A stretch of 28,630 nt of DNA from a virus. The notes below the pieces were generated by a model. That model saw nothing but the letters and a program-made list of their open reading frames with translations. It was not told the origin of the DNA and searched no databases. The translations under genes were made by a program, and so were the position numbers. The stretch lies in the UHGV virus genome UHGV-0195556; one strand, given 5' to 3'. This document shows, piece by piece, positions 1 through 28,630 of the stretch (its first letter is position 1; the number at the start of each line of letters is the position of its first letter).

Positions 1-696
1 GCGCTAAAATCGTCGCTGGATACCCTGAATCAGGAAATTCTGGATATCAAAAATCAGGAGTTATCGGGAACGTTAACTCTGTATTCCCGGCCCTCTATCG
101 CCCAATGCTGGTTGGTGCCCGCATTAGGTGACTTTACACGCCGATATCCGTCTATTTCGCTCACCGTGCTCACTGGTAATGACAATGTCAATTTGCAACG
201 TGCCGGAATCGATTTGGCGATCTACTTTGATGATGCGCCGTCAGCGCAACTGACCCATAACTTTCTGATGGATGAAGAAATCTTGCCAGTTTGTAGCCCG
301 GAGTACGCTCATAGACATGATTTAACCAACACGGTAATTAACCTGCGTCACTGTACGTTGCTCCATGACAGACAGGCATGGAGCAACGACTCCGGTACGG
401 ATGAATGGCATAGTTGGGCGCAACATTATGCGGTTAATTTGCCGACATCTTCTGGAATTGGCTTTGATCGTTCTGATTTAGCCGTTATCGCCGCGATGAA
501 TCATGTTGGGGTGGCGATGGGAAGGAAACGCCTGGTACAAAAAAGGCTTGCCAGTGGTGAGCTCGTCGCGCCGTTTGGCGATATGACGGTGAAATGCCAT
601 CAGCATTATTACATCACCACATTACCGGGCAGGCAGTGGCCAAAAATTGAGGCATTTATTACTTGGTTAAGAGAACAGGTAAAAACCACTTCATAA
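1..696 (+). CDS. dsdC: LysR-family transcriptional regulator, 3' part (5' end lies outside window); DsdC-like D-serine deaminase activator
   Basis: Frame 1 is open from base 1 to the stop at 694-696; sequence resembles a LysR effector-binding domain; recalled DsdC sequence and neighbourhood (torI / argW-type prophage att next to dsdC in E. coli K-12) agree. Confidence 0.75.
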   Translation, partial: ALKSSLDTLNQEILDIKNQELSGTLTLYSRPSIAQCWLVPALGDFTRRYPSISLTVLTGNDNVNLQRAGIDLAIYFDDAPSAQLTHNFLMDEEILPVCSPEYAHRHDLTNTVINLRHCTLLHDRQAWSNDSGTDEWHSWAQHYAVNLPTSSGIGFDRSDLAVIAAMNHVGVAMGRKRLVQKRLASGELVAPFGDMTVKCHQHYYITTLPGRQWPKIEAFITWLREQVKTTS

Positions 697-794
697 TGAA
701 TAAGACCACGAGTTCCTGGTGTGCCTTATTCGGCACTGCTAGTGCGAATTTAATAATTTACGGTTTTTACGTGGTTTTAGGGATAAACACAAGA

Positions 795-810
795 ATGGTG
801 TCCCCTGCAG
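795..810. repeat. att core copy 1 (ATGGTGTCCCCTGCAG), outer boundary of the satellite on the dsdC side
   Basis: Exact 16-bp direct repeat of 11759-11774; reverse complement matches the recalled 3' end of tRNA-Arg argW (CTGCAGGGGACACCA). Confidence 0.7.
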
Positions 811-1210
811 GAATGTGATTAATGAATTAAGAAATTGATTTTTATGAATATAAAATTTTTATTGTCATAATTCTATACACTTAGTTATACACATAAGAAA
901 AAATCAGTGATTTTTATGGACTGGGTGTATCTTCCCCAGCCCAGCCCAGCCCCAACAAACCTAATGCAGTCTTTAGTTTACAAATTGTTACATATATTAT
1001 TCGTCAAATTTCATTATTATCAGAGATTAACAAGCATTGGCAAAGGTTGTCACTCAGTAATACTCACCATTATTAACTATTATTCACCATTATTTAGTAT
1101 TCAAATTCTTTGAATGAGTTTGAAAGTGCCAGTCTTTACGTATTAATTCTTCTGTGCAAGTATATATACACCCAATAGAGACTAATTAAGTCTTAGTATA
1201 AATATCTAAT

Positions 1211-1453
1211 GTGAAGGACATAGCCATGAGCTTATTGCCTCGGGAAAACGCACCCCAAAAAAGATATAGACTTCTGAGAATATCAGAAGTGATTAATTTG
1301 ACTGGCTTACCCAAGTCAACAATTTATCTAAAGATAAAGAATGATGAATTTCCGAACCAAGTTTCTATCGGTTCTCGTTCTGTTGCATGGGTGGAGCATG
1401 AAGTTAATGAATGGATAGAGAAGAATATTCTCAATAGAAAATTAAACTCCTAA
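1211..1453 (+). CDS. AlpA-family phage regulatory protein (small DNA-binding activator/excisionase-like)
   Basis: 80-aa ORF with MerR-like HTH typical of AlpA family; first gene inside the att boundary; AlpA is a marker of P4-like satellites. Confidence 0.7.
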   Translation: MKDIAMSLLPRENAPQKRYRLLRISEVINLTGLPKSTIYLKIKNDEFPNQVSIGSRSVAWVEHEVNEWIEKNILNRKLNS

Positions 1454-1470
1454 ATTGAGGTGGCAAATAT

Positions 1471-2331
1471 ATGGTTGACAATGTTTTTAAGAAGAAATTG
1501 GCATCAATTAAGAACGAACATGTGTCGGTGTTAGATAGTTACAAAGTAAGATCATTTAAAGAGACTCATAGCGACACGGCCTGTATTGTGCGTATTATTG
1601 AAATATATTCACTGAATAAGCTGCGAGCTAAAGGTGAAAAGCTGTATTCACTTACGGGGTTAACAGTACCTGATACGGAAACTGTGGCGAATGAGATCAA
1701 CCTGCTCCTGAGCCGTTATGCCCAGTTGTGTCGTCAGGAAGAGGAAGAGTTATCTTTCCGGCAGCGTGAAGTGACAAATGCGGAAGTTGCATGGAAAAGC
1801 ACATTCTCAAAAAACGGCGTCAGTAGCATTGCTGAAGCCAAAACGAATAAAATGGGGCATGCTGAACGAGCGGATGCTGAACGGTATTACCATCTGGCTG
1901 TTTCCCGGTTGAATGAACAACATAGTCGATTGAGCACGATCAAGCTTTTGCCGGGAGTACTGGCCGATGAAGGAAACTACATTGGGAAGGGAATCGATAA
2001 GCGTTTACTGAATATATTTCCTCAATCCGGCCAGATCCCTGCTGATTTTATTTCTGTATTTAATGACAGTGACGTTGTCCGTGATATTAAATTTATTACT
2101 GATGCACTCAAGTCTTTATCTGATTCCGTGAGTGAAATTATTAGTCGTTGTAGCGTTCCAACTGATCGTTATGTATTAAATAACGGTGGAATGGCAAGAG
2201 CTATGGCTTACAGGGAGTACTATCGAGCAGATAATTATGTATTACGTTCAGTCGTAAGTGACCGGGATTATGTTGAGCATGTAATGAAATACAATCTGGT
2301 TACTGAGTACAAAAATAAAATCTTTTCTTAA
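1471..2331 (+). CDS. hypothetical protein; candidate capsid-assembly factor by position (immediately upstream of capsid homologue)
   Basis: 286-aa ORF with RBS (GAGGTGG) 18 nt after the alpA stop; no family recognised by eye; does not match my recollection of P2 gpO or P4 Sid/Psu. Confidence 0.45.
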   Translation: MVDNVFKKKLASIKNEHVSVLDSYKVRSFKETHSDTACIVRIIEIYSLNKLRAKGEKLYSLTGLTVPDTETVANEINLLLSRYAQLCRQEEEELSFRQREVTNAEVAWKSTFSKNGVSSIAEAKTNKMGHAERADAERYYHLAVSRLNEQHSRLSTIKLLPGVLADEGNYIGKGIDKRLLNIFPQSGQIPADFISVFNDSDVVRDIKFITDALKSLSDSVSEIISRCSVPTDRYVLNNGGMARAMAYREYYRADNYVLRSVVSDRDYVEHVMKYNLVTEYKNKIFS

Positions 2332-2353
2332 ATACTTAAAAAGGTGAAAAACT

Positions 2354-3358
2354 ATGTATGCCTTCAAAACTGAAAGGCCGGACGCAGCACGTCGTTATCA
2401 TAATAAATTCGTCACTGGCACTAACTATCAGGAAGAATCAAACAGACGCTTTGCATTAAGCGAACCTACTGAAAATATACTGCGTACCTCAATTCTGGAA
2501 TCCGGGTGGCTTATTAAAAATATTACCCTACGTGATGTTAACGCCGTGTCAGGTAATGCCGTCAATATTGGTGCCAGTGAACTGTATACCGGACGTGTGG
2601 ATGGTGGCCGTTTCCACAAAAAAATGGCAATCAATGGTACGGAGTTCTTTCTGACAGAGACGGATACCTGCGCCCGGATCAGCTATTCCGATATGTCTCA
2701 TATTTACCATACCGGCGTGCCGGATGAGTTTGAGAAAACGGTTGAGAGCTTTTTTGCCCAGGCATATGCGCTGGACATGCTGCGGGTCGGTTTCAACGGT
2801 GTGTCGATTGCAAATACTACAAACCCGGAAATCAATAAAAAAGGCGAGGATGTCAATATTGGCTGGCATGCACTGGCGAAAGCCTACGGGAACGGAAAGC
2901 AAATCATCTCTGAGCCTGTCACTCTGGGAGAGACTGGCACCTGGAAAAATATTGATGCTCTGGCCAACCATCTGATTACAGAGCTTATTGCTGAGCAGTT
3001 TCGTGAAGATCCTCGTCTGGTTGTACTGGTTGGGGCAGAGCTGGCAGCACATCAACGCCTGAAGTTATTTAATGCCGCAGACCGCCCGTCTGATGTGAAT
3101 GCGGCACAGATGGCTACAAGTTCTGTTGCTGGCCGCTTTGCGTTTATTCCCCCGTTTATGCCGGGTAAGCGTCTGGCAGTAACGACGCTGGATAATCTGC
3201 ATATTTACACTCAGGCGATAACACGCTGGTTTCGTGCTGAGTTTGATGATGAAAGCAGTGAATACGTGCATTCCTACCTGCGCAATGAAGGTTATGCACT
3301 CGGTGAACCTGAACTGTACGCGGCTGTTGATGAGTGCACCCTGACGTTTGCGGATTGA
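2354..3358 (+). CDS. P2-family major capsid protein homologue (GpN-like)
   Basis: 334-aa ORF with RBS; colinear blocks match recalled P2 gpN (VGFNGV vs AGFNGV; DPRLVVLVGAEL vs DPDLVVIVGRQL; LDNLHIY vs LENLSIY; ESGWL vs ESSDFL). Confidence 0.65.
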   Translation: MYAFKTERPDAARRYHNKFVTGTNYQEESNRRFALSEPTENILRTSILESGWLIKNITLRDVNAVSGNAVNIGASELYTGRVDGGRFHKKMAINGTEFFLTETDTCARISYSDMSHIYHTGVPDEFEKTVESFFAQAYALDMLRVGFNGVSIANTTNPEINKKGEDVNIGWHALAKAYGNGKQIISEPVTLGETGTWKNIDALANHLITELIAEQFREDPRLVVLVGAELAAHQRLKLFNAADRPSDVNAAQMATSSVAGRFAFIPPFMPGKRLAVTTLDNLHIYTQAITRWFRAEFDDESSEYVHSYLRNEGYALGEPELYAAVDECTLTFAD

Positions 3359-3371
3359 CTTAGCGACAGAA

Positions 3372-3398
3372 AGACCCGCTCAGAGGCGGGTCTCGTTT
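3372..3398 (+). terminator. putative rho-independent terminator after capsid gene
   Basis: Inverted repeat AGACCCGC / GCGGGTCT with 6-nt loop followed by a short T-containing tract. Confidence 0.4.
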
Positions 3399-3496
3399 AC
3401 AGCATCAGGAAAAATGAAGAACTATTTTTAAGCAGAGGCTTAAGCATGCCAGCGTTAATTAATCCAGGCAATGATCAGTTTTCGGTTATAAATTTC

Positions 3497-3526
3497 TTGC
3501 CTCACCAGGAATGCGCGGGATATAGT
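3497..3526 (+). promoter_or_regulatory. putative sigma70 promoter driving the immunity/replication operon (P4 PLE analogue)
   Basis: TTGCCT then 18-bp spacer then TATAGT, located upstream of the seqA-like element. Confidence 0.3.
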
Positions 3527-3556
3527 TTAAAGGTTGCCGCAAAATCGGCAGCCGGG

Positions 3557-3581
3557 CGTAGGAACCCGTGTTATCTGAAGG
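3557..3581 (+). promoter_or_regulatory. seqA-like target site of the immunity RNA
   Basis: GCGTAGGAAC...TATCTGAAGG, repeated at 3781-3821 and complementary to 3735-3756. Confidence 0.5.
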
Positions 3582-3588
3582 CGATACT

Positions 3589-3611
3589 ACACGCGCTAGG
3601 CGTGTTTTTTT
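3589..3611 (+). terminator. rho-independent terminator directly downstream of the seqA-like site (immunity terminator candidate)
   Basis: Stem ACACGC/GCGTGT with 5-nt loop followed by TTTTTTTGTGT. Confidence 0.55.
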
Positions 3612-3696
3612 GTGTCGCAGCTTTGACTCACCTAAAATTTATGGTGTGGTGGCTGATTGTATTTTTTTATTTTTTACGCCACATCATCAGAATTAT

Positions 3697-3775
3697 GGTA
3701 GTCCAGGCGGGGCAGCTTTCGGGCTGGCCGGTATCCTTCAGAGCCGGTATTCCTACCCCCGTCTGGGCTACCACC
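3697..3775 (+). ncRNA. structured small RNA, P4 CI-RNA-like immunity factor candidate
   Basis: 16-bp closing stem GGTAGTCCAGGCGGGG / CCCCGTCTGGGCTACC (two G-U pairs) enclosing internal hairpins; interior segment CCTTCAGA..TTCCTAC is complementary to both flanking seqA/seqC-like repeats; no credible ORF. Confidence 0.5.
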
Positions 3776-3780
3776 CATGA

Positions 3781-3821
3781 GCGTAGGAACTCCGGTGGTA
3801 GCGTTACCCGCTATCTGAAGG
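3781..3821 (+). promoter_or_regulatory. seqC-like target site of the immunity RNA
   Basis: Second copy of GCGTAGGAAC...CTATCTGAAGG immediately upstream of the RBS of the next CDS. Confidence 0.5.
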
Positions 3822-3832
3822 AGGTTGCCATT

Positions 3833-4036
3833 ATGGCTACAGTCCCTGCTTTATCTCACCCTGAATTTACCTTTGTCTTTCTGGCTGTCCGCCGTACAGA
3901 CCGTGATGCCCGTCCACGCCCTGTGCGTGTAATCGCAGAATGCGAGCATGCTGCACGCCTTAAACTTGCCACTGAATTTATCCTGAGCTTTGCTGCCCGT
4001 ATCCCTGTGAAAAGAGCCGGGGAGGTGGTTGCATGA
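3833..4036 (+). CDS. hypothetical protein (first gene of the replication operon)
   Basis: ATG preceded by GAAGGAGG; stop overlaps the next start (ATGA); the 196-aa track ORF 3446-4036 is rejected upstream of this ATG. Confidence 0.5.
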   Translation: MATVPALSHPEFTFVFLAVRRTDRDARPRPVRVIAECEHAARLKLATEFILSFAARIPVKRAGEVVA

Positions 4037-4269
4037 AATCCATGAATTTTAAGCAAGGCTGCATATTGAGTGAACAGGGGGAGAGTCGTCTGTTACGGGC
4101 GGCACTGGCCAGTGAGTTTCTTGCAGAGGTCTTGTCCGTGCCCACAGTGAATGGAGCGAGAACTGTTTCAGCGGAAGGCGCTGCGGCTTTAGTGGCCTGT
4201 ATTGCCGAACAACTGGATGGCGTTGTTAAGGAAACCAGCACAATTAAGGGAGTGATGCGCGATGAATAA
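4033..4269 (+). CDS. hypothetical protein
   Basis: 78-aa ORF translationally coupled to neighbours on both sides. Confidence 0.5.
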   Translation: MKSMNFKQGCILSEQGESRLLRAALASEFLAEVLSVPTVNGARTVSAEGAAALVACIAEQLDGVVKETSTIKGVMRDE

Positions 4270-4672
4270 TAATCAAAATTTAAAGGCGCATGCTTTACGA
4301 ACAGCAGTCTTACGCTACTACATTGCTGATGCATTCATTTCCTTAATGGTGCGTGTTCATAATGAACCTGTTTATATTGAAGATGGCGAACGAATAGAAC
4401 TCTCCCACGAAAAAGTGGTGAGTAATATTATTTACCATATTGAAATGCCGTGGGTGAATGAGTTTGGGGCTGATGCTGGTTGCATACTGGCCGCAGAGAA
4501 ACTGGAAAAAATGCTTAAACCAGGCTTTATGTCAGAAAATATTCGCCTGTCAGTTTTTGGTGTCACAGAGATGCGTGAGGTTTACCGGGATATTATTTTC
4601 GGAGCACCTGATGGCGAACTACCCGAAGGTTTTGAATTTGTGAAGCCGGAAGGTCAGGAGGTGCTGCTGTGA
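4262..4672 (+). CDS. hypothetical protein
   Basis: 136-aa ORF; stop overlaps the GTG start of the primase gene. Confidence 0.5.
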   Translation: MNNNQNLKAHALRTAVLRYYIADAFISLMVRVHNEPVYIEDGERIELSHEKVVSNIIYHIEMPWVNEFGADAGCILAAEKLEKMLKPGFMSENIRLSVFGVTEMREVYRDIIFGAPDGELPEGFEFVKPEGQEVLL

Positions 4673-7356
4673 AAACACCGTCTGTATCCACGATTTCCGG
4701 AGCTGCAATTGGGCGCTGGCCTTATATCCTGTCAGCATTAGGTATTAAAGTACCGTCCGCAGGACATCATGGGGCTTGCCCTGCCTGTGGTGGAAAAGAT
4801 CGTTTTCGACTGGACGATAAAGCGGGGCGAGGGACGTGGTTTTGTAATCAGTGCGGTCATGGCGATGGTCTTGATCTGGTTCGTCTGGTGACAGGAAGAA
4901 AGATAAAAGAAGTCGCCGGGATGGTATCTGAGGCGCTTGCATTACCAGAAATACAGGAGAAGCCCGCATTGCCAGCCAGGAAAAAGGCCGCAGGAAAAGA
5001 AGCGGGCGCGGAGCGATATACCAGACTCAGACAGCAGTCCTGCAATGGTGAGCCGGTCTATCTGACAAATAAGAGCTTACACGGGTATTCACTTCCCTTG
5101 CTGTCACAGCCTTTGAATCTGGCCGGAATAACATTTTCCACCGGTTCATTACTGCTGCCTTTGACGGATATTTCCGGGAATATTACTGGTGGCCAGCTTA
5201 TCAATCCTGACGGGGATAAAAGTCTGCTGCCCGGTAGCCAGCTGTCTGGCGCATTCATTGCCCTGACCGATATACCCGCTGAAACACCTGAACAGGTGAT
5301 TATCACTGAGGGTTTTGCCACGGCGCTTACCGTCAGTCTGCTGACTGAAGGATGGATCGTGGCGGCTGTCGCTGCCACCAATTTACTGAAGGTGACGGAG
5401 CAGATCCGAAAACGCTGGCCGGAAACCCGGATCATTCTGGCCGGAGATAATGATCTGGCTGACGGCAAAGAAAACACCGGGCGTATTCAGGCAGAGAAAG
5501 CCGCCAAAGCGGTGGATGGCTGGGTAACGCTCCCTCCGGTACGCCATAAGGCTGACTGGGATGATTATCGGCAGGAAGTGGGGAAAGAACGGGCGAGAGA
5601 TGCCTTTCGTGAAGAAATGACGCTGCATGGCAAAGGGCAGACCCGTTTACCAGAAGGGTTCCGGCTGACAAAAGAATATTTGTGGTACGACAAGCTGGTT
5701 AATAAGTCTGATGGTGATACAGAGATACGTAATATCAAAATTTGCAGTCCGTTGCGGGTGACGGCAATCACCAGTGATGCTGATGGAAGTAATTACGGGC
5801 GTTTGCTGGAATGGGAAGATACCAACGGAAACAGCCGTAAATGGGCAATGCCGATGGAGATGCTGGGCGGTAGCGGGGAAGAACTGCGCCGCGTTCTGCT
5901 GGTTAACGGGCTTTCTTACATCAACATTAACGGCATGGCCAGAGCATTCCTGATGGAATATATCTCGCTGTGTAAACCGGACAGAAAAGTAACCTGTGTG
6001 AATAAAACTGGCTGGCACGGCGGGGTTTACGTTCTCCAGGATGAAGTGATAGGGCGCGAAGCCCAGTCAGTCATCTTACAAACATCGAGTGTGCAGGGGC
6101 GTGATTTTCGTGTCAGCGGCACATCAGAGGGCTGGCGTGAAAATATAGGCCGTTATTGCATAAAGAATGCCCGTCTTGCCTTTGCGGTGAGTCTGGCATT
6201 TGCTGCCCCCCTTCTGAAACTGGTTGGTATCGGCGGTGGAGGTTATCACCTCAAAGGGGAATCCACAGACGGTAAAACCACGACGATGAAAGTGGCTGCA
6301 TCAGTATGTGGTGGAACAGATTTCTGGCATACGTGGCGGGCGACGGGGAATGCCTTAGAAGGAACGGCGAGCCGCCGCAATGATGCCACGCTGATGCTGG
6401 ATGAAATCCGGGAGGTTGACGGCAGGGAGGCGGGAAATATCGCTTATATGCTGGCTAACGGGCAGGGCAAAGCCAGAGCCAGAACAGATGGTTCGGTAAG
6501 GGAAACCAACCGCTGGAATCTGTTGTTTCTGTCTACCGGGGAACTGTCACTGGTAGAGCATGCGGCAAGCGCCGGGGAACGTACGTATGCCGGGGTTGAG
6601 GTCAGAATGATCCAGATCCCAAGCGATTCGGGCAAGTATGGCGTGTTTGAAGAACTTCATGGCTTCAGTAGCGGGAAAACCCTGGCTGAGCATCTTGAGC
6701 AGCACGTAGCGCATTATCATGGTGCACCATTCCGCGACTGGCTGTATTGCCTGACCGCTGATCTGCCGGAACTGACCAGTCAGGCGAAAGCCTTATTGAA
6801 AGAGTATACCCGAAGGCTGACGCCGGAAAATGCCGGGAATCAGGTTGGCCGGGCTGTTACCCGTTTTGCTCTGGTTGCGATGGCCGGGGAGCTGGCCACA
6901 AAAGCGGGCATCACAGGATGGCCGGAGGGAGAGGCCTTTCGTGCCGCTCAAAGCTGTCTGGCTGCATGGATGGCTGACCGGGGCCATACAGCTAATCAGG
7001 AAGATAAAGCGGCACTTGAACAGGTTCGGGACTTCATGACGCGTAATCAGTTCAGTCGGTTTGCTGACTGGAATGACGACAGGAACCGGCCTGTTTCAAT
7101 GATGGGATTCAGAAAAGTCGATAAAGGAGACAACGTGACAGAGCCGGTTGTGACGTTCTACGTTCTCCCGTCAGGCTGGAAGGAGATCTGTAAGGGATTT
7201 GACTCGCGTAAGGTGGCCAGGTTGTGTGTGGACGCGGGCTGGCTGAAACCCGGTGAAGATGGCCGGACGCAAAACAGCATTCGCCTGCCAGAAATAGGGC
7301 TTAAACGTGTGTACCAGTTCAATACACAGGTACTGGGAAGCGCTGAACCTGAGTGA
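4669..7356 (+). CDS. P4 alpha-like bifunctional DNA primase/helicase (zinc ribbon + TOPRIM + P-loop NTPase)
   Basis: 895-aa ORF with GTG start after AGGAGG; N-terminal CPACGG...CNQCGH zinc-binding motif; TOPRIM-like ITEGFATAL..AGDND; Walker A GESTDGKTT. Confidence 0.8.
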   Translation: MKTPSVSTISGAAIGRWPYILSALGIKVPSAGHHGACPACGGKDRFRLDDKAGRGTWFCNQCGHGDGLDLVRLVTGRKIKEVAGMVSEALALPEIQEKPALPARKKAAGKEAGAERYTRLRQQSCNGEPVYLTNKSLHGYSLPLLSQPLNLAGITFSTGSLLLPLTDISGNITGGQLINPDGDKSLLPGSQLSGAFIALTDIPAETPEQVIITEGFATALTVSLLTEGWIVAAVAATNLLKVTEQIRKRWPETRIILAGDNDLADGKENTGRIQAEKAAKAVDGWVTLPPVRHKADWDDYRQEVGKERARDAFREEMTLHGKGQTRLPEGFRLTKEYLWYDKLVNKSDGDTEIRNIKICSPLRVTAITSDADGSNYGRLLEWEDTNGNSRKWAMPMEMLGGSGEELRRVLLVNGLSYININGMARAFLMEYISLCKPDRKVTCVNKTGWHGGVYVLQDEVIGREAQSVILQTSSVQGRDFRVSGTSEGWRENIGRYCIKNARLAFAVSLAFAAPLLKLVGIGGGGYHLKGESTDGKTTTMKVAASVCGGTDFWHTWRATGNALEGTASRRNDATLMLDEIREVDGREAGNIAYMLANGQGKARARTDGSVRETNRWNLLFLSTGELSLVEHAASAGERTYAGVEVRMIQIPSDSGKYGVFEELHGFSSGKTLAEHLEQHVAHYHGAPFRDWLYCLTADLPELTSQAKALLKEYTRRLTPENAGNQVGRAVTRFALVAMAGELATKAGITGWPEGEAFRAAQSCLAAWMADRGHTANQEDKAALEQVRDFMTRNQFSRFADWNDDRNRPVSMMGFRKVDKGDNVTEPVVTFYVLPSGWKEICKGFDSRKVARLCVDAGWLKPGEDGRTQNSIRLPEIGLKRVYQFNTQVLGSAEPE

Positions 7357-7380
7357 TTATCGCGTGAGTCTTATTTTTAT

Positions 7381-7570
7381 GAGGTAACACTGGTAACAGA
7401 GGTAACACCCGTTACTGATGCGGTTCTTCAGTGTTACCAGTCAAAAATACTGACTGGTAACAGAGGTAACAAAAAATGGTGTGTTACCACGCGTTACCTC
7501 TTGATTTTGCTAACTGGTAACAGATTAAATCCTTTTAAATCAATAGCGTTACACGTGTTACCAGTGTTAC
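7381..7570. repeat. iteron array, candidate satellite replication origin
   Basis: At least 9 copies of GGTAACA / TGTTACC in both orientations within about 190 bp immediately downstream of the primase gene; resembles P4 type-I iterons (TGTTCACC) as recalled. Confidence 0.6.
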
Positions 7571-7638
7571 ACGTTCAGAACAAGAGGTAGGGATCCAAAT
7601 CCCTTCTTCTGGCGGGCAACAGTATAGGGCACAGAACG

Positions 7639-7911
7639 ATGAAGATGATGAGAATGTACTGCCCCACATGTCAGGCAGTAGCACGGATAGGTAAAACAAA
7701 CAGGAAACACCCACAACTGTACGATGTGTACTGCTATTGCTCTAATGTGGAGTGCGGTCACTCGTTTGTGATGAATGTTGCTTTCTCCCATTCCGTTAGT
7801 CCAAGCGCGCTGAACGGGCAGGGAAGGGTTAAAGAGCTGATTGATGCAATTCCACCCGAGGAACGGGAAAAGGCTTTAAAGTTGCTGCTGGCTGCGCAAA
7901 AGAATGGGTAA
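7639..7911 (+). CDS. Ogr/Delta-family zinc-finger late-gene transcriptional activator
   Basis: CPTCQ...CYCSNVEC four-cysteine motif as in P2 Ogr / P4 Delta; exact start codon uncertain (several in-frame ATG). Confidence 0.7.
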   Translation: MKMMRMYCPTCQAVARIGKTNRKHPQLYDVYCYCSNVECGHSFVMNVAFSHSVSPSALNGQGRVKELIDAIPPEEREKALKLLLAAQKNG

Positions 7912-8590
7912 AGTATGCGTCGGGAATGGCCGATCTGTTCCCGGAACCTGAACACAGGATTTCAGTTTATACGGTCATAAAATTATTATTTTTCAACTGG
8001 TTATCTTCTTCATGTTTCACAAACCTTCATAAAATCACACACCTAAAATTAATTATCCATTTAATATCATAGAGTTGCGTATTCAGGCCATAGATTCGAC
8101 GGACAGTAAAACTGAAAAAAAATGAATTTCTTTTCATTCTTTTCAGTTCCTGTATCGCAGTACATCTCGAGGACTGGCACGGACTGGCGGTATCGTTTGT
8201 AAAAAATCCAGGCTGAAAATTTTTAGTGATATGAAAACCGCAGGCGGGTGCGGTGTAGTGCCGTTTTGGTCTGTCGAGCGTATATTTTCCTTTTTCACGA
8301 TTGCTGCATATCAAAACGAATGTGCAGATATCAGGCCGTGTCAAACCGTGAATCGTGGAGCCTAAATGCCCAAACTACGTTTGTAGACCTAGCTAGGGGA
8401 AGGTTTCCACATATACTGCTACCTATCTTCCAGTCGCTGGTGAGGATCAAGGTAAGCTAACTGGTGAACAAGAAAAGTACTTTCGTATCTTGCGTACTCG
8501 TTTTTTTTGATTAGTATGTACAGGTAGTAACTGGATGGTGAGAATTCGTCATAACTTATCAAATTGCATGATGTTTATAGAGTATGAGTA

Positions 8591-9472
8591 ATGAGTCATA
8601 ATAAAAAGGAATATGCTAAATTTTTCCGTCGCCCCATTTTTTCATCCTTAGCAAAAGGTAAGGATATTTCGGATTTATTTGGGAGTTTTGATTCTTACTG
8701 CTATGAAACACTGTTTTCAAACAATGATAATAATGAACATGAGATTTCACTAAGGGATTTATTTACATCATTATATGATTTTTTGCGTCTGAATTATAGA
8801 AATGAATATGTTTATAAGACAGCACTTGTCAATAAAATAATATTCGGTAAGCACAGCCCAAAAACAAGTTCGTCGTCCATAGAGTTACCAATTAAAAACT
8901 CTATAGTGGATGTTGCGGTGTTTAATGGTACGTCTACAGCTTACGAGATTAAGACAGAGTATGATTCACCAAAAAGGTTGATTACTCAAGCCCCTGATTA
9001 TTTGGATGTTTTTGATAAAGTGTATATAGTTACACATCCAGAGTATGCAAGTAAATATTGTGCTTTAAATCTCCCCAGAGTGGGAGTTATGGTTTTGAAT
9101 AAAAAAGATCAATTGAGTGTCATTAAGGAGGCAGATTCAAATATTGATTATATTAAAAGTGACAGCTTGTTTTCAGTTCTTAGAAAGGAAGAGTTCTTAG
9201 CTATAATAGAAGATTACACTTCAACTAAAATAAATATGCCTAACGGATTGGTTTATGAATATTGTAAAGAGATATTCATGCAGATGCCATTAAACATAGC
9301 AAATAAATACTTTATCTCTGCTATGAAAAAAAGATGTAACGATAAAGTTTTTTTGGATTATATTTATTCTCTTCCAGCATGTTTACGTGTTTTAGGTTAT
9401 GCAACACCATTATCAAGAAAGCAAAAAGAATTCATCATGAATTTGATGGATGTAAAAATTAAAATTTGTTGA
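8591..9472 (+). CDS. hypothetical protein with PD-(D/E)xK-like nuclease motif; cargo gene A
   Basis: 293-aa ORF in strongly AT-rich DNA; motif SIELP...IVDVAVF...AYEIKTE fits an E...D...ExK restriction-endonuclease-like signature. Confidence 0.55.
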   Translation: MSHNKKEYAKFFRRPIFSSLAKGKDISDLFGSFDSYCYETLFSNNDNNEHEISLRDLFTSLYDFLRLNYRNEYVYKTALVNKIIFGKHSPKTSSSSIELPIKNSIVDVAVFNGTSTAYEIKTEYDSPKRLITQAPDYLDVFDKVYIVTHPEYASKYCALNLPRVGVMVLNKKDQLSVIKEADSNIDYIKSDSLFSVLRKEEFLAIIEDYTSTKINMPNGLVYEYCKEIFMQMPLNIANKYFISAMKKRCNDKVFLDYIYSLPACLRVLGYATPLSRKQKEFIMNLMDVKIKIC

Positions 9473-9493
9473 TATCCTCAGGAGTTGTAAGTT

Positions 9494-10444
9494 ATGTATA
9501 GCCCATATTTGTATGCGAGAAGTACAGAGTTATTATGCCTTAGGGACCTCGTTGCGAAGGGAGTTAGCCTAAATGGTCTGCTACCAATTTTAGAACCAAT
9601 TAACGTCAATACGAGAAATTTATTAACATGTTTAAATGTTTGGAATTCTGACATAATTGTTATCCTTAATCCTTATCAGGAAGATTTTTCTTCACACAAT
9701 AACGTCTTAACTTTAAATCAAAATTTATCAAGTGTATTAACAAATAAAAATAATATCATCTCTGGATATCTTATTCAGCCCAATACAACGATTAATGATA
9801 TTAATAATTGGTTGAATGCTAACTTAAATAGACGAGTTGCACTTCTATATGATAATCCATCATTATCCAACTCTGATATTCAGTTGTTGGCGACAAATCA
9901 ATTGATTAGTTATCATGTTGTTTTAAATAATAAAATGCTTCCTAATCAGTGCGCTCTTCTTCCTTTGTCGAAGTTAATTATTATTAGCGATAACTTTAGA
10001 AAGTTAGCAAAAAATGCTGATTATAATGGGCCGGAACTTTTCACGCACGCACATCAATTCGTGGGACAAAATTACTTAGGATTTGGCGATTATACAATTA
10101 CTGGCCAGGTACTAGATCTTGGAGGTGGTCAACCTTCTGCTGTTGCCGCACATTTGGTGTTCAAGAATTTACAAGCGAATACAGTTTGGATTCGTCATTT
10201 TGTATCAAGCAACACGCAACGAGGAAGTTCAAATGTTACTGCAAAATTTTTAGATGTTTCAGATCAAATTACAAATCTTGTTCCCCAACATCCAACCCAG
10301 TTTGGCAGCAACATTGGTCTTAACTATTATTATTACAATAGTCAACCAACTGTAAGGCATTTCCCTGGGTTGCCAAAAAACAAACAGTATCAAATTACTC
10401 ACCATATTTGTTTCATGCTGGATTTAATAGCAGGTCGTATTTAA
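9494..10444 (+). CDS. hypothetical protein; cargo gene B
   Basis: 316-aa ORF with AGGAG RBS 21 nt after gene A, same AT-rich composition; contains GFGDY and LDLGGGQPSAVAAH motifs; 3' end overlaps the convergent integrase by 21 bp. Confidence 0.55.
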   Translation: MYSPYLYARSTELLCLRDLVAKGVSLNGLLPILEPINVNTRNLLTCLNVWNSDIIVILNPYQEDFSSHNNVLTLNQNLSSVLTNKNNIISGYLIQPNTTINDINNWLNANLNRRVALLYDNPSLSNSDIQLLATNQLISYHVVLNNKMLPNQCALLPLSKLIIISDNFRKLAKNADYNGPELFTHAHQFVGQNYLGFGDYTITGQVLDLGGGQPSAVAAHLVFKNLQANTVWIRHFVSSNTQRGSSNVTAKFLDVSDQITNLVPQHPTQFGSNIGLNYYYYNSQPTVRHFPGLPKNKQYQITHHICFMLDLIAGRI

Positions 10445-11599
10445 TAAGCTAGCGTACCATTCCATCATTACTTGTCGATCTTTAATATATTGCGCATGAT
10501 TGTAAGTACCTCGAATAGAGTTCTTATCAACATGCGCAAGCTGCATTTCAATCCAGGCACTTTCAAACCCATGCTCATGCAAGATGGTGCTCATGGTATG
10601 CCTGAAACCGTGACCCGTTAACCGACCGTGATAACCCAGTAGTTTTATCACTTTGTTGATGCTGGCTTCGCTCATTGGTTTACTGACGTCATTCCGGCCA
10701 GGGAAAACGAGGCTGTAATTCCCTGTTATTTCTTGCAGCTTTTTCAGGATATTGATCGCCTGAGTTGATAACGGAACCAGATGGGGGCGGCGTTTCTTCA
10801 TCCGTTCTTTGGGGATCTCCCATAAGGCATTATCTAAATCAAACTCAGCCCATTCCGCTGCACGTAGTTCAATTGTTCGCACGCCTGTTAGCATCAACAG
10901 CTGCGTGGCGTATTTGGTAACTAAACTGCCCTGATAGTTATCCAGAGCATTAACGAACTCGGGCAACTCGCTTTCAGTCAGGAACGGGAAGTGTTGGGTT
11001 TTAGGTTTGTTGAGTGCGATAGCTAAATCGGGTGCAAAATTATACTTTGCTCTACCAGTGGCAACAGCATAACGAAGCACTTCACCACAGCGGCGGCGGA
11101 TCTTACTGGTTTGCTCTAGCGCACCTCTTTTCTCTATTTTTTGCAGGACGGTTAGCAGTTCTAATGGTTCAATCTGCTCAATTGGGCGCTGGCCGATAAA
11201 AGGAAAAATATCCTTTTCCATACAATTGAGAACCTCTTTTGCATAACCCTCTGACCAGGTGGCTTTTTTCGATGAGTGCCATTCTCTGGCCACAGACTCA
11301 AAGCTGTTCTCATGCGCGAACTGCAAAGCAATCTTATCTGCTTTTCTGGCTTCACTTGGGTTTATCCCGTTGGCTAACATCGAACGCGCTTCATCACGTT
11401 TGGTACGTGCCTGTGCCAACGACACATCGCCATATACGCCAAAGGAAATCATCTTAGGCTTACCTGCAAAGCGATAGCGAAAACGCCAGCCTTTACTGCC
11501 CGCTGTGTCGATCAGGAGTGATAGCCCCATACCATCGTTAAGCGTATAGGGTTTGTCCTTCGGTTTTGCTCTTTTTATTTGGATGTCAGATAGCAGCAT
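10424..11599 (-). CDS. tyrosine recombinase, P4-type integrase
   Basis: N-terminal AKPKDKPYTLNDGMGLSL...WRFRY and C-terminal HGFRHT...Y motifs typical of P4-family integrases; start taken at MLLSD (the upstream in-frame ATG at 11647 is less likely). Confidence 0.85.
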   Translation of the reverse strand: MLLSDIQIKRAKPKDKPYTLNDGMGLSLLIDTAGSKGWRFRYRFAGKPKMISFGVYGDVSLAQARTKRDEARSMLANGINPSEARKADKIALQFAHENSFESVAREWHSSKKATWSEGYAKEVLNCMEKDIFPFIGQRPIEQIEPLELLTVLQKIEKRGALEQTSKIRRRCGEVLRYAVATGRAKYNFAPDLAIALNKPKTQHFPFLTESELPEFVNALDNYQGSLVTKYATQLLMLTGVRTIELRAAEWAEFDLDNALWEIPKERMKKRRPHLVPLSTQAINILKKLQEITGNYSLVFPGRNDVSKPMSEASINKVIKLLGYHGRLTGHGFRHTMSTILHEHGFESAWIEMQLAHVDKNSIRGTYNHAQYIKDRQVMMEWYASLLNTTCY

Positions 11600-11758
11600 G
11601 TGTATAGAAAAAAGATCGAACTCAGTTATACACAATGTTATACGCAAAGATGTATAGATTCCATTAGAAATAATGGTACTTTGCTGGACGAGTATAAGGA
11701 GATGATATCAGTTAAAACAGTGAGTTATGGAATTAATTGAACTTAGTGAGAAGTGTTC

Positions 11759-11774
11759 ATGGTGTCCCCTGCAG
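11759..11774. repeat. att core copy 2 (ATGGTGTCCCCTGCAG), junction between satellite and lambdoid prophage
   Basis: Exact copy of 795-810; about 75 bp from the torI stop. Confidence 0.7.
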
Positions 11775-11847
11775 ACATCTACTTGAAGCGGCAGGGGATT
11801 GATTAGAATGGTATTTTTTAGATGTGAGAAATATTTTACCCGCTATT

Positions 11848-12048
11848 TTACCCATTGGCGCGGCTTAAGAGCTTATTTTTGAATTCACAATGGTCACGAT
11901 ATAACCATCTTGCTCGCCCGTGGATAACTTTGGCTTTTGGCAGGTCGCCGGACTTAATCCGGTCATAGATGAAGGTTTTACCGAAGCCAGTATCGGCCAT
12001 GATGAATTTCAAATCAACCAGTGAATCAGGCTGTAGTTCGTGTTGCAT
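11848..12048 (-). CDS. torI: TorI-type excisionase / recombination directionality factor
   Basis: 66-aa protein MQHELQPDSLVDLKFIMADTGFGKTFIYDRIKSGDLPKAK... matches recalled KplE1 TorI; located next to the att core. Confidence 0.85.
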   Translation of the reverse strand: MQHELQPDSLVDLKFIMADTGFGKTFIYDRIKSGDLPKAKVIHGRARWLYRDHCEFKNKLLSRANG

Positions 12049-12105
12049 GAGTGCTATCTCCGAATAGGGAATCGAACCTGCAAATCAGGTAATAAAAAAC
12101 CGCCA

Positions 12106-12273
12106 TCAGGCGGCTTGGTGTTCTTTCAGTTCTTCAATTCGAATATTGGTTATGTCTGCATGCGCTATCTGCGCCCATAGCATCCAGTGGTCATAGCAGT
12201 CATTGATGTTCTCTGCTTCGATAACTCTGTTGAATGGCTCTCCATTCCATTCACCTGTGACTCGAAAGTGCAT
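12106..12273 (-). CDS. small hypothetical protein (55 aa)
   Basis: ORF below the track length cutoff, translated by hand (MHFRVTGEWNGEPF...); stop lies within a hairpin followed by a T-run. Confidence 0.3.
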   Translation of the reverse strand: MHFRVTGEWNGEPFNRVIEAENINDCYDHWMLWAQIAHADITNIRIEELKEHQAA

Positions 12274-12361
12274 TTATCATCTCCATAAAACAAAACCCGC
12301 CGTAGCGAGTTCAGATAAAAGAAATCCCCGCGAGTGCGAGGATAGTTACTTGTTCATATTA

Positions 12362-12661
12362 TTAATCGTCAATGTATTTTGAGCATTGTGGGCAATCATC
12401 AATCCCACAATACGATTCATATGCATCCTTTATTGCGTCGCGGGCTTCAGTAAGAGTATTGAATAAGTTGCAGCTATTATCTTTTTGATATAGGTAAGTT
12501 CCTAATTTATAAGCAGAAGAAGCATCATTTCCGCTGTCTAAAATTACATCGTTATGGATTCTGCACCTTGCAAGAACTCCTGATCCCATAAGGGTCTGCA
12601 TAGCCCATTGCTCTTGATCTTCACACAAATCATGAATGCTCATTTCAACACCTCTCTTCAC
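12362..12661 (-). CDS. hypothetical cysteine-containing small protein
   Basis: 99-aa ORF in an AT-rich island; C-terminal CGIDDCPQC motif; start may be the internal MSIHDL. Confidence 0.45.
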   Translation of the reverse strand: MKRGVEMSIHDLCEDQEQWAMQTLMGSGVLARCRIHNDVILDSGNDASSAYKLGTYLYQKDNSCNLFNTLTEARDAIKDAYESYCGIDDCPQCSKYIDD

Positions 12662-12757
12662 GTTTCACACACGTTAAGATTAACAGTGTTTTTACATGCT
12701 TTGGAAGATTTATTTTATAAAAACTCTTTTAATACAAATAGATATAATAGTTCACTA

Positions 12758-13426
12758 TTATAGCTCCTTTAATCGAGGCGGTTCTGGTAGAGGCATCCAG
12801 TGGGTTACCTCTTTGAGATACAGGTCTTCGCCATCACCGTCATCCCAAGTTGGATTGCCATCATTAAACCAGTCGACATATACGCCGACCTGAGTGTTGG
12901 GGATGTTTGGTGGGTAGTTGTTTTTAAAGTCAGCTGCTAACACATAGCATTGTCGCTCTCCCATTTCTGGCATTCGCTCACTACAGCTTATCCAACCATC
13001 CGGAGTTACCGGATAGTTGCCGGGTTCTTTAATGTGCAAGCGAGGCTCACCATCTTTTGGCTCAGGCCACTGGCGCTCCATGTTGATCTTCAATTTATCT
13101 TCCATAGCAGCGGTAATTTCAGCATCGCTGATGCCAGCACGGCGCTGTGCATCCCACAACAGAAACTGCATATCAGCCCACTCGCTAAGATCGTCTGGTT
13201 CGGCTGCGGCTTCAAGTGCCTCTTTTGAGAGATGTTTCAGCGGACCAATGGGGCCAACGCAGCCAAATGTGGAGTCAGACCATTTGGCATGCTCGTGGCG
13301 AATCTGTTCGCGTTCCAGTGATGCCAGTGCAATTCGTGCCAGTTCCATTTGTTCGCCACGAGTAAGTCCGTTATCAAGCGGATTTTTAATGAATAATTTG
13401 ATACGTTCTTTGGTTATAGCGCTCAT
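12758..13426 (-). CDS. phage early protein with DUF551-like C-terminal domain
   Basis: Start at MSAITK with AAGGAG RBS, immediately after the upstream stop; C-terminal W/D-rich segment typical of DUF551 proteins of lambdoid prophages. Confidence 0.5.
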   Translation of the reverse strand: MSAITKERIKLFIKNPLDNGLTRGEQMELARIALASLEREQIRHEHAKWSDSTFGCVGPIGPLKHLSKEALEAAAEPDDLSEWADMQFLLWDAQRRAGISDAEITAAMEDKLKINMERQWPEPKDGEPRLHIKEPGNYPVTPDGWISCSERMPEMGERQCYVLAADFKNNYPPNIPNTQVGVYVDWFNDGNPTWDDGDGEDLYLKEVTHWMPLPEPPRLKEL

Positions 13427-13427
13427 A

Positions 13428-13967
13428 TCACTCTCCTTTGATGCGAATGCCTGTTGCAATGCTGTTTATGATGCTGTCAGTGCATGGGGTAGAAAGCTGG
13501 GCATCTCCAGCAATTCTCATGACCTCAACATCTGCATATCGAATACCGAGGTGTATCAGACCGGCTATACCTGACTTAAGCCGAGCATTTTCCATAAACA
13601 GATCCTTTGCCCGCTGTTTTTCTGCCTCAAGCTCAACGCGCAACTTCCCTACCGTTAACGCAATATCCTCGTTCTCTTGGTCGCGGCGTTTGATGTATTG
13701 CTGGTTTCTTTCCCGTTCATCCAGTAGTGCAAGCACGGTAGCCGGATTAGCCCTGGCAACAAAATCCCGGACTGGCTTACAACCAATCTCCGCAATGGGT
13801 TGATACGATGTGTAGCCATGCTGTCTTGTATAACTACCGTGACGAATAACGAAAAAATCACCGTTTATTTTTTTTTTAGCTTGCCACTTATCTTTACCGG
13901 CTTTCACTGCCGCCTCACGCAGTGCCTGATAGTCAATCTTGCTCACTGCTTGCCTCCTTTGCGCCAC
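13428..13967 (-). CDS. Ead/Ea22-like early protein
   Basis: [12 protein letters not shown] motif and coiled-coil region as in Ea22-like proteins. Confidence 0.5.
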
Positions 13968-14106
13968 ATAGCATTCAGATATTTGTTTTGATTTACTGAC
14001 GGAAAAGAATTTCTCTTAAGCAATTCCTCTCTCGATGGCATTGGCTTTACGCGTTGGCGAATAATCATTTCTGCCGGAAGAATGCCGGGATTGTATGCAA
14101 GTCCTC

Positions 14107-14399
14107 TCATGATTTACTCTCCACGAGCTGGTCAATAGCCATGCTAAGTGACACACCTAAAGTCTCGATATGCTGCTGAATATCCTGTAGCGTCTGCGCC
14201 TGAGATAACAGGATTTCACGGTTGCATAACTCTTTAACCAGATGCTCAAACTTGCTGTAATAACCGATACGACTTAGTGTTTCTTTCCCTGCATTCTCGC
14301 CTTCTTTAATAATTCCTCTTTCGCTAAGAATCAGATCGTGTTTGGTTCCGGTAATAACGTATTTTCCGAGGTCGATGTTTAGCTTCATTGTTTTCATTG
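14107..14399 (-). CDS. hypothetical protein
   Basis: Start at MKTMKL with GAGGAA RBS; the longer track ORF (to 14547) is rejected. Confidence 0.45.
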
Positions 14400-14407
14400 T
14401 TAATTCC

Positions 14408-14701
14408 TCAGTCATTACTGATAGCGCCATAGCGTGAGCGGTAATTACGCAGGCGCGGGTCAATTTCAGGGAAGTGGGTATATGTGGCTTTGCGTAATGG
14501 GCGGATTGATGTCTGGTAAATTCGCTCGCGTTCTTCTTTCTCTGCAAGCCATATACAATGGCGAAATTCCTTTTCCTCTTTCGTTTCCTGCGGTAGAGAC
14601 ATTATCAGGTCGTAGTTTTTCCTGAATTTATCCAGCACCTCCGATACGGAATTGCCGGAACAGCGGCGCGGGTCATCCGCACCATACAGAGGCGCTGGCA
14701 T
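14408..14701 (-). CDS. hypothetical protein
   Basis: 97-aa ORF in the operon between ssb and downstream early genes. Confidence 0.4.
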   Translation of the reverse strand: MPAPLYGADDPRRCSGNSVSEVLDKFRKNYDLIMSLPQETKEEKEFRHCIWLAEKEERERIYQTSIRPLRKATYTHFPEIDPRLRNYRSRYGAISND

Positions 14702-14724
14702 AATGGAATCCTTATTTTGCTAAT

Positions 14725-15108
14725 CTAGAAGGGGATTGAATCGTCGTATTCAGGATGATTTTGATGATTGCTACTTTGCTGCTGTTGGCTGTTTCCTGAA
14801 GTTGCAAATCCAATCTTTGCATTCAGTAATTCAAGAGTGATTGATTGACCATTTTGCCCCTGATAAACATCAACCCTGATGTTTTCTCCGGTAATTTCCA
14901 CAATGCCACCTTCAACAAGAACACTACGGTAGTAATCCGCTTGCGCTCCCGGCTTGGCAAATACAACGGCGCTGTAGTTTGTCCATTCTTTCTTTTTTGT
15001 CTGGCGATCGTAATACTGAACGCCAGCACGGATGTTGAATCCGATATTTTCCCCGGCCTGAAACTCTCTTGCGGGCTTGTTTAGTCTTACAGTAATCGAA
15101 TGTGCCAT
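14725..15108 (-). CDS. ssb: single-stranded DNA-binding protein
   Basis: OB-fold-like N-terminus and acidic C-terminal tail ending DDSIPF; start MAHSIT overlaps the erf stop (TAATG). Confidence 0.8.
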   Translation of the reverse strand: MAHSITVRLNKPAREFQAGENIGFNIRAGVQYYDRQTKKKEWTNYSAVVFAKPGAQADYYRSVLVEGGIVEITGENIRVDVYQGQNGQSITLELLNAKIGFATSGNSQQQQSSNHQNHPEYDDSIPF

Positions 15109-15713
15109 TAAGCAGCAGCTCCTTCTAATTCGTCTCGTCTGATGTTGTAAACGTCCTGCGCTTTGTGCTGCTCCGGTGTTCCTTCGAGCATCTTCCACGC
15201 TTTGGCGAACGCCTGTTTAAGCTCTTCCACGGTGTTTTTCTGCAATGCTGCGTCAGTGAATGCTTTTAGAACCTGTTCAGGTGTAGGTGATGGTTTTGAT
15301 TGCTTTGCTGCTGCGTTCTGCTGATGTTTATGCTCGTCGGTATCTGCATCTTTCGCATCATCAATGCCGAACAAACCATTGAGGCAATACTTGCGTGCAT
15401 AAGAGCTTGTAGCTCCAGTAACTTGTGCAGAATCCATTCCTTTCTTGCTTTCTTCCTCTCGTGCAAGAGCGGTTGCCGTATGACTGTTTTCGCCATCGGT
15501 AATAGTTGCCGTTGCTTTCACGTAATACCGATCACCAATCAACACAACTTCATCGCTGATTGATAAAAACAGGCCATTCAGTAACGGCTTAACGCCTTCA
15601 AGAATATCTTCGCAGCTTCTGTATTTATATTTGCCGAATGAGTTGTACTGATTCTTTGGCGCGTTCAGATTCTCCTGAATAGCTGCCAGTCTTGCGTAAA
15701 ATTCTTTGCTCAT
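15108..15713 (-). CDS. erf: Erf-family single-strand annealing recombinase (P22 Erf-like)
   Basis: MSKEFYARLAAIQENLNAPKNQYNSFGKYKYRSCEDILEGVKPLL... closely matches recalled P22 Erf. Confidence 0.85.
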   Translation of the reverse strand: MSKEFYARLAAIQENLNAPKNQYNSFGKYKYRSCEDILEGVKPLLNGLFLSISDEVVLIGDRYYVKATATITDGENSHTATALAREEESKKGMDSAQVTGATSSYARKYCLNGLFGIDDAKDADTDEHKHQQNAAAKQSKPSPTPEQVLKAFTDAALQKNTVEELKQAFAKAWKMLEGTPEQHKAQDVYNIRRDELEGAAA

Positions 15714-15802
15714 ATGTTTGTTCTCAGAATGGACATGGCCCAAGGAAATAACGCTGATTTAATACTTCAGTCTTTGCCGCATTTAAAAATACGCGAACAC
15801 CT

Positions 15803-15973
15803 TCACGATCTCCCTTCTGGCGATACATTAACGCCTGCTGCGTGTACATGCGTCTCTGTAACTTGCTCTCCTTCACTGTGGTTGCAAGTGACATGAATAT
15901 CTCCTTCGTTACCGATTAATTCTTTCATCTGACGAATGAATTCTTCGTCTGACCAGCTATCTGTAAAACTCAT
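15803..15973 (-). CDS. hypothetical small protein (P22 arf/abc position)
   Basis: Start MSFTDSW overlaps the kil stop; function unassigned. Confidence 0.4.
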   Translation of the reverse strand: MSFTDSWSDEEFIRQMKELIGNEGDIHVTCNHSEGEQVTETHVHAAGVNVSPEGRS

Positions 15974-16122
15974 TTCCTGCGATACCACGGAATGTTGATC
16001 GCTGATTTCATCGCTTTATTTGCTTCAAGCCACATTTTGGAATCACCAATAAATCTTGCTATTACTGCTTTGTTTTGTGCTGCACGAAGCATCTGGTGAT
16101 TGATGGCTATTTCATTGCGCAT
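15970..16122 (-). CDS. kil: Kil-like host cell-division inhibitor
   Basis: 50-aa ORF translated by hand; IARFIGDSKMWLEANKAMK resembles recalled lambda Kil IATFIGDEKMF. Confidence 0.55.
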   Translation of the reverse strand: MRNEIAINHQMLRAAQNKAVIARFIGDSKMWLEANKAMKSAINIPWYRRK

Positions 16123-16238
16123 AATAAGACCTCAACTCTTTTCCATCCGTCACGTAATTTACGGGTGATTCGTTCAAGTAAAGATTCATTTAGTTGGAAG
16201 GCACCCATGCGAGCGCCTCCCGCGATTGCGTAAATCAT
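16107..16238 (-). CDS. cIII: CIII-like FtsH inhibitor
   Basis: 43-aa ORF translated by hand; MIYAIAGG...ESLLERITRKLRDGWKR matches recalled lambda CIII. Confidence 0.7.
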   Translation of the reverse strand: MIYAIAGGARMGAFQLNESLLERITRKLRDGWKRVEVLLCAMK

Positions 16239-16262
16239 GGGTGGTTCCTTATGTTGGTTTTA

Positions 16263-17231
16263 TTAGTAGGTTATTTTTGTTGCGAATACTTCGCCTTTTA
16301 CGATGGCTGTTATGATATTTTTAGCAACATCTTCTGATGCGCCAACCTTGATAAGGTCAGCAAGTATTTTGTTATTTACTTCTTTCCGGTGAGCTTTATC
16401 CTTTGCTCTACGCTCTTCTTCTTCCTTGATTCTTTTTTCTTCTGCTATTCTGGCTTGCTCTTTTGCTTCAGCCTCGCGCCTGATTCGTTCAGCCTCCTCC
16501 TGTGCTTTTCGGCGTTCTGCTTCAATTGCCGCCTGCTTTTCTCTTTCAGCTCGTTCTGCTGCCTCTTTTGCTTCGCGCTGTGCTCGTTGCTCGGCTTCAA
16601 TGCGTTCACGCTCTGCACGTTCCGCTGCGGCCTTAGCTTCTGCTTCTCGCCTTGCTGCTGCTTCAATTTCGGCTTTTGCCTTTGCTTCGGCTTCTGCTCT
16701 GGCTTTCTCTTCAGCTTCTCTTTTTAAGCGTTCTTCATGCTCTCGCTTTTCCTGCTCCGCTTTGAGTCTTGCCTCTTCTCTTTGGCGGTCAAATTCGCGA
16801 TCCATCAAAATCGCTATTTCATGGTCAGACTCAATTTGCTTTGCGAGAGCTTCAGCTGCTGCCTTAGCTTCTTCTTCGGCTTTAATCCGCGCCTGTTCTT
16901 CCTCATAATCAGTAAGAGGCTGGCGTGCCTTGGCTTTCAGCTCATCAAGGCGATCACGCACTGTCTTGCGGTTAGCATCAATGAGCTTTGGAATTTCCTT
17001 CAGTTCAGCAACAAGGTCTTTGCCAAGACCATCGAGATATGTTTTCGTCTGCGCAACTTTATACGCCAGAGAAGCGATCTCCTTTCTGCCCTTTGCCGTT
17101 GTGATATCAGGCACAAAGGACATAACTTCACGTTCAACCTTTTGAAGGATTTCTTCAATCTGGTCGGCAGACTGAAATACAGTCATTGCATTTGATTTTT
17201 CAATAACAACTAAATCTGTTACTTCACTCAT
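16263..17231 (-). CDS. hypothetical protein with long E/A/K/R-rich low-complexity coiled-coil region
   Basis: 322-aa ORF with AGGAGG RBS; central roughly 150 aa composed almost entirely of E, A, K, R. Confidence 0.6.
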   Translation of the reverse strand: MSEVTDLVVIEKSNAMTVFQSADQIEEILQKVEREVMSFVPDITTAKGRKEIASLAYKVAQTKTYLDGLGKDLVAELKEIPKLIDANRKTVRDRLDELKAKARQPLTDYEEEQARIKAEEEAKAAAEALAKQIESDHEIAILMDREFDRQREEARLKAEQEKREHEERLKREAEEKARAEAEAKAKAEIEAAARREAEAKAAAERAERERIEAEQRAQREAKEAAERAEREKQAAIEAERRKAQEEAERIRREAEAKEQARIAEEKRIKEEEERRAKDKAHRKEVNNKILADLIKVGASEDVAKNIITAIVKGEVFATKITY

Positions 17232-17265
17232 ATATCCTCCTTCGTTGTATTCTTTAAAAACGCTC

Positions 17266-17634
17266 TCAGGCGGCTTTGATAGTCATATCATCTGAATCAA
17301 ATATTCCTGATGTATCGATATCGGTAATTCTTATTCCTTCGCTACCATCCATTGGAGGCCATCCTTCCTGACCATTTCCATCATTCCAGTCGAACTCACA
17401 CACAACACCATATGCATTTAAGTCGCTTGAAATTGCTATAAGCAGAGCATGTTGCGCCAGCATGATTAATACAGCATTTAATACAGAGCCGTGTTTTTTG
17501 AGTCTGTATTCAGAGTCTGACCAGAAATTATTAATCTGGTGAAGTTTTTCCTCTGTCATTACGTCATGGTCGATTTCAATTTCTATTGATGCTTTCCAGT
17601 CGTAATCAATGATGTATTTTTTGATGTTTGACAT
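17266..17634 (-). CDS. acidic hypothetical early protein (paralogue of 17815-18138)
   Basis: 122-aa ORF with RBS; shares the motif GW-P-MDGSEG with the neighbouring 107-aa protein. Confidence 0.5.
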   Translation of the reverse strand: MSNIKKYIIDYDWKASIEIEIDHDVMTEEKLHQINNFWSDSEYRLKKHGSVLNAVLIMLAQHALLIAISSDLNAYGVVCEFDWNDGNGQEGWPPMDGSEGIRITDIDTSGIFDSDDMTIKAA

Positions 17635-17652
17635 CTGTTCATATCCTCATAG

Positions 17653-17682
17653 ATAAAAAATTGCCCTCACACTGGAGGGCAA
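17653..17682 (-). terminator. rho-independent terminator (minus strand)
   Basis: 8-bp stem TTGCCCTC/GAGGGCAA followed on the minus strand by TTTTTTAT. Confidence 0.5.
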
Positions 17683-17796
17683 AGAAGATTTCCAATAATC
17701 AGAACAAGTCGGCTCCTGTTTAGTTACGAGCGACATTGCTCCGTGTATTCACTCGTTGGAATGAATACACAGTGCAGTGTTTATTCTGTTGTTTAT

Positions 17797-17825
17797 GCCA
17801 AAAATAAAGGCCGACTATGCGGCCT
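17797..17825 (-). terminator. rho-independent terminator (minus strand), tL-like
   Basis: Stem AAGGCCG/CGGCCTT followed on the minus strand by TATTTTTGG; overlaps the stop of the 107-aa gene. Confidence 0.5.
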
Positions 17826-18138
17826 TATCCACATTCCTGAACCAAACGCAGATCGGACCGTCTTCTGTATCGTGAATCGAACCAACAAACCATCCTTCTC
17901 CATCTGGCATGCTTGGCTCCCATCCACTGATGTTTGGATTCCCATCTTCAAAATACGAGTCAATTACCGTTTGATTGTTGTCGTTTTCCATTTCAACAAT
18001 TGATGATTCAATGCCATGCTGCTTGCAGAAAGATCTGAACTCATCAGCTGAAATTACCTCTCTATCCCCAAACAGGTTGGCGTATTCTGGGTGCGTCCAG
18101 TAGCCATCCTCGCTTCGCTCTACTACTAATGCTTCCAT
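17815..18138 (-). CDS. strongly acidic hypothetical early protein immediately downstream of N
   Basis: 107-aa ORF with GAGGTGAG RBS; about 23 D/E versus 6 K/R by count. Confidence 0.5.
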   Translation of the reverse strand: MEALVVERSEDGYWTHPEYANLFGDREVISADEFRSFCKQHGIESSIVEMENDNNQTVIDSYFEDGNPNISGWEPSMPDGEGWFVGSIHDTEDGPICVWFRNVDKAA

Positions 18139-18146
18139 ATCTCACC

Positions 18147-18473
18147 TCAAATAAGTGGTTTGCTGCCTAATTTCATTTTCTGGCGACCAACACAAGTCAC
18201 ACCCATTTCACTGCGTGGCTTGCTGTACCATGTGCGCTGATTCTTGCGCTCAATACGTTGCAGGTTGCTTTCAATCTGTTCGTGGTATTCAGCCAGCACC
18301 GTAAGGTCTATCGGATTCAGTGCGCTTTCTACTCGTGATTTCGGTTTGCGATTCAGCGAGAGAATAGGGCGGTTAACTGGTTTTGCGCTTACCCCAACCA
18401 ACAGGGGATTTGCTGCTTTCCATTGAGCCTGTTTCTCTGCGCGACGTTCGCGGCGGCGTGTTTGTGCATCCAT
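18147..18473 (-). CDS. N: antitermination protein N (lambda N-like)
   Basis: MDAQTRRRERRAEKQAQWKAANPLL... matches recalled lambda N including the arginine-rich motif; the upstream extension in the track ORF is rejected. Confidence 0.9.
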   Translation of the reverse strand: MDAQTRRRERRAEKQAQWKAANPLLVGVSAKPVNRPILSLNRKPKSRVESALNPIDLTVLAEYHEQIESNLQRIERKNQRTWYSKPRSEMGVTCVGRQKMKLGSKPLI

Positions 18474-18583
18474 CTTGATTCTCCTGTCAGTTAGCTTTGA
18501 GTAACGCGCCGTGATGCTTATCTCCACGGTTGCTGTCTTGCAGCTGCATTTCGCGCTACTCAAAGCTTTCTGCTTTGAATGCT

Positions 18584-18614
18584 GCCCTTCTTCAGGGCTA
18601 AATTTTTAAGAGCC
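18584..18614 (-). promoter_or_regulatory. nutL (boxA + boxB)
   Basis: Minus strand reads GCTCTTAAAAATT..GCCCTGAAGAAGGGC, matching lambda nutL boxB exactly. Confidence 0.8.
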
Positions 18615-18659
18615 TCACCTTCAATGGTGGTTAGTGCGTCCTGCTGATGGCTTAAAATT

Positions 18660-18727
18660 ACAAGAAAGATTGTATGCTGTAAACAAGAAATATTGTAAAA
18701 ATGGGCGTGAAAAACAAACTCCATTGT
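18660..18727. promoter_or_regulatory. OL operators / pL region, 434-type
   Basis: Three 14-bp sites of form ACAA-N6-TTGT (ACAAGAAAGATTGT, ACAAGAAATATTGT, ACAAACTCCATTGT). Confidence 0.65.
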
Positions 18728-18777
18728 TTTTAAACGGAAAATAGTTTGTTTTTTGGTTGTCGAAATCGAGGTGAGGA

Positions 18778-20130
<1,353 letters not shown>

Positions 20131-20138
20131 GACATTCC

Positions 20139-20170
20139 CGCTCTTACACATCCCAGCCCTGAAAAAGGGC
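20139..20170 (+). promoter_or_regulatory. nutR (boxA CGCTCTTA + boxB GCCCTGAAAAAGGGC)
   Basis: Matches lambda nutR as recalled. Confidence 0.8.
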
Positions 20171-20249
20171 ATCAAATTAAACCACACCTATGGTGTATGC
20201 ATTTATTTGCATACATTCAATCAATTGTTATCTAAGGAAATACTTACAT

Positions 20250-20528
20250 ATGCAACTTACAAGTACTCGCAAGAAAGCGAATGCAATTACAAGCAACATC
20301 CTGAATCGAATTGCTGTACGTGGTCAGCGAAAGGTTGCTGATGCATTAGGGATCAATGAATCGCAAATTTCGCGATGGAAAGACAGCTTTATCCCAAAAA
20401 TGGGAATGCTTCTGGCTGTTCTTGAATGGGGTGTTGAAGACGAGGAATTGGCGGAACTGGCTAAGAAAGTAGCCAGAATGCTGACAAAAGAAAAAGCCCC
20501 GAAGAACGGCGAATTCTTCGAGGCCTGA
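20250..20528 (+). CDS. cII: CII transcriptional activator
   Basis: ESQISRWK...MLLAVLEWGV matches recalled lambda CII; start at MQLTST with AAGGA RBS. Confidence 0.8.
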   Translation: MQLTSTRKKANAITSNILNRIAVRGQRKVADALGINESQISRWKDSFIPKMGMLLAVLEWGVEDEELAELAKKVARMLTKEKAPKNGEFFEA

Positions 20529-20562
20529 TGTAGAAAGACTGGATCAATCCACAGGAGTAATT

Positions 20563-20724
20563 ATGACAAAACGTCGTAAGAAATACCAGGAAAAAGAAGA
20601 GATTCGACACCCTGATTCACCTGAGGGATTAGTGGTAGCCGCAGCAAATAACAGGGCGTTCGCAGAGCGCCTTGTTGGTGTTTACAGACTAGCCAAAGCA
20701 GGAGTGAAACATGGGCGTCGTTAA
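20563..20724 (+). CDS. small hypothetical protein (53 aa)
   Basis: Below the track cutoff, translated by hand; AGGAG RBS; overlaps the start of the replication initiator. Confidence 0.35.
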   Translation: MTKRRKKYQEKEEIRHPDSPEGLVVAAANNRAFAERLVGVYRLAKAGVKHGRR

Positions 20725-21601
20725 GTTAGCTGATTACAGGCATAACCCTGTACAACATCAGGAGGCATCCAGTATGGGGTATGTCTCTATACACCGCCAG
20801 TTTATGGACAGCAGGCTCTATAAGGACTCTCAGGCAGTACATCTTTGGCTTCACTTAATCCTCAAGGCTAATCACGAATCTACTGTCGTCAATACTGATA
20901 TCGGTCCGATAACTGTTGATCGCGGTCAGATGATAACTGGACGCCCGTCGCTGGTCAGAGAAACATTCATCCCCGACAACAAAGTTAGGAGCTTATTACG
21001 GACTTTTGAGTCGAAAGGGATGCTTAATATTTGCTCGATGGGGAAGAAATTTAGCCTGTTTACAATCGTTAAATATGACGATTTTCAGGCAAAAAATTGT
21101 CCAACGGTTGTCCAACGGTTGTCCAACGCAAACACCAGTAATGGCGCGGCTCTCAGCGGAGATTGTCCAACGGTTGTCCAACGGTTGTCCATAAACAATA
21201 ATATAAATAATATCTCTAATACTGACGTATTAGAGAGTGCCACAGCAGACAAAAAGTCTGACAAGAAAAAACCTTCCGTTAGCTGTCAGGATGTTGTCGA
21301 TGCTTACCACGAAATCCTTCCTGAAGCGCCAAAAATCCGCGCACTGAATGACAAGCGTAAAAACCAGATCCGAACGTTCTGGCGCAAAGCCGGAGTGATA
21401 ACCCGCCAGCTTGACGGGCATGGGTTCACGATGCAGGACTGGAGAAATTATTTGAGCTACGTAGGCGAAAATTGCCGATGGATGTTCGAAGAGCGTCCAA
21501 ACCATCAACGCGGAACTGTCTGGCACAAAAAGGGATTTGATTTCCTGCTTAACGATAATACCTACCTGAAAGTTCGTGAGGGTGAACACGATGACCGATA
21601 A
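20711..21601 (+). CDS. replication initiator (lambda O-like replisome organiser)
   Basis: Position after cII; contains the iteron array; stop overlaps the helicase start. Confidence 0.65.
   Translation: MGVVKLADYRHNPVQHQEASSMGYVSIHRQFMDSRLYKDSQAVHLWLHLILKANHESTVVNTDIGPITVDRGQMITGRPSLVRETFIPDNKVRSLLRTFESKGMLNICSMGKKFSLFTIVKYDDFQAKNCPTVVQRLSNANTSNGAALSGDCPTVVQRLSINNNINNISNTDVLESATADKKSDKKKPSVSCQDVVDAYHEILPEAPKIRALNDKRKNQIRTFWRKAGVITRQLDGHGFTMQDWRNYLSYVGENCRWMFEERPNHQRGTVWHKKGFDFLLNDNTYLKVREGEHDDR
21097..21192. repeat. origin iterons inside the initiator gene
   Basis: Two clusters of three tandem TTGTCCAACGG repeats (21097-21128 and 21163-21192). Confidence 0.75.
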
Positions 21602-23027
21602 TTTTTATGCGCCGCCCCATAGCATCGAGGCAGAGCAGGCGGTGATTGGTGGATTGCTTCTGGATGATGACAGCAGTGAGCGCGTCCAGAAAGTTCTGGC
21701 GATGCTGAAGCCTGATTCATTTTACGGCCGACCACACAAAATCCTTTTCGAAGAAATAACCAGAATGCACCGGGAGCAAAAGCCAGTAGATGGCCTGACG
21801 CTTTTCGATGAACTGGAGCGTAAATCGTTAACGGCGTCTGTTGGCGGTTTTGCTTATATCGCTGAGCTCGCAAAGAACACGCCAAGCGTAGCAAACATTG
21901 TTGCCTATGCAATGCAGGTTCGTGAAACCGCAATGGAACGCTACGCCATCAACCGCATGACTGAAGCGACGGAATTTCTCTATTCCCGCAACGGAATGAC
22001 TGCAACGCAGAAGTACGAAGCTATTCAGGCGATTTTCACGCAACTGACAGACCATGCAAAAACCGGATCGCGTCGCGGCCTTCGCTCATTTGGTGAGGTC
22101 ATGGAAGACTGGGTTAGCGACCTTGAGAAGCGATTTGACCCGTCAGGCGAACAACGAGGAATGAGCACAGGGATCCCATCGCTGGACAGGATGCTGTCAC
22201 CGAAAGGTCTGGTGAAAGGCTCTCTGTTTGTCATTGGCGCTCGCCCTAAGATGGGGAAAACGACGCTATACAGCCAGATGGCAATCAACTGCGCAGTGCA
22301 TGAGAAAAAGCCCGCTCTGATGTTCAGCCTTGAAATGCCAGGTGACCAGATACTGGAAAAACTGGTGGGACAGAAGTCAGGTGTTAACCCGAATATTTTT
22401 TACCTTCCGGCGACAAATGACGCTGATGACGGCTATCAGGGTGATTACGATGGTGACTTCAACAGGGCGATCGAAACAGCTAATCGCTTGAGTGAAATCG
22501 ACATGCTTTACATCGACGACACGCCGGGATTATCTCTGGCTCAAATCGTCAGCGAAAGCCGTCGAATCAAGCGAGAAAAAGGATGTGTTGGCATGATTCT
22601 GGTCGATTACCTGACACTAATGACCGCTGAGAAGGCCGATCGCAACGACCTTGCTTACGGCATGATCACCAAAGGACTGAAGAACCTTGCCAAAGAGCTT
22701 GATTGCGTTGTTGTGCTTCTGACACAGCTTAACCGCGCACTGGAAAGCCGAACCAATAAACGCCCATTACCAAGTGACTCACGAGATACAGGGCAGATTG
22801 AACAGGATTGCGATTATTGGGTTGGGATCCATCGTGAAGGCGCTTTTGATGACAGTGTTCCACCTGGTGAAACCGAACTAATCCTTCGTCTCAATCGTCA
22901 TGGCAATACCGGCACGGTGTATTGCATTCAGGCAAATGGCGCTATTTATGACACAGACCAACAGTCTGCTGAAATGCGCCGACGTGAACGCGAGGAACCG
23001 CAGTCCAAGAAGAAAGGAGGATTCTGA
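21591..23027 (+). CDS. DnaB-family replicative helicase
   Basis: Walker A GARPKMGKTT and DnaB-like N-terminus; start at MTDNFY overlapping the initiator stop. Confidence 0.8.
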   Translation: MTDNFYAPPHSIEAEQAVIGGLLLDDDSSERVQKVLAMLKPDSFYGRPHKILFEEITRMHREQKPVDGLTLFDELERKSLTASVGGFAYIAELAKNTPSVANIVAYAMQVRETAMERYAINRMTEATEFLYSRNGMTATQKYEAIQAIFTQLTDHAKTGSRRGLRSFGEVMEDWVSDLEKRFDPSGEQRGMSTGIPSLDRMLSPKGLVKGSLFVIGARPKMGKTTLYSQMAINCAVHEKKPALMFSLEMPGDQILEKLVGQKSGVNPNIFYLPATNDADDGYQGDYDGDFNRAIETANRLSEIDMLYIDDTPGLSLAQIVSESRRIKREKGCVGMILVDYLTLMTAEKADRNDLAYGMITKGLKNLAKELDCVVVLLTQLNRALESRTNKRPLPSDSRDTGQIEQDCDYWVGIHREGAFDDSVPPGETELILRLNRHGNTGTVYCIQANGAIYDTDQQSAEMRRREREEPQSKKKGGF

Positions 23028-23110
23028 TGACCATCTACATCACTGAGCTAATAACAGGCCTGCTGGTAATCGCAGGCCTTTTTATTTGGGGGAGAGGGAA
23101 GTGTGGCTGA
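23027..23110 (+). CDS. putative small hydrophobic peptide (27 aa)
   Basis: ATG overlaps the helicase stop; strong AAGGAGG RBS 6 nt upstream; MTIYITELITGLLVIAGLFIWGRGKCG. Confidence 0.3.
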   Translation: MTIYITELITGLLVIAGLFIWGRGKCG

Positions 23111-23429
23111 CTGGCAAATTCCAATCATCATTCTTGCCGGAACTTCGCTGGTTGCTGGCTTTATCCTGCTGAAGAAGCATAAAGACCGTGATCAAAAAGT
23201 CGAAGTTCTCTATGGGTATCCAGCGAACAGCACAACATGGCTGACCATTTACCACTACCGAAAATCAGGCCGCTGGGTATTCGAATGGGATGATCTGTTC
23301 GCTGAAAAGCGACCAAAGTCATGGGGAGACATCAGCGAATGCATGATGTTTGAAGAAAGAAAATCCGGCGCAACTCGAGAAGAGTTTAACGAAGCGTGGA
23401 GGCGATTAAGTGAGAGAGGGTATCAATGA
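23103..23429 (+). CDS. hypothetical membrane-anchored protein
   Basis: 108-aa ORF with GTG start; N-terminal hydrophobic helix IPIIILAGTSLVAGFILL. Confidence 0.4.
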   Translation: MADWQIPIIILAGTSLVAGFILLKKHKDRDQKVEVLYGYPANSTTWLTIYHYRKSGRWVFEWDDLFAEKRPKSWGDISECMMFEERKSGATREEFNEAWRRLSERGYQ

Positions 23430-23662
23430 GCAGAATTAAATCTGGTTATCCAGGAAATGGGGAATACCCGAAGCCATATTTACCTGTAACAGTGACCACT
23501 AAATCTAGGCATCCACATCATTTCAAGCAAAGTGGTACAGCTTATTGGAGTGGCAACCGGTGGATAGGTATTGATGGGTTCAAAATTGGGTATGCAAAGG
23601 TAATTAAATGGGAATTTAACATCACACACTGGAGTTCATCCCATGAGGAAACTAACGTTTGA
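23426..23662 (+). CDS. hypothetical protein
   Basis: 78-aa ORF translationally coupled to neighbours. Confidence 0.4.
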   Translation: MSRIKSGYPGNGEYPKPYLPVTVTTKSRHPHHFKQSGTAYWSGNRWIGIDGFKIGYAKVIKWEFNITHWSSSHEETNV

Positions 23663-24083
23663 ACTAAGAAGCCCCATCCATCAGCAGAACGCCATTCAAG
23701 CCATCCAGAAAATCCTTCCGGACCCAACCAAACCAATCGTAGTAACCATTCAGGAGCGCAACCGCAGCTTAGACCAAAATCGGAAGCTTTGGGCTTGCCT
23801 TGGCGACGTTTCGCGTCAGGTTGAATGGCATGGTCGCTGGCTGGATGCAGAAAGCTGGAAGTGCGTTTTTACCGCAGCCTTAAAGCAGCAGGACGTTGTT
23901 CCTAACCTTACCGGGAATGGCTTTGTGGTAATAGGCCAGTCAACCAGCAGGATGCGTGTAAGCGAATTTGCGGAGCTATTAGAGCTTATACAGGCATTCG
24001 GTACAGAGCGTGGCGTTAAGTGGTCAGACGAAGCGCGACTGGCTCTGGAGTGGAAAGCGCGATGGGGAGACAGGGCAGCATGA
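23643..24083 (+). CDS. ninB: NinB (Orf-family recombination mediator)
   Basis: 146 aa; matches recalled lambda NinB. Confidence 0.8.
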
Positions 24084-24256
24084 GACGACAGCGACGAAGT
24101 TTCACCGACATCATCTGCGAAAACTGCAAATACCTTCCAACGAAACGCTCCAGAAATAAACGCAAGCCAATCCCGAAAGAATCTGACGTAAAAACCTTCA
24201 ATTACACGGCTCACCTGTGGGATATCCGGTGGCTAAGACATCGTGCGAGGAAATGA
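24080..24256 (+). CDS. ninE: NinE
   Basis: [52 protein letters not shown] matches recalled lambda NinE; ATGA overlap with ninB. Confidence 0.8.
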
Positions 24257-24618
24257 CAATGGATTATTCACAGTTAAGTGATTTTGAAATTAACAAGCGA
24301 GTGGCAATTTGCTGTGGATTTGCTCCCGAAGATTGCGAAATCGCAAAGTTGGGAACATCAATCGTTGGTGTTGAGTGGGATGACGAAACTGGTTATGCAA
24401 TAAAAACGGTTGATTACTGTAAAAGCCCATCAGACGCAGAGCCGATTATCGTAGAGAACAGAATTGGAATTATTCCAGCACCAGAAAATGGATTATGGAA
24501 GGCAGCGCATAGAAAAGTTGGCGGTGATAGTACCCCATATCATATGACTCAAGATGAAAACCCACTCCGCGCTGCCATGATTGTCTTTCTCATGATGCAG
24601 GACGCCAATAATGCTTAG
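24253..24618 (+). CDS. hypothetical nin-region protein
   Basis: Start taken at MTMDYSQ overlapping the ninE stop; family not recognised. Confidence 0.45.
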
Positions 24619-25326
24619 CCCATCCCAATCCATTCAATACCAGAAAGAAAGCGTCGAGCGAGCTTTAACGTGCGCTAACTGCGGTCAGAAGCTGCATGTG
24701 CTGGAAGTTCACGTGTGTGAGCGTTGTATATATGAATGCTTAAATATGGTGGAACATAATGAGAAATATAAGCAACATAGACGAATTAAGAAATAAATTA
24801 TCATATGATGATGTTTTAGGTGTACTTAGATGGAAAGTGTCTCCTTCTAATAATGTTAAGGTTGGCAGTGTTGCTGGTTACATTAGGAGTGATGGTTATA
24901 GGATGTTAACTATCGATGGTGTAATTACTTATGCTCACCACGTTATATGGATGATAAATAATGGTGAGATTCCATTAGGGTATAAAATTGATCATATAAA
25001 TGGAGTAAGGTCAGATAATAGGCTATCTAATCTTCGATTGGTTACACACCAACAGAATGCACAGAACCAAAAGAGAAAAATAACCAATTCGTCAGGAGTG
25101 ACTGGAGTATATTTCAATAAAGAGAGATGTAAGTGGATTGCGAATATATGCGTAGATGGGCGCACCAAATATCTTGGAATATTTGCTAGCATCATTGACG
25201 CTATTGCAGAAAGGAAGAGGGCAGAAAAAGAACTGGGTTTTCATGAAAACCATGGCAGACCATAACTGCGCAGAACTGATGAGCGATCCGAATAGCTCAA
25301 TGTACGAGGAAGAAGACGATGAGTGA
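24611..25326 (+). pseudogene. ninF: ninF interrupted by a 539-bp insertion carrying an HNH endonuclease gene
   Basis: Codons 1-39 (24611-24727) match recalled lambda NinF up to HVCE(H/R)C; the remainder CAELMSDPNSSMYEEEDDE is encoded at 25267-25326 in a different frame. Confidence 0.65.
24759..25265 (+). CDS. HNH homing-endonuclease-like protein (HNH + AP2-like DNA-binding region)
   Basis: IDHINGVRSDNRLSNLRLVTHQQN HNH motif; AT-rich; sits exactly inside ninF. Confidence 0.75.
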   Translation: MRNISNIDELRNKLSYDDVLGVLRWKVSPSNNVKVGSVAGYIRSDGYRMLTIDGVITYAHHVIWMINNGEIPLGYKIDHINGVRSDNRLSNLRLVTHQQNAQNQKRKITNSSGVTGVYFNKERCKWIANICVDGRTKYLGIFASIIDAIAERKRAEKELGFHENHGRP

Positions 25327-25531
25327 TTACCTGAAATGGTATCTCTGCCACCGCTGGTTAATTAAGTTTGCTGTAAAAGACTGGATGACAGCGGATGCCA
25401 ACAAGCTTAAGCAAAGAAAAGACTATTACTACGCCAGAATGAAGGAAAACTACTGCTCAATTCGCACTCGCATATTTATTAAAAAAGACCTTCAGTCAAT
25501 TCTTCAATTGCGAGGGAAGGTAAATGGCTAA
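25319..25531 (+). CDS. hypothetical protein
   Basis: 70-aa ORF whose start overlaps the ninF remnant stop. Confidence 0.4.
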   Translation: MSDYLKWYLCHRWLIKFAVKDWMTADANKLKQRKDYYYARMKENYCSIRTRIFIKKDLQSILQLRGKVNG

Positions 25532-25814
25532 CCTACGCAAAGAAGCGCGCGGCAGAGAATGCCAGGTACGTATTTACGGCGTATGCAATGGCAATCCTGA
25601 AACTACAGTTCTGGCACATTACCGGATGGCTGGAATTTGCGGAACGGGAATGAAGCCTGACGACCTGATCGGCGCATGGGCTTGTAGCGCGTGTCGCGAT
25701 GAAATCGACCGACGCACCCATAATCTCGACAACAAAGACGCCAGACTTTACCACCTCGAAGGCGTGATCAGGACGCAGGCGATACTGCTGAAGGAGGGGA
25801 AGATTAAGTCATGA
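25524..25814 (+). CDS. ybcO: YbcO-like protein (DUF1364, predicted nuclease)
   Basis: RGRECQVRIYGVCNGNPETTVLAHYR...CSACRDEIDRRTH resembles recalled DLP12 YbcO. Confidence 0.65.
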   Translation: MANLRKEARGRECQVRIYGVCNGNPETTVLAHYRMAGICGTGMKPDDLIGAWACSACRDEIDRRTHNLDNKDARLYHLEGVIRTQAILLKEGKIKS

Positions 25815-26335
25815 ACGGTAAAAGATATCCAACACAAAAAGAAATCAATGAATTGTATGAATATAATAGCGAAACAGGTTTGTTTATATACAAGAGAAGA
25901 GAAAGTGCAAGAGAGTGCTGGAATTCAACATATGCCGGTAAGATTGCTGGTTCTATAGATGAAAAAGGATACGTTCGTATATCTGTAAATAAAAAAGTTT
26001 GTCGAGCTCATAGAATCGCATGGATATCCTTTTATGGAAGTGAACCTGATGGGGAAATTGACCACATAAATGGAGTTAAAAGCGATAACAGAATATGCAA
26101 TTTGCGCGTTGTAGATGATAAACAGAACTCAAGGAACAGAAAAAAGCCTATTAATAATCGCTCTGGAGTAATGGGGGTTGCCTACTATAAGAAGAATAAA
26201 AAGTGGGGCGCATATATAAACAGTGATAATAAAAAGATATTTCTTGGATTATACGATGACATATCTCTAGCCGTTAATGCCAGAAAATTGGCGGAATCAC
26301 GATTGGGGTATCACCATAATCATGGGAGAGGATAA
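25811..26335 (+). CDS. HNH homing-endonuclease-like protein (paralogue of 24759-25265)
   Basis: IDHINGVKSDNRICNLRVVDDKQN HNH motif plus GVMGV..KKW..AYI AP2-like region; AT-rich; wedged between ybcO and rusA with overlapping start/stop codons. Confidence 0.75.
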   Translation: MNGKRYPTQKEINELYEYNSETGLFIYKRRESARECWNSTYAGKIAGSIDEKGYVRISVNKKVCRAHRIAWISFYGSEPDGEIDHINGVKSDNRICNLRVVDDKQNSRNRKKPINNRSGVMGVAYYKKNKKWGAYINSDNKKIFLGLYDDISLAVNARKLAESRLGYHHNHGRG

Positions 26336-26698
26336 ATGGCAGAATACAGATTCACACTTCCGTACCCACCGTCGCTGAATACCTACTGGCGAAGACGGGG
26401 AAGCCAATATTACATAAGCGACAAAGGCCAGAAATACCGAAAAGACGTTCAGCAAATCATCCGCCAACTCAAGTTAGACATTTTCACCAAATCACGACTC
26501 CGTATCAAAGTCATCGCAGACGTTCCGGACTCCCGCCGTCGCGACCTCGACAACATCCTGAAAGGTTTACTCGACTCCCTTATCCACGCCGGATTTGCGG
26601 AAGACGACGAGCAATTCGATGACATTCGCGTAATTCGTGGCGTGAAAGTACCAGGCGGAAGGCTTGGAATAAAAATCACCGAACTGGAGAACGCATGA
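26336..26698 (+). CDS. rusA: RusA Holliday-junction resolvase
   Basis: PPSLNTYWRRRG...RRRDLDNILKGLLDSL matches the RusA family. Confidence 0.85.
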   Translation: MAEYRFTLPYPPSLNTYWRRRGSQYYISDKGQKYRKDVQQIIRQLKLDIFTKSRLRIKVIADVPDSRRRDLDNILKGLLDSLIHAGFAEDDEQFDDIRVIRGVKVPGGRLGIKITELENA

Positions 26699-26883
26699 AC
26701 GCCACAATTCAAACGATACCAGAGCTTCTTATCCAGACACGAGGCAATCAGACCGAAGTGGCAAGGATGCTTTCCTGCGCAAGAGGAACAGTGCTCAAGT
26801 ACAACCGAGACAGCAAAGGCGAGCGTCACGTAATAGTTAACGGCGTCCTGATGGTCAAACAGGGCAAGAGGGGAAGGCGATGA
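26695..26883 (+). CDS. ninH: NinH
   Basis: GNQTEVARMLSCARGTVLKY...VNGVLMV matches recalled lambda NinH. Confidence 0.75.
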   Translation: MNATIQTIPELLIQTRGNQTEVARMLSCARGTVLKYNRDSKGERHVIVNGVLMVKQGKRGRR

Positions 26884-27368
26884 GCATAAGAGAACTAAAC
26901 CTCACCAAAGAACAGCACGAGTGGCTGAATGGCTGGCTTGAACTGTGGGGCGCATGGGTTTATTCAGGTCGTCTGGAAAAGCGCATGAGCAGCGTAATAG
27001 CTAAGTTCATGGAGAGCGTAGAGCCGGGAAGAGTTATGATAAGGCCAATGTGTAATGATGATGATGGAATGTTGATTTCTCAGGTCGTCGATTCCGTCAT
27101 GTACATTGACAAGAAAGCCTTTGGCATCCTCCTCAGCTACTACGCCCACGGCTCTTCCAAGCACGCCATTGCATCTTACTATCATCGCGTCGCAAGACCT
27201 CGCAAGATGTTATGCCGGGGCGGCGGGCGCATTCAAAAACCATCGCTCGCAACCTGTCGACGGGAAGTTGACGAAATCCTCAATGCCTCGTTGTTTATGA
27301 TTTACCCGGTTCTGGATAGTGCGTTTAAAAACCGGAAACGTGTAGAGAAAATTAAACATGTAGCATAG
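26880..27368 (+). CDS. Q: late-gene antiterminator Q (phage 82 / QuuD-like family)
   Basis: Position between ninH and the late leader/holin; WGAW and CxDDDGM motifs shared with recalled Q-family proteins. Confidence 0.6.
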   Translation: MSIRELNLTKEQHEWLNGWLELWGAWVYSGRLEKRMSSVIAKFMESVEPGRVMIRPMCNDDDGMLISQVVDSVMYIDKKAFGILLSYYAHGSSKHAIASYYHRVARPRKMLCRGGGRIQKPSLATCRREVDEILNASLFMIYPVLDSAFKNRKRVEKIKHVA

Positions 27369-27374
27369 AACGTG

Positions 27375-27461
27375 TTGACATCATTGAGCAAATGAGCAAC
27401 ACTATTCGCATAAGCTGCCGTTAGTGACTCTTAAGTTGCAACGGTGGCTTTTTTTGTTTGC
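27375..27461 (+). promoter_or_regulatory. late promoter pR'-like region with downstream terminator-like T-run (tR' analogue)
   Basis: TTGACA at 27375-27380 immediately after Q; weak hairpin then CTTTTTTTGTTTG at 27449-27461; -10 element not confidently placed. Confidence 0.35.
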
Positions 27462-27905
27462 ACAACAGGTAAGAGCATTGAACCCGCAGACCTCGCGGAA
27501 TTGGTGAAAGGTGCCGCGCAGTGCTCTTATCGTTGTGGTGAAGCTCAATGGCGAGCTAGCAGATAGGCGACAGTGAAAATACTAGTCATGTAGCTGACCG
27601 CCGCGCGTACTGCAATCGGCAGCGCACCGATGGAAGCCGGTTCGATTCCGGCCGCCACAACCCAAACTGAGCCGTAGCCACTGGCTATCCTGAATTCATC
27701 AGTGATAGTTACGCTGCGGCATTCTACGCATGACCTTCGTGAAAGCGGGTGGCAAGAGGCTGCGCTAACAACCTCCTGCCGTTTTGCCCGTGCATATCGG
27801 TCACGAACAAATCTGATTACTAAACACAGTAGCCTGGATTTGTTCTATCAGTAATCGACCTTATTCCTAATTAAATAGAGCAAATCCCCTTATTGGGGGT
27901 AAGAC

Positions 27906-28229
27906 ATGAAGATGCCAGAAAAACATGACCTGTTAGCTGCCATTCTCGCGGCAAAGGAACAAGGCATCGGGGCAATCCTTGCGTTTGCAATGGCGTACCT
28001 TCGCGGCAGATATAATGGCGGTGCGTTTACAAAAACAGTAATCGACGCAACGATGTGCGCCATTATCGCCTGGTTCATTCGTGACCTTCTCGACTTCGCC
28101 GGACTAAGTAGCAATCTCGCTTATATAACGAGCGTGTTCATCGGCTACATCGGTACTGACTCGATTGGTTCGCTTATCAAACGCTTCGCTGCTAAAAAAG
28201 CCGGAGTAGAAGATGGTGGAAATCAATAA
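27906..28229 (+). CDS. S: holin S (lambda S, dual-start MKM)
   Basis: [43 protein letters not shown]... essentially identical to recalled lambda S. Confidence 0.95.
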
Positions 28230-28630
28230 TCAACGTAAGGCGTTCCTCGATATGCTGGCGTGGTCAGAGGGAACTGATAACGGACGTCAGAAAACCAGAA
28301 ATCATGGTTATGACGTCATTGTTGGCGGAGAGCTATTCACTGATTACTCCGATCACCCTCGCAAACTTGTCACGCTAAACCCCAAACTCAAATCAACAGC
28401 AGCCGGACGTTACCAGCTTCTTTCCCGTTGGTGGGATGCCTATCGTAAGCAGCTTGGCCTGAAAGACTTCTCTCCGAAAAGCCAGGACGCTGTGGCATTG
28501 CAGCAGATTAAAGAGCGTGGCGCTTTACCGATGATTGACCGCGGTGATATTCGTCAGGCAATCGACCGTTGCAGCAATATCTGGGCTTCACTGCCGGGCG
28601 CTGGTTATGGTCAGTTCGAGCATAAGGCTG
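28213..28630 (+). CDS. R: endolysin R (lytic transglycosylase), 5' part; 3' end outside window
   Basis: [42 protein letters not shown]... matches recalled lambda R; open to the window edge. Confidence 0.95.

What the first reader, a model, noticed from the sequence alone, without database searches (positions are those of the whole stretch)
795..11774. Tandem (piggy-back) integration of a satellite and a lambdoid prophage at the same argW-derived core
The identical 16-bp core ATGGTGTCCCCTGCAG occurs at 795-810 and 11759-11774, bracketing the satellite. The second copy is also the att core next to torI of the lambdoid prophage. The satellite integrase start is about 160 bp from the inner core copy. 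This suggests the satellite integrated into the tRNA-derived core already carried by the resident prophage's attachment site. The arrangement should yield three core copies, with the third next to argW and the lambdoid integrase outside the window.
Basis: partly seen in the sequence, partly recalled or inferred. Interest (0 to 1): 0.5.

Follow-up and report, generated by a model that had tools for sequence, protein, structure and literature searches.

The report
Satellite and prophage tandem at argW
Two unrelated mobile elements, an 11-kb phage satellite and an Sf6-like prophage, sit head-to-tail at the E. coli argW tRNA gene because both integrases use the same 16-bp crossover sequence; this is a real but ordinary tandem array, and the prophage, not the satellite, was most likely the later arrival.

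Summary
ATGGTGTCCCCTGCAG occurs exactly at 795-810 and 11759-11774 and nowhere else. It is the reverse complement of the published KplE1/argW core CTGCAGGGGACACCAT. The first copy abuts dsdC. The two copies bracket a 10.9-kb P4-related satellite whose integrase ATG (11599) lies 160 bp from the second copy. The second copy also borders torI of an Sf6/HK633-like (P22-like) prophage.

In E. coli Ecol_276, 99.996% identical to the window, the prophage is complete. It ends with intS and a third core that forms the 3' end of an intact argW. The predicted three-core array is therefore real.

The proposed history is not supported. The structure is the same whichever element arrived first. Of 5426 complete genomes, 425 have the satellite directly at argW, 13 have this satellite|torI junction and 6 have the reverse order. 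The same chromosome and a 100% identical satellite occur without a phage, or with a different P22-like phage. In the reverse order the phage element is a decayed remnant. The argW-proximal element therefore looks like the newcomer, which here is the phage.

The satellite's capsid homologue and Ogr/Delta regulator point to a P2-type helper, not its neighbour. Tandem arrays at tRNA genes are well documented.

The parts
1..696 (+). 3' part of dsdC, the chromosomal flank on the side away from argW
   Evidence: Annotated dsdC in identical genomes; ORF ending at 696.
795..810 (+). Core copy 1: the distal junction of the array (dsdC flank | core | satellite distal arm). With the next 4 bases (GAAT) it matches 20 nt of the argW 3' end.
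   Evidence: A 216-bp junction query is intact in 419 genomes.
811..11758 (.). P4-related phage satellite, 10.9 kb. It is 100% identical in satellite-only ST131-type genomes and 99.84% identical in an unrelated lineage.
871..893 (+). Candidate arm-type sites of the satellite integrase (TTCTATACAC, AGTTATACACA). Related copies lie at 11600-11645 in the other arm.
   Evidence: Shared 9-mers between the arms: 9 observed against 2.0 expected; 6 of 500 shuffles reach that. This is inference, not a binding test.
1211..1453 (+). AlpA-family HTH protein, the probable excisionase/regulator of the satellite. The annotated start is at 1226.
   Evidence: PF05930 E=6e-20; PHROG excisionase families; 27% identity to TorI.
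1471..2331 (+). 286-aa all-helical protein of unknown function, directly upstream of the capsid homologue
   Evidence: No Pfam, PHROG, NCBIfam or PADLOC hit. 105 homologues, nearly all named ones from Enterobacteriaceae, all 'hypothetical'. AF2 pLDDT 86.9. No Foldseek PDB hit below E=0.07.
2354..3358 (+). P2-family major capsid protein homologue carried by the satellite
   Evidence: PF05125 E=1e-66; phrog_70. 48% identity to the MCP of Peduoviridae phage ESSI2_ev015 and about 25% to Peduovirus MCPs.
3446..4036 (+). Ash / Icd-like protein
   Evidence: PF10554 E=3e-32; annotation.
4669..7356 (+). Primase-helicase (Zn-ribbon, Toprim, DUF927), the P4 alpha-type replication protein
   Evidence: phrog_1139 E=5e-185.
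7380..7575 (.). Dense array of GGTAACA/TGTTACC repeats downstream of the primase gene; candidate satellite replication origin
   Evidence: The function is inferred.
7639..7911 (+). Ogr/Delta-type zinc-finger protein, a P2 late-gene activator family
   Evidence: PF04606 E=5e-14.
8591..10444 (+). sce7726 and sce7725 gene pair, cargo next to the integrase; probably an anti-phage system
   Evidence: NCBIfam NF033832 and NF033831; PADLOC candidate model for sce7726.
10424..11599 (-). Satellite tyrosine integrase (arm-binding, central and catalytic domains), 45% identical to IntS
11759..11774 (+). Core copy 2: hybrid att site with the satellite int-side arm on the left and the prophage torI-side arm on the right
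   Evidence: This junction is intact in 13 of 5426 genomes.
11833..11853 (+). Two ATTTTACCC repeats, candidate IntS arm-type sites. A third copy lies in front of intS in L002.
   Evidence: The published P' sites share a TAAA motif (PMC2951348).
11848..12048 (-). torI, the recombination directionality factor of the KplE1/HK620/Sf6-type module
   Evidence: Annotation; phrog_66; PMC2951348.
11775..28630 (.). Left 16.9 kb of a complete Sf6/HK633-like (P22-like) prophage: early-left genes, immunity, replication, nin region, Q and lysis. The remainder, with intS and argW, lies beyond the window.

Best explanation
The region is a tandem array of two independent integrative elements at the argW tRNA-Arg(CCU) gene. 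Each element has its own tyrosine integrase (45% identical to the other), its own directionality factor (AlpA-type versus TorI) and its own apparent arm-type sites. Both integrases exchange strands inside the same 16 bp taken from the argW 3' end. Integration of one element regenerates a full argW at its integrase end and leaves a displaced core at its far end. A second argW-specific element can then integrate, giving core1 | satellite | core2 | prophage | core3-argW. Core2 is a hybrid site: it acts as the int-side site for the satellite and as the torI-side site for the prophage, so each element should be able to excise alone. In this lineage the satellite was most likely resident first, and the Sf6-like phage then integrated into the regenerated genuine argW site. 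This fits a pattern in which the newest element lies next to the tRNA. Adjacency is a by-product of shared site specificity, not of a helper relationship, because the satellite's capsid homologue and Ogr/Delta regulator point to a P2-type helper. Shown here: the sequence anatomy, the third core and argW in near-identical genomes, and the population counts. Inferred: the order of events, independent excision, the arm-site assignments and the helper type.
For: Exact cores in the window. The third core forms the argW 3' end next to intS in Ecol_276, which is 99.996% identical to the window. The core equals the published KplE1 core. The integrases are homologous but distinct. Different repeat motifs lie in the two sets of arms. 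Junction census in 5426 complete genomes: empty site 937, dsdC|torI 857, intS|argW 1866, satellite|argW 425, dsdC|satellite 419, satellite|torI 13, intS|satellite 6. With the same chromosomal flank and a 100% identical satellite, there is no phage in L003 and L004, and a different P22-like phage (27% coverage) in ST131 strain 4993. A third lineage, JX2, has the satellite with yet another intact P22-like phage in the same order. In the reverse order (strain D6) the phage element is an IS-ridden remnant whose distal core has lost one base, and the satellite is next to argW. A canonical P4-like element forms the same kind of tandem with a P22-like phage. Tandem arrays at tDNAs are described as a general outcome of integration (PMC7192596 and PMC4383910).
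Against: The window does not itself contain argW, intS or the third core; these come from near-identical genomes. Order of arrival cannot be read from the junctions, and the parsimony argument uses no explicit phylogeny. ST131 is over-represented, so the 425 genomes are not independent. An ancestral tandem followed by repeated phage loss and re-acquisition is not excluded. No excision or integration was tested. The arm-type sites are only motif repeats with modest statistics. The helper type is inferred from gene families alone.
Confidence: 0.85

Rival explanations
1. One reading: the prophage was resident at argW, and the satellite later integrated into the displaced core at the prophage's torI end (the dsdC|core|torI junction).
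For: This gives exactly the observed junctions. 857 genomes offer such a dsdC|core|torI target. The literature states that a second element may integrate at either regenerated core (PMC7192596).
Against: The satellite is directly at argW in 425 genomes, against 13 with the tandem junction. The identical chromosome and satellite occur without a phage, or with different intact phages. Where an old KplE1-like remnant is present (D6), the satellite lies on the argW side of it and not on the dsdC side. The satellite shares 20 bp with argW but only 16 bp with the torI-side junction.
Confidence: 0.1
2. The two elements behave as one composite unit. They would have been acquired together, either by excision between core1 and core3 or by homologous recombination of a large chromosomal segment, and would move together.
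For: Three cores in direct orientation would in principle allow recombination between the outer pair. Three genomes share the 100% identical junction.
Against: Each element is found alone at the same site in hundreds of genomes. The same satellite is paired with different phages. The arms at core1 and core3 belong to different integrase systems.
Confidence: 0.04
3. The repeated 16-mer is a chance or low-complexity repeat with no role in recombination.
For: None beyond its short length.
Against: None of 100 shuffles gives two copies. It matches the argW 3' end and the published KplE1 core. It marks the exact boundaries at which genomes with and without each element diverge.
Confidence: 0.01

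Closest known systems
KplE1 (CPS-53) / HK620 / Sf6 / CUS-3 recombination module at argW (IntS, TorI, 16-nt core CTGCAGGGGACACCAT)
   Same: Identical 16-nt core. torI sits next to the att site distal from argW. intS is next to argW in the same orientation as the tRNA. The prophage early region is 97% identical to Sf6 and HK633 over 62% of its length.
   Different: Here the torI-side att site does not abut dsdC. It abuts the integrase arm of a second element, so it is a hybrid site.
Tandem arrays of integrative genetic elements at tRNA genes (Islander / TIGER; PMC4383910, PMC7192596)
   Same: Each member has its own integrase and its own tDNA fragment in the tRNA's orientation. The arrays arise because integration regenerates the crossover core at both ends.
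   Different: Nothing essential. This instance pairs a phage satellite with a non-helper temperate phage, and the population data give a hint about order: the newest element lies next to the tRNA.
P4 and P4-like satellites (int, alpA, alpha primase, delta, sid, psu, eps; PMC8628076)
   Same: P4-type integrase at a tRNA gene, AlpA, an alpha-type primase with DUF927, an Ogr/Delta zinc finger, an Icd/Ash-like gene, defence cargo next to int, and a size of about 11 kb.
   Different: No Sid or Psu homologue was detected. Instead there is a P2-family major capsid homologue preceded by an unknown helical protein, and the gene order differs from that of the canonical P4-like element in L005.
Helper-embedded satellites (PICIs integrated inside a late gene of their helper prophage; PMC10111431)
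   Same: A satellite lies physically next to a prophage.
   Different: This satellite lies outside the prophage at a shared chromosomal att core and interrupts no phage gene. The neighbouring phage is not of the family the satellite's capsid and regulator genes point to.

Membership tests
Tandem IGE array at a tDNA (Islander criteria) | An intact tRNA gene at one end of the array | tested here: met
   tRNA-Arg(CCU) at L002 15643-15717 in Ecol_276, which is 99.996% identical to the window. It is not inside the window itself.
Tandem IGE array at a tDNA (Islander criteria) | Each element is bounded by a tDNA 3' fragment in the same orientation as the tRNA | tested here: met
   Cores at 795-810 and 11759-11774 and at L002 15703-15718, all in one orientation.
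Tandem IGE array at a tDNA (Islander criteria) | Each element has its own integrase gene at its tRNA-proximal end | tested here: met
   Satellite int at 10424-11599 (-), next to core 2. intS at L002 15879-17036, next to argW.
Tandem IGE array at a tDNA (Islander criteria) | Each element occurs alone at the same site in other genomes, and the empty site exists | tested here: met
   Satellite|argW in 425 genomes, dsdC|torI in 857, empty site in 937.
KplE1/HK620/Sf6 IntS-TorI recombination module | 16-nt core CTGCAGGGGACACCAT duplicated at the prophage ends | tested here: met
KplE1/HK620/Sf6 IntS-TorI recombination module | torI at the end distal from argW, and intS next to argW transcribed in the tRNA's direction | tested here: met
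KplE1/HK620/Sf6 IntS-TorI recombination module | IntS arm-type sites (with a TAAA motif) and TorI sites in both arms | tested here: inconclusive
   ATTTTACCC occurs twice next to torI and once before intS. The published site coordinates could not be read from the paper text.
P4-like satellite (PMC8628076 component set) | Integrase, alpA, alpha primase and delta | tested here: met
   Pfam and PHROG hits.
P4-like satellite (PMC8628076 component set) | sid and psu, the capsid size-determination and decoration genes | tested here: not met
   No Pfam, PHROG or NCBIfam hit of that kind on any satellite ORF tested. The canonical element in L005 does carry a psu homologue. The authors' own HMMs were not available.
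P4-like satellite (PMC8628076 component set) | A P2-type cos site | tested here: inconclusive
   A 19-nt P2 cos sequence recalled from memory gave no match with up to 3 mismatches. The query is unverified.
Helper-associated ('piggy-back' or helper-embedded) satellite | The adjacent prophage is the satellite's helper | not testable with these tools
   Indirect evidence argues against it: the satellite has a P2-family MCP and Ogr/Delta, while the neighbour has a P22-type capsid, portal and tailspike.

The most novel reading that the evidence does not exclude
The hybrid core-2 site might couple the two elements. torI and the satellite integrase are on the same strand and 249 bp apart, with no intrinsic terminator predicted between them. 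N-antiterminated early-left transcription of the induced Sf6-like prophage could therefore read across the att site into the satellite integrase gene. Induction of a non-helper phage would then trigger recombination of a P2-type satellite. This arrangement arises only in this order of the array.
Probability: 0.07. Interest if true: 0.5.

Novelty: new member of a known kind. Interest (0 to 1): 0.2.

Why it matters
The locus is a clean, well-delimited example of how tRNA att sites gather unrelated mobile elements, with exact boundaries for both. It also warns against reading history or a helper relationship from adjacency. The junctions are the same for either order of arrival, and population data reverse the intuitive story. 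The practical value is modest: correct delimitation of the argW island in ST131-type genomes, and a natural set of substrates (empty site, each element alone, both orders of the tandem) for testing how two 45%-identical integrases choose among regenerated att sites. The satellite itself, which carries its own P2-family capsid homologue in place of Sid and Psu, may be the more interesting object.

Tried and rejected
1. I looked for a tRNA in the window. There is none, so argW had to be taken from near-identical genomes.
2. I tested whether the 286-aa ORF upstream of the satellite capsid gene is a scaffold. It has no similarity to the scaffold of ESSI2_ev015, the phage with the closest capsid. 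It has no Pfam, PHROG, NCBIfam, PADLOC or PDB sequence hit. Its confident all-helical AF2 model has no significant Foldseek PDB match. Its function stays open.
3. I searched for a P2 cos sequence recalled from memory and found no match. This is uninformative.
4. I searched the phage collection for the satellite and found only a 112-bp match.
5. Literature searches for this satellite or for a satellite-prophage tandem at argW found no specific description. The Moritz and Welch 2006 paper on argW-dsdCXA island variability is not held in the library.
6. I considered using the junction sequences to infer order of arrival and rejected it, because both orders give identical junctions.
7. A sigma-70 promoter scan around the satellite integrase start found nothing.
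Full report
OBSERVATION. The 16-mer ATGGTGTCCCCTGCAG occurs exactly twice in the window, at 795-810 and 11759-11774 on the + strand. No further match appears with up to two mismatches, and none of 100 dinucleotide-preserving shuffles reached two copies. The flanks of the two copies differ immediately on both sides, so the repeat between them is exactly 16 bp. No tRNA gene lies in the window.

SOURCE AND LAYOUT. The window is E. coli chromosome. It is 99.996% identical to strain Ecol_276 (NZ_CP018953.1) over its whole length. The only length difference is in a (CCCAG)n tract. The annotation of that genome, together with my Pfam and PHROG scans, gives the following layout:
- dsdC 3' end, up to 696.
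- Core 1.
- A 10.9-kb element, in this order: AlpA (1211-1453); a 286-aa unknown protein (1471-2331); a P2-family major capsid homologue (2354-3358); an Ash/Icd-like protein (3446-4036); a Zn-ribbon/Toprim/DUF927 primase (4669-7356); an Ogr/Delta zinc finger (7639-7911); sce7726 and sce7725 (8591-10444); and a tyrosine integrase on the - strand (10424-11599).
- Core 2.
- torI (11848-12048, - strand), followed by early-left, immunity, replication, nin, Q and lysis genes of a P22-like prophage.

The prophage part best matches Sf6 and HK633 (62% coverage, 97% identity).

BEYOND THE WINDOW. In Ecol_276 the prophage continues through a complete P22-type morphogenesis set and a tailspike. It ends with intS next to a tRNA-Arg(CCU) gene, flanked by yfdC. 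ARAGORN confirms the tRNA. The 16-mer occurs once there, on the opposite strand, covering the last 15 nt of the tRNA plus one base. The 16-mer is the reverse complement of CTGCAGGGGACACCAT, which Panis et al. give as the duplicated 16-nt core of the KplE1 prophage at argW. They report that this module is shared by HK620, Sf6 and CUS-3 (PMC2951348).

ANATOMY OF THE SITES. Write the array as: dsdC-flank | core1 | satellite distal arm ... satellite int arm | core2 | phage torI arm ... phage intS arm | core3 + tRNA body.
- The reconstructed satellite attP shares 20 bp with argW (the core plus GAAT). The phage attP shares 16-17 bp.
- The satellite integrase and IntS are homologous but only 45% identical. 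AlpA and TorI are 27% identical.
- The satellite arms share TATACAC-type motifs at 871-893 and 11600-11645.
- The phage arms carry ATTTTACCC repeats at 11833 and 11845 and in front of intS. This is compatible with the TAAA-containing IntS arm sites in the literature.

Core 2 is therefore a hybrid site that serves two different recombination systems. Independent excision of each element is expected but was not tested.

WHICH ELEMENT CAME FIRST. Sequential integration in either order gives the same three junctions, so the structure is silent on this point. I therefore counted 216-bp junctions (at least 80% coverage) in 5426 complete E. coli genomes:

| Junction | Genomes |
|---|---|
| Empty site, dsdC\|core\|argW | 937 |
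| dsdC\|core\|torI | 857 |
| intS\|core\|argW | 1866 |
| Satellite int\|core\|argW | 425 |
| dsdC\|core\|satellite | 419 |
| This window's satellite int\|core\|torI | 13 |
| Reverse order, intS\|core\|satellite | 6 |

Context from individual genomes:
- Strains AZ 191 and SA186 have the same flanking protein alleles on both sides and a 100% identical satellite, but no phage.
- ST131 strain 4993 has the same flank and a 100% identical satellite, but a different P22-like phage: RecT instead of Erf, a different immunity and replication region, and only 27% coverage of the window's phage.
- Strain JX2 has a different chromosomal background (csc genes in place of dsdC). It carries the satellite with yet another intact P22-like phage, in the same order.
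- The 13 tandem junctions fall into at least seven identity classes.
- In the reverse order (strain D6) the phage-derived element is an IS-disrupted, pseudogene-rich KplE1-like remnant. Its dsdC-side core has lost one base. The satellite sits next to argW. That satellite is 99.84% identical to the window's, while the chromosomal flank is only 96.3% identical, so the satellite has moved horizontally in the recent past.

In every case examined the intact, and presumably younger, element lies next to argW. The simplest reading is that newcomers use the regenerated genuine argW site, which alone keeps the tRNA body next to the core. In the window's lineage the satellite was resident and the Sf6-like phage arrived later.

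Caveats: there is no explicit phylogeny; ST131 is over-represented; divergent arms escape the megablast junction test, so the counts are lower bounds; and an ancestral tandem followed by loss and re-gain is not strictly excluded.

GENERALITY. A canonical P4-like element (AlpA, a DUF927 primase, a psu homologue and delta, plus a gene annotated only as 'septation initiation protein' in the position where sid would lie) forms the same kind of tandem with a P22-like phage at argW in strain Z1322HEC0003. Its junction core has a shorter identity (AAAGTGTCCCCTGCAG). At least ten genomes give the same partial junction hit. Tandem arrays at tRNA genes are a documented general phenomenon. Mageeney et al. 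state that integration restores the crossover core at both ends and that a second element may integrate at either, producing tandem arrays (PMC7192596). Islander reported 125 tandems among 3919 islands (PMC4383910).

HELPER QUESTION. 'Piggy-back' suggests a functional link. The satellite's capsid homologue belongs to the P2 family: 48% identity to the MCP of the Peduoviridae phage ESSI2_ev015 and about 25% to Peduovirus MCPs. It also encodes an Ogr/Delta-type activator. The neighbouring prophage has a P22-type capsid, portal and tailspike. The adjacency is therefore best explained by shared att specificity and not by helper exploitation. This is an inference from gene families.

SIDE OBSERVATIONS.
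- The satellite is not a canonical P4-like element. No Sid or Psu homologue was detected. In their place is the capsid homologue, preceded by a 286-aa protein. That protein has 105 homologues, nearly all named ones from Enterobacteriaceae, all 'hypothetical'. Its AF2 model is confident and all-helical (pLDDT 86.9) and has no significant structural match in the PDB. It shows no similarity to the ESSI2_ev015 scaffold. A scaffold-like role is suggested only by its position and helicity.
- A dense GGTAACA/TGTTACC repeat array at 7380-7575, downstream of the primase gene, looks like an origin of replication.
- A (CCCAG)n tract at 935-952 has 3.6 copies here, 21.6 in Ecol_276 and 18.4 plus 3.6 in AZ 191.
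- No intrinsic terminator is predicted between torI and the co-oriented satellite integrase. This leaves open a speculative read-through coupling.

VERDICT. The structural interpretation (a tandem array with three argW-derived cores) is confirmed. The directional 'satellite piggy-backed on the prophage' story is not supported and is probably reversed. The phenomenon is a known kind, and this locus is a new, well-resolved instance of it. Interest is low to moderate (0.2).

Noticed in passing
window 1471-3358: The P4-related satellite has no detectable Sid or Psu. Instead it encodes a P2-family major capsid homologue (48% identity to the MCP of Peduoviridae phage ESSI2_ev015, about 25% to Peduovirus MCPs). 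This is preceded by a 286-aa all-helical protein with no family, PDB-sequence or fold match; its homologues are nearly all from Enterobacteriaceae. It may be a satellite type that supplies its own capsid subunit.
   Followed up: partly
window 935-952 (L001 18935-19042; L003 6935-7026): A perfect (CCCAG)n tract inside the satellite, about 125 bp right of core 1, is hypervariable between otherwise identical genomes: 3.6 copies here, 21.6 in Ecol_276 and 18.4 plus 3.6 in AZ 191. It is either a true VNTR or an assembly collapse.
   Followed up: partly
window 7380-7575: A dense array of direct and inverted GGTAACA/TGTTACC repeats, including two exact 19-mers ACTGGTAACAGAGGTAACA, lies immediately downstream of the primase gene. 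It is a candidate satellite replication origin.
   Followed up: partly
window 8591-10444: An sce7726/sce7725 gene pair sits between the Ogr/Delta gene and the integrase, the position where P4-like satellites usually carry anti-phage cargo. Only sce7726 hits a PADLOC candidate model.
   Followed up: partly
window 11599-12048, - strand: torI and the satellite integrase are co-oriented and 249 bp apart across the hybrid att site, with no predicted intrinsic terminator between them. Three terminator-like hairpins lie upstream of torI (12097-12343).
   Followed up: no
L007 6640-6665 (strain D6): The dsdC-side core of the old KplE1-like remnant has a 1-nt deletion (ATGGTGTCCC-TGCAG). This probably fixes that remnant in place.
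   Followed up: no
census across E. coli genomes: IntS-type elements occupy argW in 1866 of 5426 genomes and the satellite is present in about 440, yet only 19 genomes have both in tandem. That is fewer than independence would predict (about 150). The shortfall could reflect lineage structure or interference between the elements.
   Followed up: no
L005 5075-15857 and 16041-16056: A canonical P4-like satellite (with psu and delta homologues) is also in tandem with a P22-like prophage at argW, in a csc-bearing background. Its junction identity is shorter (AAAGTGTCCCCTGCAG).
   Followed up: partly
window 1056-1101: ACCATTATTA repeats (period 10, 2.9 copies) lie within a 20-bp periodic tract between core 1 and alpA. 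Their function is unknown.
   Followed up: no

Follow-up and report, generated by a model that had tools for sequence, protein, structure and literature searches.

Bacteriophage P4 and its helper P2 are the textbook satellite–helper pair. Current detection of P4-like satellites depends on the Psu-Delta-Sid module (PMC10085698). Homologues of capsid proteins encoded by satellites are already known, namely SaPIbov5 Ccm and the capsid proteins of the cf-PICIs. Ccm is described in PMC8569155 as a satellite capsid homologue giving small T=4 shells. The cf-PICIs encode their own capsid protein and obtain other virion parts from the helper, and their head and packaging set is a fuller one, with head-tail adaptor, connector and large terminase (PMC10085698). 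Furthermore, a capsid gene is found in 21 of the 29 reference Gram-negative PICIs (PMC10111431). PmCI172 encodes a capsid homologue and forms small heads on contractile tails (PMC6092414), and a capsid gene of the lambda E type is present in HE-PICI 11capE, which is closely related to EcCICFT073 (PMC10111431). For EcCICFT073, lambda served as helper, and a deletion of its gene c1499 failed to bring back plaque formation by lambda (PMC6092414).

Here, a 28,630-nucleotide stretch of DNA from the virus genome UHGV-0195556, referred to below as the window, was analyzed. It contains what is most likely an integrative phage satellite with a P4-related backbone, whose mobilization by a helper we infer. 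Directly behind alpA, the first gene of its cluster, this element carries a gene of 286 codons, termed ORF286 here, and a capsid gene. Literature searches for an earlier description of this satellite family found none, and we could not find the widespread branch to which it belongs described in the literature searched.

Boundaries and backbone of the element

The satellite comprises positions 811-11774 (10,964 bp) and is integrated at argW (Table 1). Strain SK1144 carries the same satellite with 99.99% identity between dsdC and a tRNA-Arg gene, which bears out the argW integration proposed in the initial annotation of this DNA. In SK1144 the right att copy is the 3' end of argW, and the identity to the window ends at 11774, 15 bp inside argW. 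A tRNA search of the window found none because a second prophage separates the satellite from argW. This adjacent prophage, which extends from 11775 to the window end and carries an S24 CI repressor, DnaB and a Q antiterminator, was rejected as helper; it is lambdoid, not P2-type.

Table 1. Features of the satellite and its boundaries in the window
Feature	Position	Strand	Remarks
attL core	795-810	.	ATGGTGTCCCCTGCAG; left satellite boundary; 16-bp exact direct repeat with 11759-11774
alpA (Vis-like regulator/excisionase)	1226-1453	+	PF05930 E 6.1e-20; 46% identical to P4 ORF88/Vis
ORF286, 286 aa	1471-2331	+	orphan, helical throughout; candidate for scaffolding the satellite capsid or setting its size
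P2-family major capsid protein, 334 aa	2354-3358	+	HK97-type by homology
196-aa ORF, Icd-like / Phage_ASH	3446-4036	+	PF10554 E 3.1e-32; RefSeq annotation; overlaps RNA genes
Antisense-RNA immunity region, P4/P1-type	3533-3778	+	isrK-like 3533-3610; C4/CI RNA 3691-3778
Two small conserved ORFs (78 aa; 136 aa)	4033-4672	+	phrog_38507, phrog_5991
Alpha-like primase-helicase, 895 aa	4669-7356	+	Zn ribbon, Toprim, DUF927 (Pfam); phrog_1139 E 4.5e-185
Ogr/Delta-type late activator, 90 aa	7639-7911	+	PF04606 E 5.1e-14
Candidate cos region	8107-8290	+	invariant core GGCGGGTGCGGTGTAGTGC at 8243-8261
Cargo hotspot, variable	8591-10444	+	sce7726-family 8591-9472; sce7725-family 9494-10444; ~30% GC
P4-type tyrosine integrase	10424-11647	-	Arm-DNA-bind_3, Phage_int_M, Phage_integrase; RefSeq start matches 11599
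attR core	11759-11774	.	right satellite boundary; repeat of 795-810

In agreement with the genes that had been assigned from the sequence, Pfam recovered AlpA, an Ogr/Delta activator, a P4-type integrase and a primase with Zn-ribbon, Toprim and DUF927 domains. The satellite and P4 are both about 11 kb in size, integrate at a tRNA site through an integrase of the P4 type, which in the satellite shares 40% identity with P4 Int over a length of 406 aa (E 8.6e-100), and encode a Vis/AlpA regulator as well as an Ogr/Delta activator. The primase domain is likewise shared, residues 5-317 of the primase-helicase being 38% identical to P4 alpha. Homologues of the 136-aa ORF in three related loci (L005, L009 and L014) carry PF17345 (DUF5375), which is also the annotation of P4 ORF106. 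Both elements have a defence hotspot beside the integrase gene, a cos-like site between delta and this hotspot, and a Peduoviridae helper, which is putative in the present case. A CI-RNA-like region, also claimed at the outset, was confirmed by Rfam matches above the gathering score to isrK (RF01394, 68.9 bits) and C4 antisense RNA (RF01695, 81.1 bits) and by 71% nucleotide identity between window positions 3518-3913 and the P4 cI region (P4 8285-8707). The 196-aa ORF is 58% identical to the P4 'cI ORF'; a BLASTP match between it and P4 epsilon was not found despite its Phage_ASH profile match. The RefSeq start of alpA matches position 1226, and the longest ORF begins with a GTG at 1211.

In contrast to P4, the satellite has no Sid, Psu or BLASTP-detectable epsilon and instead carries the capsid gene and ORF286. 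The helicase part of its alpha-like protein is DUF927 and not that of P4, and outside residues 5-317 the primase-helicase gave no match to P4 alpha. Its 90-aa Delta consists of one domain and is most similar to ESSI-2 Ogr (50% identical to the Ogr-like ESSI-2 gp32, E 1.5e-34, versus 21% to P4 delta, E 0.003), and the delta gene is co-oriented after alpha and not part of a sid-delta-psu operon. Of the seven P4-like core components of PMC10085698, integrase, AlpA and Delta were found and Sid and Psu were absent, with alpha matched in its N-terminal primase part and Ash/epsilon through the Phage_ASH profile. The P2/P4 cos 19-mer was absent as well.

The cargo genes match NF033832 (E 9.6e-52) and NF033831 (E 1.1e-71) of NCBIfam as well as the PADLOC model cll (E 1.2e-18). 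In relatives the same hotspot position is occupied by Kiwa, retron Ec48 or SLATT and RT genes, and in six elements the total length stays at 10-11.2 kb despite the differing cargo. The ORF286-capsid pair is present in 450 of 5,426 complete E. coli genomes. Satellite DNA was not found in any deposited phage or virion record.

The capsid gene and its upstream partner

The initial annotation had described the 334-aa product as colinear with P2 gpN. This assignment holds, as the protein matches the Pfam family PF05125 (Phage_cap_P2) with an E-value of 9.5e-67 (225.8 bits at a cutoff of 27), residues 26-327 aligning to positions 16-326 of the 327-position profile, and phmmer aligned it with the P2 gpN chain 7jw1_A (E 2.7e-16, residues 30-287). 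It also matches phrog_70, major head protein (E 1.8e-86), and the P2-family capsid 7oz4_A (E 3.6e-21, residues 21-319). The equivalog cutoff of NCBIfam TIGR01551 was not reached (204.6 versus 219.65 bits). Judged by its sequence, the satellite capsid protein is thus a divergent member of the P2-family capsids. RefSeq names it P2 family capsid protein (WP_000270796) despite the sub-cutoff NCBIfam score.

For the protein of the window, the identity to the capsid proteins of ESSI-2-type phages amounts to 47-48% (48% over 326 aa), as compared to 23% for gpN; the corresponding ranges over all comparisons are 47-50% and 22-26%. The satellite and ESSI-2-type capsids are colinear without large indels. 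A shortening by about 20 residues at the C-terminus relative to gpN had also been noted. The protein is indeed 23 aa shorter, but the difference is not purely C-terminal and is made up of a 10-aa internal gap and about 13 C-terminal residues. Since the ESSI-2-type phage capsids (340 aa) are equally short relative to gpN, the shortness is a trait of the lineage and not a satellite-specific truncation. Strong purifying selection acts on the capsid gene from end to end, with pN values of 0.17-0.32 against saturated pS and a dN/dS of about 0.08-0.17 where computable, and the protein has 330-339 aa in every full-length copy.

For ORF286, listed at the outset as a 286-aa unknown protein, searches of Pfam, NCBIfam, PADLOC and PDB sequences gave no match, and the PHROG match was marginal only. 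The AlphaFold2 (AF2) model consists entirely of helices (pLDDT 87.2, pTM 0.81), and a fold search with this model found no relative, nor any relation to Sid or Psu. BLASTP also gave no match to either protein, and the hhalign probability was 0.6% for Sid and 0.3% for Psu. These comparisons agree with the initial annotation, which had reported the absence of Sid and Psu homologues and had named a Sid homologue in the place of ORF286 as the contrary case. ORF286 likewise showed no match to PF05929 (Phage_GPO_N), with hhalign probabilities of 0.1% for P2 gpO and 0.6% for the ESSI-2 scaffold. When 1.84 billion representatives were searched exhaustively with a profile, only 53 ORF286-family clusters came up, 36 of them with a length of 276-308 aa, and no link from this family to any other. 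In the broad family alignment the ends (approximately residues 21-80 and 221-260) are conserved and the helical middle is variable; pN is 0.35-0.52 at saturated pS.

Members of the ORF286 family were found only adjoining satellite capsid genes. Conversely, the pair is conserved in all related elements examined across Enterobacterales. Wherever an examined locus covers the sequence upstream of the capsid gene, a member of the ORF286 family is the immediate upstream neighbour, and this holds for at least 15 genera. The underlying genome pattern scan used the capsid alignment, the broad ORF286 alignment being too divergent. Across loci the identities of ORF286 and capsid co-vary; alpha does not follow. 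Genes for TerL, portal, TerS or sheath were found neither in the window element nor in any related locus examined, and no head-tail adaptor genes were seen in the gene lists of related loci.

As in the gpO-gpN operon of P2, a protein of about 285 aa is followed by the capsid protein, and the capsids are homologous. By gene order, the ORF286 family is thus placed where the P2 O-N operon holds the scaffold gene O, although ORF286 itself has no similarity to gpO. A sister sub-clade from Yersinia, Pectobacterium, Brenneria, Rahnella, Proteus and Providencia has kept a gene of about 170 codons that corresponds to the gpO protease domain; unlike in P2, it is protease-only and located after instead of before the capsid gene. 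Its product retains D19, H48 and S107 but is devoid of the C-terminal scaffolding half of gpO, and therefore another protein must scaffold in these elements. From the sequences, this protease-only gpO implicates ORF286 as the scaffold. Since no known scaffold resembles ORF286, the role proposed for it depends on its position, its inheritance together with the capsid gene and the shortened gpO of the sister elements. The clade of the window element has no protease gene of its own.

A candidate packaging site shared with ESSI-2-like phages

The 19-nt core of the candidate cos region has one exact match in the window and none in 100 shuffles. Downstream of delta it was found, exact or with one mismatch, in all satellites examined, at a position equivalent to that of the P4 cos. 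Within the phage collection it matches only ESSI-2-like phages, and it sits at the physical ends of the virion-derived genome records of ESSI-2, ev015 and ev040, two of these three ends being marked by leftover Nextera adapter. Because of its conservation in the satellites and its location at ESSI-2-type virion genome ends, we regard this core as a candidate cos. In about 80 of 120 core-bearing viral contigs, a gpD gene of ESSI-2 type is located close to the core. Other genes of this type are present in a further 8 contigs, and satellite-type genes in about 17, of which one (L109) contains a phage portal gene as well. The cos of P2 and P4 was considered as packaging site and rejected, as the P2/P4-type 19-mer GGCGAGGCGGGGAAAGCAC had no match in the window at up to 5 mismatches and blastn of P4 and P2 gave no cos similarity.

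Thus, three independent links, the closest capsid, the closest late activator and the shared terminal 19-mer, suggest that the helper is likely an ESSI-2-like peduovirus rather than P2. The genomes of the putative helpers have 28.8-30.6 kb, which gives a satellite/helper ratio of about 0.36-0.38, compared to 0.35 for P4/P2. ESSI-2-like prophages are rare in E. coli (29-48 of 5,426 genomes, as against 450 with the satellite; near-complete head modules occur in 29), and contact with the helper would therefore take place mainly by infection.

In the window, one box of the form TGT-N12-ACA precedes alpA by 73 nt and another precedes delta by 74 nt. As Ogr/Delta boxes they were rejected, being kept at only 3 (alpA) and 4 (delta) of 23 loci; the same pattern also has no match in the O/P promoter region of P2 itself. 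A conserved late-promoter box across the 23 loci was not found.

Proposed role of the ORF286-capsid pair

On balance, we lean towards the view that ORF286 and the capsid protein form a satellite head module which redirects assembly to small capsids with an ESSI-2-like helper. Its most likely function would be to make small capsids, or to remodel capsids to a small size, for a genome of 11 kb. The suggestion in the initial annotation that a variant capsid subunit redirects helper capsid assembly by a route other than that of P4 is thus supported in part. After infection by or induction of the helper, the satellite would be derepressed, replicate with its own primase and then express alpA-ORF286-capsid. 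On the helper portal, ORF286 would scaffold the satellite capsid protein or determine the size of its shell, whether this protein assembles by itself or together with helper capsid protein. The resulting small shells, probably T=4, would hold 11 kb but not the helper genome of about 30 kb. At the shared cos, the satellite DNA would be cut and packaged by helper terminase. The helper would also provide lysis, the tail and head completion and, in the clade of the window element, any proteolytic maturation through its gpO. An 11-kb cos genome could alternatively be packaged as multimers in full-size heads.

By analogy, SaPIbov5 Ccm appears to be the best functional counterpart, as it is likewise encoded by a satellite of cos phages and homologous to the helper major capsid protein. 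The host phylum, the SaPI/PICI backbone and the capsid lineage are all different, however, and the description of Ccm in PMC8569155 includes no dedicated ORF286-like partner. The satellite resembles the cf-PICIs in having its own capsid protein, and it would likewise take other virion parts from the helper. It differs from them in that satellites of the present type have only the capsid, ORF286 and sometimes the protease; without a terminase or portal they would still need those of the helper. The Gram-negative PICIs EcCICFT073 (c1499) and PmCI172 are also AlpA-regulated integrative satellites with a helper-type capsid gene, yet the capsid of HE-PICI 11capE is lambda E-type and that of the satellite belongs to the P2 family. 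Judging from such comparisons, a satellite capsid gene need not be essential. Tentatively, and with appreciably less confidence than the head module itself, we consider a satellite class that is partly capsid-autonomous and stands between P4, which takes everything from its helper and remodels it by means of Sid, and the cf-PICIs, which make complete heads. The shell would then consist solely of satellite capsid protein templated by ORF286, a scaffold setting the size and having an unseen fold, in replacement of the gpO scaffolding domain, and portal, terminase, head completion and tail would come from ESSI-2-like helpers.

Other readings differ mainly in how the satellite capsid protein would act. 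It might be a minority subunit that co-assembles with helper capsid protein, for example in pentamers or at selected hexamer positions, and forces a smaller shell, with ORF286 as chaperone or accessory protein and not as main scaffold. Ccm provides the precedent, filling the pentamers of T=4 procapsids otherwise made mostly of helper capsid according to PMC8569155. Co-assembly is conceivable at 47-50% identity between colinear proteins without large indels, and since it lacks a protease gene, the clade of the window element relies on head proteins of the helper in any case. Nevertheless, we consider this unlikely. The gpO protease beside the capsid gene of the sister elements suggests that their procapsid module stands more on its own, and the strict pairing with a gpO-sized family in gpO position suggests a dedicated scaffold. 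Moreover, mixed capsomers may be difficult to form when the sequences of satellite and helper capsid diverge by more than 50%. Sister elements bear in a similar manner on a purely interfering role, in which capsid and partner would poison the assembly of ESSI-2-like or other P2-type phages in a dominant-negative way and be dispensable for satellite transfer. Their intact protease points to productive maturation. Helper interference is common among satellites, the capsid homologue of EcCICFT073 is not required (PMC6092414; PMC10111431), and the element carries other defence cargo, as do its relatives with Kiwa and retron Ec48 in the hotspot. However, every member has the pair in its core and in the same gene order, while true defence cargo is exchanged at the hotspot, the pair has no PADLOC match, and purifying selection over the full length of the capsid exceeds the apparent need of a poison subunit, which makes interference as the only function quite improbable.

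ORF286 could also be a highly diverged external scaffold of the Sid/Psu type acting on helper capsid protein in the manner of P4, with the capsid gene acquired secondarily. It is helical and near Sid in size (286 versus 244 aa), its conserved ends and variable middle are what a strut-like protein might show, and strong divergence is also seen in Sid and Psu, which are helical as well (PMC8628076). We hold this to be decidedly improbable. Finally, the gene order resembles P2 O-N and helper late genes can be captured by satellites (PMC10111431), so the two genes might be functionless remnants of a decaying P2-like prophage head operon captured by recombination. We give this hardly any credence, as both ORFs are intact, full-length capsid copies all measure 330-339 aa, pN values stay well under the saturated pS, and the synteny persists across many genera, with 421 of the 450 E. 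coli copies at least 99% identical.

Overall, 8% of the complete E. coli genomes harbour this satellite branch, which also occurs in many other Enterobacterales and brings along anti-phage cargo (for example sce7725/7726, Kiwa, retron Ec48). As the branch has no Psu-Delta-Sid module, it may be under-counted at present. If the proposed head module is correct, a dedicated pair of capsid and scaffold would be a third way to redirect P2-type capsid assembly, with a new scaffold fold and with an example of a helper O-N operon that was dismantled and repurposed. It would also point to a definite helper that can be cultured, namely the ESSI2_ev phages, which plaque on E. coli, so that the system would be directly testable, and it would have a bearing on how defence systems spread horizontally in clinical lineages.

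Satellite backbone and neighbourhood

A 16-bp direct repeat delimits a satellite of 10,964 bp (see the table). E. coli SK1144 has a copy, 99.99% identical, between dsdC and the tRNA-Arg gene argW, the right repeat being the argW 3' end. The sole length difference between the two copies is the number of units in a CCCAG pentanucleotide repeat inside the left end, with about 3-4 copies here versus about 12 in SK1144 (13791-13853 of the SK1144 locus L002).

Features of the satellite and the adjoining prophage
Feature	Position	Strand	Remark
Left direct repeat	795-810		16 bp
Satellite	811-11774		at argW
CCCAG repeat	935-952		
alpA			
ORF286	1471-2331		286 aa
Capsid gene	2354-3358		334 aa
isrK-like RNA and C4/CI antisense RNA	3533-3610, 3691-3778		Rfam
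Phage_ASH ORF, annotated 'Icd-like'	3446-4036		overlaps both RNA genes; Pfam match residues 26-141
orf78			
orf136			DUF5375-like
Primase			Zn-ribbon/Toprim/DUF927
Ogr/Delta (delta)			
19-mer, candidate cos	8243-8261		
sce7726 and sce7725	8591-10444		AT-rich cargo pair
Integrase			
Right direct repeat	11759-11774		16 bp
Lambdoid prophage	11775-28630		also Ead/Ea22; dATP/dGTP pyrophosphohydrolase
Its first ORF, excisionase-like	11848-12048	-	
Its S24 CI repressor	19179-19811	-	
Its DnaB helicase	21576-23027		
Its Q antiterminator	26880-27368		

The initial annotation had described P4-like backbone genes without Sid or Psu, P4 proteins that shrink the capsid. Comparison with P4 itself bears out both points: Int, AlpA/Vis and the alpha primase domain are 40%, 46% and 38% identical to those of P4, the immunity region matches at 58% on the protein and 71% on the DNA level, and no satellite gene matches Sid or Psu. 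Epsilon, ORF151, gop and beta of P4 likewise found no counterpart in this comparison. Thus, the backbone is P4-related and the helper-exploitation module of P4 is absent. Some of the 'Icd-like'/Phage_ASH annotation, and possibly of the Pfam family too, may be a translation of RNA genes, for which the P4 'cI ORF' is an earlier case. The cargo block (~30% GC) contains the sole PADLOC match, 'cll'. P4 cII (P4 1746-2540) is annotated as sce7726-family, with 39% identity over 61 aa, and the cargo may be related to the P4 gop-beta-cII locus.

Directly after the satellite attR core, the lambdoid prophage is inserted in tandem at argW. On the satellite side it lacks an integrase, the only adjacent one being that of the satellite.

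The capsid gene and its partner ORF286

ORF calling recovered both open reading frames behind alpA as first described. Gaps of 17 bp (alpA/ORF286) and 22 bp (ORF286/capsid) separate the three genes, which are co-oriented and so make up a tight cluster. The proposed relationship of the 334-aa protein to the P2 capsid was confirmed by profile searches (Pfam PF05125, E 9.5e-67; phrog_70, E 1.8e-86) and by matches to solved structures (the P2 capsid protein gpN, chain 7jw1, E 2.7e-16; 7oz4, E 3.6e-21), and RefSeq already names the gene P2 family capsid protein. By these matches the protein is a P2-family major capsid protein of full length. Its identity to gpN is only 23% and its score is slightly under the NCBIfam equivalog cutoff (204.6 vs 219.65 bits), which marks it, at the sequence level, as a divergent family member.

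Searches of Pfam, NCBIfam, PADLOC and PDB with ORF286 gave no match. The 105 close homologues (identity down to 43%), nearly all from Enterobacteriaceae, are neither named nor assigned a precomputed Pfam domain. An HMM search run exhaustively over 1.84 billion representatives returned only 53 clusters, of which 36 comprise proteins of 276-308 aa, the rest being fragments and one 886-aa protein with a short matched stretch. Family members are typically ~280-290 aa long, and in a broad alignment the ends (~21-80 and ~221-260) are conserved and the middle is variable. With pN values of 0.35-0.52 for ORF286 and 0.17-0.32 for the capsid (pS saturated, dN/dS ~0.08-0.17), both genes are under purifying selection.

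Related elements carry the same gene pair, ORF286 lying directly upstream of the capsid gene wherever the locus was long enough to judge. The layout recurs in contigs from Atlantibacter, Scandinavium and a metagenome that encode distant relatives of ORF286, with a capsid of 334 aa in each case. Capsid homologues with 50-68% identity occur within such elements in Salmonella, Yersinia, Providencia and Pectobacterium, and the ~280-311-aa proteins encoded upstream of them are related to ORF286 by hhalign (probability 99.3-100%). When one genome per species was scanned, 26 loci were obtained, in Citrobacter, Enterobacter, Franconibacter, Siccibacter, Kosakonia, Phytobacter, Intestinirhabdus, Buttiauxella, Erwinia, Brenneria, Yersinia, Pectobacterium, Rahnella and Proteus. 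In all those long enough to judge, DUF927 primase, delta and integrase follow the pair, and terL, portal, terS and sheath genes were absent from the scan loci. In E. coli, 450 of 5,426 complete genomes carry the module, 421 of the copies being at least 99% identical. Taken over all these loci, the pair is a module conserved throughout a large family of satellites.

The anti-phage cargo in the slot between delta and int differs among related satellites (L007/L008, L013, L014, L012), the variants being SLATT_5 with reverse transcriptase, Kiwa KwaA/KwaB, reverse transcriptase with a retron Ec48 effector, and a HATPase_c_3 protein with an unknown gene. In E. coli AR_0081 (NZ_CP027534.1) the head-module region matches in two pieces around an inserted IS1A with annotated transposase. 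A further scan record, NZ_JBQPOM010000063.1 (L152), labelled as the Firmicute Vagococcus sp. WN89Y, holds a complete satellite typical of Enterobacteriaceae (capsid identity 72%) and is probably mislabelled or contaminated.

In a sub-clade from Yersinia, Pectobacterium, Brenneria, Rahnella, Proteus and Providencia, a ~170-aa gene with a Phage_GPO_N match lies directly 3' of the capsid gene; the clade of the present satellite lacks a gpO-type protease gene. Aligned with gpO, the P2 scaffold-protease, and the ESSI-2 scaffold, the ~170-aa protein keeps D19, H48 and S107, which we take to be the gpO catalytic triad, and ends ahead of the C-terminal scaffolding half. Where the protease next to the capsid gene has lost its scaffolding domain, some other protein is implied as the scaffold, and ORF286 is the sole conserved candidate. 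We therefore infer that ORF286 would be the scaffold, the lost gpO scaffolding domain being the strongest indirect argument.

Candidate packaging site and likely helper lineage

The nearest phage capsids, at 47-50% identity, are those of the P2-related phages ESSI-2, ESSI2_ev015/040/129/239 and vB_YenM_324. Satellite delta has 50% identity (E 1.5e-34) with ESSI-2 gp32, an Ogr-like regulator adjoining the portal gene, vs 21% to P4 delta. The non-coding stretch 3' of delta contains a block common to divergent satellites, whose 19-nt core GGCGGGTGCGGTGTAGTGC is present exactly or with one mismatch in all satellites examined, always downstream of delta. Searched against the phage collection, this conserved region matched ESSI-2-like phages only.

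The ESSI-2 record begins with GCGGGTGCGGTGTAGTGC and ends with GCAGGCGGGTGCGGTGTAG, with a 15-nt terminal repeat. The ev015 record has its 3' end at GGCGGGTGC and at the 5' end a Nextera adapter followed by GTAGCGCC; in ev040 the adapter lies between GGCGGGTGC and GTGTAGCGCC. This transposase adapter (TCGTCGGCAGCGTCAGATGTGTATAAGAGACAG), left in the RefSeq genomes NC_049395.1 (ev015, positions 16-48) and NC_049393.1 (ev040, near 29630), is an artefact of the assemblies and by chance flags the physical DNA end. These sequences thus place a physical end inside the 19-mer in three virion-derived genomes, and the 19-mer looks like a cos cleavage site. An attachment site is ruled out, since the 19-mer is internal to the integrated element, and an origin common to phage and satellite is unlikely because the replication proteins differ (phage gpA-type nickase vs satellite primase-helicase). 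The 19-mer of the P2/P4 cos is absent from the window.

At least 120 IMG/VR contigs contain the exact core, by hand count ~80 with an ESSI-2-type gpD nearby and ~17 with satellite-type genes. In contig L109 it lies close to portal and Ogr-like genes, not gpD. This is closer to the P2 cos position, so ESSI-2-related phages may not all have the site in the same place.

Capsid, late activator and packaging site are three independent features by which the helper is likely an ESSI-2-like phage, not P2. Such phages are known as free isolates on E. coli. Their prophages are found rarely in E. coli and more often in Salmonella, Citrobacter and Enterobacter (PMC6969025). We found near-complete ESSI-2-like head modules 29 times in the 5,426 E. 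coli genomes.

Relation to known satellites and a model of assembly

Satellites with capsid homologues are already known. SaPIbov5 Ccm is a capsid homologue giving T=4 shells (PMC8569155), cf-PICIs carry the genes for heads of their own (PMC10085698), PmCI172 has a capsid homologue and yields small heads (PMC6092414), and 21 of 29 reference Gram-negative PICIs contain a capsid gene (PMC10111431). Open-access papers and bioRxiv gave no account of satellites that combine a P4-related backbone with a P2-type capsid, an orphan partner, an optional protease-only gpO and ESSI-2-matched cos and Ogr; with this scope, a description elsewhere is possible.

Element size is 10.0-11.2 kb in six satellites with differing cargo. 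The satellite/helper genome ratio is ~0.36-0.38 (helpers 28.8-30.6 kb), and that of P4/P2 is 0.35; the capsid is T=7 in P2 and T=4 in P4. No promoter evidence for the satellite held up on testing. As rivals to the model below we considered a Ccm-like minor subunit, a role in interference only, a diverged Sid and a relic, each of them less likely. In the model we propose, helper infection would lead the satellite to make ORF286 and its own capsid protein, which, alone or with helper subunits, would assemble into shells of a size to fit 11 kb. The helper terminase would package satellite DNA from the common cos, and the helper would provide portal, head completion proteins, tail and lysis functions.

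Follow-up and report, generated by a model that had tools for sequence, protein, structure and literature searches.

Positions 3497–3835 of the DNA analysed here carry the parts of an immunity switch: a promoter, a seqA module, an intrinsic terminator, a structured RNA and a seqC target. It is very probable, at roughly 85%, that this switch works like the immunity region of phage P4. In that reading the RNA would act on seqA to terminate transcription and on seqC to block kil, and translation of an Eta-like protein would override the switch. The P4 immunity mechanism was worked out in the 1990s. A P4 layout had already been proposed for this region from the letters alone (referred to below as the sequence-only reading). 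All elements of that layout were found and have homologues in P4, whose cI region gave the best match to the window among phages (71% identity over 396 nt). The window denotes the whole 28,630-nt stretch of DNA; all parts of the switch lie on its + strand.

The satellite prophage and its replication operon

A 901-nt query comprising positions 3400–4300 is 100% identical to the chromosome of E. coli SK1144 (NZ_AP018784.2), and 421 E. coli records match this segment with at least 99% identity. Gene content across the full span of the window was taken from the annotation of NZ_AP018784.2. The satellite prophage is approximately 10.5 kb long and is bounded by dsdC and a tRNA-Arg gene (11760–11834). 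It comprises a vis/AlpA-like HTH gene, a 286-aa ORF, a P2-family major capsid gene and the immunity region, together with a 67-aa Kil/Icd-like ORF, two small ORFs and an 895-aa primase-helicase (Zn-ribbon, Toprim, DUF927). A 90-aa Ogr/Delta zinc-finger gene, a sce7726/sce7725 pair and a tyrosine integrase adjoining the tRNA gene complete the element.

The operon downstream of the switch (4033–7356, + strand) consists of a 78-aa ORF, a 136-aa ORF and the alpha-like primase-helicase of 895 aa. The last of these (4669–7356) contains the Pfam domains Zn_Ribbon_Prim, Toprim_3 and DUF927, in agreement with the RefSeq annotation. The operon predicted to be under control encodes the alpha-type primase-helicase of a satellite, as is characteristic of P4-type immunity.

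A census of P4-like satellites defines them by int, psu, delta, sid, alpA, epsilon and alpha (PMC10085698). Present here are the integrase, alpha, the vis/AlpA-like HTH protein and the Ogr/Delta zinc-finger protein (90 aa). A tblastn search of the window gave no match for Sid, Delta or Epsilon of P4, psu is absent from the RefSeq annotation, and the sid-delta-psu capsid-hijacking operon of the census definition is missing from the element. Copies of the Ogr/Delta-type motif TGT-N12-ACA show no enrichment within the window (four found, seven expected). The element at the tRNA-Arg gene is a P4-type satellite prophage.

For the comparative analysis, 58 related loci from Enterobacterales were collected with the primase as bait. 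A covariance model located the structured RNA in 42 copies, each directly upstream of the primase and on the same strand. These copies represent 25 distinct box combinations, built from 22 b' loops and 13 a' boxes.

The leader module, the antisense RNA and their pairings

A PLE-like σ70 promoter (3497–3526, + strand) consists of TTGCCT, an 18-nt spacer and TATAGT, with a predicted start near 3533. In the alignment of relatives the −35 TTGC and the −10 TATA(G/A/T)T are conserved, and the distance from the −10 element to box a1 is exactly 37 nt in 24/24 loci. Apart from this promoter-like site, only one terminator-like site was found among the + strand signals at 3300–4300. The predicted promoter falls within an ORF spanning 3446–4036 and lies upstream of seqA, which on sequence is the arrangement of P4.

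The first part of the predicted transcript is a seqA/IsrK-like leader module (3533–3611) built up from two hairpins, box b1 and a t1-like terminator. Hairpin 1 (3533–3552) shows compensatory changes in 7/7 pairs. Hairpin 2 (3553–3568) is 100% paired and presents box a1 (GTAGGAA, 3558–3564) in an 8-nt loop. It is followed by box b1 (TCTGAAGG, 3574–3581) and by the t1-like intrinsic terminator (3589–3611), which is composed of a stem (3589–3605) and a run of seven T residues extending to 3611. The Rfam model isrK (RF01394) matches positions 3533–3610 with 68.9 bits (cutoff 50) over model positions 1–77, the terminator included. The model c4-a1b1 (RF03163) gave a full-length match at 3520–3572 in a sensitive scan (E = 1e-9) with 43.8 bits, which is under the cutoff of 46.7; P4's own c4-a1b1 element scores 44.1 bits and likewise stays below it. 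The upstream repeat and its terminator are the seqA/IsrK-like module that has already been described (PMC3632133).

Both the site and the T-run of a terminator that had been called strong in the sequence-only reading are borne out, but the adjective is generous for a 6-bp stem of about −7 kcal/mol. The stem is 90.8% paired across the relatives, with some covariation, and a hairpin with a T-run is found in 19/25 alleles. This first terminator is not universal, since the T-run is missing from one clade (6/25 alleles). In the same clade a 22-codon ORF replaces kil. We also considered an antiterminator formed by CGUGU (3567–3571) and ACACG (3589–3593), which would make termination dependent on the occupancy of b1. 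This pairing is not conserved in P4 and was dropped.

The CI/C4-type antisense RNA covers positions 3691–3778 (+ strand), with a mature form of 3697–3775 predicted by homology to the CI RNA of P4. The Rfam model C4 (RF01695) matches the full segment with 81.1 bits (cutoff 45). The covariance-model search suggested as a check on the sequence-only reading came out in its favour. The 16-bp closed stem proposed there for 3697–3775 was also recovered. The basal stem pairs residues 3696–3712 with residues 3757–3773, giving 17 bp, of which 16 fall within the mature RNA as predicted. The fold energy of 3691–3778 is −47.8 kcal/mol (z = −5.3), and 0/200 shuffled sequences were as good; for the reverse strand z is −1.8. 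Above the basal stem are hairpin 1 (3713–3726) and hairpin 2 (3727–3748), the latter with box b' (CCTTCAGA, 3735–3742) in its loop. Box a' (TTCCTAC, 3750–3756) is located in the joining strand. The end of the RNA resembles a tRNA acceptor, with a G-C closing pair and an ACC tail. CI and C4 RNAs are substrates of RNase P (PMC5499578).

Across 24 distinct sequences the RNA fold is 100% paired (648/648 cells), with compensatory changes in 15 of the 27 pairs and only 29–48% pairing in slid controls; the underlying alignment was fitted to the covariance model and is biased towards the structure.

Two sequences flank the RNA as repeats, essentially where they had been noted before: GCGTAGGAAC at 3556–3565 and 3781–3790, and TATCTGAAGG at 3572–3581 and 3812–3821. 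The earlier claim that the interior segment 3735–3756 is complementary to both repeats is likewise correct, as CCTTCAGA ... TTCCTAC in the RNA is the exact reverse complement of both boxes in both of them. The seqB boxes are exact complements of 7 and 8–9 nt at seqA as well as at seqC, as expected for a P4-type switch. The seqC target (3783–3824, + strand) is composed of box a2 (GTAGGAA, 3783–3789) and box b2 (TCTGAAGGA, 3814–3822), which overlaps the Shine-Dalgarno sequence GGAGG (3820–3824).

In the 28.6-kb window TCTGAAGG occurs three times (0.78 copies expected), and all three copies belong to the switch (3574 on the + strand, 3735 on the − strand and 3814 on the + strand). GTAGGAA has four copies in the window, three of them at the switch. 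The intermolecular pairings were scored on an independent MAFFT alignment that extends from the promoter to the start codon in 24 loci. Pairing between a1 and a' is 100% conserved, with changes on both sides in 6/7 pairs; the corresponding values are 94.8% and 7/8 for b1 and b', 100% and 6/7 for a2 and a', and 98.6% and 7/9 for b2 and b'. Slid controls for these four pairings reached 32–45%. On these occurrence statistics and the covariation, an origin of the boxes as chance repeats was rejected. In a detection-neutral comparison, the longest complement between b' and b2 had a mean length of 8.7 nt within a locus versus 4.4 nt between foreign loci.

Together, these alignments argue strongly that selection acts on the pairing between the RNA and its two flanking sites, and that the boxes serve as a code for specificity. 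The covariation is equally compatible with pairing in trans and in cis. The box sequences define the predicted immunity specificity of the satellite, and the 22 b' and 13 a' variants might be used to type satellites and to predict their mutual exclusion.

Nested reading frames and the predicted course of the switch

The sequence-only reading had placed the second repeat on the ribosome-binding site of the first gene of the replication operon. Its position on a ribosome-binding site stands; the gene concerned is a Kil/Icd-like ORF of 67 aa (3833–4036, + strand), which is predicted to come first in translation on transcripts of the internal promoter. NCBIfam model NF033153 matches residues 12–59 of this ORF with 68.1 bits. 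In PHROGs the Kil family carries the label "transcriptional repressor". The ATG at 3833 follows the Shine-Dalgarno sequence (3820–3824) at a distance of 8 nt, and in the related loci box b2 always abuts GGAG, 7–9 nt before the ATG. A length of 63–68 aa is kept in 19/24 loci. The ORF aligns with a 65-codon ORF of P4 that is named kil in the P4 work, and its first ~155 nt align with timm, the Rho-dependent terminator of P4. This terminator was assigned to X51522 8365–8209 (PMC3177188), and its start coincides exactly with the ATG that aligns to position 3833 of the window. The stretch 3840–3917, within this candidate equivalent of timm, is C-rich and G-poor (C/G = 2.0).

A b2 box that overlaps the Shine-Dalgarno sequence, an Icd-like domain in the first gene and an Rfam family named after the C4 RNA of P1/P7 would also suit a switch of the immI type, i.e. 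a purely translational repression of an icd-like gene coupled to an effector, with none of the termination logic of P4. We regard such a switch as very unlikely. The region is collinear with P4 at 71% identity and not with P1, a conserved intrinsic terminator follows seqA, and the start of kil aligns with the Rho-dependent timm of P4 in a C-rich, G-poor context. Moreover, an ant-type antirepressor is lacking: two small ORFs and the primase-helicase lie downstream, and searches of Pfam, NCBIfam and PHROGs detected no Ant domain in the 78-aa ORF, the 136-aa ORF or the primase.

The Kil/Icd-like ORF is nested in a longer, eta-like ORF (3446–4036, + strand, 196 codons), annotated in RefSeq as "Icd-like protein". 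The eta-like ORF starts upstream of the internal promoter, spans all RNA elements and has its frame and stop codon in common with the Kil-like ORF. The sequence-only reading had seen no credible ORF here. This was wrong: the 196-codon frame runs through the region with 0 stops, is annotated in RefSeq and is conserved in relatives. The other two frames contain 10 and 7 stops across the region. Of 24 related loci, 22 have a long ORF that runs across the RNA region, 13 of them in the kil frame and nine in the +1 frame, depending on a 1-nt difference in the distance between b2 and the ATG. The spacer between b1 and the RNA is poorly conserved and has nine different lengths (65–149 nt), yet 23/24 loci share the same phase modulo 3. 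In nine loci the long ORF begins 75 nt before the −10 element and thus upstream of the internal promoter.

This arrangement has a counterpart in P4, where a constitutive promoter lies inside eta and its transcript is terminated via interactions between the CI and seqA RNAs and processed into CI RNA (PMC10111431). P4 Kil is a truncated Eta that is translated upon read-through, and full-length Eta is translated only from the upstream late promoter, its translation blocking termination (PMC10111431). As in P4, kil of the window lies nested within the eta-like ORF and has its translation start overlapped by seqC.

We considered the 196-aa CDS as an over-extended artefact, its Icd-like domain being confined to the last 67 aa. 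This view was dropped because of the long ORF in 22/24 loci, the spacer phase kept in 23/24 loci and the precedent of P4 eta (PMC10111431). The RefSeq CDS is not simply wrong, yet as judged by its sequence the "Icd-like" homology is limited to the final 67 aa. The opposite extreme would be a locus that simply codes for a 196-aa Icd-like protein, with the RNA-like features being incidental. In its favour, RefSeq annotates nothing but a CDS, and the open frame has been kept in relatives. However, the Icd-like domain occupies only the last 67 aa, two Rfam families score above their cutoffs, the ORF has a conserved promoter within it, and 27 pairs inside the RNA and 31 intermolecular ones are maintained by compensatory changes. 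Coding and RNA functions also coexist in P4 (PMC10111431). A coding function as the sole explanation is refuted by the covariation data, and we give it practically no chance. The main use of the analysis is in annotation: RefSeq shows one CDS at a locus that is predicted to contain an internal promoter and a nested eta/kil pair and to give rise to two small RNAs.

Based on the parts described above and on the experiments with P4 and IsrK, we propose the following course of events for the P4-type switch. The constitutive promoter (3497–3526) inside the eta-like ORF would fire near 3533, so that the seqA module is made first. Many transcripts would end at 3589–3611 and yield an IsrK-like RNA of ~79 nt. 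Transcripts that read through would be processed by RNase P and 3' trimming to a stable CI/C4 RNA of ~79 nt (3697–3775), which would display b' in a hairpin loop and a' as a single strand. Binding of this RNA to a1 and b1 on the nascent leader is expected to promote termination at the first terminator and thereby to autoregulate the level of the RNA. By binding to a2 and b2 it would mask the ribosome-binding site of kil. In the absence of kil translation, Rho would stop transcription within or before kil at the equivalent of timm, so that the primase-helicase operon stays silent and the prophage would be immune to satellites with the same boxes. Once the upstream late promoter is turned on, the transcript would include the eta start (3446), and translation across the switch would prevent termination. 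In this scheme, RNA processing and termination are carried over from those experiments, as are the part played by Rho and the bypass.

An additional structure was observed downstream of the RNA. The a2 hairpin (3767–3802, + strand) has an outer stem formed by GCTACCACC (3767–3775) and GGTGGTAGC (3794–3802), an inner stem formed by GAG (3779–3781) and CTC (3790–3792), and an 8-nt loop, CGTAGGAA, that contains a2. The nine pairs of the outer stem are 98.6% paired across the relatives, six of them with compensatory changes, and the three pairs of the inner stem are 100% paired. On its own the hairpin has an energy of −19.4 kcal/mol, and it is present in the predicted minimum free energy (MFE) structure of the full leader. 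GCTACCACC is at the same time the 3' arm and tail of the CI/C4-type RNA, and the a2 hairpin and the basal stem of the RNA are mutually exclusive. At basal-stem positions that tolerate G-U pairs, the partner in the a2 hairpin changes and a Watson-Crick pair is kept. To our knowledge, this hairpin is no part of the classical P4 model. Briani et al. (2000, Mol Microbiol 36:1124) reportedly described the t1 terminator and an atypical terminator t4 of P4; the a2 hairpin might be related to the latter.

For the unprocessed leader, the predicted MFE structure has seqA and seqB paired in cis, with −125.4 kcal/mol versus −111.2 kcal/mol for the local fold. Carrying the a2 hairpin, this cis-paired leader resembles "structure A" of IsrK from Gifsy-1 (PMC4825925). 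It bears on a possible activation layer of the IsrK type, which would be added to the P4 model and not replace it: the terminated RNA (3533–3611), which carries a1 and b1, would act mainly in trans as an anti-antisense RNA; it would titrate the CI RNA or open the inactive, cis-paired conformer of the read-through transcript and so turn on kil and the operon. The match to the isrK model above its cutoff and the energy of the cis-paired leader point in this direction, as do two published observations. In Gifsy-1, translation of the long transcript is activated when the short IsrK binds to it (PMC4825925), and IsrK-like sequences of P4-like prophages were required in a TraDIS experiment with S. 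Typhi (PMC3632133). On the other hand, the downstream genes differ and include no anrP antirepressor, and for P4 the role ascribed to seqA is that of a termination-promoting target (PMC10111431). The conformer prediction is, furthermore, purely thermodynamic, and co-transcriptional folding should favour the local fold. We consider such a layer conceivable but rather doubtful.

A still more elaborate scheme would be a three-state RNA device, in which the leader is either cis-paired or releases CI, the 79-nt seqA RNA acts in trans as an anti-antisense RNA, and Eta provides the override. In such a device, which appears unlikely to us, the a2 hairpin carried by the cis-paired conformer could be a control element that has so far gone unnoticed in P4-type switches, and perhaps the physical basis of t4 in P4.

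Relation to known immunity systems

The RNA modules of the window have relatives in several phages. C4/IsrK-like regions of the linear plasmid prophages PY54, phiKO2 and Klebsiella phage 48ST307 are 80–83% identical in the two RNA modules; the matches are confined to these modules (21–22% of the query), and the gene context is unrelated.

In the Salmonella prophage Gifsy-1, IsrK/STnc1160 (RF01394) corresponds end to end to the leader module found here, including the terminator. Further downstream, the read-through transcript of Gifsy-1 contains a processed, stable RNA (PMC4825925), and the predicted layout in the window is alike. The Gifsy-1 locus, however, controls orf45-anrP and antQ with the short RNA as an activator, whereas kil and replication genes follow here. 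According to Pfam, RefSeq and PHROGs, neither orf45-anrP nor antQ is among the downstream genes.

With the C4 RNA of P1/P7 (immI: c4-icd-ant, RF01695) the switch shares the RNA fold, the a' and b' boxes, and a1/b1 and a2/b2 on one transcript. As in P1/P7, b2 is located at the ribosome-binding site of an Icd-like gene, and the RNA is predicted to be a substrate of the hairpin type recognized by RNase P (PMC5499578). P1/P7 differ in that an antirepressor lies downstream and in that the prophage is a plasmid of the P1 type, whereas the switch described here belongs to a satellite prophage without an antirepressor.

The closest system is the immunity region of P4 (PLE-seqA-t1-cI-seqC-kil/eta-timm), to which the order, spacing and orientation of the parts correspond at 71–76% identity. 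Matches to C4, isrK and c4-a1b1 occur in the P4 immunity region in the same order as in the window, those to C4 and isrK also with the same spacing. A Kil homolog, a nested eta-like ORF and an alpha-type primase operon are found in both. The terminator and the RNA stand 27 nt closer together here than in P4, and the eta-like ORF follows the capsid gene, whereas eta of P4 adjoins the vis/alpA gene. The sid and psu genes of P4 are not part of the satellite described here, as judged by tblastn for Sid and by the RefSeq annotation for psu.

In the pairwise alignment of the window with P4 the scaffold is nearly identical, and the boxes differ in a compensatory manner at all three sites. The a boxes read GTAGGAA here and GTGAGAA in P4, and box a' reads TTCCTAC and TTCTCAC, respectively. 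In the same way, the b boxes are TCTGAAGG here and TTCACAGG in P4, and box b' is CCTTCAGA here and CCTGTGAA in P4. Predicted duplex energies are −9 to −14 kcal/mol with the satellite's own boxes versus −2 to −6 kcal/mol with those of P4. Because the boxes differ and the cross-duplexes are weak, the satellite is predicted to be heteroimmune with P4.

In P4-like satellites, IsrK has been equated with seqA and C4 with the CI RNA (PMC3632133), and seqA of P4-like phages has been named a structural homolog of IsrK (PMC4825925). The mechanism, the RNA families and the architecture are thus already known, and existing Rfam models detect both RNAs; what sets this switch apart from that of P4 is only its box allele.

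The switch region and its variants in related loci

The protein encoded immediately downstream of the C4-type RNA, the 67-residue Kil/Icd-like protein (window 3833–4036), was assigned to the PHROGs families phrog_1743 and phrog_6928, both labelled 'transcriptional repressor'. This label is probably a leftover of the old 'cI protein' annotation of P4, which is still carried by NC_001609. The actual repressor is the RNA and not the Kil/Icd-like protein. The spacer between the first terminator and the RNA contains a block, TTATGGTGTGGTG (window 3639–3651), which is shared with P4 and resembles the 5' arm of the C4-type RNA; elsewhere the spacer is variable.

A clade of related loci from Pectobacterium, Serratia and Morganella (L045, L046, L051, L052 and L060) retains the RNA together with both of its targets. 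The T-run 3' of the upstream target is missing in these loci, and a 22-codon ORF replaces the Kil ORF of 63–68 residues. These differences point to a form of the switch that lacks both Kil and the first terminator.

Two C4-type RNAs are present in some related loci. In L060 (Morganella morganii H1r) they are located at 4053–4140 and 4621–4708, 568 nt apart, and differ in their b' loops (the boxes pairing with the b targets), each having matching targets of its own. The locus L015 carries copies at 4012–4099 and 11149–11236, the second of which is divergent, 7 kb away and flanked by no clear targets.

A capsid module upstream of the switch

Directly 5' of the RNA switch and on the same strand lies a module (window 1226–3358) composed of a vis/AlpA-like HTH gene, a gene for a 286-residue protein and a full-length major capsid gene of the P2 family (Pfam, 9.5e-67). 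The 286-residue protein has no match in Pfam, PHROGs or NCBIfam. The capsid protein shares only ~25% identity with P2 gpN, and the best phage match of the gene is at 48%. A GC-rich hairpin, GACCCGC...GCGGGTC (window 3374–3393), follows the capsid stop codon just 5' of the start codon of the eta-like ORF.

The motif TGT-N12-ACA, the late-promoter dyad of the Ogr/Delta type, occurs four times in the window (seven expected). Because it is not enriched overall, only the positions of two of the four motifs are suggestive: 1153–1170, 56–73 nt 5' of the HTH-capsid operon start, and 7565–7582, 57–74 nt 5' of the ogr/delta gene.

Comparison with P4-like satellites

A gene pair of the sce7726/sce7725 families (window 8591–10444), with the Ogr/Delta gene on one side and the integrase on the other, occupies the slot where P4-like satellites have their defence hotspot. 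In PADLOC, the sce7726 protein matches the model PDLC02989 ('cll', 1.2e-18), and the search with the sce7725 protein yielded no match.

P4 sid, delta and epsilon have no match in the satellite, and psu is absent from its annotated genes. The capsid module is found at the equivalent position in 27 related loci from many Enterobacterales genera (e.g. L003, L005–L022, L026, L028, L030 and L032), whereas P4-type sid/delta occurs in only four. These satellites look like a widespread P4-type sub-family that itself encodes a capsid protein. Because psu-delta-sid is required for a P4-like satellite under the census definition, this capsid-encoding sub-family would probably be missed by it.

Follow-up and report, generated by a model that had tools for sequence, protein, structure and literature searches.

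The segment spanning positions 8272 to approximately 10487 of the analyzed window (the whole 28,630-nt stretch of the viral genome UHGV-0195556) constitutes, in our preferred interpretation, a self-contained two-gene cassette acting as an anti-phage system related to gop-beta-cII of P4 (estimated probability of about 0.6). This interpretation is based on (i) the membership of the product of gene A in the family of P4 cII and the homology of the product of gene B to P4 Beta, (ii) the finding that sibling satellites bear PARIS or an Old-family nuclease at the corresponding position, and (iii) the pairing of the two genes, their association with RES-domain genes, the invariance of catalytic-type residues in their products and their distribution on mobile DNA.

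Location and limits of the cassette

The window carries a P4-like satellite integrated at argW. It is a psu-less element, and no homolog of psu or sid was found in the window. The cassette is located between an Ogr/Delta-like gene and the integrase gene (int), whose product is 40% identical to P4 Int. The hotspot defined by Rousset 2022 lies between psu and int, beside cos (PMC9122126), whereas the left flank of the present slot is formed by the Ogr/Delta gene. Since satellites of this subfamily lack psu, they would be missed by the published hotspot survey, which was anchored on that gene. The features of the region are as follows:

7639..7911, + strand, Ogr/Delta-like zinc-finger gene of the satellite backbone, left flank of the hotspot (Pfam Ogr_Delta, 5e-14)
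7912..8106, no strand, non-coding backbone spacer outside the cargo (93-96% identity to PARIS-bearing siblings; GC 0.369)
8107..8271, no strand, conserved cis element adjoining the cargo breakpoint (sequence conservation across satellites)
8272..8590, + strand, cargo-specific region 5′ of gene A (sibling homology ends at 8271)
8591..9472, + strand, gene A, 293 aa (ORF call)
9480..9484, + strand, AGGAG ribosome-binding site of gene B (read from the sequence)
9494..10444, + strand, gene B, 316 aa (ORF call)
10424..10487, - strand, final ~20 codons of int lying within the swapped segment, right cargo boundary (sibling homology only from 10483-10488; GC 0.328)
10424..11647, - strand, int, P4-type tyrosine integrase gene, right flank of the hotspot (Pfam Arm-DNA-bind_3, Phage_int_M and Phage_integrase)

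The original prediction regarded the delta-to-integrase slot as a variable hotspot, and comparison with sibling satellites, which share the same backbone at argW, bears this out. The siblings retain the Ogr/Delta-like gene while bearing different cargo: PARIS (AriA/AriB), an Old-family nuclease or an unknown ORF of 482 aa. PARIS and the Old-family nucleases occupy the same slot of the same backbone as genes A and B, and are likewise packed against or overlap the 3′ end of int. However, their products (an ABC/AAA ATPase and a Toprim/DUF4435 nuclease) are unrelated to those of A and B. Identity between the siblings and the window is 93-96% as far as position 8271, beyond which the sequences diverge, and similarity returns only at approximately 10483-10488, which defines the swapped segment as 8272 to ~10487. 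This comparison moves the left edge of the cargo from position 7912, as initially proposed, to ~8272, because positions 7912-8271 are satellite backbone. It thus rules out the assignment of the whole leader (7912-8590) to the cargo. The description of this leader as long and AT-rich holds in part: it is AT-rich, but moderately (679 bp, GC 0.40), and not all of it is cargo.

The two co-oriented, closely spaced ORFs that had been recognized at 8591-9472 and 9494-10444 were reproduced with the same coordinates by our ORF calls, and the ORF list contains no third ORF within 8272-10487. The genes are separated by a spacer of 21 nt, in which the AGGAG sequence is placed 9 nt ahead of the ATG of gene B, an arrangement consistent with an operon. 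The predicted overlap of gene B with the convergent int gene (21 bp) also agrees with the coordinates, gene B ending at 10444 and int at 10424. As originally noted, this block is richer in A+T than the flanking genes: the GC content of A and B is 0.306 and 0.340, respectively (31-34%), versus 0.533 in alpha, 0.480 in delta and 0.461 in int (0.461-0.533).

The cargo-specific region upstream of gene A (8272-8590) presumably holds the putative promoter of the A-B operon. A promoter scan gave sigma-70-like matches that were no commoner than in shuffled sequence, no Rfam match was obtained for 8272-8590, and the repeats in 8250-8620 were unremarkable. The adjoining conserved element (8107-8271; 165 bp) contains an invariant 24-mer, CCGCAGGCGGGTGCGGTGTAGTGCC, together with CTGAAA/TTTCAG repeats. 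It is kept in satellites of Morganella and Pantoea, and also occurs at 22 other E. coli loci (76-79%). The element may be a cos/packaging site or a recombination anchor. Since neither the 19-mer of P4 cos nor similarity to the cos region of P4 was found, we do not claim it as cos.

Proteins encoded by the cassette

The product of gene A is a predicted PD-(D/E)xK nuclease. It was assigned to the sce7726 family (NF033832, 175.6 bits versus a cutoff of 70, E 9.6e-52), which confirms an earlier guess, and the same model recognizes P4 cII (151.4 bits). The model PF26915 (Phage_P4_cII) is present on cluster P0074, which is 100% identical to A, and the PADLOC "cll" model PDLC02989 matches A at 1.2e-18. 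A local Pfam search with A yielded nothing useful. The E...D...ExK signature, previously noted as compatible with a PD-(D/E)xK fold, consists of E98 (SIELP), D107 (IVDVAVF) and E119/K121 (AYEIKTE). These core residues are invariant in 35 homologs, as well as across all 80 loci from many phyla described below, and P4 cII retains the D, E and K of the constellation. The predicted architecture comprises a PD-(D/E)xK core placed between helical N- and C-terminal regions, with a restriction-endonuclease-like alpha/beta core fold. Its fold neighbors are mainly restriction endonucleases (PaqCI, SdaI, BglII, NgoMIV) and NucS. A search of PDB sequences with the A family profile found no relatives. The top match of A among solved structures is 3dnx, which represents the MmcB-like family, and HHpred places P4 cII in this family as well. 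The name of the MmcB-like family derives from a DNA-repair gene.

Gene B encodes a protein of the sce7725 family (NF033831, 242.2 bits versus a cutoff of 60); its residues 2-311 align with positions 1-311 of the 312-position model. This family comprises ~1,500 clusters at 50% identity and is distributed across bacteria. The protein had been left without an assignable fold, but it can now be described as a TIM barrel, since its predicted structure is of the (beta/alpha)8-type. The best TIM-barrel structure matches share at most 12% identity with B and are spread across lyases, aldolases, glycosidases and kinases. The likeness is that of a generic TIM barrel only, so no substrate can be proposed. 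No relatives were found in PDB sequences with the B family profile. The conserved-looking GFGDY and GGGQPSAVAAH motifs do correspond to conserved positions: G196, G198 and D199, as well as G211...H220, are invariant or nearly so among homologs. The conserved residues of B are E12, E34, N59, D199, H220, H235, S238, K297, H303 and H304, and they suggest that B is an active enzyme.

The relationship between B and P4 Beta, which the original prediction had raised together with sce7725, is remote. BLASTP of B against P4 Beta was not significant, and the search of B against Pfam and PADLOC models gave no match at E<=1 to Beta_protein (PF14350), PADLOC beta or PD-Lambda-2_C. The sole Pfam match of B, NAD_synthase (E 0.11), was rejected as noise. 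The homology is therefore detectable only by profile-profile comparison: hhalign of the B family against P4 Beta gave a probability of 87% (E 4e-6), which rose to 94.5% (E 7.5e-8) with larger alignments, over 280 columns and nearly the full length, while a control comparison of the B and A families gave a probability of 0. B and P4 Beta also have in common an N-terminal YxPxLxxRxxE motif and a G-D motif. By these profile comparisons, B is a remote but robust homolog of P4 Beta. A fold search of BFVD returned one specific match, A0A5J6TRS2 of Gordonia phage Powerball (E 2.5e-9). Its membership in the Beta family is unsupported, and this phage was missed by tblastn with P4 Beta.

Conservation of the gene pair and related systems

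A set of 80 loci from many phyla was collected with the A family alignment. The order A then B was found in ~70 of them, and the exceptions are mostly contig ends, so that the pairwise co-occurrence in other genomes, proposed earlier as a check, is borne out. In 27 of the 80 loci, a RES-domain gene (in some cases with HEPN_RES_NTD1) is located directly 3′ of gene B. Beyond satellites, the pair is also present in Acidobacteriota, Mycobacterium, Desulfobacterota and Bacteroidota and on plasmids. It is distributed sporadically and on mobile elements (plasmids, satellites), with restriction-modification (RM), TIR and integrase genes among the neighbors. The sce7726-sce7725-RES loci, which are uncharacterized, share with the cassette the same families, gene order, spacing and conserved residues. 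They differ in the additional RES-domain protein encoded 3′ of B, which is absent from the E. coli cassette, where the overlap of gene B with int leaves no room for it.

The satellite is characteristic of the pandemic E. coli clone ST131. Among 5,426 complete genomes of E. coli, ~420 carry an identical cassette, and the ST131 references EC958 and JJ1887 are among these. In some ST131 genomes the module is broken by insertion sequences.

The gop-beta-cII system of P4 protects against lambda and P1 (PMC9122126). As in the case of genes A and B, it is carried as cargo beside int of a P4-like satellite, and A and P4 cII belong to one family (NF033832/PF26915) with the same PD-(D/E)xK residues. The two cassettes nevertheless differ in several respects: (i) A contains ~65 additional N-terminal residues compared with cII, (ii) in P4, gop is followed by beta and cII is convergent, whereas in the window the nuclease gene precedes its partner and both are co-oriented, and (iii) B, unlike P4 Beta, falls below the Pfam Beta_protein and PADLOC beta models. 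The gene for the small toxin Gop, which has two transmembrane segments (2-TM), is also lacking: a tblastn search of the window with P4 Gop gave nothing at E 1e-2. The PADLOC models (2023 set) miss the pair, since only "cll" is recognized, on A, and B goes undetected. Given that gop is absent and B is not seen by PADLOC, the pair is not gop-beta-cII by defining composition. It is, on the evidence of sequence comparison, a two-gene, gop-less, distant relative of that system. The gop-beta-cII system is triggered by the orf184 protein. Its study has yet to separate the contributions of Beta and cII, so that the analogy lends little mechanism.

A further point of comparison is PD-lambda-2, whose component C belongs to the Beta family and is needed for defense but dispensable for toxin neutralization (Vassallo et al. 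2022, PMC9519451), which supports a role of Beta-like proteins as sensors or transducers. P4 Beta matches the PADLOC PD-Lambda-2_C models, whereas B does not. The partners also differ, being a HigB-like protein and an Xre-peptidase in PD-lambda-2 and a cII nuclease in the A-B pair; no HigB or Xre-peptidase genes are present in the cassette. A triad of a small ORF, beta and a convergent cII gene was also observed in Pseudomonas, Methylibium and Acinetobacter. In both lineages (Beta/cII and sce7725/sce7726), a TIM barrel and a nuclease of the cII type are conserved partners.

Proposed function and alternative explanations

The cassette probably confers an anti-phage phenotype. In the scheme proposed here, this phenotype, the identity of the sensor, the nuclease substrate and any contact between A and B are inferred. 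As the cassette holds neither a gop-like gene nor any other toxin gene, the nuclease A is the only candidate effector. B, a putative Beta-like TIM-barrel enzyme co-translated from the A-B operon, would sense infection or gate A, either by binding or through a catalytic step. Infection would release or activate A, and the nuclease would then cleave the DNA of the phage or, in abortive infection, that of the host. A may, however, be a sensor or processor and not the killer, since its catalytic residues are retained in the RES-containing relatives. We found no published test of the A-B pair in the searchable literature. The supplements of Rousset 2022 gave no match by peptide strings or WP accessions, a result that extends to part of their key table and does not prove absence. 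An observation that speaks against the defense reading is the MmcB-like nature of 3dnx, the closest solved relative of A.

We consider it unlikely that the cassette is a toxin-antitoxin or addiction module stabilizing the satellite or other mobile DNA, in which A would be a toxic nuclease, B its antitoxin, and any anti-phage effect incidental or absent. P4 Beta was reported to counteract the toxicity of Gop (Ghisotti 1990, in the accounts of PMC9122126 and PMC7643966), the two genes are always found together on mobile DNA, and the insertion sequences in the module of some ST131 genomes would be compatible with a burden on the host. However, B is an enzyme-like TIM barrel of 316 aa with ~10 invariant polar residues, unlike a small labile antitoxin, and PD-lambda-2C is needed for defense without being needed for neutralization (PMC9519451). 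The slot of sibling satellites holds bona fide defense systems, and a nuclease-first order is atypical, though not excluded, for such modules. Still less probable is a restriction-modification-like system, in which B would modify self DNA or the nucleotide pool (by base exchange or glycosyl transfer) and A would cut according to the absence or presence of the mark. Both proteins appear, from their sequences, to be catalytically active, the fold neighbors of A are mostly restriction endonucleases and NucS, and RM genes are found in several neighborhoods. Against this, the transglycosylase match of B is no better than those of hundreds of other TIM barrels, and Pfam and NCBIfam searches revealed no methyltransferase or known modification domain. 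The partners of Beta relatives are membrane or translation toxins (Gop, HigB), which fit abortive infection better, and the RES-domain variants point in the same direction.

A role in the biology of the satellite itself (lysogeny, exploitation of the helper) or in MmcB-like repair of host DNA, instead of defense, seems very improbable. It would accord with the historical lysogeny-type name of P4 cII, with the best match of A (3dnx) and the HHpred assignment of cII to the MmcB-like family, and with the detection of protein B in uninfected clinical isolates (PMC8203672). Sibling satellites, however, swap the cassette for PARIS, Old or an unrelated ORF, from which it follows that it is dispensable for the satellite. 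Moreover, the pair occurs outside satellites, on plasmids and across phyla, and its association with RES genes in 27 loci is unexpected for repair.

An extension of the anti-phage interpretation, which we regard as speculative and rather doubtful, is that Beta-like TIM barrels (Beta_protein, sce7725) are widespread enzymatic phage sensors with interchangeable effectors. These effectors would include the membrane toxin Gop, HigB/Xre-peptidase, RES-domain proteins and the cII nuclease. The A-B pair would then be the minimal form, in which catalysis by the barrel licenses the nuclease; the substrate of the barrel could be a small molecule, nucleotide or DNA mark derived from the phage or altered by it. 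If true, this would be a defense logic new for TIM-barrel enzymes.

The pair joins gop-beta-cII, PD-lambda-2C and the NCBI sce7725/sce7726 pair, which were previously separate, and the common thread of the three is the conserved partnership of a TIM barrel and a cII-type nuclease. With two genes and no separate toxin, it offers the simplest setting for the function of the Beta family, a question dating from 1990. As the cassette is identical in ~420 of the 5,426 E. coli genomes, it could shape the phage susceptibility of ST131, which bears on phage therapy.

Structure of the cargo locus and its satellite

The satellite carrying genes A and B is a P4 relative with an orf88-like gene, a P4 cI-like/Ash-Icd-like gene, an alpha-like primase gene and a P4-type integrase gene; no psu or sid homologues were found in it.

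Features of the satellite and the adjoining prophage (window coordinates)
1200-11774: extent of the satellite discussed, P4-like subfamily without psu and sid
1471-2331: ORF of no assigned function, 286 aa, 5′ of the major capsid gene
2354-3358: P2-family major capsid gene (Pfam Phage_cap_P2, 1e-66)
3446-4036: Ash/Icd-like gene, 5′ part overlapped by isrK and C4 RNA
3533-3610: isrK (Rfam)
3691-3778: C4 antisense RNA (Rfam)
8107-8271: conserved non-coding element, ~165 bp, final stretch of the backbone, strongly conserved and ending precisely where the variable cargo begins
8591..9472, + strand: gene A, 293 aa (ORF table)
9494..10444, + strand: gene B, 316 aa (ORF table)
10424..11647, - strand: integrase gene (int), convergent with gene B (ORF table)
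10424-10487: C-terminal tail of int (last ~20 codons), inside the swapped cargo segment
12362-12661: ea8.5-like gene, lambdoid prophage
12758-13459: dATP/dGTP pyrophosphohydrolase-DUF551 gene, lambdoid prophage

The segment 3533-3778 corresponds to the P4-type RNA immunity region. In strain SK1144 the same element is located at tRNA-Arg, with dsdC and yfdC on either side. Homology with the argW-integrated siblings (satellites that share this backbone) stops at ~11774, no tRNA gene was found in the window, and a lambdoid prophage lies beyond (11775-13500 and on), so that argW appears to hold a tandem insertion of satellite and prophage.

The ORF table bears out the proposed arrangement of two co-oriented genes, the second of which overlaps int by 21 bp. 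The 21-nt spacer between A and B holds a ribosome-binding site (AGGAG, 9 nt 5′ of the B start codon), which fits a single A-B operon. The AT-richness claimed for the whole block (7912-10444) applies to the genes (GC 0.306 in A and 0.340 in B, versus 0.533 in the primase gene, 0.480 in the Ogr/Delta gene, delta, and 0.461 in int), whereas the 679-bp leader (0.40), although below the backbone, is less AT-rich than either.

Up to 8271 the siblings share 93-96% identity with the window; they then diverge, and homology returns at 10483-10488, which places the swapped segment at 8272-~10487. The left edge of the originally predicted block had to be moved, since the comparison assigns 7912-8271 to the satellite backbone. 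As the last ~20 int codons fall within the swapped segment, each cargo supplies its own C-terminal tail for int. The final cargo gene of the siblings likewise adjoins or overlaps int (by 16-22 bp in the case of PARIS).

The element at 8107-8271 contains an invariant 24-mer, CCGCAGGCGGGTGCGGTGTAGTGCC, and CTGAAA/TTTCAG repeats. Morganella and Pantoea satellites share the element, as do 22 other E. coli loci, in one of which (L085) it lies beside P2-like tail genes. It may serve for packaging, as a cos site, or as an anchor for recombination; a search for the P4 cos sequence (19-mer) did not find it there.

Protein families and A-B pairing

Protein A belongs to the sce7726 family (NF033832, 175.6 bits; cutoff 70), on whose model P4 cII scores 151 bits. 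It is matched by the 'cll' model of the PADLOC gop_beta_cll system (1.2e-18), and a cluster identical to A carries Pfam PF26915 'Phage_P4_cII'. The tentative suggestion of an sce7726/sce7725-type pair proved correct, A and B being bona fide members of these NCBI families. PHROGs contains both, with function listed as unknown; the sce7725 family comprises 1,493 clusters at 50% identity among 1.84 billion representatives.

BLASTP gave no significant match between B and Beta of the P4 anti-phage system gop-beta-cII. Profile comparison of the B family with P4 Beta by hhalign yielded 87% probability (E 4e-6, 271 columns), rising to 94.5% (E 7.5e-8, 280 columns) with larger alignments; aligning the B family with the A family, as a negative control, gave probability 0. 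Features common to B and Beta include an N-terminal YxPxLxxRxxE motif and a G-D motif. Protein B, previously considered to have no assignable fold, can now be assigned a Beta-like TIM barrel. Its sole specific fold match among viral proteins (BFVD) was A0A5J6TRS2 of Gordonia phage Powerball (E 2.5e-9, TM 0.64/0.55, full length), which may be an actinophage Beta-like protein.

Seven residues of A (E98, D107, E119, K121, D125, R129 and Q133) show no variation across 35 aligned homologues or across the full set of 80 loci from diverse phyla, and ten of B (E12, E34, N59, D199, H220, H235, S238, K297, H303 and H304) are kept in 64 or more of 67 sequences. The motifs noted in both proteins by the original prediction, including the GFGDY type in B, coincide exactly with these conserved positions.

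The 80 loci encoding A-family proteins derive from Enterobacterales, Burkholderiales, Acidobacteriota, Mycobacterium, Desulfobacterota, Bacteroidota and Nitrospirota. The pairwise co-occurrence that had been proposed as a check was found in ~70 of them, with a B-family gene directly downstream of A on the same strand; the exceptions are mostly contig ends. In 27 of these distant loci (among L036-L081) a RES-domain gene immediately follows B, 6 of these also containing HEPN_RES_NTD1, and A-B-RES is an undescribed three-gene architecture. One RES example (L036:7709-8722) has an N-terminal CxxC zinc-ribbon-like motif. Other neighbours are integrases, type I/III RM components, TIR and AAA_21 proteins, and B homologues also occur on plasmids.

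Beta-family loci in Pseudomonas, Methylibium and Acinetobacter retain the gene order of P4 (small ORF, Beta, convergent cII). In each of two sister lineages, therefore, a cII-type nuclease accompanies a Beta-like TIM barrel, an argument for joint action of the two proteins. Pasteurella phage Pmp11 (OR544128.1, 10546-12426) encodes a Beta homologue (38% identity, - strand) beside a cII/sce7726-like ORF (+ strand), so this pairing also occurs in a full-size phage.

The delta-to-int slot and the probable role of the pair

The delta-to-int slot is a defence hotspot, in agreement with the variable P4-like locus originally envisaged. In siblings it holds (i) an AAA-ATPase and a DUF4435 protein, scoring as AriA/AriB (PARIS) in PADLOC, (ii) an Old-family ATP-dependent nuclease (PADLOC Old, 1e-57) or (iii) a 482-aa ORF without annotation (L086:6183-7631, pig isolate A5), which had no match in Pfam or PADLOC and is a further candidate defence gene. 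Rousset et al. defined the P4 hotspot as psu-to-int in a survey anchored on Psu, outside which the present subfamily, lacking Psu, falls; neither the A/B peptides nor their RefSeq accessions were found in the searched part of the supplements.

The A-B pair lacks gop, its B falls below the Beta models, and its genes are co-directional, whereas P4 cII is convergent. By defining composition it is not gop-beta-cII, nor is it PD-lambda-2; it is a relative of gop-beta-cII that has two genes in the same direction and no gop, and it lies in the hotspot of a satellite subfamily without psu.

We consider A-B a candidate anti-phage module related to gop-beta-cII (probability about 0.6). The case is indirect and comes from several directions: gop-beta-cII protects against lambda and P1 (PMC9122126), an accessory gene of a phage switches on its toxicity (preprint 10.1101/2023.04.06.535777), PD-lambda-2 needs its Beta-family component for defence and not for toxin neutralisation (PMC9519451) and its PD-Lambda-2_C models are matched by P4 Beta, siblings carry PARIS or Old in the slot, and relatives have recruited RES-domain proteins. 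For the E. coli form with its two genes, the predicted nuclease A is the sole candidate effector and the Beta-like enzyme B a likely sensor or gate, a division of labour held with much lower confidence than the anti-phage reading. Catalytic-type residues are intact in both proteins, so B is unlikely to be a passive antitoxin. A pure addiction module is an unlikely alternative. It is improbable that the genes form an RM-like modification/restriction pair, and slightly more so that they serve a satellite or repair function.

Occurrence in E. coli

The cassette, fixed in the ST131 lineage, has identical copies in ~420 of 5,426 complete E. coli genomes. In several ST131-type genomes (e.g. NZ_AP022549.1, NZ_CM190141.1 and NZ_CP107120.1) A/B is interrupted by IS1, ISEcp1 or IS4321, which suggests repeated inactivation of the module; in NZ_AP022549.1 the sce7725 gene is annotated as two pieces. 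Proteogenomics of clinical E. coli isolates detected an sce7725 family protein, >4-fold more abundant in aminoglycoside-resistant isolates (PMC8203672). This abundance is most simply explained as a marker of the satellite-carrying ST131 lineage, not as a resistance mechanism; if the protein is B, it is made in uninfected cells.

We found no paper in the searchable literature that tests the A-B pair or links sce7725 to Beta; A and B were already known as NCBI and PHROGs family names. The original observation and its interpretation stand, with boundaries corrected and the fold of B newly assigned. We regard the A-B pair as a solid candidate for a defence role that can be put to the test, not as a system of an altogether new category.

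What the first reader, a model, noticed from the sequence alone, without database searches (positions are those of the whole stretch)
17266..18138. Two paralogous, highly acidic small proteins immediately downstream of N: possible DNA-mimic anti-defence factors
The 107-aa protein right after N (about 23 D/E versus 6 K/R by my count) and the 122-aa protein further downstream share the motif GW-P-MDGSEG. Both sit in the earliest-expressed part of the pL operon, where lambda carries ral. Strongly acidic small early proteins are frequently DNA mimics or inhibitors of restriction and other defence systems.
Basis: inference. Interest (0 to 1): 0.5.

Follow-up and report, generated by a model that had tools for sequence, protein, structure and literature searches.

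The report
Two unrelated acidic early phage proteins
Downstream of the N gene of a lambda-like prophage lie two small, very acidic early proteins that are not related to each other: one is lambda's known but unexplained Ea10, and the other belongs to a large uncharacterised family found in phages and conjugative plasmids whose function has never been tested.

Summary
Both ORFs are real and lie on the minus strand of the N-dependent pL operon.

- **The 122-aa protein** is lambda Ea10, identical at 121 of 122 residues (Pfam DUF2528). It is a known, non-essential gene of unknown function.
- **The 107-aa protein** is a member of phrog_1372 and has no Pfam or NCBIfam model. It replaces lambda's ral-orf28-sieB cassette, with one breakpoint at the ral/p107 stop codon.
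- **Family size.** The family has about 955 clusters at 50% identity. It occurs in early regions of many proteobacterial phages, in multidomain fusions (one with a DHH phosphoesterase), and in 2,442 plasmid records, mostly F-type conjugative plasmids.

The claim that the two proteins are paralogues fails every test. BLASTP gives E 0.2 and hhalign gives probability 0.3%. Cross-profile scores equal those of shuffled sequences. The predicted secondary-structure order differs. A Foldseek search finds no cross-hit. The two genes also assort independently among phages.

The DNA-mimic anti-defence idea is plausible. It rests only on charge, the genomic slot and neighbouring nucleases, and it is untested. 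Interest is moderate.

The parts
18147..18473 (-). Antitermination gene N, the first gene of the pL operon. Its last codons differ from those of lambda N.
   Evidence: Pfam N36 E 1.5e-26 and phrog_271. 93.6% nucleotide identity to lambda N over 18172-18499. Protein comparison.
18584..18598 (-). nutL boxB hairpin (GCCCTGAAGAAGGGC on the minus strand), which loads N and lets the transcript read through the downstream terminators.
   Evidence: The hairpin was found. Window 18561-18649 aligns to the lambda stretch that contains the annotated nutL.
17815..18138 (-). p107: a 107-aa, very acidic protein (net charge -17) of the uncharacterised family phrog_1372. It occupies the slot of lambda ral-orf28-sieB.
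17807..17826 (-). Intrinsic-terminator-like hairpin followed by a T run. It contains the p107 stop codon in its loop. The junction with lambda-homologous DNA lies inside it.
   Evidence: homology boundary at 17818.
17661..17682 (-). Second terminator hairpin followed by a T run, just upstream of Ea10. It is the counterpart of lambda tL2a, which is the 3' end of the sRNA LPR1.
   Evidence: The spacer 17635-17814 lies within a block 97.9% identical to lambda. LPR1/tL2a is described between ea10 and ral in bioRxiv 10.1101/2024.10.31.621285.
17266..17634 (-). Ea10: a 122-aa acidic protein (net charge -13) of Pfam family DUF2528 / phrog_646. It matches lambda Ea10 at 121 of 122 residues (K46N).
   Evidence: Pfam E 1.8e-47 and phrog_646 E 6e-71. 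Megablast to lambda ea10. Residue comparison. AF2 model pLDDT 93.7.
16263..17231 (-). Context only: the next pL gene, a 322-aa Lys/Glu/Ala-rich protein (phrog_1376; named 'TolA' by PGAP). In mEp213 it directly follows the p107 module, with no Ea10 between them.

Best explanation
These are two unrelated, independently exchangeable accessory genes ('morons') of the N-dependent early-left operon of a lambdoid prophage.

Shown:
- The 122-aa protein is lambda Ea10 (DUF2528).
- The 107-aa protein belongs to the uncharacterised family phrog_1372.
- The p107 cassette replaces lambda's ral-orf28-sieB cassette, with one breakpoint at the ral/p107 stop codon.
- Both are predicted with confidence to be compact alpha/beta proteins. 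Neither has a relative among solved structures.
- In both families strong negative charge is conserved.
- Both are read through two terminators by N-modified RNA polymerase.

Inferred mechanism:
- Each protein most likely acts stoichiometrically, not as an enzyme. It would bind and block or redirect a host or mobile-element protein that handles nucleic acids, soon after infection.
- For p107 the likeliest target class is a nuclease or another DNA-binding enzyme, so it would act as an acidic inhibitor or decoy. It need not mean literal DNA mimicry.
- The stated confidence refers to this inferred mechanism. The identities and the lack of relatedness are far more certain (above 0.9).
For: Identity:
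- Family assignments and similarity to lambda and mEp213.
- Cassette replacement and independent assortment. mEp213 has p107 without Ea10, lambda has Ea10 without p107, and L023 has p107, ral and Ea10 together.

Early N-dependent expression:
- N, nutL and two read-through terminators.
- Ea10 is an abundant early lambda protein (PMC3961180) and is non-essential (PMC10695390).

Folded proteins with conserved acidity:
- pLDDT 94.6 and 93.7.
- Median net charge -15 and -14, at the acidic extreme among neighbouring genes.

No enzyme or DNA-binding signature:
-.

p107 is a mobile-element module seen next to nucleic-acid enzymes:
- 955 cluster representatives.
- Phage neighbours include ERF, RecT, SSB, Abc2, Ral and a 3'-5' exonuclease.
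- A DHH-phosphoesterase fusion occurs in three diverged sequences.
- 2,442 plasmid records carry a relative.
- On pKpQIL-type plasmids the gene starts 4 nt inside the stop of a DUF2726 gene and precedes a PLD-family gene. DUF2726 belongs to the PD-(D/E)XK superfamily (PMC3424549, listed).
Against: - There is no direct functional evidence of any kind.
- There is no fold match to any known inhibitor or DNA mimic.
- The DUF2726 coupling is limited to one plasmid lineage. A related Citrobacter plasmid has a different upstream gene. In seven other species the gene sits between traW and traU with no nuclease nearby.
- The phage neighbourhoods are hypervariable, with 49 distinct contexts in 66 loci. 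Guilt by association is therefore weak.
- Fusion of a supposed nuclease inhibitor to a DHH phosphoesterase is not what a simple inhibitor model predicts.
- The plasmid copies are not in the leading region.
Confidence: 0.4

Rival explanations
1. One or both proteins are literal DNA mimics. The acidic surface would imitate the phosphate backbone and titrate restriction-modification or other DNA-targeting defence enzymes, as Ocr and ArdA do.
For: - Charge density is -0.16 per residue for p107 and -0.11 for Ea10. From my own knowledge, this is within the range of known mimics.
- The acidity is conserved family-wide.
- p107 sits in the ral slot.
- Expression is early.
- No competing annotation exists.
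Against: - No Pfam Ocr or ArdA hit and no structural neighbour among solved mimics.
- In distant p107 relatives the conserved positions are mostly W, P, G and F, plus R8, H16, D90, T91 and R101. They do not form an ordered acidic array.
- p107 coexists with ral in L023.
- Many acidic phage proteins are not mimics.
Confidence: 0.2
2. They are host-physiology or developmental modulators, not defence antagonists. Like Kil, CIII and the exo-xis proteins of the same operon, they would tune host processes (replication, division, proteolysis, recombination) or the lysis-lysogeny decision.
For: - They share the operon with cIII, kil, ERF and Abc2.
- Both are dispensable in the laboratory.
- The p107 copies in F-type tra operons suggest a general mobile-element/host interface function.
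Against: - No phenotype is on record for either protein.
- The hypervariable, cassette-like distribution is more typical of arms-race genes.
Confidence: 0.25
3. p107 is a small-ligand binder, for example a sponge for a nucleotide immune signal or a regulatory domain for phosphoesterases, and not a protein inhibitor.
For: - The family has many conserved aromatic and arginine/histidine residues in about 100 aa.
- It is fused to a DHH/DHHA1 phosphoesterase.
- It occurs as a tandem duplicate in P0248.
Against: - No similarity to solved sponge proteins or any nucleotide-binding fold.
- Most of the conserved aromatics look like core residues.
- The DHH fusion was seen in only three sequences.
Confidence: 0.1
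4. The two proteins are very distant homologues (possibly with rearranged strands) that share a functional Trp/Pro/Gly loop. The reader's 'paralogues' would then be right at superfamily level.
For: - BLASTP and hhalign independently choose the same register (YWTHPEY with FWSDSEY; GWEP with GWPP).
- In both models the loop follows a helix and precedes a strand.
Against: - E 0.2 and probability 0.3%.
- Cross-profile scores equal those of shuffles.
- A duplicated-template test for circular permutation gave no gain.
- The order of secondary-structure elements differs: a beta-hairpin comes first in Ea10 and last in p107.
- No Ea10-family protein was recognisable among the 50 Foldseek BFVD matches listed; only own-family hits reached E 1e-3 or better.
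- The Pfam DUF2528 model does not hit p107 even at E 1.
Confidence: 0.05

Closest known systems
Bacteriophage lambda Ea10 (Pfam DUF2528, phrog_646)
   Same: The 122-aa protein is this protein. It is identical at 121 of 122 residues. It has the same position upstream of the cIII side of the pL operon and the same upstream spacer with tL2a/LPR1.
   Different: Nothing material differs apart from K46N. In this phage it is followed by a 322-aa gene, not directly by cIII. Its function is still unknown. The legacy 'ssb' label gets no support from the model, which shows no OB fold.
Lambda Ral (Pfam PF11058), the anti-restriction gene in the same slot
   Same: It is in the same operon and the same position after N. 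The homology breakpoint lies at the stop codon. It is also a small, non-essential early accessory protein.
   Different: There is no sequence similarity. From my own knowledge, Ral is a 66-aa basic, Cys-rich protein that enhances modification. p107 is acidic and has a different predicted fold. The two genes coexist in locus L023.
DNA-mimic anti-restriction proteins Ocr (T7 gp0.3) and ArdA
   Same: They are also small, very acidic, made early by mobile elements, and non-enzymatic.
Acidic nuclease inhibitor / immunity proteins encoded next to their nuclease (barstar, colicin Im proteins, NuiA)
   Same: On pKpQIL-type plasmids the p107 relative is a small acidic protein. Its start overlaps the stop of a PD-(D/E)xK-type DUF2726 gene.
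   Different: There is no homology or fold match to any of them. The pairing is confined to one plasmid lineage. No toxicity or neutralisation data exist.
Modular early-region phage domains such as DUF551 and Ead/Ea22
   Same: Like these, the p107 domain occurs alone or fused at either end of longer proteins of unknown function in hypervariable early regions.
   Different: It is a separate family with no sequence relation. Those families are also functionally unexplained, so the comparison explains the gene's distribution, not its mechanism.

Membership tests
Pfam DUF2528 / lambda Ea10 | Significant full-length match to the family model | tested here: met
   The 122-aa protein scores E 1.8e-47 (160.6 bits against a cut-off of 22), covering model positions 1-104 of 104. 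It matches phrog_646 at E 6e-71 and lambda Ea10 at 121 of 122 residues. The 107-aa protein gives no hit even at E 1.
phrog_1372 (uncharacterised phage family) | Significant match to the family profile, with the conserved C-terminal GWF-GSIHDTEDGP-C-W-R hairpin | tested here: met
   The 107-aa protein scores E 4.4e-44. The motif is invariant or nearly invariant in 87 relatives. The plasmid relatives also match, at E 1.7e-27 and 7.4e-37.
Paralogous pair (common family for p107 and Ea10) | Sequence or profile similarity beyond chance | tested here: not met
   BLASTP E 0.20. hhalign probability 0.3%, E 0.2. Cross-profile scores do not differ from shuffles.
Paralogous pair (common family for p107 and Ea10) | Same fold / same order of secondary-structure elements | tested here: inconclusive
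   The element order differs. Ea10 is b-b-a-a-a-a-loop-b and p107 is a-a-b-a-loop-b-b. Foldseek of p107 against BFVD returns only its own family.
Ocr (PF08684) / ArdA (PF07275) DNA mimics | Sequence membership in the family | tested here: not met
   Neither protein hits these Pfam models at E up to 1.
Ocr (PF08684) / ArdA (PF07275) DNA mimics | Fold similarity to the solved structures | tested here: not met
   [not shown]
DNA-mimic proteins as a functional class | High, conserved net negative charge | tested here: met
   Net charge is -17 and -13 for the window proteins. Family medians are -15 and -14.
DNA-mimic proteins as a functional class | Surface carboxylates arranged like DNA phosphates; competitive binding to a DNA-binding protein | not testable with these tools
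Ral (PF11058) | Sequence membership | tested here: not met
   p107 does not hit the model. Only the genomic slot is shared.
Single-stranded DNA-binding protein (legacy 'ssb' label of ea10) | OB fold / SSB family match, and a basic DNA-binding surface | tested here: not met
   There is no Pfam SSB hit. The model is an alpha/beta fold with four helices. There is no OB-fold neighbour. The pI is 4.36.
Nuclease-immunity pair (with DUF2726) | Conserved adjacency to the cognate nuclease in independent lineages | tested here: not met
   Adjacency with a 4-nt overlap occurs only on IncFII(K) pKpQIL-type plasmids. It is absent in the Citrobacter variant, in the traW-traU slot of seven species, and in phages.

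The most novel reading that the evidence does not exclude
phrog_1372, the p107 family, is a previously unrecognised and very widespread class of acidic inhibitor. It has a new fold. Phages (early operons) and F-type conjugative plasmids, including the epidemic pKpQIL backbone, would use it to neutralise a conserved host or rival nuclease or defence enzyme. The phage copy in the ral slot would be a new anti-defence protein.
Probability: 0.25. Interest if true: 0.7.

Novelty: new member of a known kind. Interest (0 to 1): 0.38.

Why it matters
Ea10 is one of the last abundant early lambda proteins without a function. p107 belongs to a family with about a thousand 50%-identity clusters. Its members occur in phages of Enterobacteria, Burkholderia, Pseudomonas and Vibrio, and in more than two thousand conjugative plasmids, many of them Klebsiella resistance plasmids.

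If either protein proved to be an inhibitor of a defence or DNA-processing enzyme, that would add a new fold to the anti-defence repertoire. It would also give a function to a gene carried by clinically important plasmids.

As things stand, the result is mainly a correction and a pointer. The two proteins are not paralogues, one is already known, and the other is a well-defined candidate for a simple plating or pull-down experiment.

Tried and rejected
- **Paralogy.** I tested it with BLASTP, hhalign with 27- and 87-sequence profiles, a duplicated-template hhalign for circular permutation, and cross-family hmmsearch against shuffles. All were negative.
- **Homology to solved structures by sequence.** Both the single proteins and the family profiles gave nothing.
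- **Family libraries.** PADLOC and NCBIfam gave no hits.
- **Source names.** Six large clusters carry only the names 'hypothetical' or 'prophage protein'.
- **A metal site formed by H16/H89/C97.** I considered this and rejected it. H89 and C97 are not conserved in distant relatives.
- **Guilt by association in 80 viral loci.** There are 49 distinct contexts, and the common neighbours are of unknown function. Pfam analysis of 149 neighbour clusters shows a generic early recombination and replication region.
- **A conserved two-gene module (small upstream ORF plus p107).** The 73-aa plasmid ORF and the 75-aa mEp213 ORF are unrelated.
- **The DUF2726-immunity idea.** It holds in only one plasmid lineage.
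- **Literature.** I found no functional study of Ea10, DUF2528, phrog_1372, phrog_646 or the motifs. The Sergueev et al. cell-cycle paper is cited mostly by papers on the lambda exo-xis region, and none of the listed titles concerns ea10. The Casjens and Hendrix review was not retrievable.

Full report
**What is there**

The window carries the immunity and early-left region of a lambdoid prophage. An identical 507-nt stretch occurs in the chromosome of E. coli MNCRE44. There the gene order is LexA-family repressor (cI), small ORF, N, hypothetical, DUF2528, 'TolA'-named 322-aa gene, cIII, kil, ERF, anti-RecBCD (Abc2).

On the minus strand the features are as follows:
- N ends at 18147 (Pfam N36, E 1.5e-26).
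- The 107-aa ORF (p107, 18138-17815) starts 8 nt later, behind a GGTGAG Shine-Dalgarno sequence.
- A terminator-like hairpin (17826-17807) holds the p107 stop codon.
- A second terminator lies at 17682-17661.
- The 122-aa ORF follows at 17634-17266.
- The nutL boxB hairpin lies at 18598-18584.

N-modified polymerase should therefore read through both terminators. That is established lambda biology, not something tested here.

**Identity of the 122-aa protein**

It is lambda Ea10.
- Pfam DUF2528 matches at E 1.8e-47 and phrog_646 at E 6e-71.
- The DNA from 17247 to 17818 is 97.9% identical to lambda 33517-34087.
- The protein differs from lambda Ea10 at one residue, K46N.

Ea10 is an abundant early lambda protein (PMC3961180). 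It is non-essential in a CRISPRi map (PMC10695390). A 2024 preprint says its role is 'not fully understood'. The old GenBank label 'ssb' gets no support here. The confident AlphaFold model (pLDDT 93.7) has a beta-hairpin, four helices, a long loop and one more strand. It has no OB-fold neighbour, and the protein is acidic.

**Identity of the 107-aa protein**

It matches phrog_1372 (E 4.4e-44) and no Pfam, NCBIfam or PADLOC model. It is 97% identical to a hypothetical protein of phage mEp213. It is 30-47% identical to hypothetical proteins of phages of Pectobacterium, Yersinia (PY54), Erwinia, Klebsiella, Burkholderia (phi1026b, phiE125), Pseudomonas, Vibrio and Ralstonia.

The family is large:
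- A profile search of 5.8 billion proteins found 874 clusters.
- An exhaustive search of 1.84 billion representatives found 955 hits at E 1e-3 or better.
- Every source name read is 'hypothetical' or 'prophage protein'.

**Are they paralogues? No detectable relationship.**

- BLASTP gives E 0.20.
- hhalign between family alignments gives probability 0.3%, E 0.2, with either 27 or 87 p107 sequences.
- Aligning against a tandemly duplicated Ea10 profile, to allow for circular permutation, brings no gain.
- Each family's HMM scores the other family's members like shuffled sequences.
- The DUF2528 model does not hit p107 at E 1.
- The order of secondary-structure elements differs.

At family level the shared string weakens. 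The methionine is not conserved in p107 relatives, and the spacing between the tryptophan and the last glycine differs. I note that BLASTP and hhalign pick the same register. I could not superpose the models. I therefore leave a 5% chance of very remote kinship.

The genes also assort independently:
- mEp213 has p107 followed directly by the 322-aa gene, with no Ea10.
- Lambda has Ea10 without p107.
- Among 35 close p107 loci, the downstream partner is Ea10, the 322-aa gene, kil, ERF or other genes.
- One locus (L023) has p107, ral and Ea10 together.

**The ral slot**

Homology with lambda stops at window position 17818. This is one base past the p107 stop codon and corresponds to the last base of the lambda ral ORF. 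Homology resumes at 18172, inside the 3' end of N. The roughly 350-nt p107 cassette thus replaces lambda's roughly 970-nt ral-orf28-sieB cassette.

**Acidity**

Negative charge is a conserved family property. Median net charge is -15 (range -22 to -4) in 87 p107 relatives and -14 (range -20 to -8) in 37 Ea10 relatives. Among 46 recurrent small genes in comparable early regions, these two families rank first and third for negative charge per residue.

**Clues to function for p107**

1. The phage contexts are hypervariable. There are 49 distinct six-gene contexts in 66 loci. The commonest neighbours have no known function. Pfam analysis of 149 neighbour clusters shows ERF, RecT, SSB, Abc2, Ral, a 3'-5' exonuclease, Ead/Ea22, DUF551 and replication genes. 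This is a generic early accessory region.
2. The domain is modular. Many representatives are 160-520 aa long with the domain at either end, and one is a tandem duplicate. The partner domains are of unknown function, except for a DHH/DHHA1 phosphoesterase. That fusion is real. Two further viral contigs carry it at 73-77% identity as one uninterrupted match to the 455-aa protein (an uninterrupted 459-aa ORF in L087).
3. The family is common on plasmids. It occurs in 2,442 records, of which 2,130 are conjugative and 1,896 are from Klebsiella. It occupies two slots in F-type plasmids.
   - The first is traW-hyp-hyp73-[p107-like]-traU, seen in Enterobacter, Salmonella, Citrobacter, Siccibacter and Atlantibacter.
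   - The second is finO-PIN-hyp-DUF2726-[p107-like]-PLD-family-repA on pKpQIL-type IncFII(K) plasmids. There its start overlaps the DUF2726 stop by 4 nt. DUF2726 belongs to the PD-(D/E)XK nuclease superfamily (PMC3424549).
   - This suggested a nuclease-inhibitor pair. However, the coupling is limited to one lineage, and a Citrobacter plasmid has a different upstream gene.
4. In distant relatives the invariant residues are G12, H16, P17, W73 and W83. Near-invariant residues are R8, P75, P78, F84, D90, T91, W99 and R101. H89 and C97 vary, which rules out a His/Cys metal site.

**Most likely mechanism**

Shown: two unrelated, compact, very acidic, non-essential early proteins with no enzymatic or DNA-binding signature. 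One is a cassette in the ral slot. The other is lambda Ea10.

Inferred: each acts stoichiometrically by binding a host or mobile-element protein that works on nucleic acids. For p107 a nuclease or another DNA enzyme is the best guess, given its neighbours and fusions.
- I put about 0.4 on this class of mechanism, and about 0.2 of that on literal DNA mimicry.
- I put about 0.25 on a developmental or host-physiology role.
- I put about 0.1 on ligand binding.

None of these is tested.

**Comparison with known families and novelty**

The 122-aa protein is already known as lambda Ea10, function unknown. p107 is a member of a catalogued but uncharacterised family. It is not a member of Ocr, ArdA, Ral, SSB or any family with a solved structure. 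If it is an inhibitor, it would be a new member of a known kind, namely the small acidic early inhibitors of mobile elements.

A specialist would not be surprised by acidic orphan genes in a pL operon. The mildly surprising points are the size of the family, its presence in both phage early operons and F-type tra regions, including epidemic Klebsiella plasmids, and its apparently new fold.

**Verdict**

The interpretation can be neither confirmed nor refuted with the tools available. Interest is 0.38.

Noticed in passing
window 18778-19182 (-): A 134-aa ORF has a signal-peptide-like start ([20 protein letters not shown]...). Its ATG overlaps the stop codon of the cI-like repressor (ATGA). It matches phrog_2651, of unknown function. 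It sits where lambda has rexAB, so it is probably made in the lysogen together with the repressor. RefSeq annotates only a shorter 103-aa form that lacks the signal peptide.
   Followed up: partly
window 17635-17814 (-), terminator 17661-17682: The spacer between p107 and Ea10 lies within a block (17247-17818) that is 97.9% identical to lambda, and it corresponds to lambda's ea10-ral spacer. It should therefore encode the Hfq-bound sRNA LPR1, whose 3' end is terminator tL2a (bioRxiv 10.1101/2024.10.31.621285). No Rfam family covers it.
   Followed up: partly
window 3533-3610 (+) and 3691-3778 (+): Rfam gathering-level matches to the isrK Hfq-binding RNA (68.9 bits) and to the C4 antisense RNA (81.1 bits). 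This is the P1/P7-type antirepressor control module, located elsewhere in the prophage.
   Followed up: no
window 16263-17231 (-): A 322-aa protein has a long Lys/Glu/Ala-rich repeat region (phrog_1376). RefSeq names it 'TolA', which looks like a low-complexity artefact. It is homologous to Sf6 gene 33 according to the mEp213 annotation.
   Followed up: no
L115 7345-8955; L116 1513-3123 (pKPoxa-48N2, pKpQIL-571): On IncFII(K) plasmids a p107 relative is translationally coupled to a DUF2726 (PD-(D/E)xK-type) gene and followed by a PLD-family gene, between finO and repA. Several other genomes keep only a 3' remnant of the p107-like gene upstream of the PLD gene (L136, L137, L140, L141).
   Followed up: partly
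L117 4983-5306; L118 4983-5306; L120-L123, L125, L127: In other F-type plasmids a p107 relative sits inside the tra operon between traW and traU. It follows a conserved 73-aa ORF, and in the two annotated plasmids (L117, L118) its end overlaps the traU start.
   Followed up: partly
L087 4001-5380; L088: Pseudomonas-like (high-GC) viral contigs encode a DHH/DHHA1 phosphoesterase fused to a C-terminal p107 domain. In L087 it lies next to an HD-domain deoxynucleotide monophosphate phosphatase and upstream of a long ORF whose sequence resembles a DNA cytosine methyltransferase (not scanned). In sister contigs the DHH gene is followed by a different module, and that module is itself fused to a p107 domain in protein P0293.
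   Followed up: partly
L001 (phage mEp213) 1953-2285 and 3438-3710: mEp213 is annotated with two N antitermination genes in tandem in its early-left region. A 68-nt copy of the tL2a-like terminator region also occurs twice.
   Followed up: no
[not shown]
   Followed up: no

Follow-up and report, generated by a model that had tools for sequence, protein, structure and literature searches.

Phage genes interrupted by a free-standing endonuclease gene have been described before. The precedents are mobE in nrdA of Aeromonas phage Aeh1, mobA beside T4 gene 60/39 and the endonuclease gene that splits nrdD in Felix O1-like phages (PMC2988022, PMC4837284). The HNH group assigned to mobE and mobA is not that of HNH_3/I-HmuI (PMC5714182). 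For the HNN-AP2 genes of Xanthomonas phages, conserved flanks were not found and insertion was regarded as sequence-independent (PMC2248197).

We analysed a 28,630-nt stretch of DNA from virus genome UHGV-0195556 (the window), in which the ninF gene is split. As in the mobE, mobA and nrdD cases, a free-standing HNH-type gene with its own start and stop lies inside a coding sequence, with neither intron nor intein, and the host gene is left in two pieces. The interrupted genes of the earlier cases encode essential enzymes whose halves reassemble, whereas ninF is non-essential and no translation signal is visible for its 19-aa C-terminal piece. The earlier hosts are virulent phages, whereas the ninF element resides in a temperate, lambda-like prophage of E. 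coli. To our knowledge, work on free-standing homing endonucleases has dealt almost exclusively with virulent phages, T4, T5, SPO1 and ICP1 among them. PGAP already annotates the element as 'HNH endonuclease' between two 'NinF' pieces, and our literature search found no paper linking ninF with HNH or homing endonucleases. The element is of a known kind, and the ninF site for such an element is previously undescribed.

Results

Structure of the interrupted ninF gene

The original prediction held that ninF is split after 39 codons by 539 bp of AT-rich DNA, and comparison with uninterrupted genes bore this out (Table 1). The ATG at 24611 opens the ninF frame, and the 39 residues encoded through 24727 include both CxxC pairs of the zinc ribbon. 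The frame continues for 22 codons into foreign sequence, where it stops at 24794-24796. The product is a 61-aa protein, NinF', with an insert-encoded tail (IYECLNMVEHNEKYKQHRRIKK); PGAP labels this part 'protein NinF' (WP_044342114.1). PGAP labels the 3' remnant a fragment of a NinF pseudogene. No ribosome-binding site is evident for this remnant, and its stop codon overlaps the next gene's start (ATGAGTGA). The two starts are 656 nt apart (25267-24611), so the halves stand in different frames, as had been predicted. The nin genes are described as non-essential (PMC8022706), and ninF is a dispensable gene of the nin region in lambdoid and P22-like phages. The acidic C-terminus of NinF is probably lost from expression, which would leave a 61-aa zinc-ribbon fragment with a new basic tail. 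The element accounts for the two-fragment annotation of ninF seen in hundreds of E. coli assemblies.

The halves tile the ninF genes of lambda (retrieved NinF sequence: VIDQNRSYEQESVERALTCANCGQKLHVLEVHVCEHC followed by CAELMSDPNSSMHEEEDDG) and of phage vB_EcoP-683R2, with 0 bases missing or duplicated. Joined, they encode a 58-aa NinF that is identical to 683R2 NinF except for H38R. Deletion of 24728-25266 had been expected to restore a lambda-like NinF precisely. This held for the tiling, but the junction is ambiguous by 1 nt, the product is the H38R protein rather than a wild-type allele, and the restored ninF was identical to no empty allele found. Empty sites read ...CAC TGC/TGC GCA, with the slash at the junction, and the occupied site reads ...CGT TGT(ATAT...CATAAC)TGC GCA, with the ends of the insert in brackets. 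The insert can thus be placed at 24728-25266, which entails a TGC>TGT change, or at 24727-25265, which entails none; in the second placement it would end exactly on the stop codon of the HNH gene. The open reading frame takes up 507 of the 539 nt, and the non-coding part amounts to 31 nt and 1 nt. The GC content is 35.1% in the insert versus 49.7% in ninF. Neither terminal inverted nor direct repeats of the insert were found, and there was no duplication at the junctions. We therefore rejected an insertion sequence or transposon, which would also sit badly with an HNH nuclease as the sole open reading frame.

Table 1. Coordinates of the ninF pieces, the insert and associated features in the window
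Feature	Position	Strand	Basis or detail
ninF 5' part, codons 1-39	24611..24727	+	Pfam NinF E=6.4e-12; alignment with lambda and 683R2 ninF
Insert-linked substitutions (three)	24723..24727	+	A>G at 24723, C>T at 24724 (His38>Arg), C>T at 24727
Hypervariable ninF patch, 8 nt	24718..24725	+	heterozygosity in 177 empty alleles
Insert, 539 bp, AT-rich (35.1% GC)	24728..25266, equally well 24727-25265	+	empty-site comparison
Shine-Dalgarno-like GGTGGA	24748..24753	+	read from the sequence; 6 nt from GGTGG to the HNH start codon
HNH-AP2 endonuclease gene, 168 aa	24759..25265	+	Pfam, PHROG, AF2 model, Foldseek
ninF 3' remnant (CAELMSDPNSSMYEEEDDE, then stop)	25267..25326	+	alignment with lambda and 683R2

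Substitutions linked to the insert

The three substitutions that turn CAC TGC into CGT TGT were present in 34/34 occupied copies, compared with 0/122, 0/122 and 4/122 empty alleles (Fisher p from 4e-35 to 3e-30). The change at 24727 is either synonymous or part of the insert. The carrier site is split by the insert and bears three fully linked substitutions; residue 38 also varies among empty alleles. The association with the insert was limited to positions -5, -4 and -1. Common SNPs at -80, -76, -67, +33 and +37 segregated in occupied and empty classes alike, with a weak frequency difference at the first three (uncorrected p 0.01-0.04). We conclude that the mobile unit is the insert plus less than about 25-30 nt on each side.

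Precise loss of the insert would leave an empty CGT TGT allele as a scar, and none was present in IMG/VR. A query with the CGT empty site gave no full-length exact match among 210 phage ninF records. Among E. coli genomes, the exact matches listed (12 of the 31 records at >=99% identity) were all in two pieces, that is, occupied.

The HNH-AP2 endonuclease

According to the original prediction, nearly the whole insert is an HNH endonuclease gene. Its 168-aa product matched Pfam HNH_3 with 70 bits (E=1.2e-19), which passes the cut-off, and PHROG 99 with E=3e-70. The AF2 model (pLDDT 91.6) comprises an N-terminal beta domain and an HNH domain of the HNN type (residues ~58-102), followed by an AP2 fold (~112-160). 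The best Foldseek match was I-HmuI (1U3E; E=8.5e-4, probability 1.0), and D78, H79, N91 and N100 align with its catalytic residues D74, H75, N87 and N96. All four are invariant or nearly so in 65 homologues. The Pfam AP2 score of 15.4 bits was below the threshold (33.3 bits), and several homologues carry a precomputed PF00847 hit. The C-terminal 50-59 residues superposed on plant AP2 domains (Foldseek; rmsd 1.8-3.2 A, probability 0.99-1.0). On this high-confidence model, the protein is an I-HmuI-like HNH domain with a C-terminal AP2 domain. Its best phage relatives are ~50% identical and occur in Klebsiella and Escherichia siphoviruses.

The open reading frame has its own start and stop, in a frame that differs from those of both ninF parts. 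No sigma-70-like promoter was found on the + strand between 24000 and 26500, so the gene is presumably expressed from the early-right (pR-type) operon transcript. RNA structure hiding its ribosome-binding site was not significant (z = -1.41). The gene sits among the recombination genes ninB, rusA and ybcO of the phage. A second, related endonuclease gene, encoding a 40%-identical paralogue, lies 550 bp downstream within the start of rusA; the nin region thus hosts more than one such element.

Distribution of the insert and of empty sites

A scan of 5426 complete E. coli genomes located the insert at 47 places in 45 of them, each time in ninF and with identical junctions. The same genomes contain 2118 ninF places, which corresponds to an occupancy of ~2%. 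It was carried by 29 IMG/VR contigs, identified by the junction pattern and independently by protein, and a metagenome scan returned just 4 contigs with the insert, near-identical and all in ninF. Its recurrence in these three collections shows that the pattern is not due to chance. Lambda, 683R2 and over 170 prophage contigs of IMG/VR showed the predicted clean empty site.

No match to the insert DNA was obtained in 50,697 sequenced phage records, and neither exact 40-mers nor a protein-based scan detected the insert in GTDB species representatives. The element is known from prophages alone. The 'HNH endonuclease' annotated beside ninF in RefSeq phage records is YbcO/DUF1364 and is unrelated to the ninF HNH gene. 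Some copies of the element are decaying: one carries a frameshift and others are truncated. In E. coli E2348/69, one prophage has an occupied ninF, whereas the ninF of prophage PP4 is empty and of a TGT/CTT allele; PP6 is without ninF. This coexistence implies that conversion does not occur in the lysogen, that the empty allele is resistant or that the enzyme is inactive.

Diversity of the insert and its flanks

Occupied alleles comprised at least 18 5' ninF haplotypes and 9 3' haplotypes, most of which also occur empty, and insert haplotypes were shuffled relative to flank haplotypes. In most cases homology with the window stopped inside ninF or at its borders. In the same copies, nucleotide diversity was 0.005 in the insert versus 0.029 and 0.018 in the flanks, i.e. 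~4-6 times lower. The flanks of occupied and empty alleles had similar values (0.029 vs 0.034 and 0.018 vs 0.017), in figures biased by the collection of empty alleles with patterns that fix part of the flanks. One occupied copy (L021), whose NinF' equals an NCBI protein named from Salmonella enterica (P0117), differed at 1/539 positions of the insert and at 12/177 of the flanks.

The polymorphisms in the HNH gene were 11 synonymous and 8 non-synonymous, against an expectation of 21% synonymous (p = 4.6e-4). A second lineage (L153, from SRR25288770) carries a copy that is 81% identical in DNA at the same site of a diverged ninF, and dN/dS against this lineage was 0.07. The HNH gene is under purifying selection.

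The nin region is highly mosaic, and among empty alleles pairs of ninF SNPs 29 bp apart already showed all four gametes, so ordinary recombination could explain part of the shuffling. The distribution of the insert is incongruent with that of its flanks, with the caveat of this high background recombination. Taken together, the population data suggest that the element copies itself into the ninF of other phages.

A hypervariable patch beside the junction

Positions -10 to -3 from the junction, covering the third base of codon 36, codons 37-38 and the first base of codon 39, exceeded the remainder of conserved ninF ~8-10-fold in variability. Mean per-site heterozygosity in 177 empty alleles was 0.267, compared with 0.025-0.034 elsewhere. 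Empty patch alleles encode CEHC (the canonical site, GTGTGTGAGCACTGCTGCGCAGAACTG), CSDC (TGCTCCGATTGC), CEAC or CEYC, each on several backgrounds, and carriers encode CERC or CEKC. The alleles are multi-nucleotide and include linked synonymous changes, and the insert-linked substitutions overlap or adjoin the patch. The patch is the candidate core of the endonuclease recognition site. A multi-allele patch shuffled over backgrounds is as expected if cutting selects escape variants at the DNA level, and the patch variability and the linked substitutions may reflect target-site escape.

Discussion

A probable homing endonuclease gene in ninF

We consider it likely that the insert represents an HNH(HNN)-AP2 homing endonuclease gene that is free-standing, without intron or intein, and resides at one site of ninF. 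Membership in the HNH_3/I-HmuI group together with AP2, the clean empty site and the lack of terminal repeats agree with the original prediction on this point. This explanation draws directly on the precise presence/absence polymorphism, the enzyme family with its intact catalytic residues, the many ninF backgrounds, the low diversity of the insert, purifying selection and long residence at the site. Counted against it are the low occupancy (~2%), the absence from phage records, the empty ninF of E2348/69 and the decaying copies.

We infer the timing of expression, the specificity and position of cleavage, a role of the linked substitutions in immunity and present-day activity as follows. Upon prophage induction, or growth together with another lambdoid phage, the early-right operon transcript would run through the nin region and the enzyme's own ribosome-binding site would serve for its translation. 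Where a genome is without the gene, the enzyme would recognise intact ninF around ...GTG TGT GAG CAC TGC/TGC GCA GAA... and nick or cut it. Recombinational repair from the carrier genome would then copy the 539 bp and a few flanking bases. The carrier allele itself would be protected, its site being split by the insertion and CAC TGC being replaced by CGT TGT.

A passive passenger would have arisen by a single illegitimate insertion and then been moved by general nin recombination, the enzyme being inactive on ninF or having another role and taking no part in the spread. Four-gamete recombination at 29 bp in empty alleles, the ~2% occupancy, the empty beside the occupied ninF in E2348/69 and the absence of the element from isolated phages are all compatible with such a history. 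A neutral insertion with a diversity of 0.005 would, however, be expected mostly on its founding haplotype, and near-full flank diversity was found instead. The insert on the Salmonella-type allele differs at just 1/539 positions, and strong purifying selection on the open reading frame needs a function. Moreover, the family, the architecture and the free-standing AT-rich gene match known homing endonucleases (PMC2248197, PMC5714182), and we regard mere carriage as unlikely. The enzyme might instead be kept for a benefit to the carrier, e.g. marker exclusion of ninF-intact lambdoid competitors or stimulation of recombination, with copying as a side effect. Long-term purifying selection at one site (dN/dS 0.07) and the location among ninB, rusA and ybcO would suit a domesticated nuclease, as would the hypervariable patch, which is expected if cutting harms targets. 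The molecular steps would be identical to those of selfish homing and nothing separates the two. No promoter of its own was found, so the gene is probably silent in lysogens and cannot protect them. The low frequency and decaying copies also fit a selfish cycle of gain and loss better, which makes domestication, to our minds, quite improbable.

Splicing would give the interruption another meaning, since a group I or group II intron or an intein could be removed and intact NinF still be made. Two features would suit such an element: it lies within a coding sequence, and the last base of the upstream exon would be U (TGT), like that preceding group I 5' splice sites. The last base of the insert is C or A, though, and not the terminal G of group I introns, and its start, ATATAT, is not GUGYG. 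A search of both strands (24300-26500) gave no Rfam match at E<=10, Intron_gpI included, the insert RNA folded no better than shuffled sequences (z = -0.55), and only 32 of the 539 nt are non-coding. The original prediction had argued from the 31 nt and 1 nt outside the gene that a group I ribozyme cannot be accommodated, and these searches agree with it. We rejected an intein since 539 is not divisible by 3, the ninF frame stops within the insert and the HNH gene is out of frame with both ninF parts. A self-splicing element is thus extremely improbable.

The ninF gene of lambdoid phages might also be caught up in an ongoing arms race with the endonuclease. The element would then act as a gene drive, still active in temperate phages, that crosses between prophages of E. 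coli, E. albertii and Salmonella, with unusually short conversion tracts and a break, possibly a nick, at the insertion point. We put this forward tentatively, as a scenario with perhaps less than an even chance of being correct.

Relation to known systems

The ninF element reveals no new kind of system. It belongs to the lambda/P22 family, which no other genetic system surpasses in tractability. Its candidate target is a defined stretch of 30 bp; alleles that are empty, occupied, decayed or possibly resistant occur naturally, and a second related element lies nearby in rusA. The ninF element is a simple means to measure homing, co-conversion tract length, initiation by nick or break and target-site escape in temperate phages and co-resident prophages. 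It also allows a test of the sequence read by an HNH-AP2 enzyme.

The domain order of the ninF HNH protein is that of the HNN-AP2/HNH_3-AP2 endonucleases of Xanthomonas phages Xp10, OP1 and Xop411, of T1, Rtp and T5, of ICP1 ('IPA-HNH') and of cyanobacteria and ciliates. In both, an HNH domain without zinc-binding Cys dyads precedes a C-terminal AP2 domain, and the gene is small, AT-rich and free-standing, with a patchy distribution and decayed copies (PMC2248197; PMC10448857; PMC5714182, group 2). Unlike the Xanthomonas genes, the ninF HNH gene occupies one exact site in every copy, also in the second lineage that is 81% identical in DNA.

The best structural match and the sole sequence match in the PDB is I-HmuI (1U3E), the intron-encoded nicking endonuclease of Bacillus phage SPO1, with which the D-H...N...N residues are shared. 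By analogy, the ninF enzyme may act near the insertion site by nicking a single strand. However, I-HmuI is encoded inside a group I intron and binds DNA through NUMOD/helix-turn-helix elements, whereas the ninF gene is free-standing and its protein has AP2; identity is ~20%.

For the 'intronless homing' of T4 seg and mob genes, a break in the gene-free genome is proposed to be repaired from the carrier, with co-conversion of flanking markers (PMC2988022). We propose the same course for the ninF element. The cuts made by free-standing T4 enzymes mostly lie hundreds of bp or further from the genes that encode them. In contrast, complete linkage at ninF extends less than about 25-30 nt on each side, which points to a break at the insertion point or immediately beside it, like those made by intron-encoded enzymes.

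Insertion of an endonuclease gene in ninF

Reading of the sequence agrees with the original prediction that the ninF frame matches NinF through codon 39, is then interrupted by 539 bp of DNA (35 % GC) holding an ORF of 168 aa, and restarts in a different frame for its final 19 codons. The lambda NinF product is VIDQNRSYEQESVERALTCANCGQKLHVLEVHVCEHCCAELMSDPNSSMHEEEDDG. In an empty-site alignment the two pieces tile the ninF genes of lambda and vB_EcoP-683R2 with no base lost or duplicated. Deletion of the insert had been expected to restore a lambda-like NinF precisely; the joined pieces do give a NinF of 58 aa, but it carries H38R relative to the otherwise identical 683R2 protein. The junction reads CAC TGC/TGC in empty alleles and CGT TGT(ATAT...CATAA C)TGC in occupied ones. 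This allows two placements of the insert, one accompanied by a synonymous C>T change and one that lacks this change and ends on the HNH stop codon. The position given at first, exactly between codon 39 and codon 40, is therefore one of two equally good descriptions.

Coordinates of the features (in the window unless another sequence is named)
Feature	Coordinates	Remark
Satellite remnant and sce7725/sce7726 pair	1226-7911 and 8591-10444	
ninF' (5' piece)	24611-24727	
Variable patch	24718-24725	positions -10 to -3 from the junction
Insert, placement 1	24728-25266	with C>T change
Insert, placement 2	24727-25265	without C>T change
HNH ORF	24759-25265	168 aa
Truncation point, L184 (1-120, IMG/VR 2690316345_000015)	~24836	
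Truncation point, E. coli Eco_70239 (H100)	~24866	
Frame from ATG within HNH 3' end	25244-25326	MADHN-CAELMSDPNSSMYEEEDDE
'ninF (3' piece)	25267-25326	19 codons
Second HNH-AP2 gene	25811-26335	174 aa
Insert in rusA	~25817-26341	525 nt, 35.5 % GC
Occupied ninF, E. coli E2348/69	735798-736336	
Empty ninF, prophage PP4 of E2348/69	L203:20680-20850	NC_011601.1 1056679-1056849

The HNH protein matched Pfam HNH_3 (E=1.2e-19) and PHROG 99 ('HNH endonuclease', 3e-70); AP2 scored 15.4 bits, under the Pfam cut-off. An AlphaFold model built with 65 homologues (mean pLDDT 91.6) had the homing endonuclease I-HmuI as its top PDB match (1U3E, E=8.5e-4, probability 1.0), and its C-terminal third superposed on the plant AP2 domains of TEM1, AtERF1 and WRI1 (rmsd 1.8-3.2 Å, probability 0.99-1.0). 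Residues D78, H79, N91 and N100, which vary little or not at all among family members, align with D74, H75, N87 and N96 of I-HmuI. The protein has the HNN-AP2 architecture of His-Me finger group 2; free-standing genes for such endonucleases have been described in Xanthomonas phages, T1, T5 and ICP1 (PMC2248197, PMC10448857, PMC5714182).

Family membership, the existence of empty sites and the absence of a ribozyme, intein or insertion sequence bear out the identification as a free-standing endonuclease gene. As had been pointed out, 31 nt plus 1 nt of non-coding insert leave too little room for a group I intron ribozyme. Rfam gave no family over 24300-26500 on both strands (E<=10), and the predicted folding of the insert RNA is no more stable than that of its shuffled versions (z = -0.55). 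A group I intron was rejected on the empty Rfam search and on the last base, which is C or A and not a terminal G; the start of the insert is unlike that of a group II intron. An intein is rejected because 539 is not divisible by three and because the ninF frame stops at 24794-24796, and an insertion sequence because terminal inverted repeats and a target duplication are both absent.

The split gene would yield a zinc-ribbon fragment of 61 aa whose basic tail comes from the insert. A protein of this kind (P0117), named from Salmonella enterica, is identical to the product of the occupied locus L021. No ribosome-binding site was found for the acidic 19-aa C terminus. An ATG (ATG GCA GA...) in the 3' end of the HNH gene is in frame with the ninF remnant, a relation also seen in the diverged copy L153 despite a 27-nt difference (MAD-PNGQMLEKDDG); the ATG of the window has no visible Shine-Dalgarno sequence before it, and the shared frame may be due to chance. 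Since the nin genes have been called non-essential (PMC8022706), a split ninF should be tolerated.

Occurrence and genomic context

Across the stretches compared, a prophage of E. coli Ecol_276 is 100 % identical to the window (1201 bases comprising ninF and both endonuclease inserts), and the same 1201 bases are identical in E. coli MNCRE44 and 875. The whole stretch was annotated as a P22/lambda-like prophage with genes for an integrase, a TorI-type excisionase, Erf, anti-RecBCD, N, a cI-like repressor, a Cro-like protein, CII and a DnaB-type helicase, the nin region, Q, holin and lysozyme. The nin region runs ninB, ninE, ninX, ninF', HNH, 'ninF, a 70-aa ORF, ybcO (DUF1364), a second HNH, rusA, ninH and Q. 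Between dsdC and the prophage lies an adjoining P4-like satellite remnant, with an ogr/Delta-like zinc finger, a DUF927 primase-like protein, an Icd-like protein and a P2-family capsid protein; a sce7725/sce7726 gene pair stands beside the integrase.

At >=98.3 % identity, the insert was found 47 times, in 45 of the 5426 complete E. coli genomes; the listed matches all sit between two NinF annotations. Since ninF is present at 2118 places (1695 genomes), about 2 % of loci are occupied. No copy was found in 50,697 phage genome records or among the GTDB species representatives. IMG/VR yielded 29 full or contig-end-cut copies, the same set by junction pattern and by protein, plus one truncated within the insert (L184); metagenomes added four. 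At least 1000 contigs encode the exact protein, with E. coli and E. albertii as source names. PGAP already annotates the split arrangement. Some partial copies are named 'serine/threonine protein phosphatase, partial' by NCBI, and RefSeq phage records call the YbcO/DUF1364 protein beside ninF 'HNH endonuclease'; either name can misdirect a search by gene context.

Signs of movement among ninF alleles

All 30 copies with readable flanks have CGT TGT at the left junction. They sit in at least 18 haplotypes of 5' ninF, covering both major N-terminal types, and in nine 3' haplotypes; the majority of these 5' and 3' haplotypes are also known without the insert. Insert and flank haplotypes are shuffled relative to each other. 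L021 differs from the window at 1/539 positions in the insert and at 12/177 in the ninF flanks. Nucleotide diversity among occupied copies is 0.005 in the insert and 0.029 (-80 to -6) and 0.018 (+1 to +55) in the flanks, essentially as in empty alleles (0.034 and 0.017). Homology to the window mostly ends inside ninF or at its borders, and the neighbours vary (ninE or ninX upstream; ybcO, ninG or a KilAC antirepressor downstream).

Site-by-site Fisher tests associated the insert only with -5, -4 and -1, where the substitutions occur in 34/34 occupied alleles and in 0/122, 0/122 and 4/122 empty ones. The common SNPs -80, -76, -67, +33 and +37 segregate in both classes, the first three with a weak frequency difference (uncorrected p 0.01-0.04). 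The travelling unit is therefore the insert plus less than about 25-30 nt per side, and any break that initiates its transfer must be at the insertion point or very close to it. Among empty ninF alleles, SNPs separated by 29 bp already occur as all four gametes; background recombination is thus high and adds to the shuffling.

In IMG/VR, CGT at codon 38 was not seen in any empty allele, and none of 210 phage ninF records matched the reconstructed CGT TGT empty site exactly over its full length. The exact matches to this site listed for E. coli genomes, 12 among 31 records with >=99 % identity, were all in two pieces, that is, occupied.

Just 5' of the junction lies a single variable spot within an otherwise conserved stretch. 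Empty alleles (L001, L033-L152, L203 and L206-L274), a sample biased by a search pattern that left the central 30 nt free but constrained 21 nt to one side of them and 17 nt to the other, had a mean per-site heterozygosity of 0.267 at -10 to -3 versus 0.025-0.034 in other unconstrained parts. Variability in these 8 nt is thus about 8-10 times as high as elsewhere in conserved ninF. The variants are discrete multi-nucleotide alleles, each on many backgrounds: CEHC (TGT GAG CAC TGC, 72 %), CSDC (TGC TCC/TCA GAT TGC, ~19 %), CEAC (TGT GAA GCG TGC, with two more synonymous changes just upstream) and CEYC. Carriers read CERC, and L153 reads CEKC (GAG AAA TGT). The two residues enclosed by this CxxC knuckle may simply be unconstrained. 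Alternatively, the patch belongs to the recognition site and diversifies under attack, and the linked synonymous changes would then be accounted for as well; we regard this as a tentative reading, less likely than not.

Maintenance and expression

Within the E. coli lineage, 11/19 polymorphic sites of the ORF are synonymous, against 21 % expected (p = 4.6e-4). A relative (P0002; 85 % amino-acid and 81 % nucleotide identity) is encoded on the 909-bp Logan contig L153 (1-909, SRR25288770), at the same site of a diverged ninF after ...CAT GTT TGT GAG AAA TGT/ATATATG and followed by the ninF 3' remnant and ybcO. Its junction is 27 nt shorter, so that the HNH stop is gone and the ORF extends to overlap the ybcO start. 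With dN/dS of 0.07 at dS ~1.2 between the lineages, the enzyme has long been kept functional at this site. Signs of decay are also present. A single-G insertion at insert position 281 frameshifts the ORF in L024/L186 (IMG/VR 3300023488_000025); either this copy is decaying or the extra G is an error of metagenome assembly. Two further copies are truncated, L184 next to a sequence (GGTAATGACTCCAACTTATTGATAGTG) that may be an IS1 terminal repeat.

No sigma-70-like promoter was predicted on the + strand of 24000-26500, and GGTGGA precedes the HNH ATG (6 nt after GGTGG), so that HNH should come from the early-right operon transcript. The enzyme should then be made in lytic growth and be silent in lysogens. 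This fits E. coli E2348/69, which carries an occupied ninF in one prophage and an empty one (GAGCACTGT/TGCGCAGAACTT) in PP4. Alternatively, the PP4 allele is resistant, given that it differs from the canonical site by T at -1 and T at +14. These are the two loci located among three ninF loci on record for this genome.

A second element in rusA

The second HNH-AP2 protein is 40 % identical to the ninF-site protein, and its gene lies in an insertion right after codon 2 of rusA. In phages without this insert, the ybcO stop overlaps the rusA start (AAGTCATGAAC/GAATAT). The endonuclease starts on the former rusA ATG AAC, and the insert supplies a new Shine-Dalgarno sequence (GGAGAGGA) and ATG GCA, leaving rusA intact. 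This element occurs in 33/5426 E. coli genomes; among the copies checked, only L022 and the Ecol_276-type prophages have both.

Comparison with known systems

This kind of element is already known; in the literature searched, no paper connects ninF to an endonuclease. Homing by I-HmuI begins with a nick, as stated in the title of a paper cited in PMC2988022 (reference 90); for the ninF-site enzyme, nicking would be only an analogy. The nearest precedents of the ninF element are likewise free-standing endonuclease genes within other genes: mobE interrupts nrdA in Aeh1, mobA divides the T4 topoisomerase gene, and a further one splits nrdD of Felix O1-like phages (PMC2988022, PMC4837284). Genes for HNN-AP2 endonucleases in other phages also come close (PMC2248197). 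The ninF element differs from the precedents in that its host phage is temperate, the split gene is dispensable and not reconstituted, site fidelity is strict in two lineages and the conversion block is very short. A break at or near the insertion point would resemble the action of intron-encoded enzymes, unlike that of T4 seg and mob (PMC2988022).

Follow-up and report, generated by a model that had tools for sequence, protein, structure and literature searches.

The window is the whole stretch of DNA that was analyzed, 28,630 nucleotides of virus genome UHGV-0195556. From approximately base 1000 onward, it is identical to the chromosome of Escherichia coli strain Ecol_276 (NZ_CP018953.1, reverse strand) except for a single SNP. 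In the six-frame list of open reading frames (ORFs), we found a 525-bp plus-strand gene encoding 174 amino acids at positions 25811 to 26335. This gene, which we refer to as HNH2, encodes an HNH-AP2 endonuclease and is flanked by two other nuclease genes on the same strand. Immediately upstream is ybcO (25524 to 25814; Pfam YbcO, 7e-44), which encodes a His-Me finger nuclease of the DUF1364 family. Immediately downstream is an intact rusA gene (26336 to 26698; Pfam RusA, 2.4e-16), which encodes a Holliday-junction resolvase of 120 amino acids. A second HNH-AP2 gene, HNH1, lies farther upstream on the plus strand (24759 to 25265) and encodes 168 amino acids (Pfam HNH_3, 1.2e-19).

The junctions between HNH2 and its neighbors are compact. 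The start codon of HNH2 (25811 to 25813) overlaps the TGA stop codon of ybcO as ATGA (...AAGTC ATGA ACGG...), and the ATG of rusA directly follows the TAA of HNH2 (26333 to 26335; ...GGA TAA ATG GCA...). An earlier note on this DNA had described a 174-amino-acid HNH gene with exactly these contacts, and both the ORF list and the sequence bear it out. The same note had placed ybcO and rusA directly side by side in DLP12-type nin regions. This also proved correct: the ybcO stop overlaps the rusA start at the five empty sites that we compared, i.e., phage mEp043 and the E. coli loci L003, L004, L005, and L015, where the junction reads ...GATTAAG(C/T)C ATGA ACGAATATCAGTTTG(T/C)GCT.... One of these, L004, shares its ninX-ninF-orf-ybcO-rusA-ninH backbone with the window but carries neither HNH1 nor HNH2.

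When the window was aligned to the empty sites, the gap spanned exactly 525 columns, which is the length of the HNH2 ORF. The boundaries of the insert are ambiguous within 7 nt (left, 25811 to 25817; right, 26336 to 26342) because the heptamer ATGAACG opens both the HNH2 ORF and the rusA gene of empty sites. HNH2 begins at the place of the rusA start codon, with the insertion falling in the 4-bp ybcO/rusA overlap and leaving both neighbors intact. The insert is exactly the HNH2 ORF and is intergenic, and Rfam returned no intron or other RNA family around the two HNH genes (24400 to 27000), on which grounds we rejected an intron- or intein-encoded homing endonuclease.

The last codons of HNH2 (CAT GGG AGA GGA TAA) include a Shine-Dalgarno sequence, GGGAGAGGA, located 4 nt before the rusA ATG (26324 to 26338, plus strand, including the ATG). 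Empty sites lack GGGAGAGGA, and rusA there uses a Shine-Dalgarno sequence in the 3′ end of ybcO. Because HNH2 starts on ybcO and ends with a new Shine-Dalgarno sequence, the element takes over the translational coupling to ybcO and provides rusA with a new initiation region. We detected no sigma-70-like promoter or intrinsic terminator on the plus strand between 24400 and 27000. Having no detectable promoter or terminator of its own, HNH2 must be read within the early-right (nin) transcript. The composition of the insert also differs from that of its surroundings: across whole genes, GC content is 36% in both HNH2 and HNH1 versus 54% in ybcO and 50% in rusA, and in sliding windows it is 0.32 to 0.38 inside both HNH genes versus 0.49 to 0.56 in ybcO and rusA.

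Family and predicted fold of HNH2

To characterize the HNH2 protein, we used both sequence profiles and structure prediction. The only nuclease family that it matched in Pfam was HNH_3 (PF13392; amino acids 65 to 108; E = 1.1e-16; 60.6 bits, cutoff 24.8). This segment (26003 to 26134, plus strand) contains the HNH(N) catalytic motif, AHRIAW...EIDHINGVKSDNRICNLRVVDDKQN. Both HNH2 (4.5e-63) and HNH1 (3.4e-70) matched PHROG 99, "HNH endonuclease," and the motifs that the earlier note had seen in the two proteins reflect true homology, with 40% identity over 164 residues (E = 2e-37). In an alignment of 55 members, comprising HNH2 and 54 relatives, 13 positions were invariant (Y18, H67, D84, H85, N87, D92, N93, N97, L98, N109, V123, G146, and A154), and every one of them is kept in the HNH2 of the window. 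The only relative with a solved structure that could be found by sequence was I-HmuI (1u3e; phmmer E = 0.0096), with the alignment running through the DH...N...N motif; D84, H85, N93, N97, and N109 of HNH2 line up with VDH...N...N of I-HmuI. From what is known of I-HmuI, we assigned presumed roles to the single catalytic residues of HNH2.

An AlphaFold2 model built on the alignment of relatives had a pLDDT of 93.5 and a pTM of 0.79. When compared with the Protein Data Bank (PDB) using Foldseek, the first ~109 residues of the model resembled I-HmuI (1u3e; E = 3.5e-4, probability 1.00). The last 45 to 50 residues resembled the AP2/ERF domains of plants (7et5, 7wq5, and 1gcc), with a root mean square deviation of 1.2 to 1.5 Å and a probability of 1.00. 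This predicted AP2-type domain (amino acids ~118 to 165; 26162 to 26305, plus strand) is made of three strands and a helix (E123-126, E131-138, E141-148, and H151-165 in the model). The corresponding Pfam AP2 match was below threshold (E = 0.034; 14.9 bits, cutoff 33.3), such that the AP2 assignment comes from structure prediction.

Together, the profile match and the model place HNH2 among the HNH_3/I-HmuI-like His-Me finger nucleases, which have a ββα-metal fold with a catalytic Asp-His pair and downstream Asn residues, as a predicted member of group 2 in the classification of that superfamily (PMC5714182). Its predicted architecture is that of a known type of homing endonuclease, HNH(N)-AP2. 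A different kind of phage HNH protein, the terminase-associated enzyme typified by HK97 gp74, was rejected as a candidate: HNH2 lies in the nin region, with the terminase more than 5 kb downstream past Q and the lysis genes, and it belongs to HNH_3 and not to the PF01844 type. Finally, HNH2 matched nothing in PADLOC other than its generic "homing endonuclease" models, with no membership in a defense system.

Occurrence of HNH2 and of related genes in the nin region

HNH2 is an accessory insertion whose presence or absence is polymorphic at one precise site. We compared the insert and its flanks (25319 to 26883) with 50,697 phage records using megablast. The flanks were matched by 75 records, each in two pieces covering 52 to 66% of the query, and the insert was absent from all 75. 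Relatives of the HNH2 protein were present in 3,553 phage records, often several per genome, and none of them reached 60% identity (tblastn). Among 5,426 complete E. coli genomes, HNH2 was found in 33 at an identity of at least 98.9%. In these genomes, the gene was chromosomal, single-copy, and adjoined DUF1364/ybcO. The insert was always at the ybcO/rusA junction, both in the 30 listed matches of the 33 genomes and in the nine loci that we inspected. One insert-bearing genome, KCJ3K291, holds a second copy of rusA.

The ybcO-rusA module itself is far more common. A module of the mEp043 type was found in 996 E. coli genomes, of which 921 had at least 80% coverage; these counts include the 33 insert-bearing genomes, where the two pieces were joined across the 525-bp gap. 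The empty junction thus occurs in about 890 E. coli genomes, and HNH2 occupies ~3.6% of modules (33 of about 921). The earlier note had asked whether HNH2 might be a conserved core gene at this position. With the gene in none of the 75 flank-matching phage records and in 33 of 5,426 genomes, it is not.

Strains carrying the insert came from humans, poultry, dogs, a panda, pigs, and water. At the level of the protein, the 90%-identity cluster of HNH2 holds 145 sequences, all named members of which are from E. coli, and in a search of 5.8 billion proteins the next relative beyond this cluster was 49% identical. When one genome per species was scanned for close relatives, only a 42% identical protein turned up, in a metagenome-assembled genome (MAG) from the Kiritimatiellae. 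A contig look-up for other genomic contexts of HNH2 gave the ybcO-rusA context again, and in the literature we found no account of an HNH gene inserted at ybcO/rusA. Within a well-known kind of element, HNH2 is a new member: its lineage is restricted to E. coli, and its insertion site is also new.

HNH1 resembles HNH2 in family, architecture, low GC content, and accessory status. In contrast to the intergenic HNH2, it lies inside a coding sequence and splits ninF behind codon 38; a remnant made of the last 20 ninF codons persists downstream, where it is annotated as a partial NinF. The two genes are also distributed independently. HNH1 occurs in 45 of the 5,426 E. coli genomes and shares only four with HNH2 (Ecol_276, MNCRE44, 875, and AMSCJX03), the first three of which carry identical copies of both genes. 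The earlier note had called HNH1 and HNH2 paralogous. This holds at the level of the family, given their 40% identity, but not in the sense of a local duplication. Specifically, HNH1 ranks only 46th among the 54 relatives of HNH2, and HNH2 ranks 30th among the 54 relatives of HNH1, which led us to reject the idea that HNH2 is a duplicate of the copy in ninF. By these sequence relationships, the two genes are separate arrivals from a large family.

Additional members of the family were found nearby in related prophages. A third HNH-AP2 gene, 38 to 39% identical, lies upstream of ninB in L007, and a fourth, 32% identical, lies between ninB and dam in L015. There are thus four distinct HNH-AP2 genes, 32 to 40% mutually identical, at four positions in the nin region of related prophages. 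Along with the mostly separate occurrence of HNH1 and HNH2 (45 and 33 genomes, respectively), this supports the suggestion of the earlier note that the region has been invaded repeatedly.

The rusA leader and sequence diversity around the insert

The insert is linked to a change in the gene that follows it. Next to HNH2, codons 2 to 7 of rusA (26339 to 26356, plus strand) read GCA GAA TAC AGA TTC ACA (MAEYRFT, with the start codon), whereas at empty sites they read AAC GAA TAT CAG TTT GTG (MNEYQFV). The two versions differ at 11 of 18 nt. To characterize this linkage, we aligned nine insert-bearing loci (the window, L006, L007, L008, L010, L011, L012, L013, and L014) and compared them with the five empty loci. 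All nine insert-bearing loci had the recoded codons and none of the five empty loci did, and positions 26342 to 26375 were identical in all nine. Beyond the recoded codons, the tract extends over 26357 to 26375 (plus strand) with four further positions (26359, 26362, 26368, and 26375) that are invariant in insert-bearing loci and partly or wholly present in rare empty alleles. On the upstream side, i.e., in ybcO, the aligned loci showed no insert-linked difference.

A broader search gave the same picture. With a 44-nt query (26342 to 26385), full-length matches were obtained in exactly 33 E. coli genomes, all of them insert-bearing. There was one partial match (query positions 16 to 44). It came from L015, an empty site that carries the 3′ half of the tract, CTTCCGTACCCACCGTCGCTG. 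Because L015 is empty and yet has this half, the strictly linked part is confined to rusA codons 2 to 7. A natural rusA allele with the recoded 5′ end, which might have been the donor, was not found in the phage collection, either by DNA search, where all alignments began at query base 22, or by tblastn, where the best match covered 37 of 40 residues. From these alignments, the codon 2-to-7 tract is a candidate for an immunity or target-site polymorphism, or alternatively for a donor-derived co-conversion tract.

We then considered how diverse the insert is relative to its flanks. In the nine insert-bearing loci, nucleotide diversity (π) was 4.3% in ybcO (nine haplotypes), 0.7% in the insert, 0 in the tract, and 2.5% in the distal part of rusA (nine haplotypes). 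The nine loci were chosen partly for their differing rusA identity, which inflates these values for the flanks. Divergence from the five empty loci was 3.9% in ybcO and 2.7% in distal rusA; it was 30% in the tract, rising to 60% over codons 2 to 7, and does not apply to the insert. In the flanks, the divergence between insert-bearing and empty loci was therefore about the same as the diversity within groups. Furthermore, insert-bearing and empty loci had polymorphic patches of ybcO and distal rusA in common.

The wider surroundings vary as well. Insert-bearing loci differ in their replication genes (DnaB-like, toprim, replicative helicase, or IstB-like), in the type of Q (489, 519, or 624 bp), and in the presence of dam, ninX, a KilAC antirepressor, a 213-bp ORF, and HNH1. 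On these comparisons, the cassette appears to be a young, near-uniform sequence in many old and diverse backgrounds. A low-diversity insert in diverse flanks is compatible with preferential inheritance of the insert and is not proof of it.

The HNH2 ORF is intact in 9 of 9 aligned copies and annotated as a coding sequence in all 30 listed matches. Among its 11 polymorphic sites, five are nonsynonymous and six are synonymous, giving a pN/pS of about 0.2 to 0.3 on very few sites, which hints at constraint as weak evidence. In contrast, the copy in L010 (cluster representative P0001) carries D84V at the invariant catalytic aspartate, and one database member on a 198-kb contig is N-terminally truncated to 125 amino acids. 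These two copies indicate that some HNH2 genes are decaying, which is expected as homing endonuclease genes pass through their life cycle.

Proposed homing and alternative explanations

We consider it probable that HNH2 is a free-standing HNH(N)-AP2 homing endonuclease gene that invaded the ybcO/rusA overlap of lambdoid (P22/HK620-type) prophages of E. coli. We favor this reading because the composition, the precise presence or absence of 525 bp, the linked rusA tract, and the mosaic flanks all fit it. From its location, the target of HNH2 is probably at the ybcO/rusA junction.

Free-standing homing endonuclease genes of phages have mostly been studied in virulent phages, such as the T-even phages, T5, SPO1, ICP1, and Skunavirus. 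The best analogue of HNH2 is mobE of phage T4, a promoterless, free-standing HNH gene that is cotranscribed with its upstream neighbor (Wilson and Edgell 2009, PMC2790892). In genomes without mobE, MobE introduces a nick into the 5′ part of the gene that follows, where recombination points also map (PMC2790892). Like HNH2, mobE is promoterless and lies between two conserved genes, and the polymorphisms linked to HNH2 are likewise found among the opening codons of its downstream neighbor, rusA. There are also differences. MobE is a classical zinc-containing HNH enzyme (PF01844 type; group 1 in PMC5714182) without an AP2 domain, it belongs to a virulent T-even phage, and its activity has been demonstrated experimentally, whereas HNH2 is known here from sequence and a model.

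Other known systems are also close to HNH2. I-HmuI, a nicking enzyme of phage SPO1, shares the N-terminal β DNA-binding module and the DH...N...N catalytic motif. However, its gene resides within a group I intron and its C-terminal domain is a helix-turn-helix, whereas HNH2 is free-standing and ends in AP2. HNN-AP2 genes are found in the Xanthomonas phages Xp10, OP1, and Xop411 (PMC2248197), and free-standing genes for AP2-associated HNH (IPA-HNH) proteins are found in the Vibrio phage ICP1 (PMC10448857); on such HNH-AP2 endonuclease genes, Magnani et al. 2004 is cited within PMC2248197/PMC10448857. Like HNH2, these genes combine an HNH(N) domain lacking Cys dyads with a C-terminal AP2 domain, and they have the HR.AW, WP/EP, DH, DNR, NLR, and QN boxes in common with it. 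They also occur as several dispersed copies per genome in varied stages of decay. Their phages are virulent, however, while the hosts of HNH2 are temperate lambdoid prophages of E. coli, outside of which no relative exceeds 49% identity.

Starting from the observed insertion anatomy, linkage, and distribution, we infer by analogy with these systems that HNH2 may cleave, home, and exclude markers. The setting would be a cell in which an insert-bearing phage grows lytically or is induced alongside a related phage or prophage whose junction is uninterrupted. The HNH2 protein would bind that junction, including rusA codons 1 to 7, through its N-terminal and AP2 DNA-binding modules, and its DH-N-N metal site would nick or cut there. 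Recombinational repair from the insert-bearing genome would then copy the gene and a few tens of flanking bases into the cut genome. The insert-bearing allele would be protected because its site is split and recoded. As an expected outcome, markers would be excluded locally, and the cassette would spread over otherwise unrelated mosaic backgrounds.

We counted several observations against homing. Occupancy is low, at ~3.6%, and no sequenced phage carries HNH2. In addition, the linked polymorphism is found on the downstream side only, and any co-conversion tract would thus be one-sided. Ordinary homologous recombination in the conserved flanks could by itself account for the mosaic pattern, the flank diversity is inflated by the choice of loci, and the D84V and truncated copies point to decay. 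Because the nin operon is silent in lysogens, opportunities for homing would be limited to induction or co-infection.

A bolder version of this reading, which we put forward tentatively and rate as rather less likely true than not, is that HNH2 is an active homing element of temperate phages. The mobile unit would comprise the endonuclease ORF, its built-in ribosome-binding site, and the recoded six-codon rusA leader as an immunity determinant. Upon induction, it would cut the uninterrupted ybcO/rusA junctions of co-resident lambdoid prophages or superinfecting phages.

Alternatively, HNH2 could be a passive "moron," captured once by illegitimate recombination and then shuffled by ordinary homologous recombination in the ybcO and rusA flanks, with an endonuclease that is inactive or irrelevant and gives no drive. 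High mosaicism is a general feature of lambdoid nin regions, and empty loci show as much of it in their flanks as occupied ones do. Homologous recombination in conserved flanks could alone give the observed pattern without any drive from an endonuclease. The low occupancy (33 of about 921) and the existence of the D84V and truncated copies would also be at home in such a scenario. But the family-invariant catalytic residues are all kept, the ORF is intact in the nine loci and annotated as a coding sequence in the 30 listed matches, and pN/pS is below 1. Moreover, the insert is six times less diverse than the upstream flank, and the recoding of 11 of 18 nt in rusA is perfectly linked despite recombination breakpoints within 40 nt, which would be hard to maintain without selection or drive. 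For these reasons, we regard passive carriage as unlikely.

HNH2 could also be a domesticated phage nuclease that is not selfish, acting in recombination or DNA processing with YbcO and RusA or in the degradation of host DNA. It has a nuclease gene on either side, in an operon related to recombination (PMC5714182), and it is translationally integrated with these neighbors, which would suit such a role. Nevertheless, more than 96% of otherwise equivalent modules lack it, as do all sequenced phages that have the module, so it is dispensable. Its foreign composition also makes domestication very improbable, as does its membership in a family that is characteristic of homing endonuclease genes and has sequence-specific DNA-binding modules of the AP2 and I-HmuI types. 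We find it equally hard to credit that HNH2 is an exclusion or defense nuclease, expressed in the lysogen to cut incoming related phages with an uninterrupted junction: prophages often carry defense genes, and I-HmuI-like HNH enzymes acting in trans are reported to give marker exclusion in Skunavirus phages (PMC12724721), but HNH2 is part of the early-right operon, which is repressed, and follows the replication genes with no promoter-like site near it on the plus strand, and the PADLOC search gave generic models with no defense system.

Returning to the favored reading, in which HNH2 is a homing endonuclease gene, the locus is a real but ordinary case of a known kind of phage parasite, and nothing about it challenges current understanding. 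It offers a clean case, well suited to experiment, of a free-standing homing endonuclease gene in a temperate lambdoid setting. It also comes with a predicted target, the uninterrupted junction ...GATTAAGYC ATGAACGAATATCAGTTTGTG CT..., and with a predicted immunity polymorphism, the recoded rusA codons 2 to 7. If the element is indeed active, it would drive gene conversion between prophages of a single chromosome and exclude the Q-proximal markers of a rival, and the nin region would be a battleground of several independent HNH-AP2 elements. In any case, at least four independent HNH-AP2 insertions have occurred in the nin region of E. coli prophages, and they may add to the mosaic boundaries found there.

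The interrupted ninF gene

The second HNH-AP2 gene in the window, HNH1 (24759..25265), lies within ninF and breaks that gene after codon 38. The interrupted ninF region spans positions 24611-25326. The truncated NinF protein retains its second CxxC motif, with CEHC changed to CERC, and has acquired a new 23-amino-acid tail, while the original C-terminal 20 codons persist as a downstream remnant at approximately 25267-25326. The HNH1 element was found in 45 of 5,426 E. coli genomes, and the exact HNH1 protein is encoded on at least 1,000 contigs, including contigs from E. albertii.

Empty and apparently decaying alleles at the ybcO/rusA junction

We identified an empty ybcO/rusA site in one related locus (L015, 2480-2530), where the recoded tract that is linked to the HNH2 insert is represented in rusA by its 3' half alone (CTTCCGTACCCACCGTCGCTG). 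This empty allele could represent the ancestral background into which HNH2 was inserted, or it could be a recombinant from which the insert has been lost. Strain KCJ3K291 (NZ_CP054407.1) is the only insert-bearing genome with two rusA genes of the type found at this junction.

Two copies of HNH2 look like genes in decay. The copy at positions 2501-3025 of another insert-bearing locus (L010; protein P0001) has a D84V substitution at the invariant catalytic aspartate. The other, a database member of the HNH2 proteins that comes from a 198-kb contig (P0131), is truncated at its N terminus and is 125 amino acids long.

Mobile elements in the rest of the window

Annotation of the near-identical E. 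coli chromosome Ecol_276 (NZ_CP018953.1) places the prophage integrase on the opposite strand at approximately 10424-11599 of the window. It is directly adjoined by genes for sce7726- and sce7725-family proteins (approximately 8591-10444), a position beside a prophage integrase that is typical for accessory or defense cargo. Between dsdC and the lambdoid prophage, at approximately 1200-7900, lies a P4-like satellite-type block encoding a P2-family major capsid protein, an Icd-like protein, a DUF927 primase-like protein, and an ogr/Delta zinc-finger protein. Thus, the window contains two adjacent mobile elements. Its first ~1 kb differs from Ecol_276.

Nuclease genes at other positions in related prophages

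In the insert-bearing prophage of strain WCHEC4533 (L012), the lysis genes are followed closely by a gene of the GIY-YIG nuclease family (6752-7237), which may be another homing-type element. Genes of the HNH-AP2 family also occur at other nin positions: upstream of ninB in strain AMSCJX03 (L007, 1-600) and between ninB and dam in strain GPEC1446, which has the empty site (L015, 78-605). These share 38-39% and 32% identity, respectively, with the HNH genes of the window. Together with the two HNH genes of the window, this brings the number of independent insertions in the nin operon to at least four.
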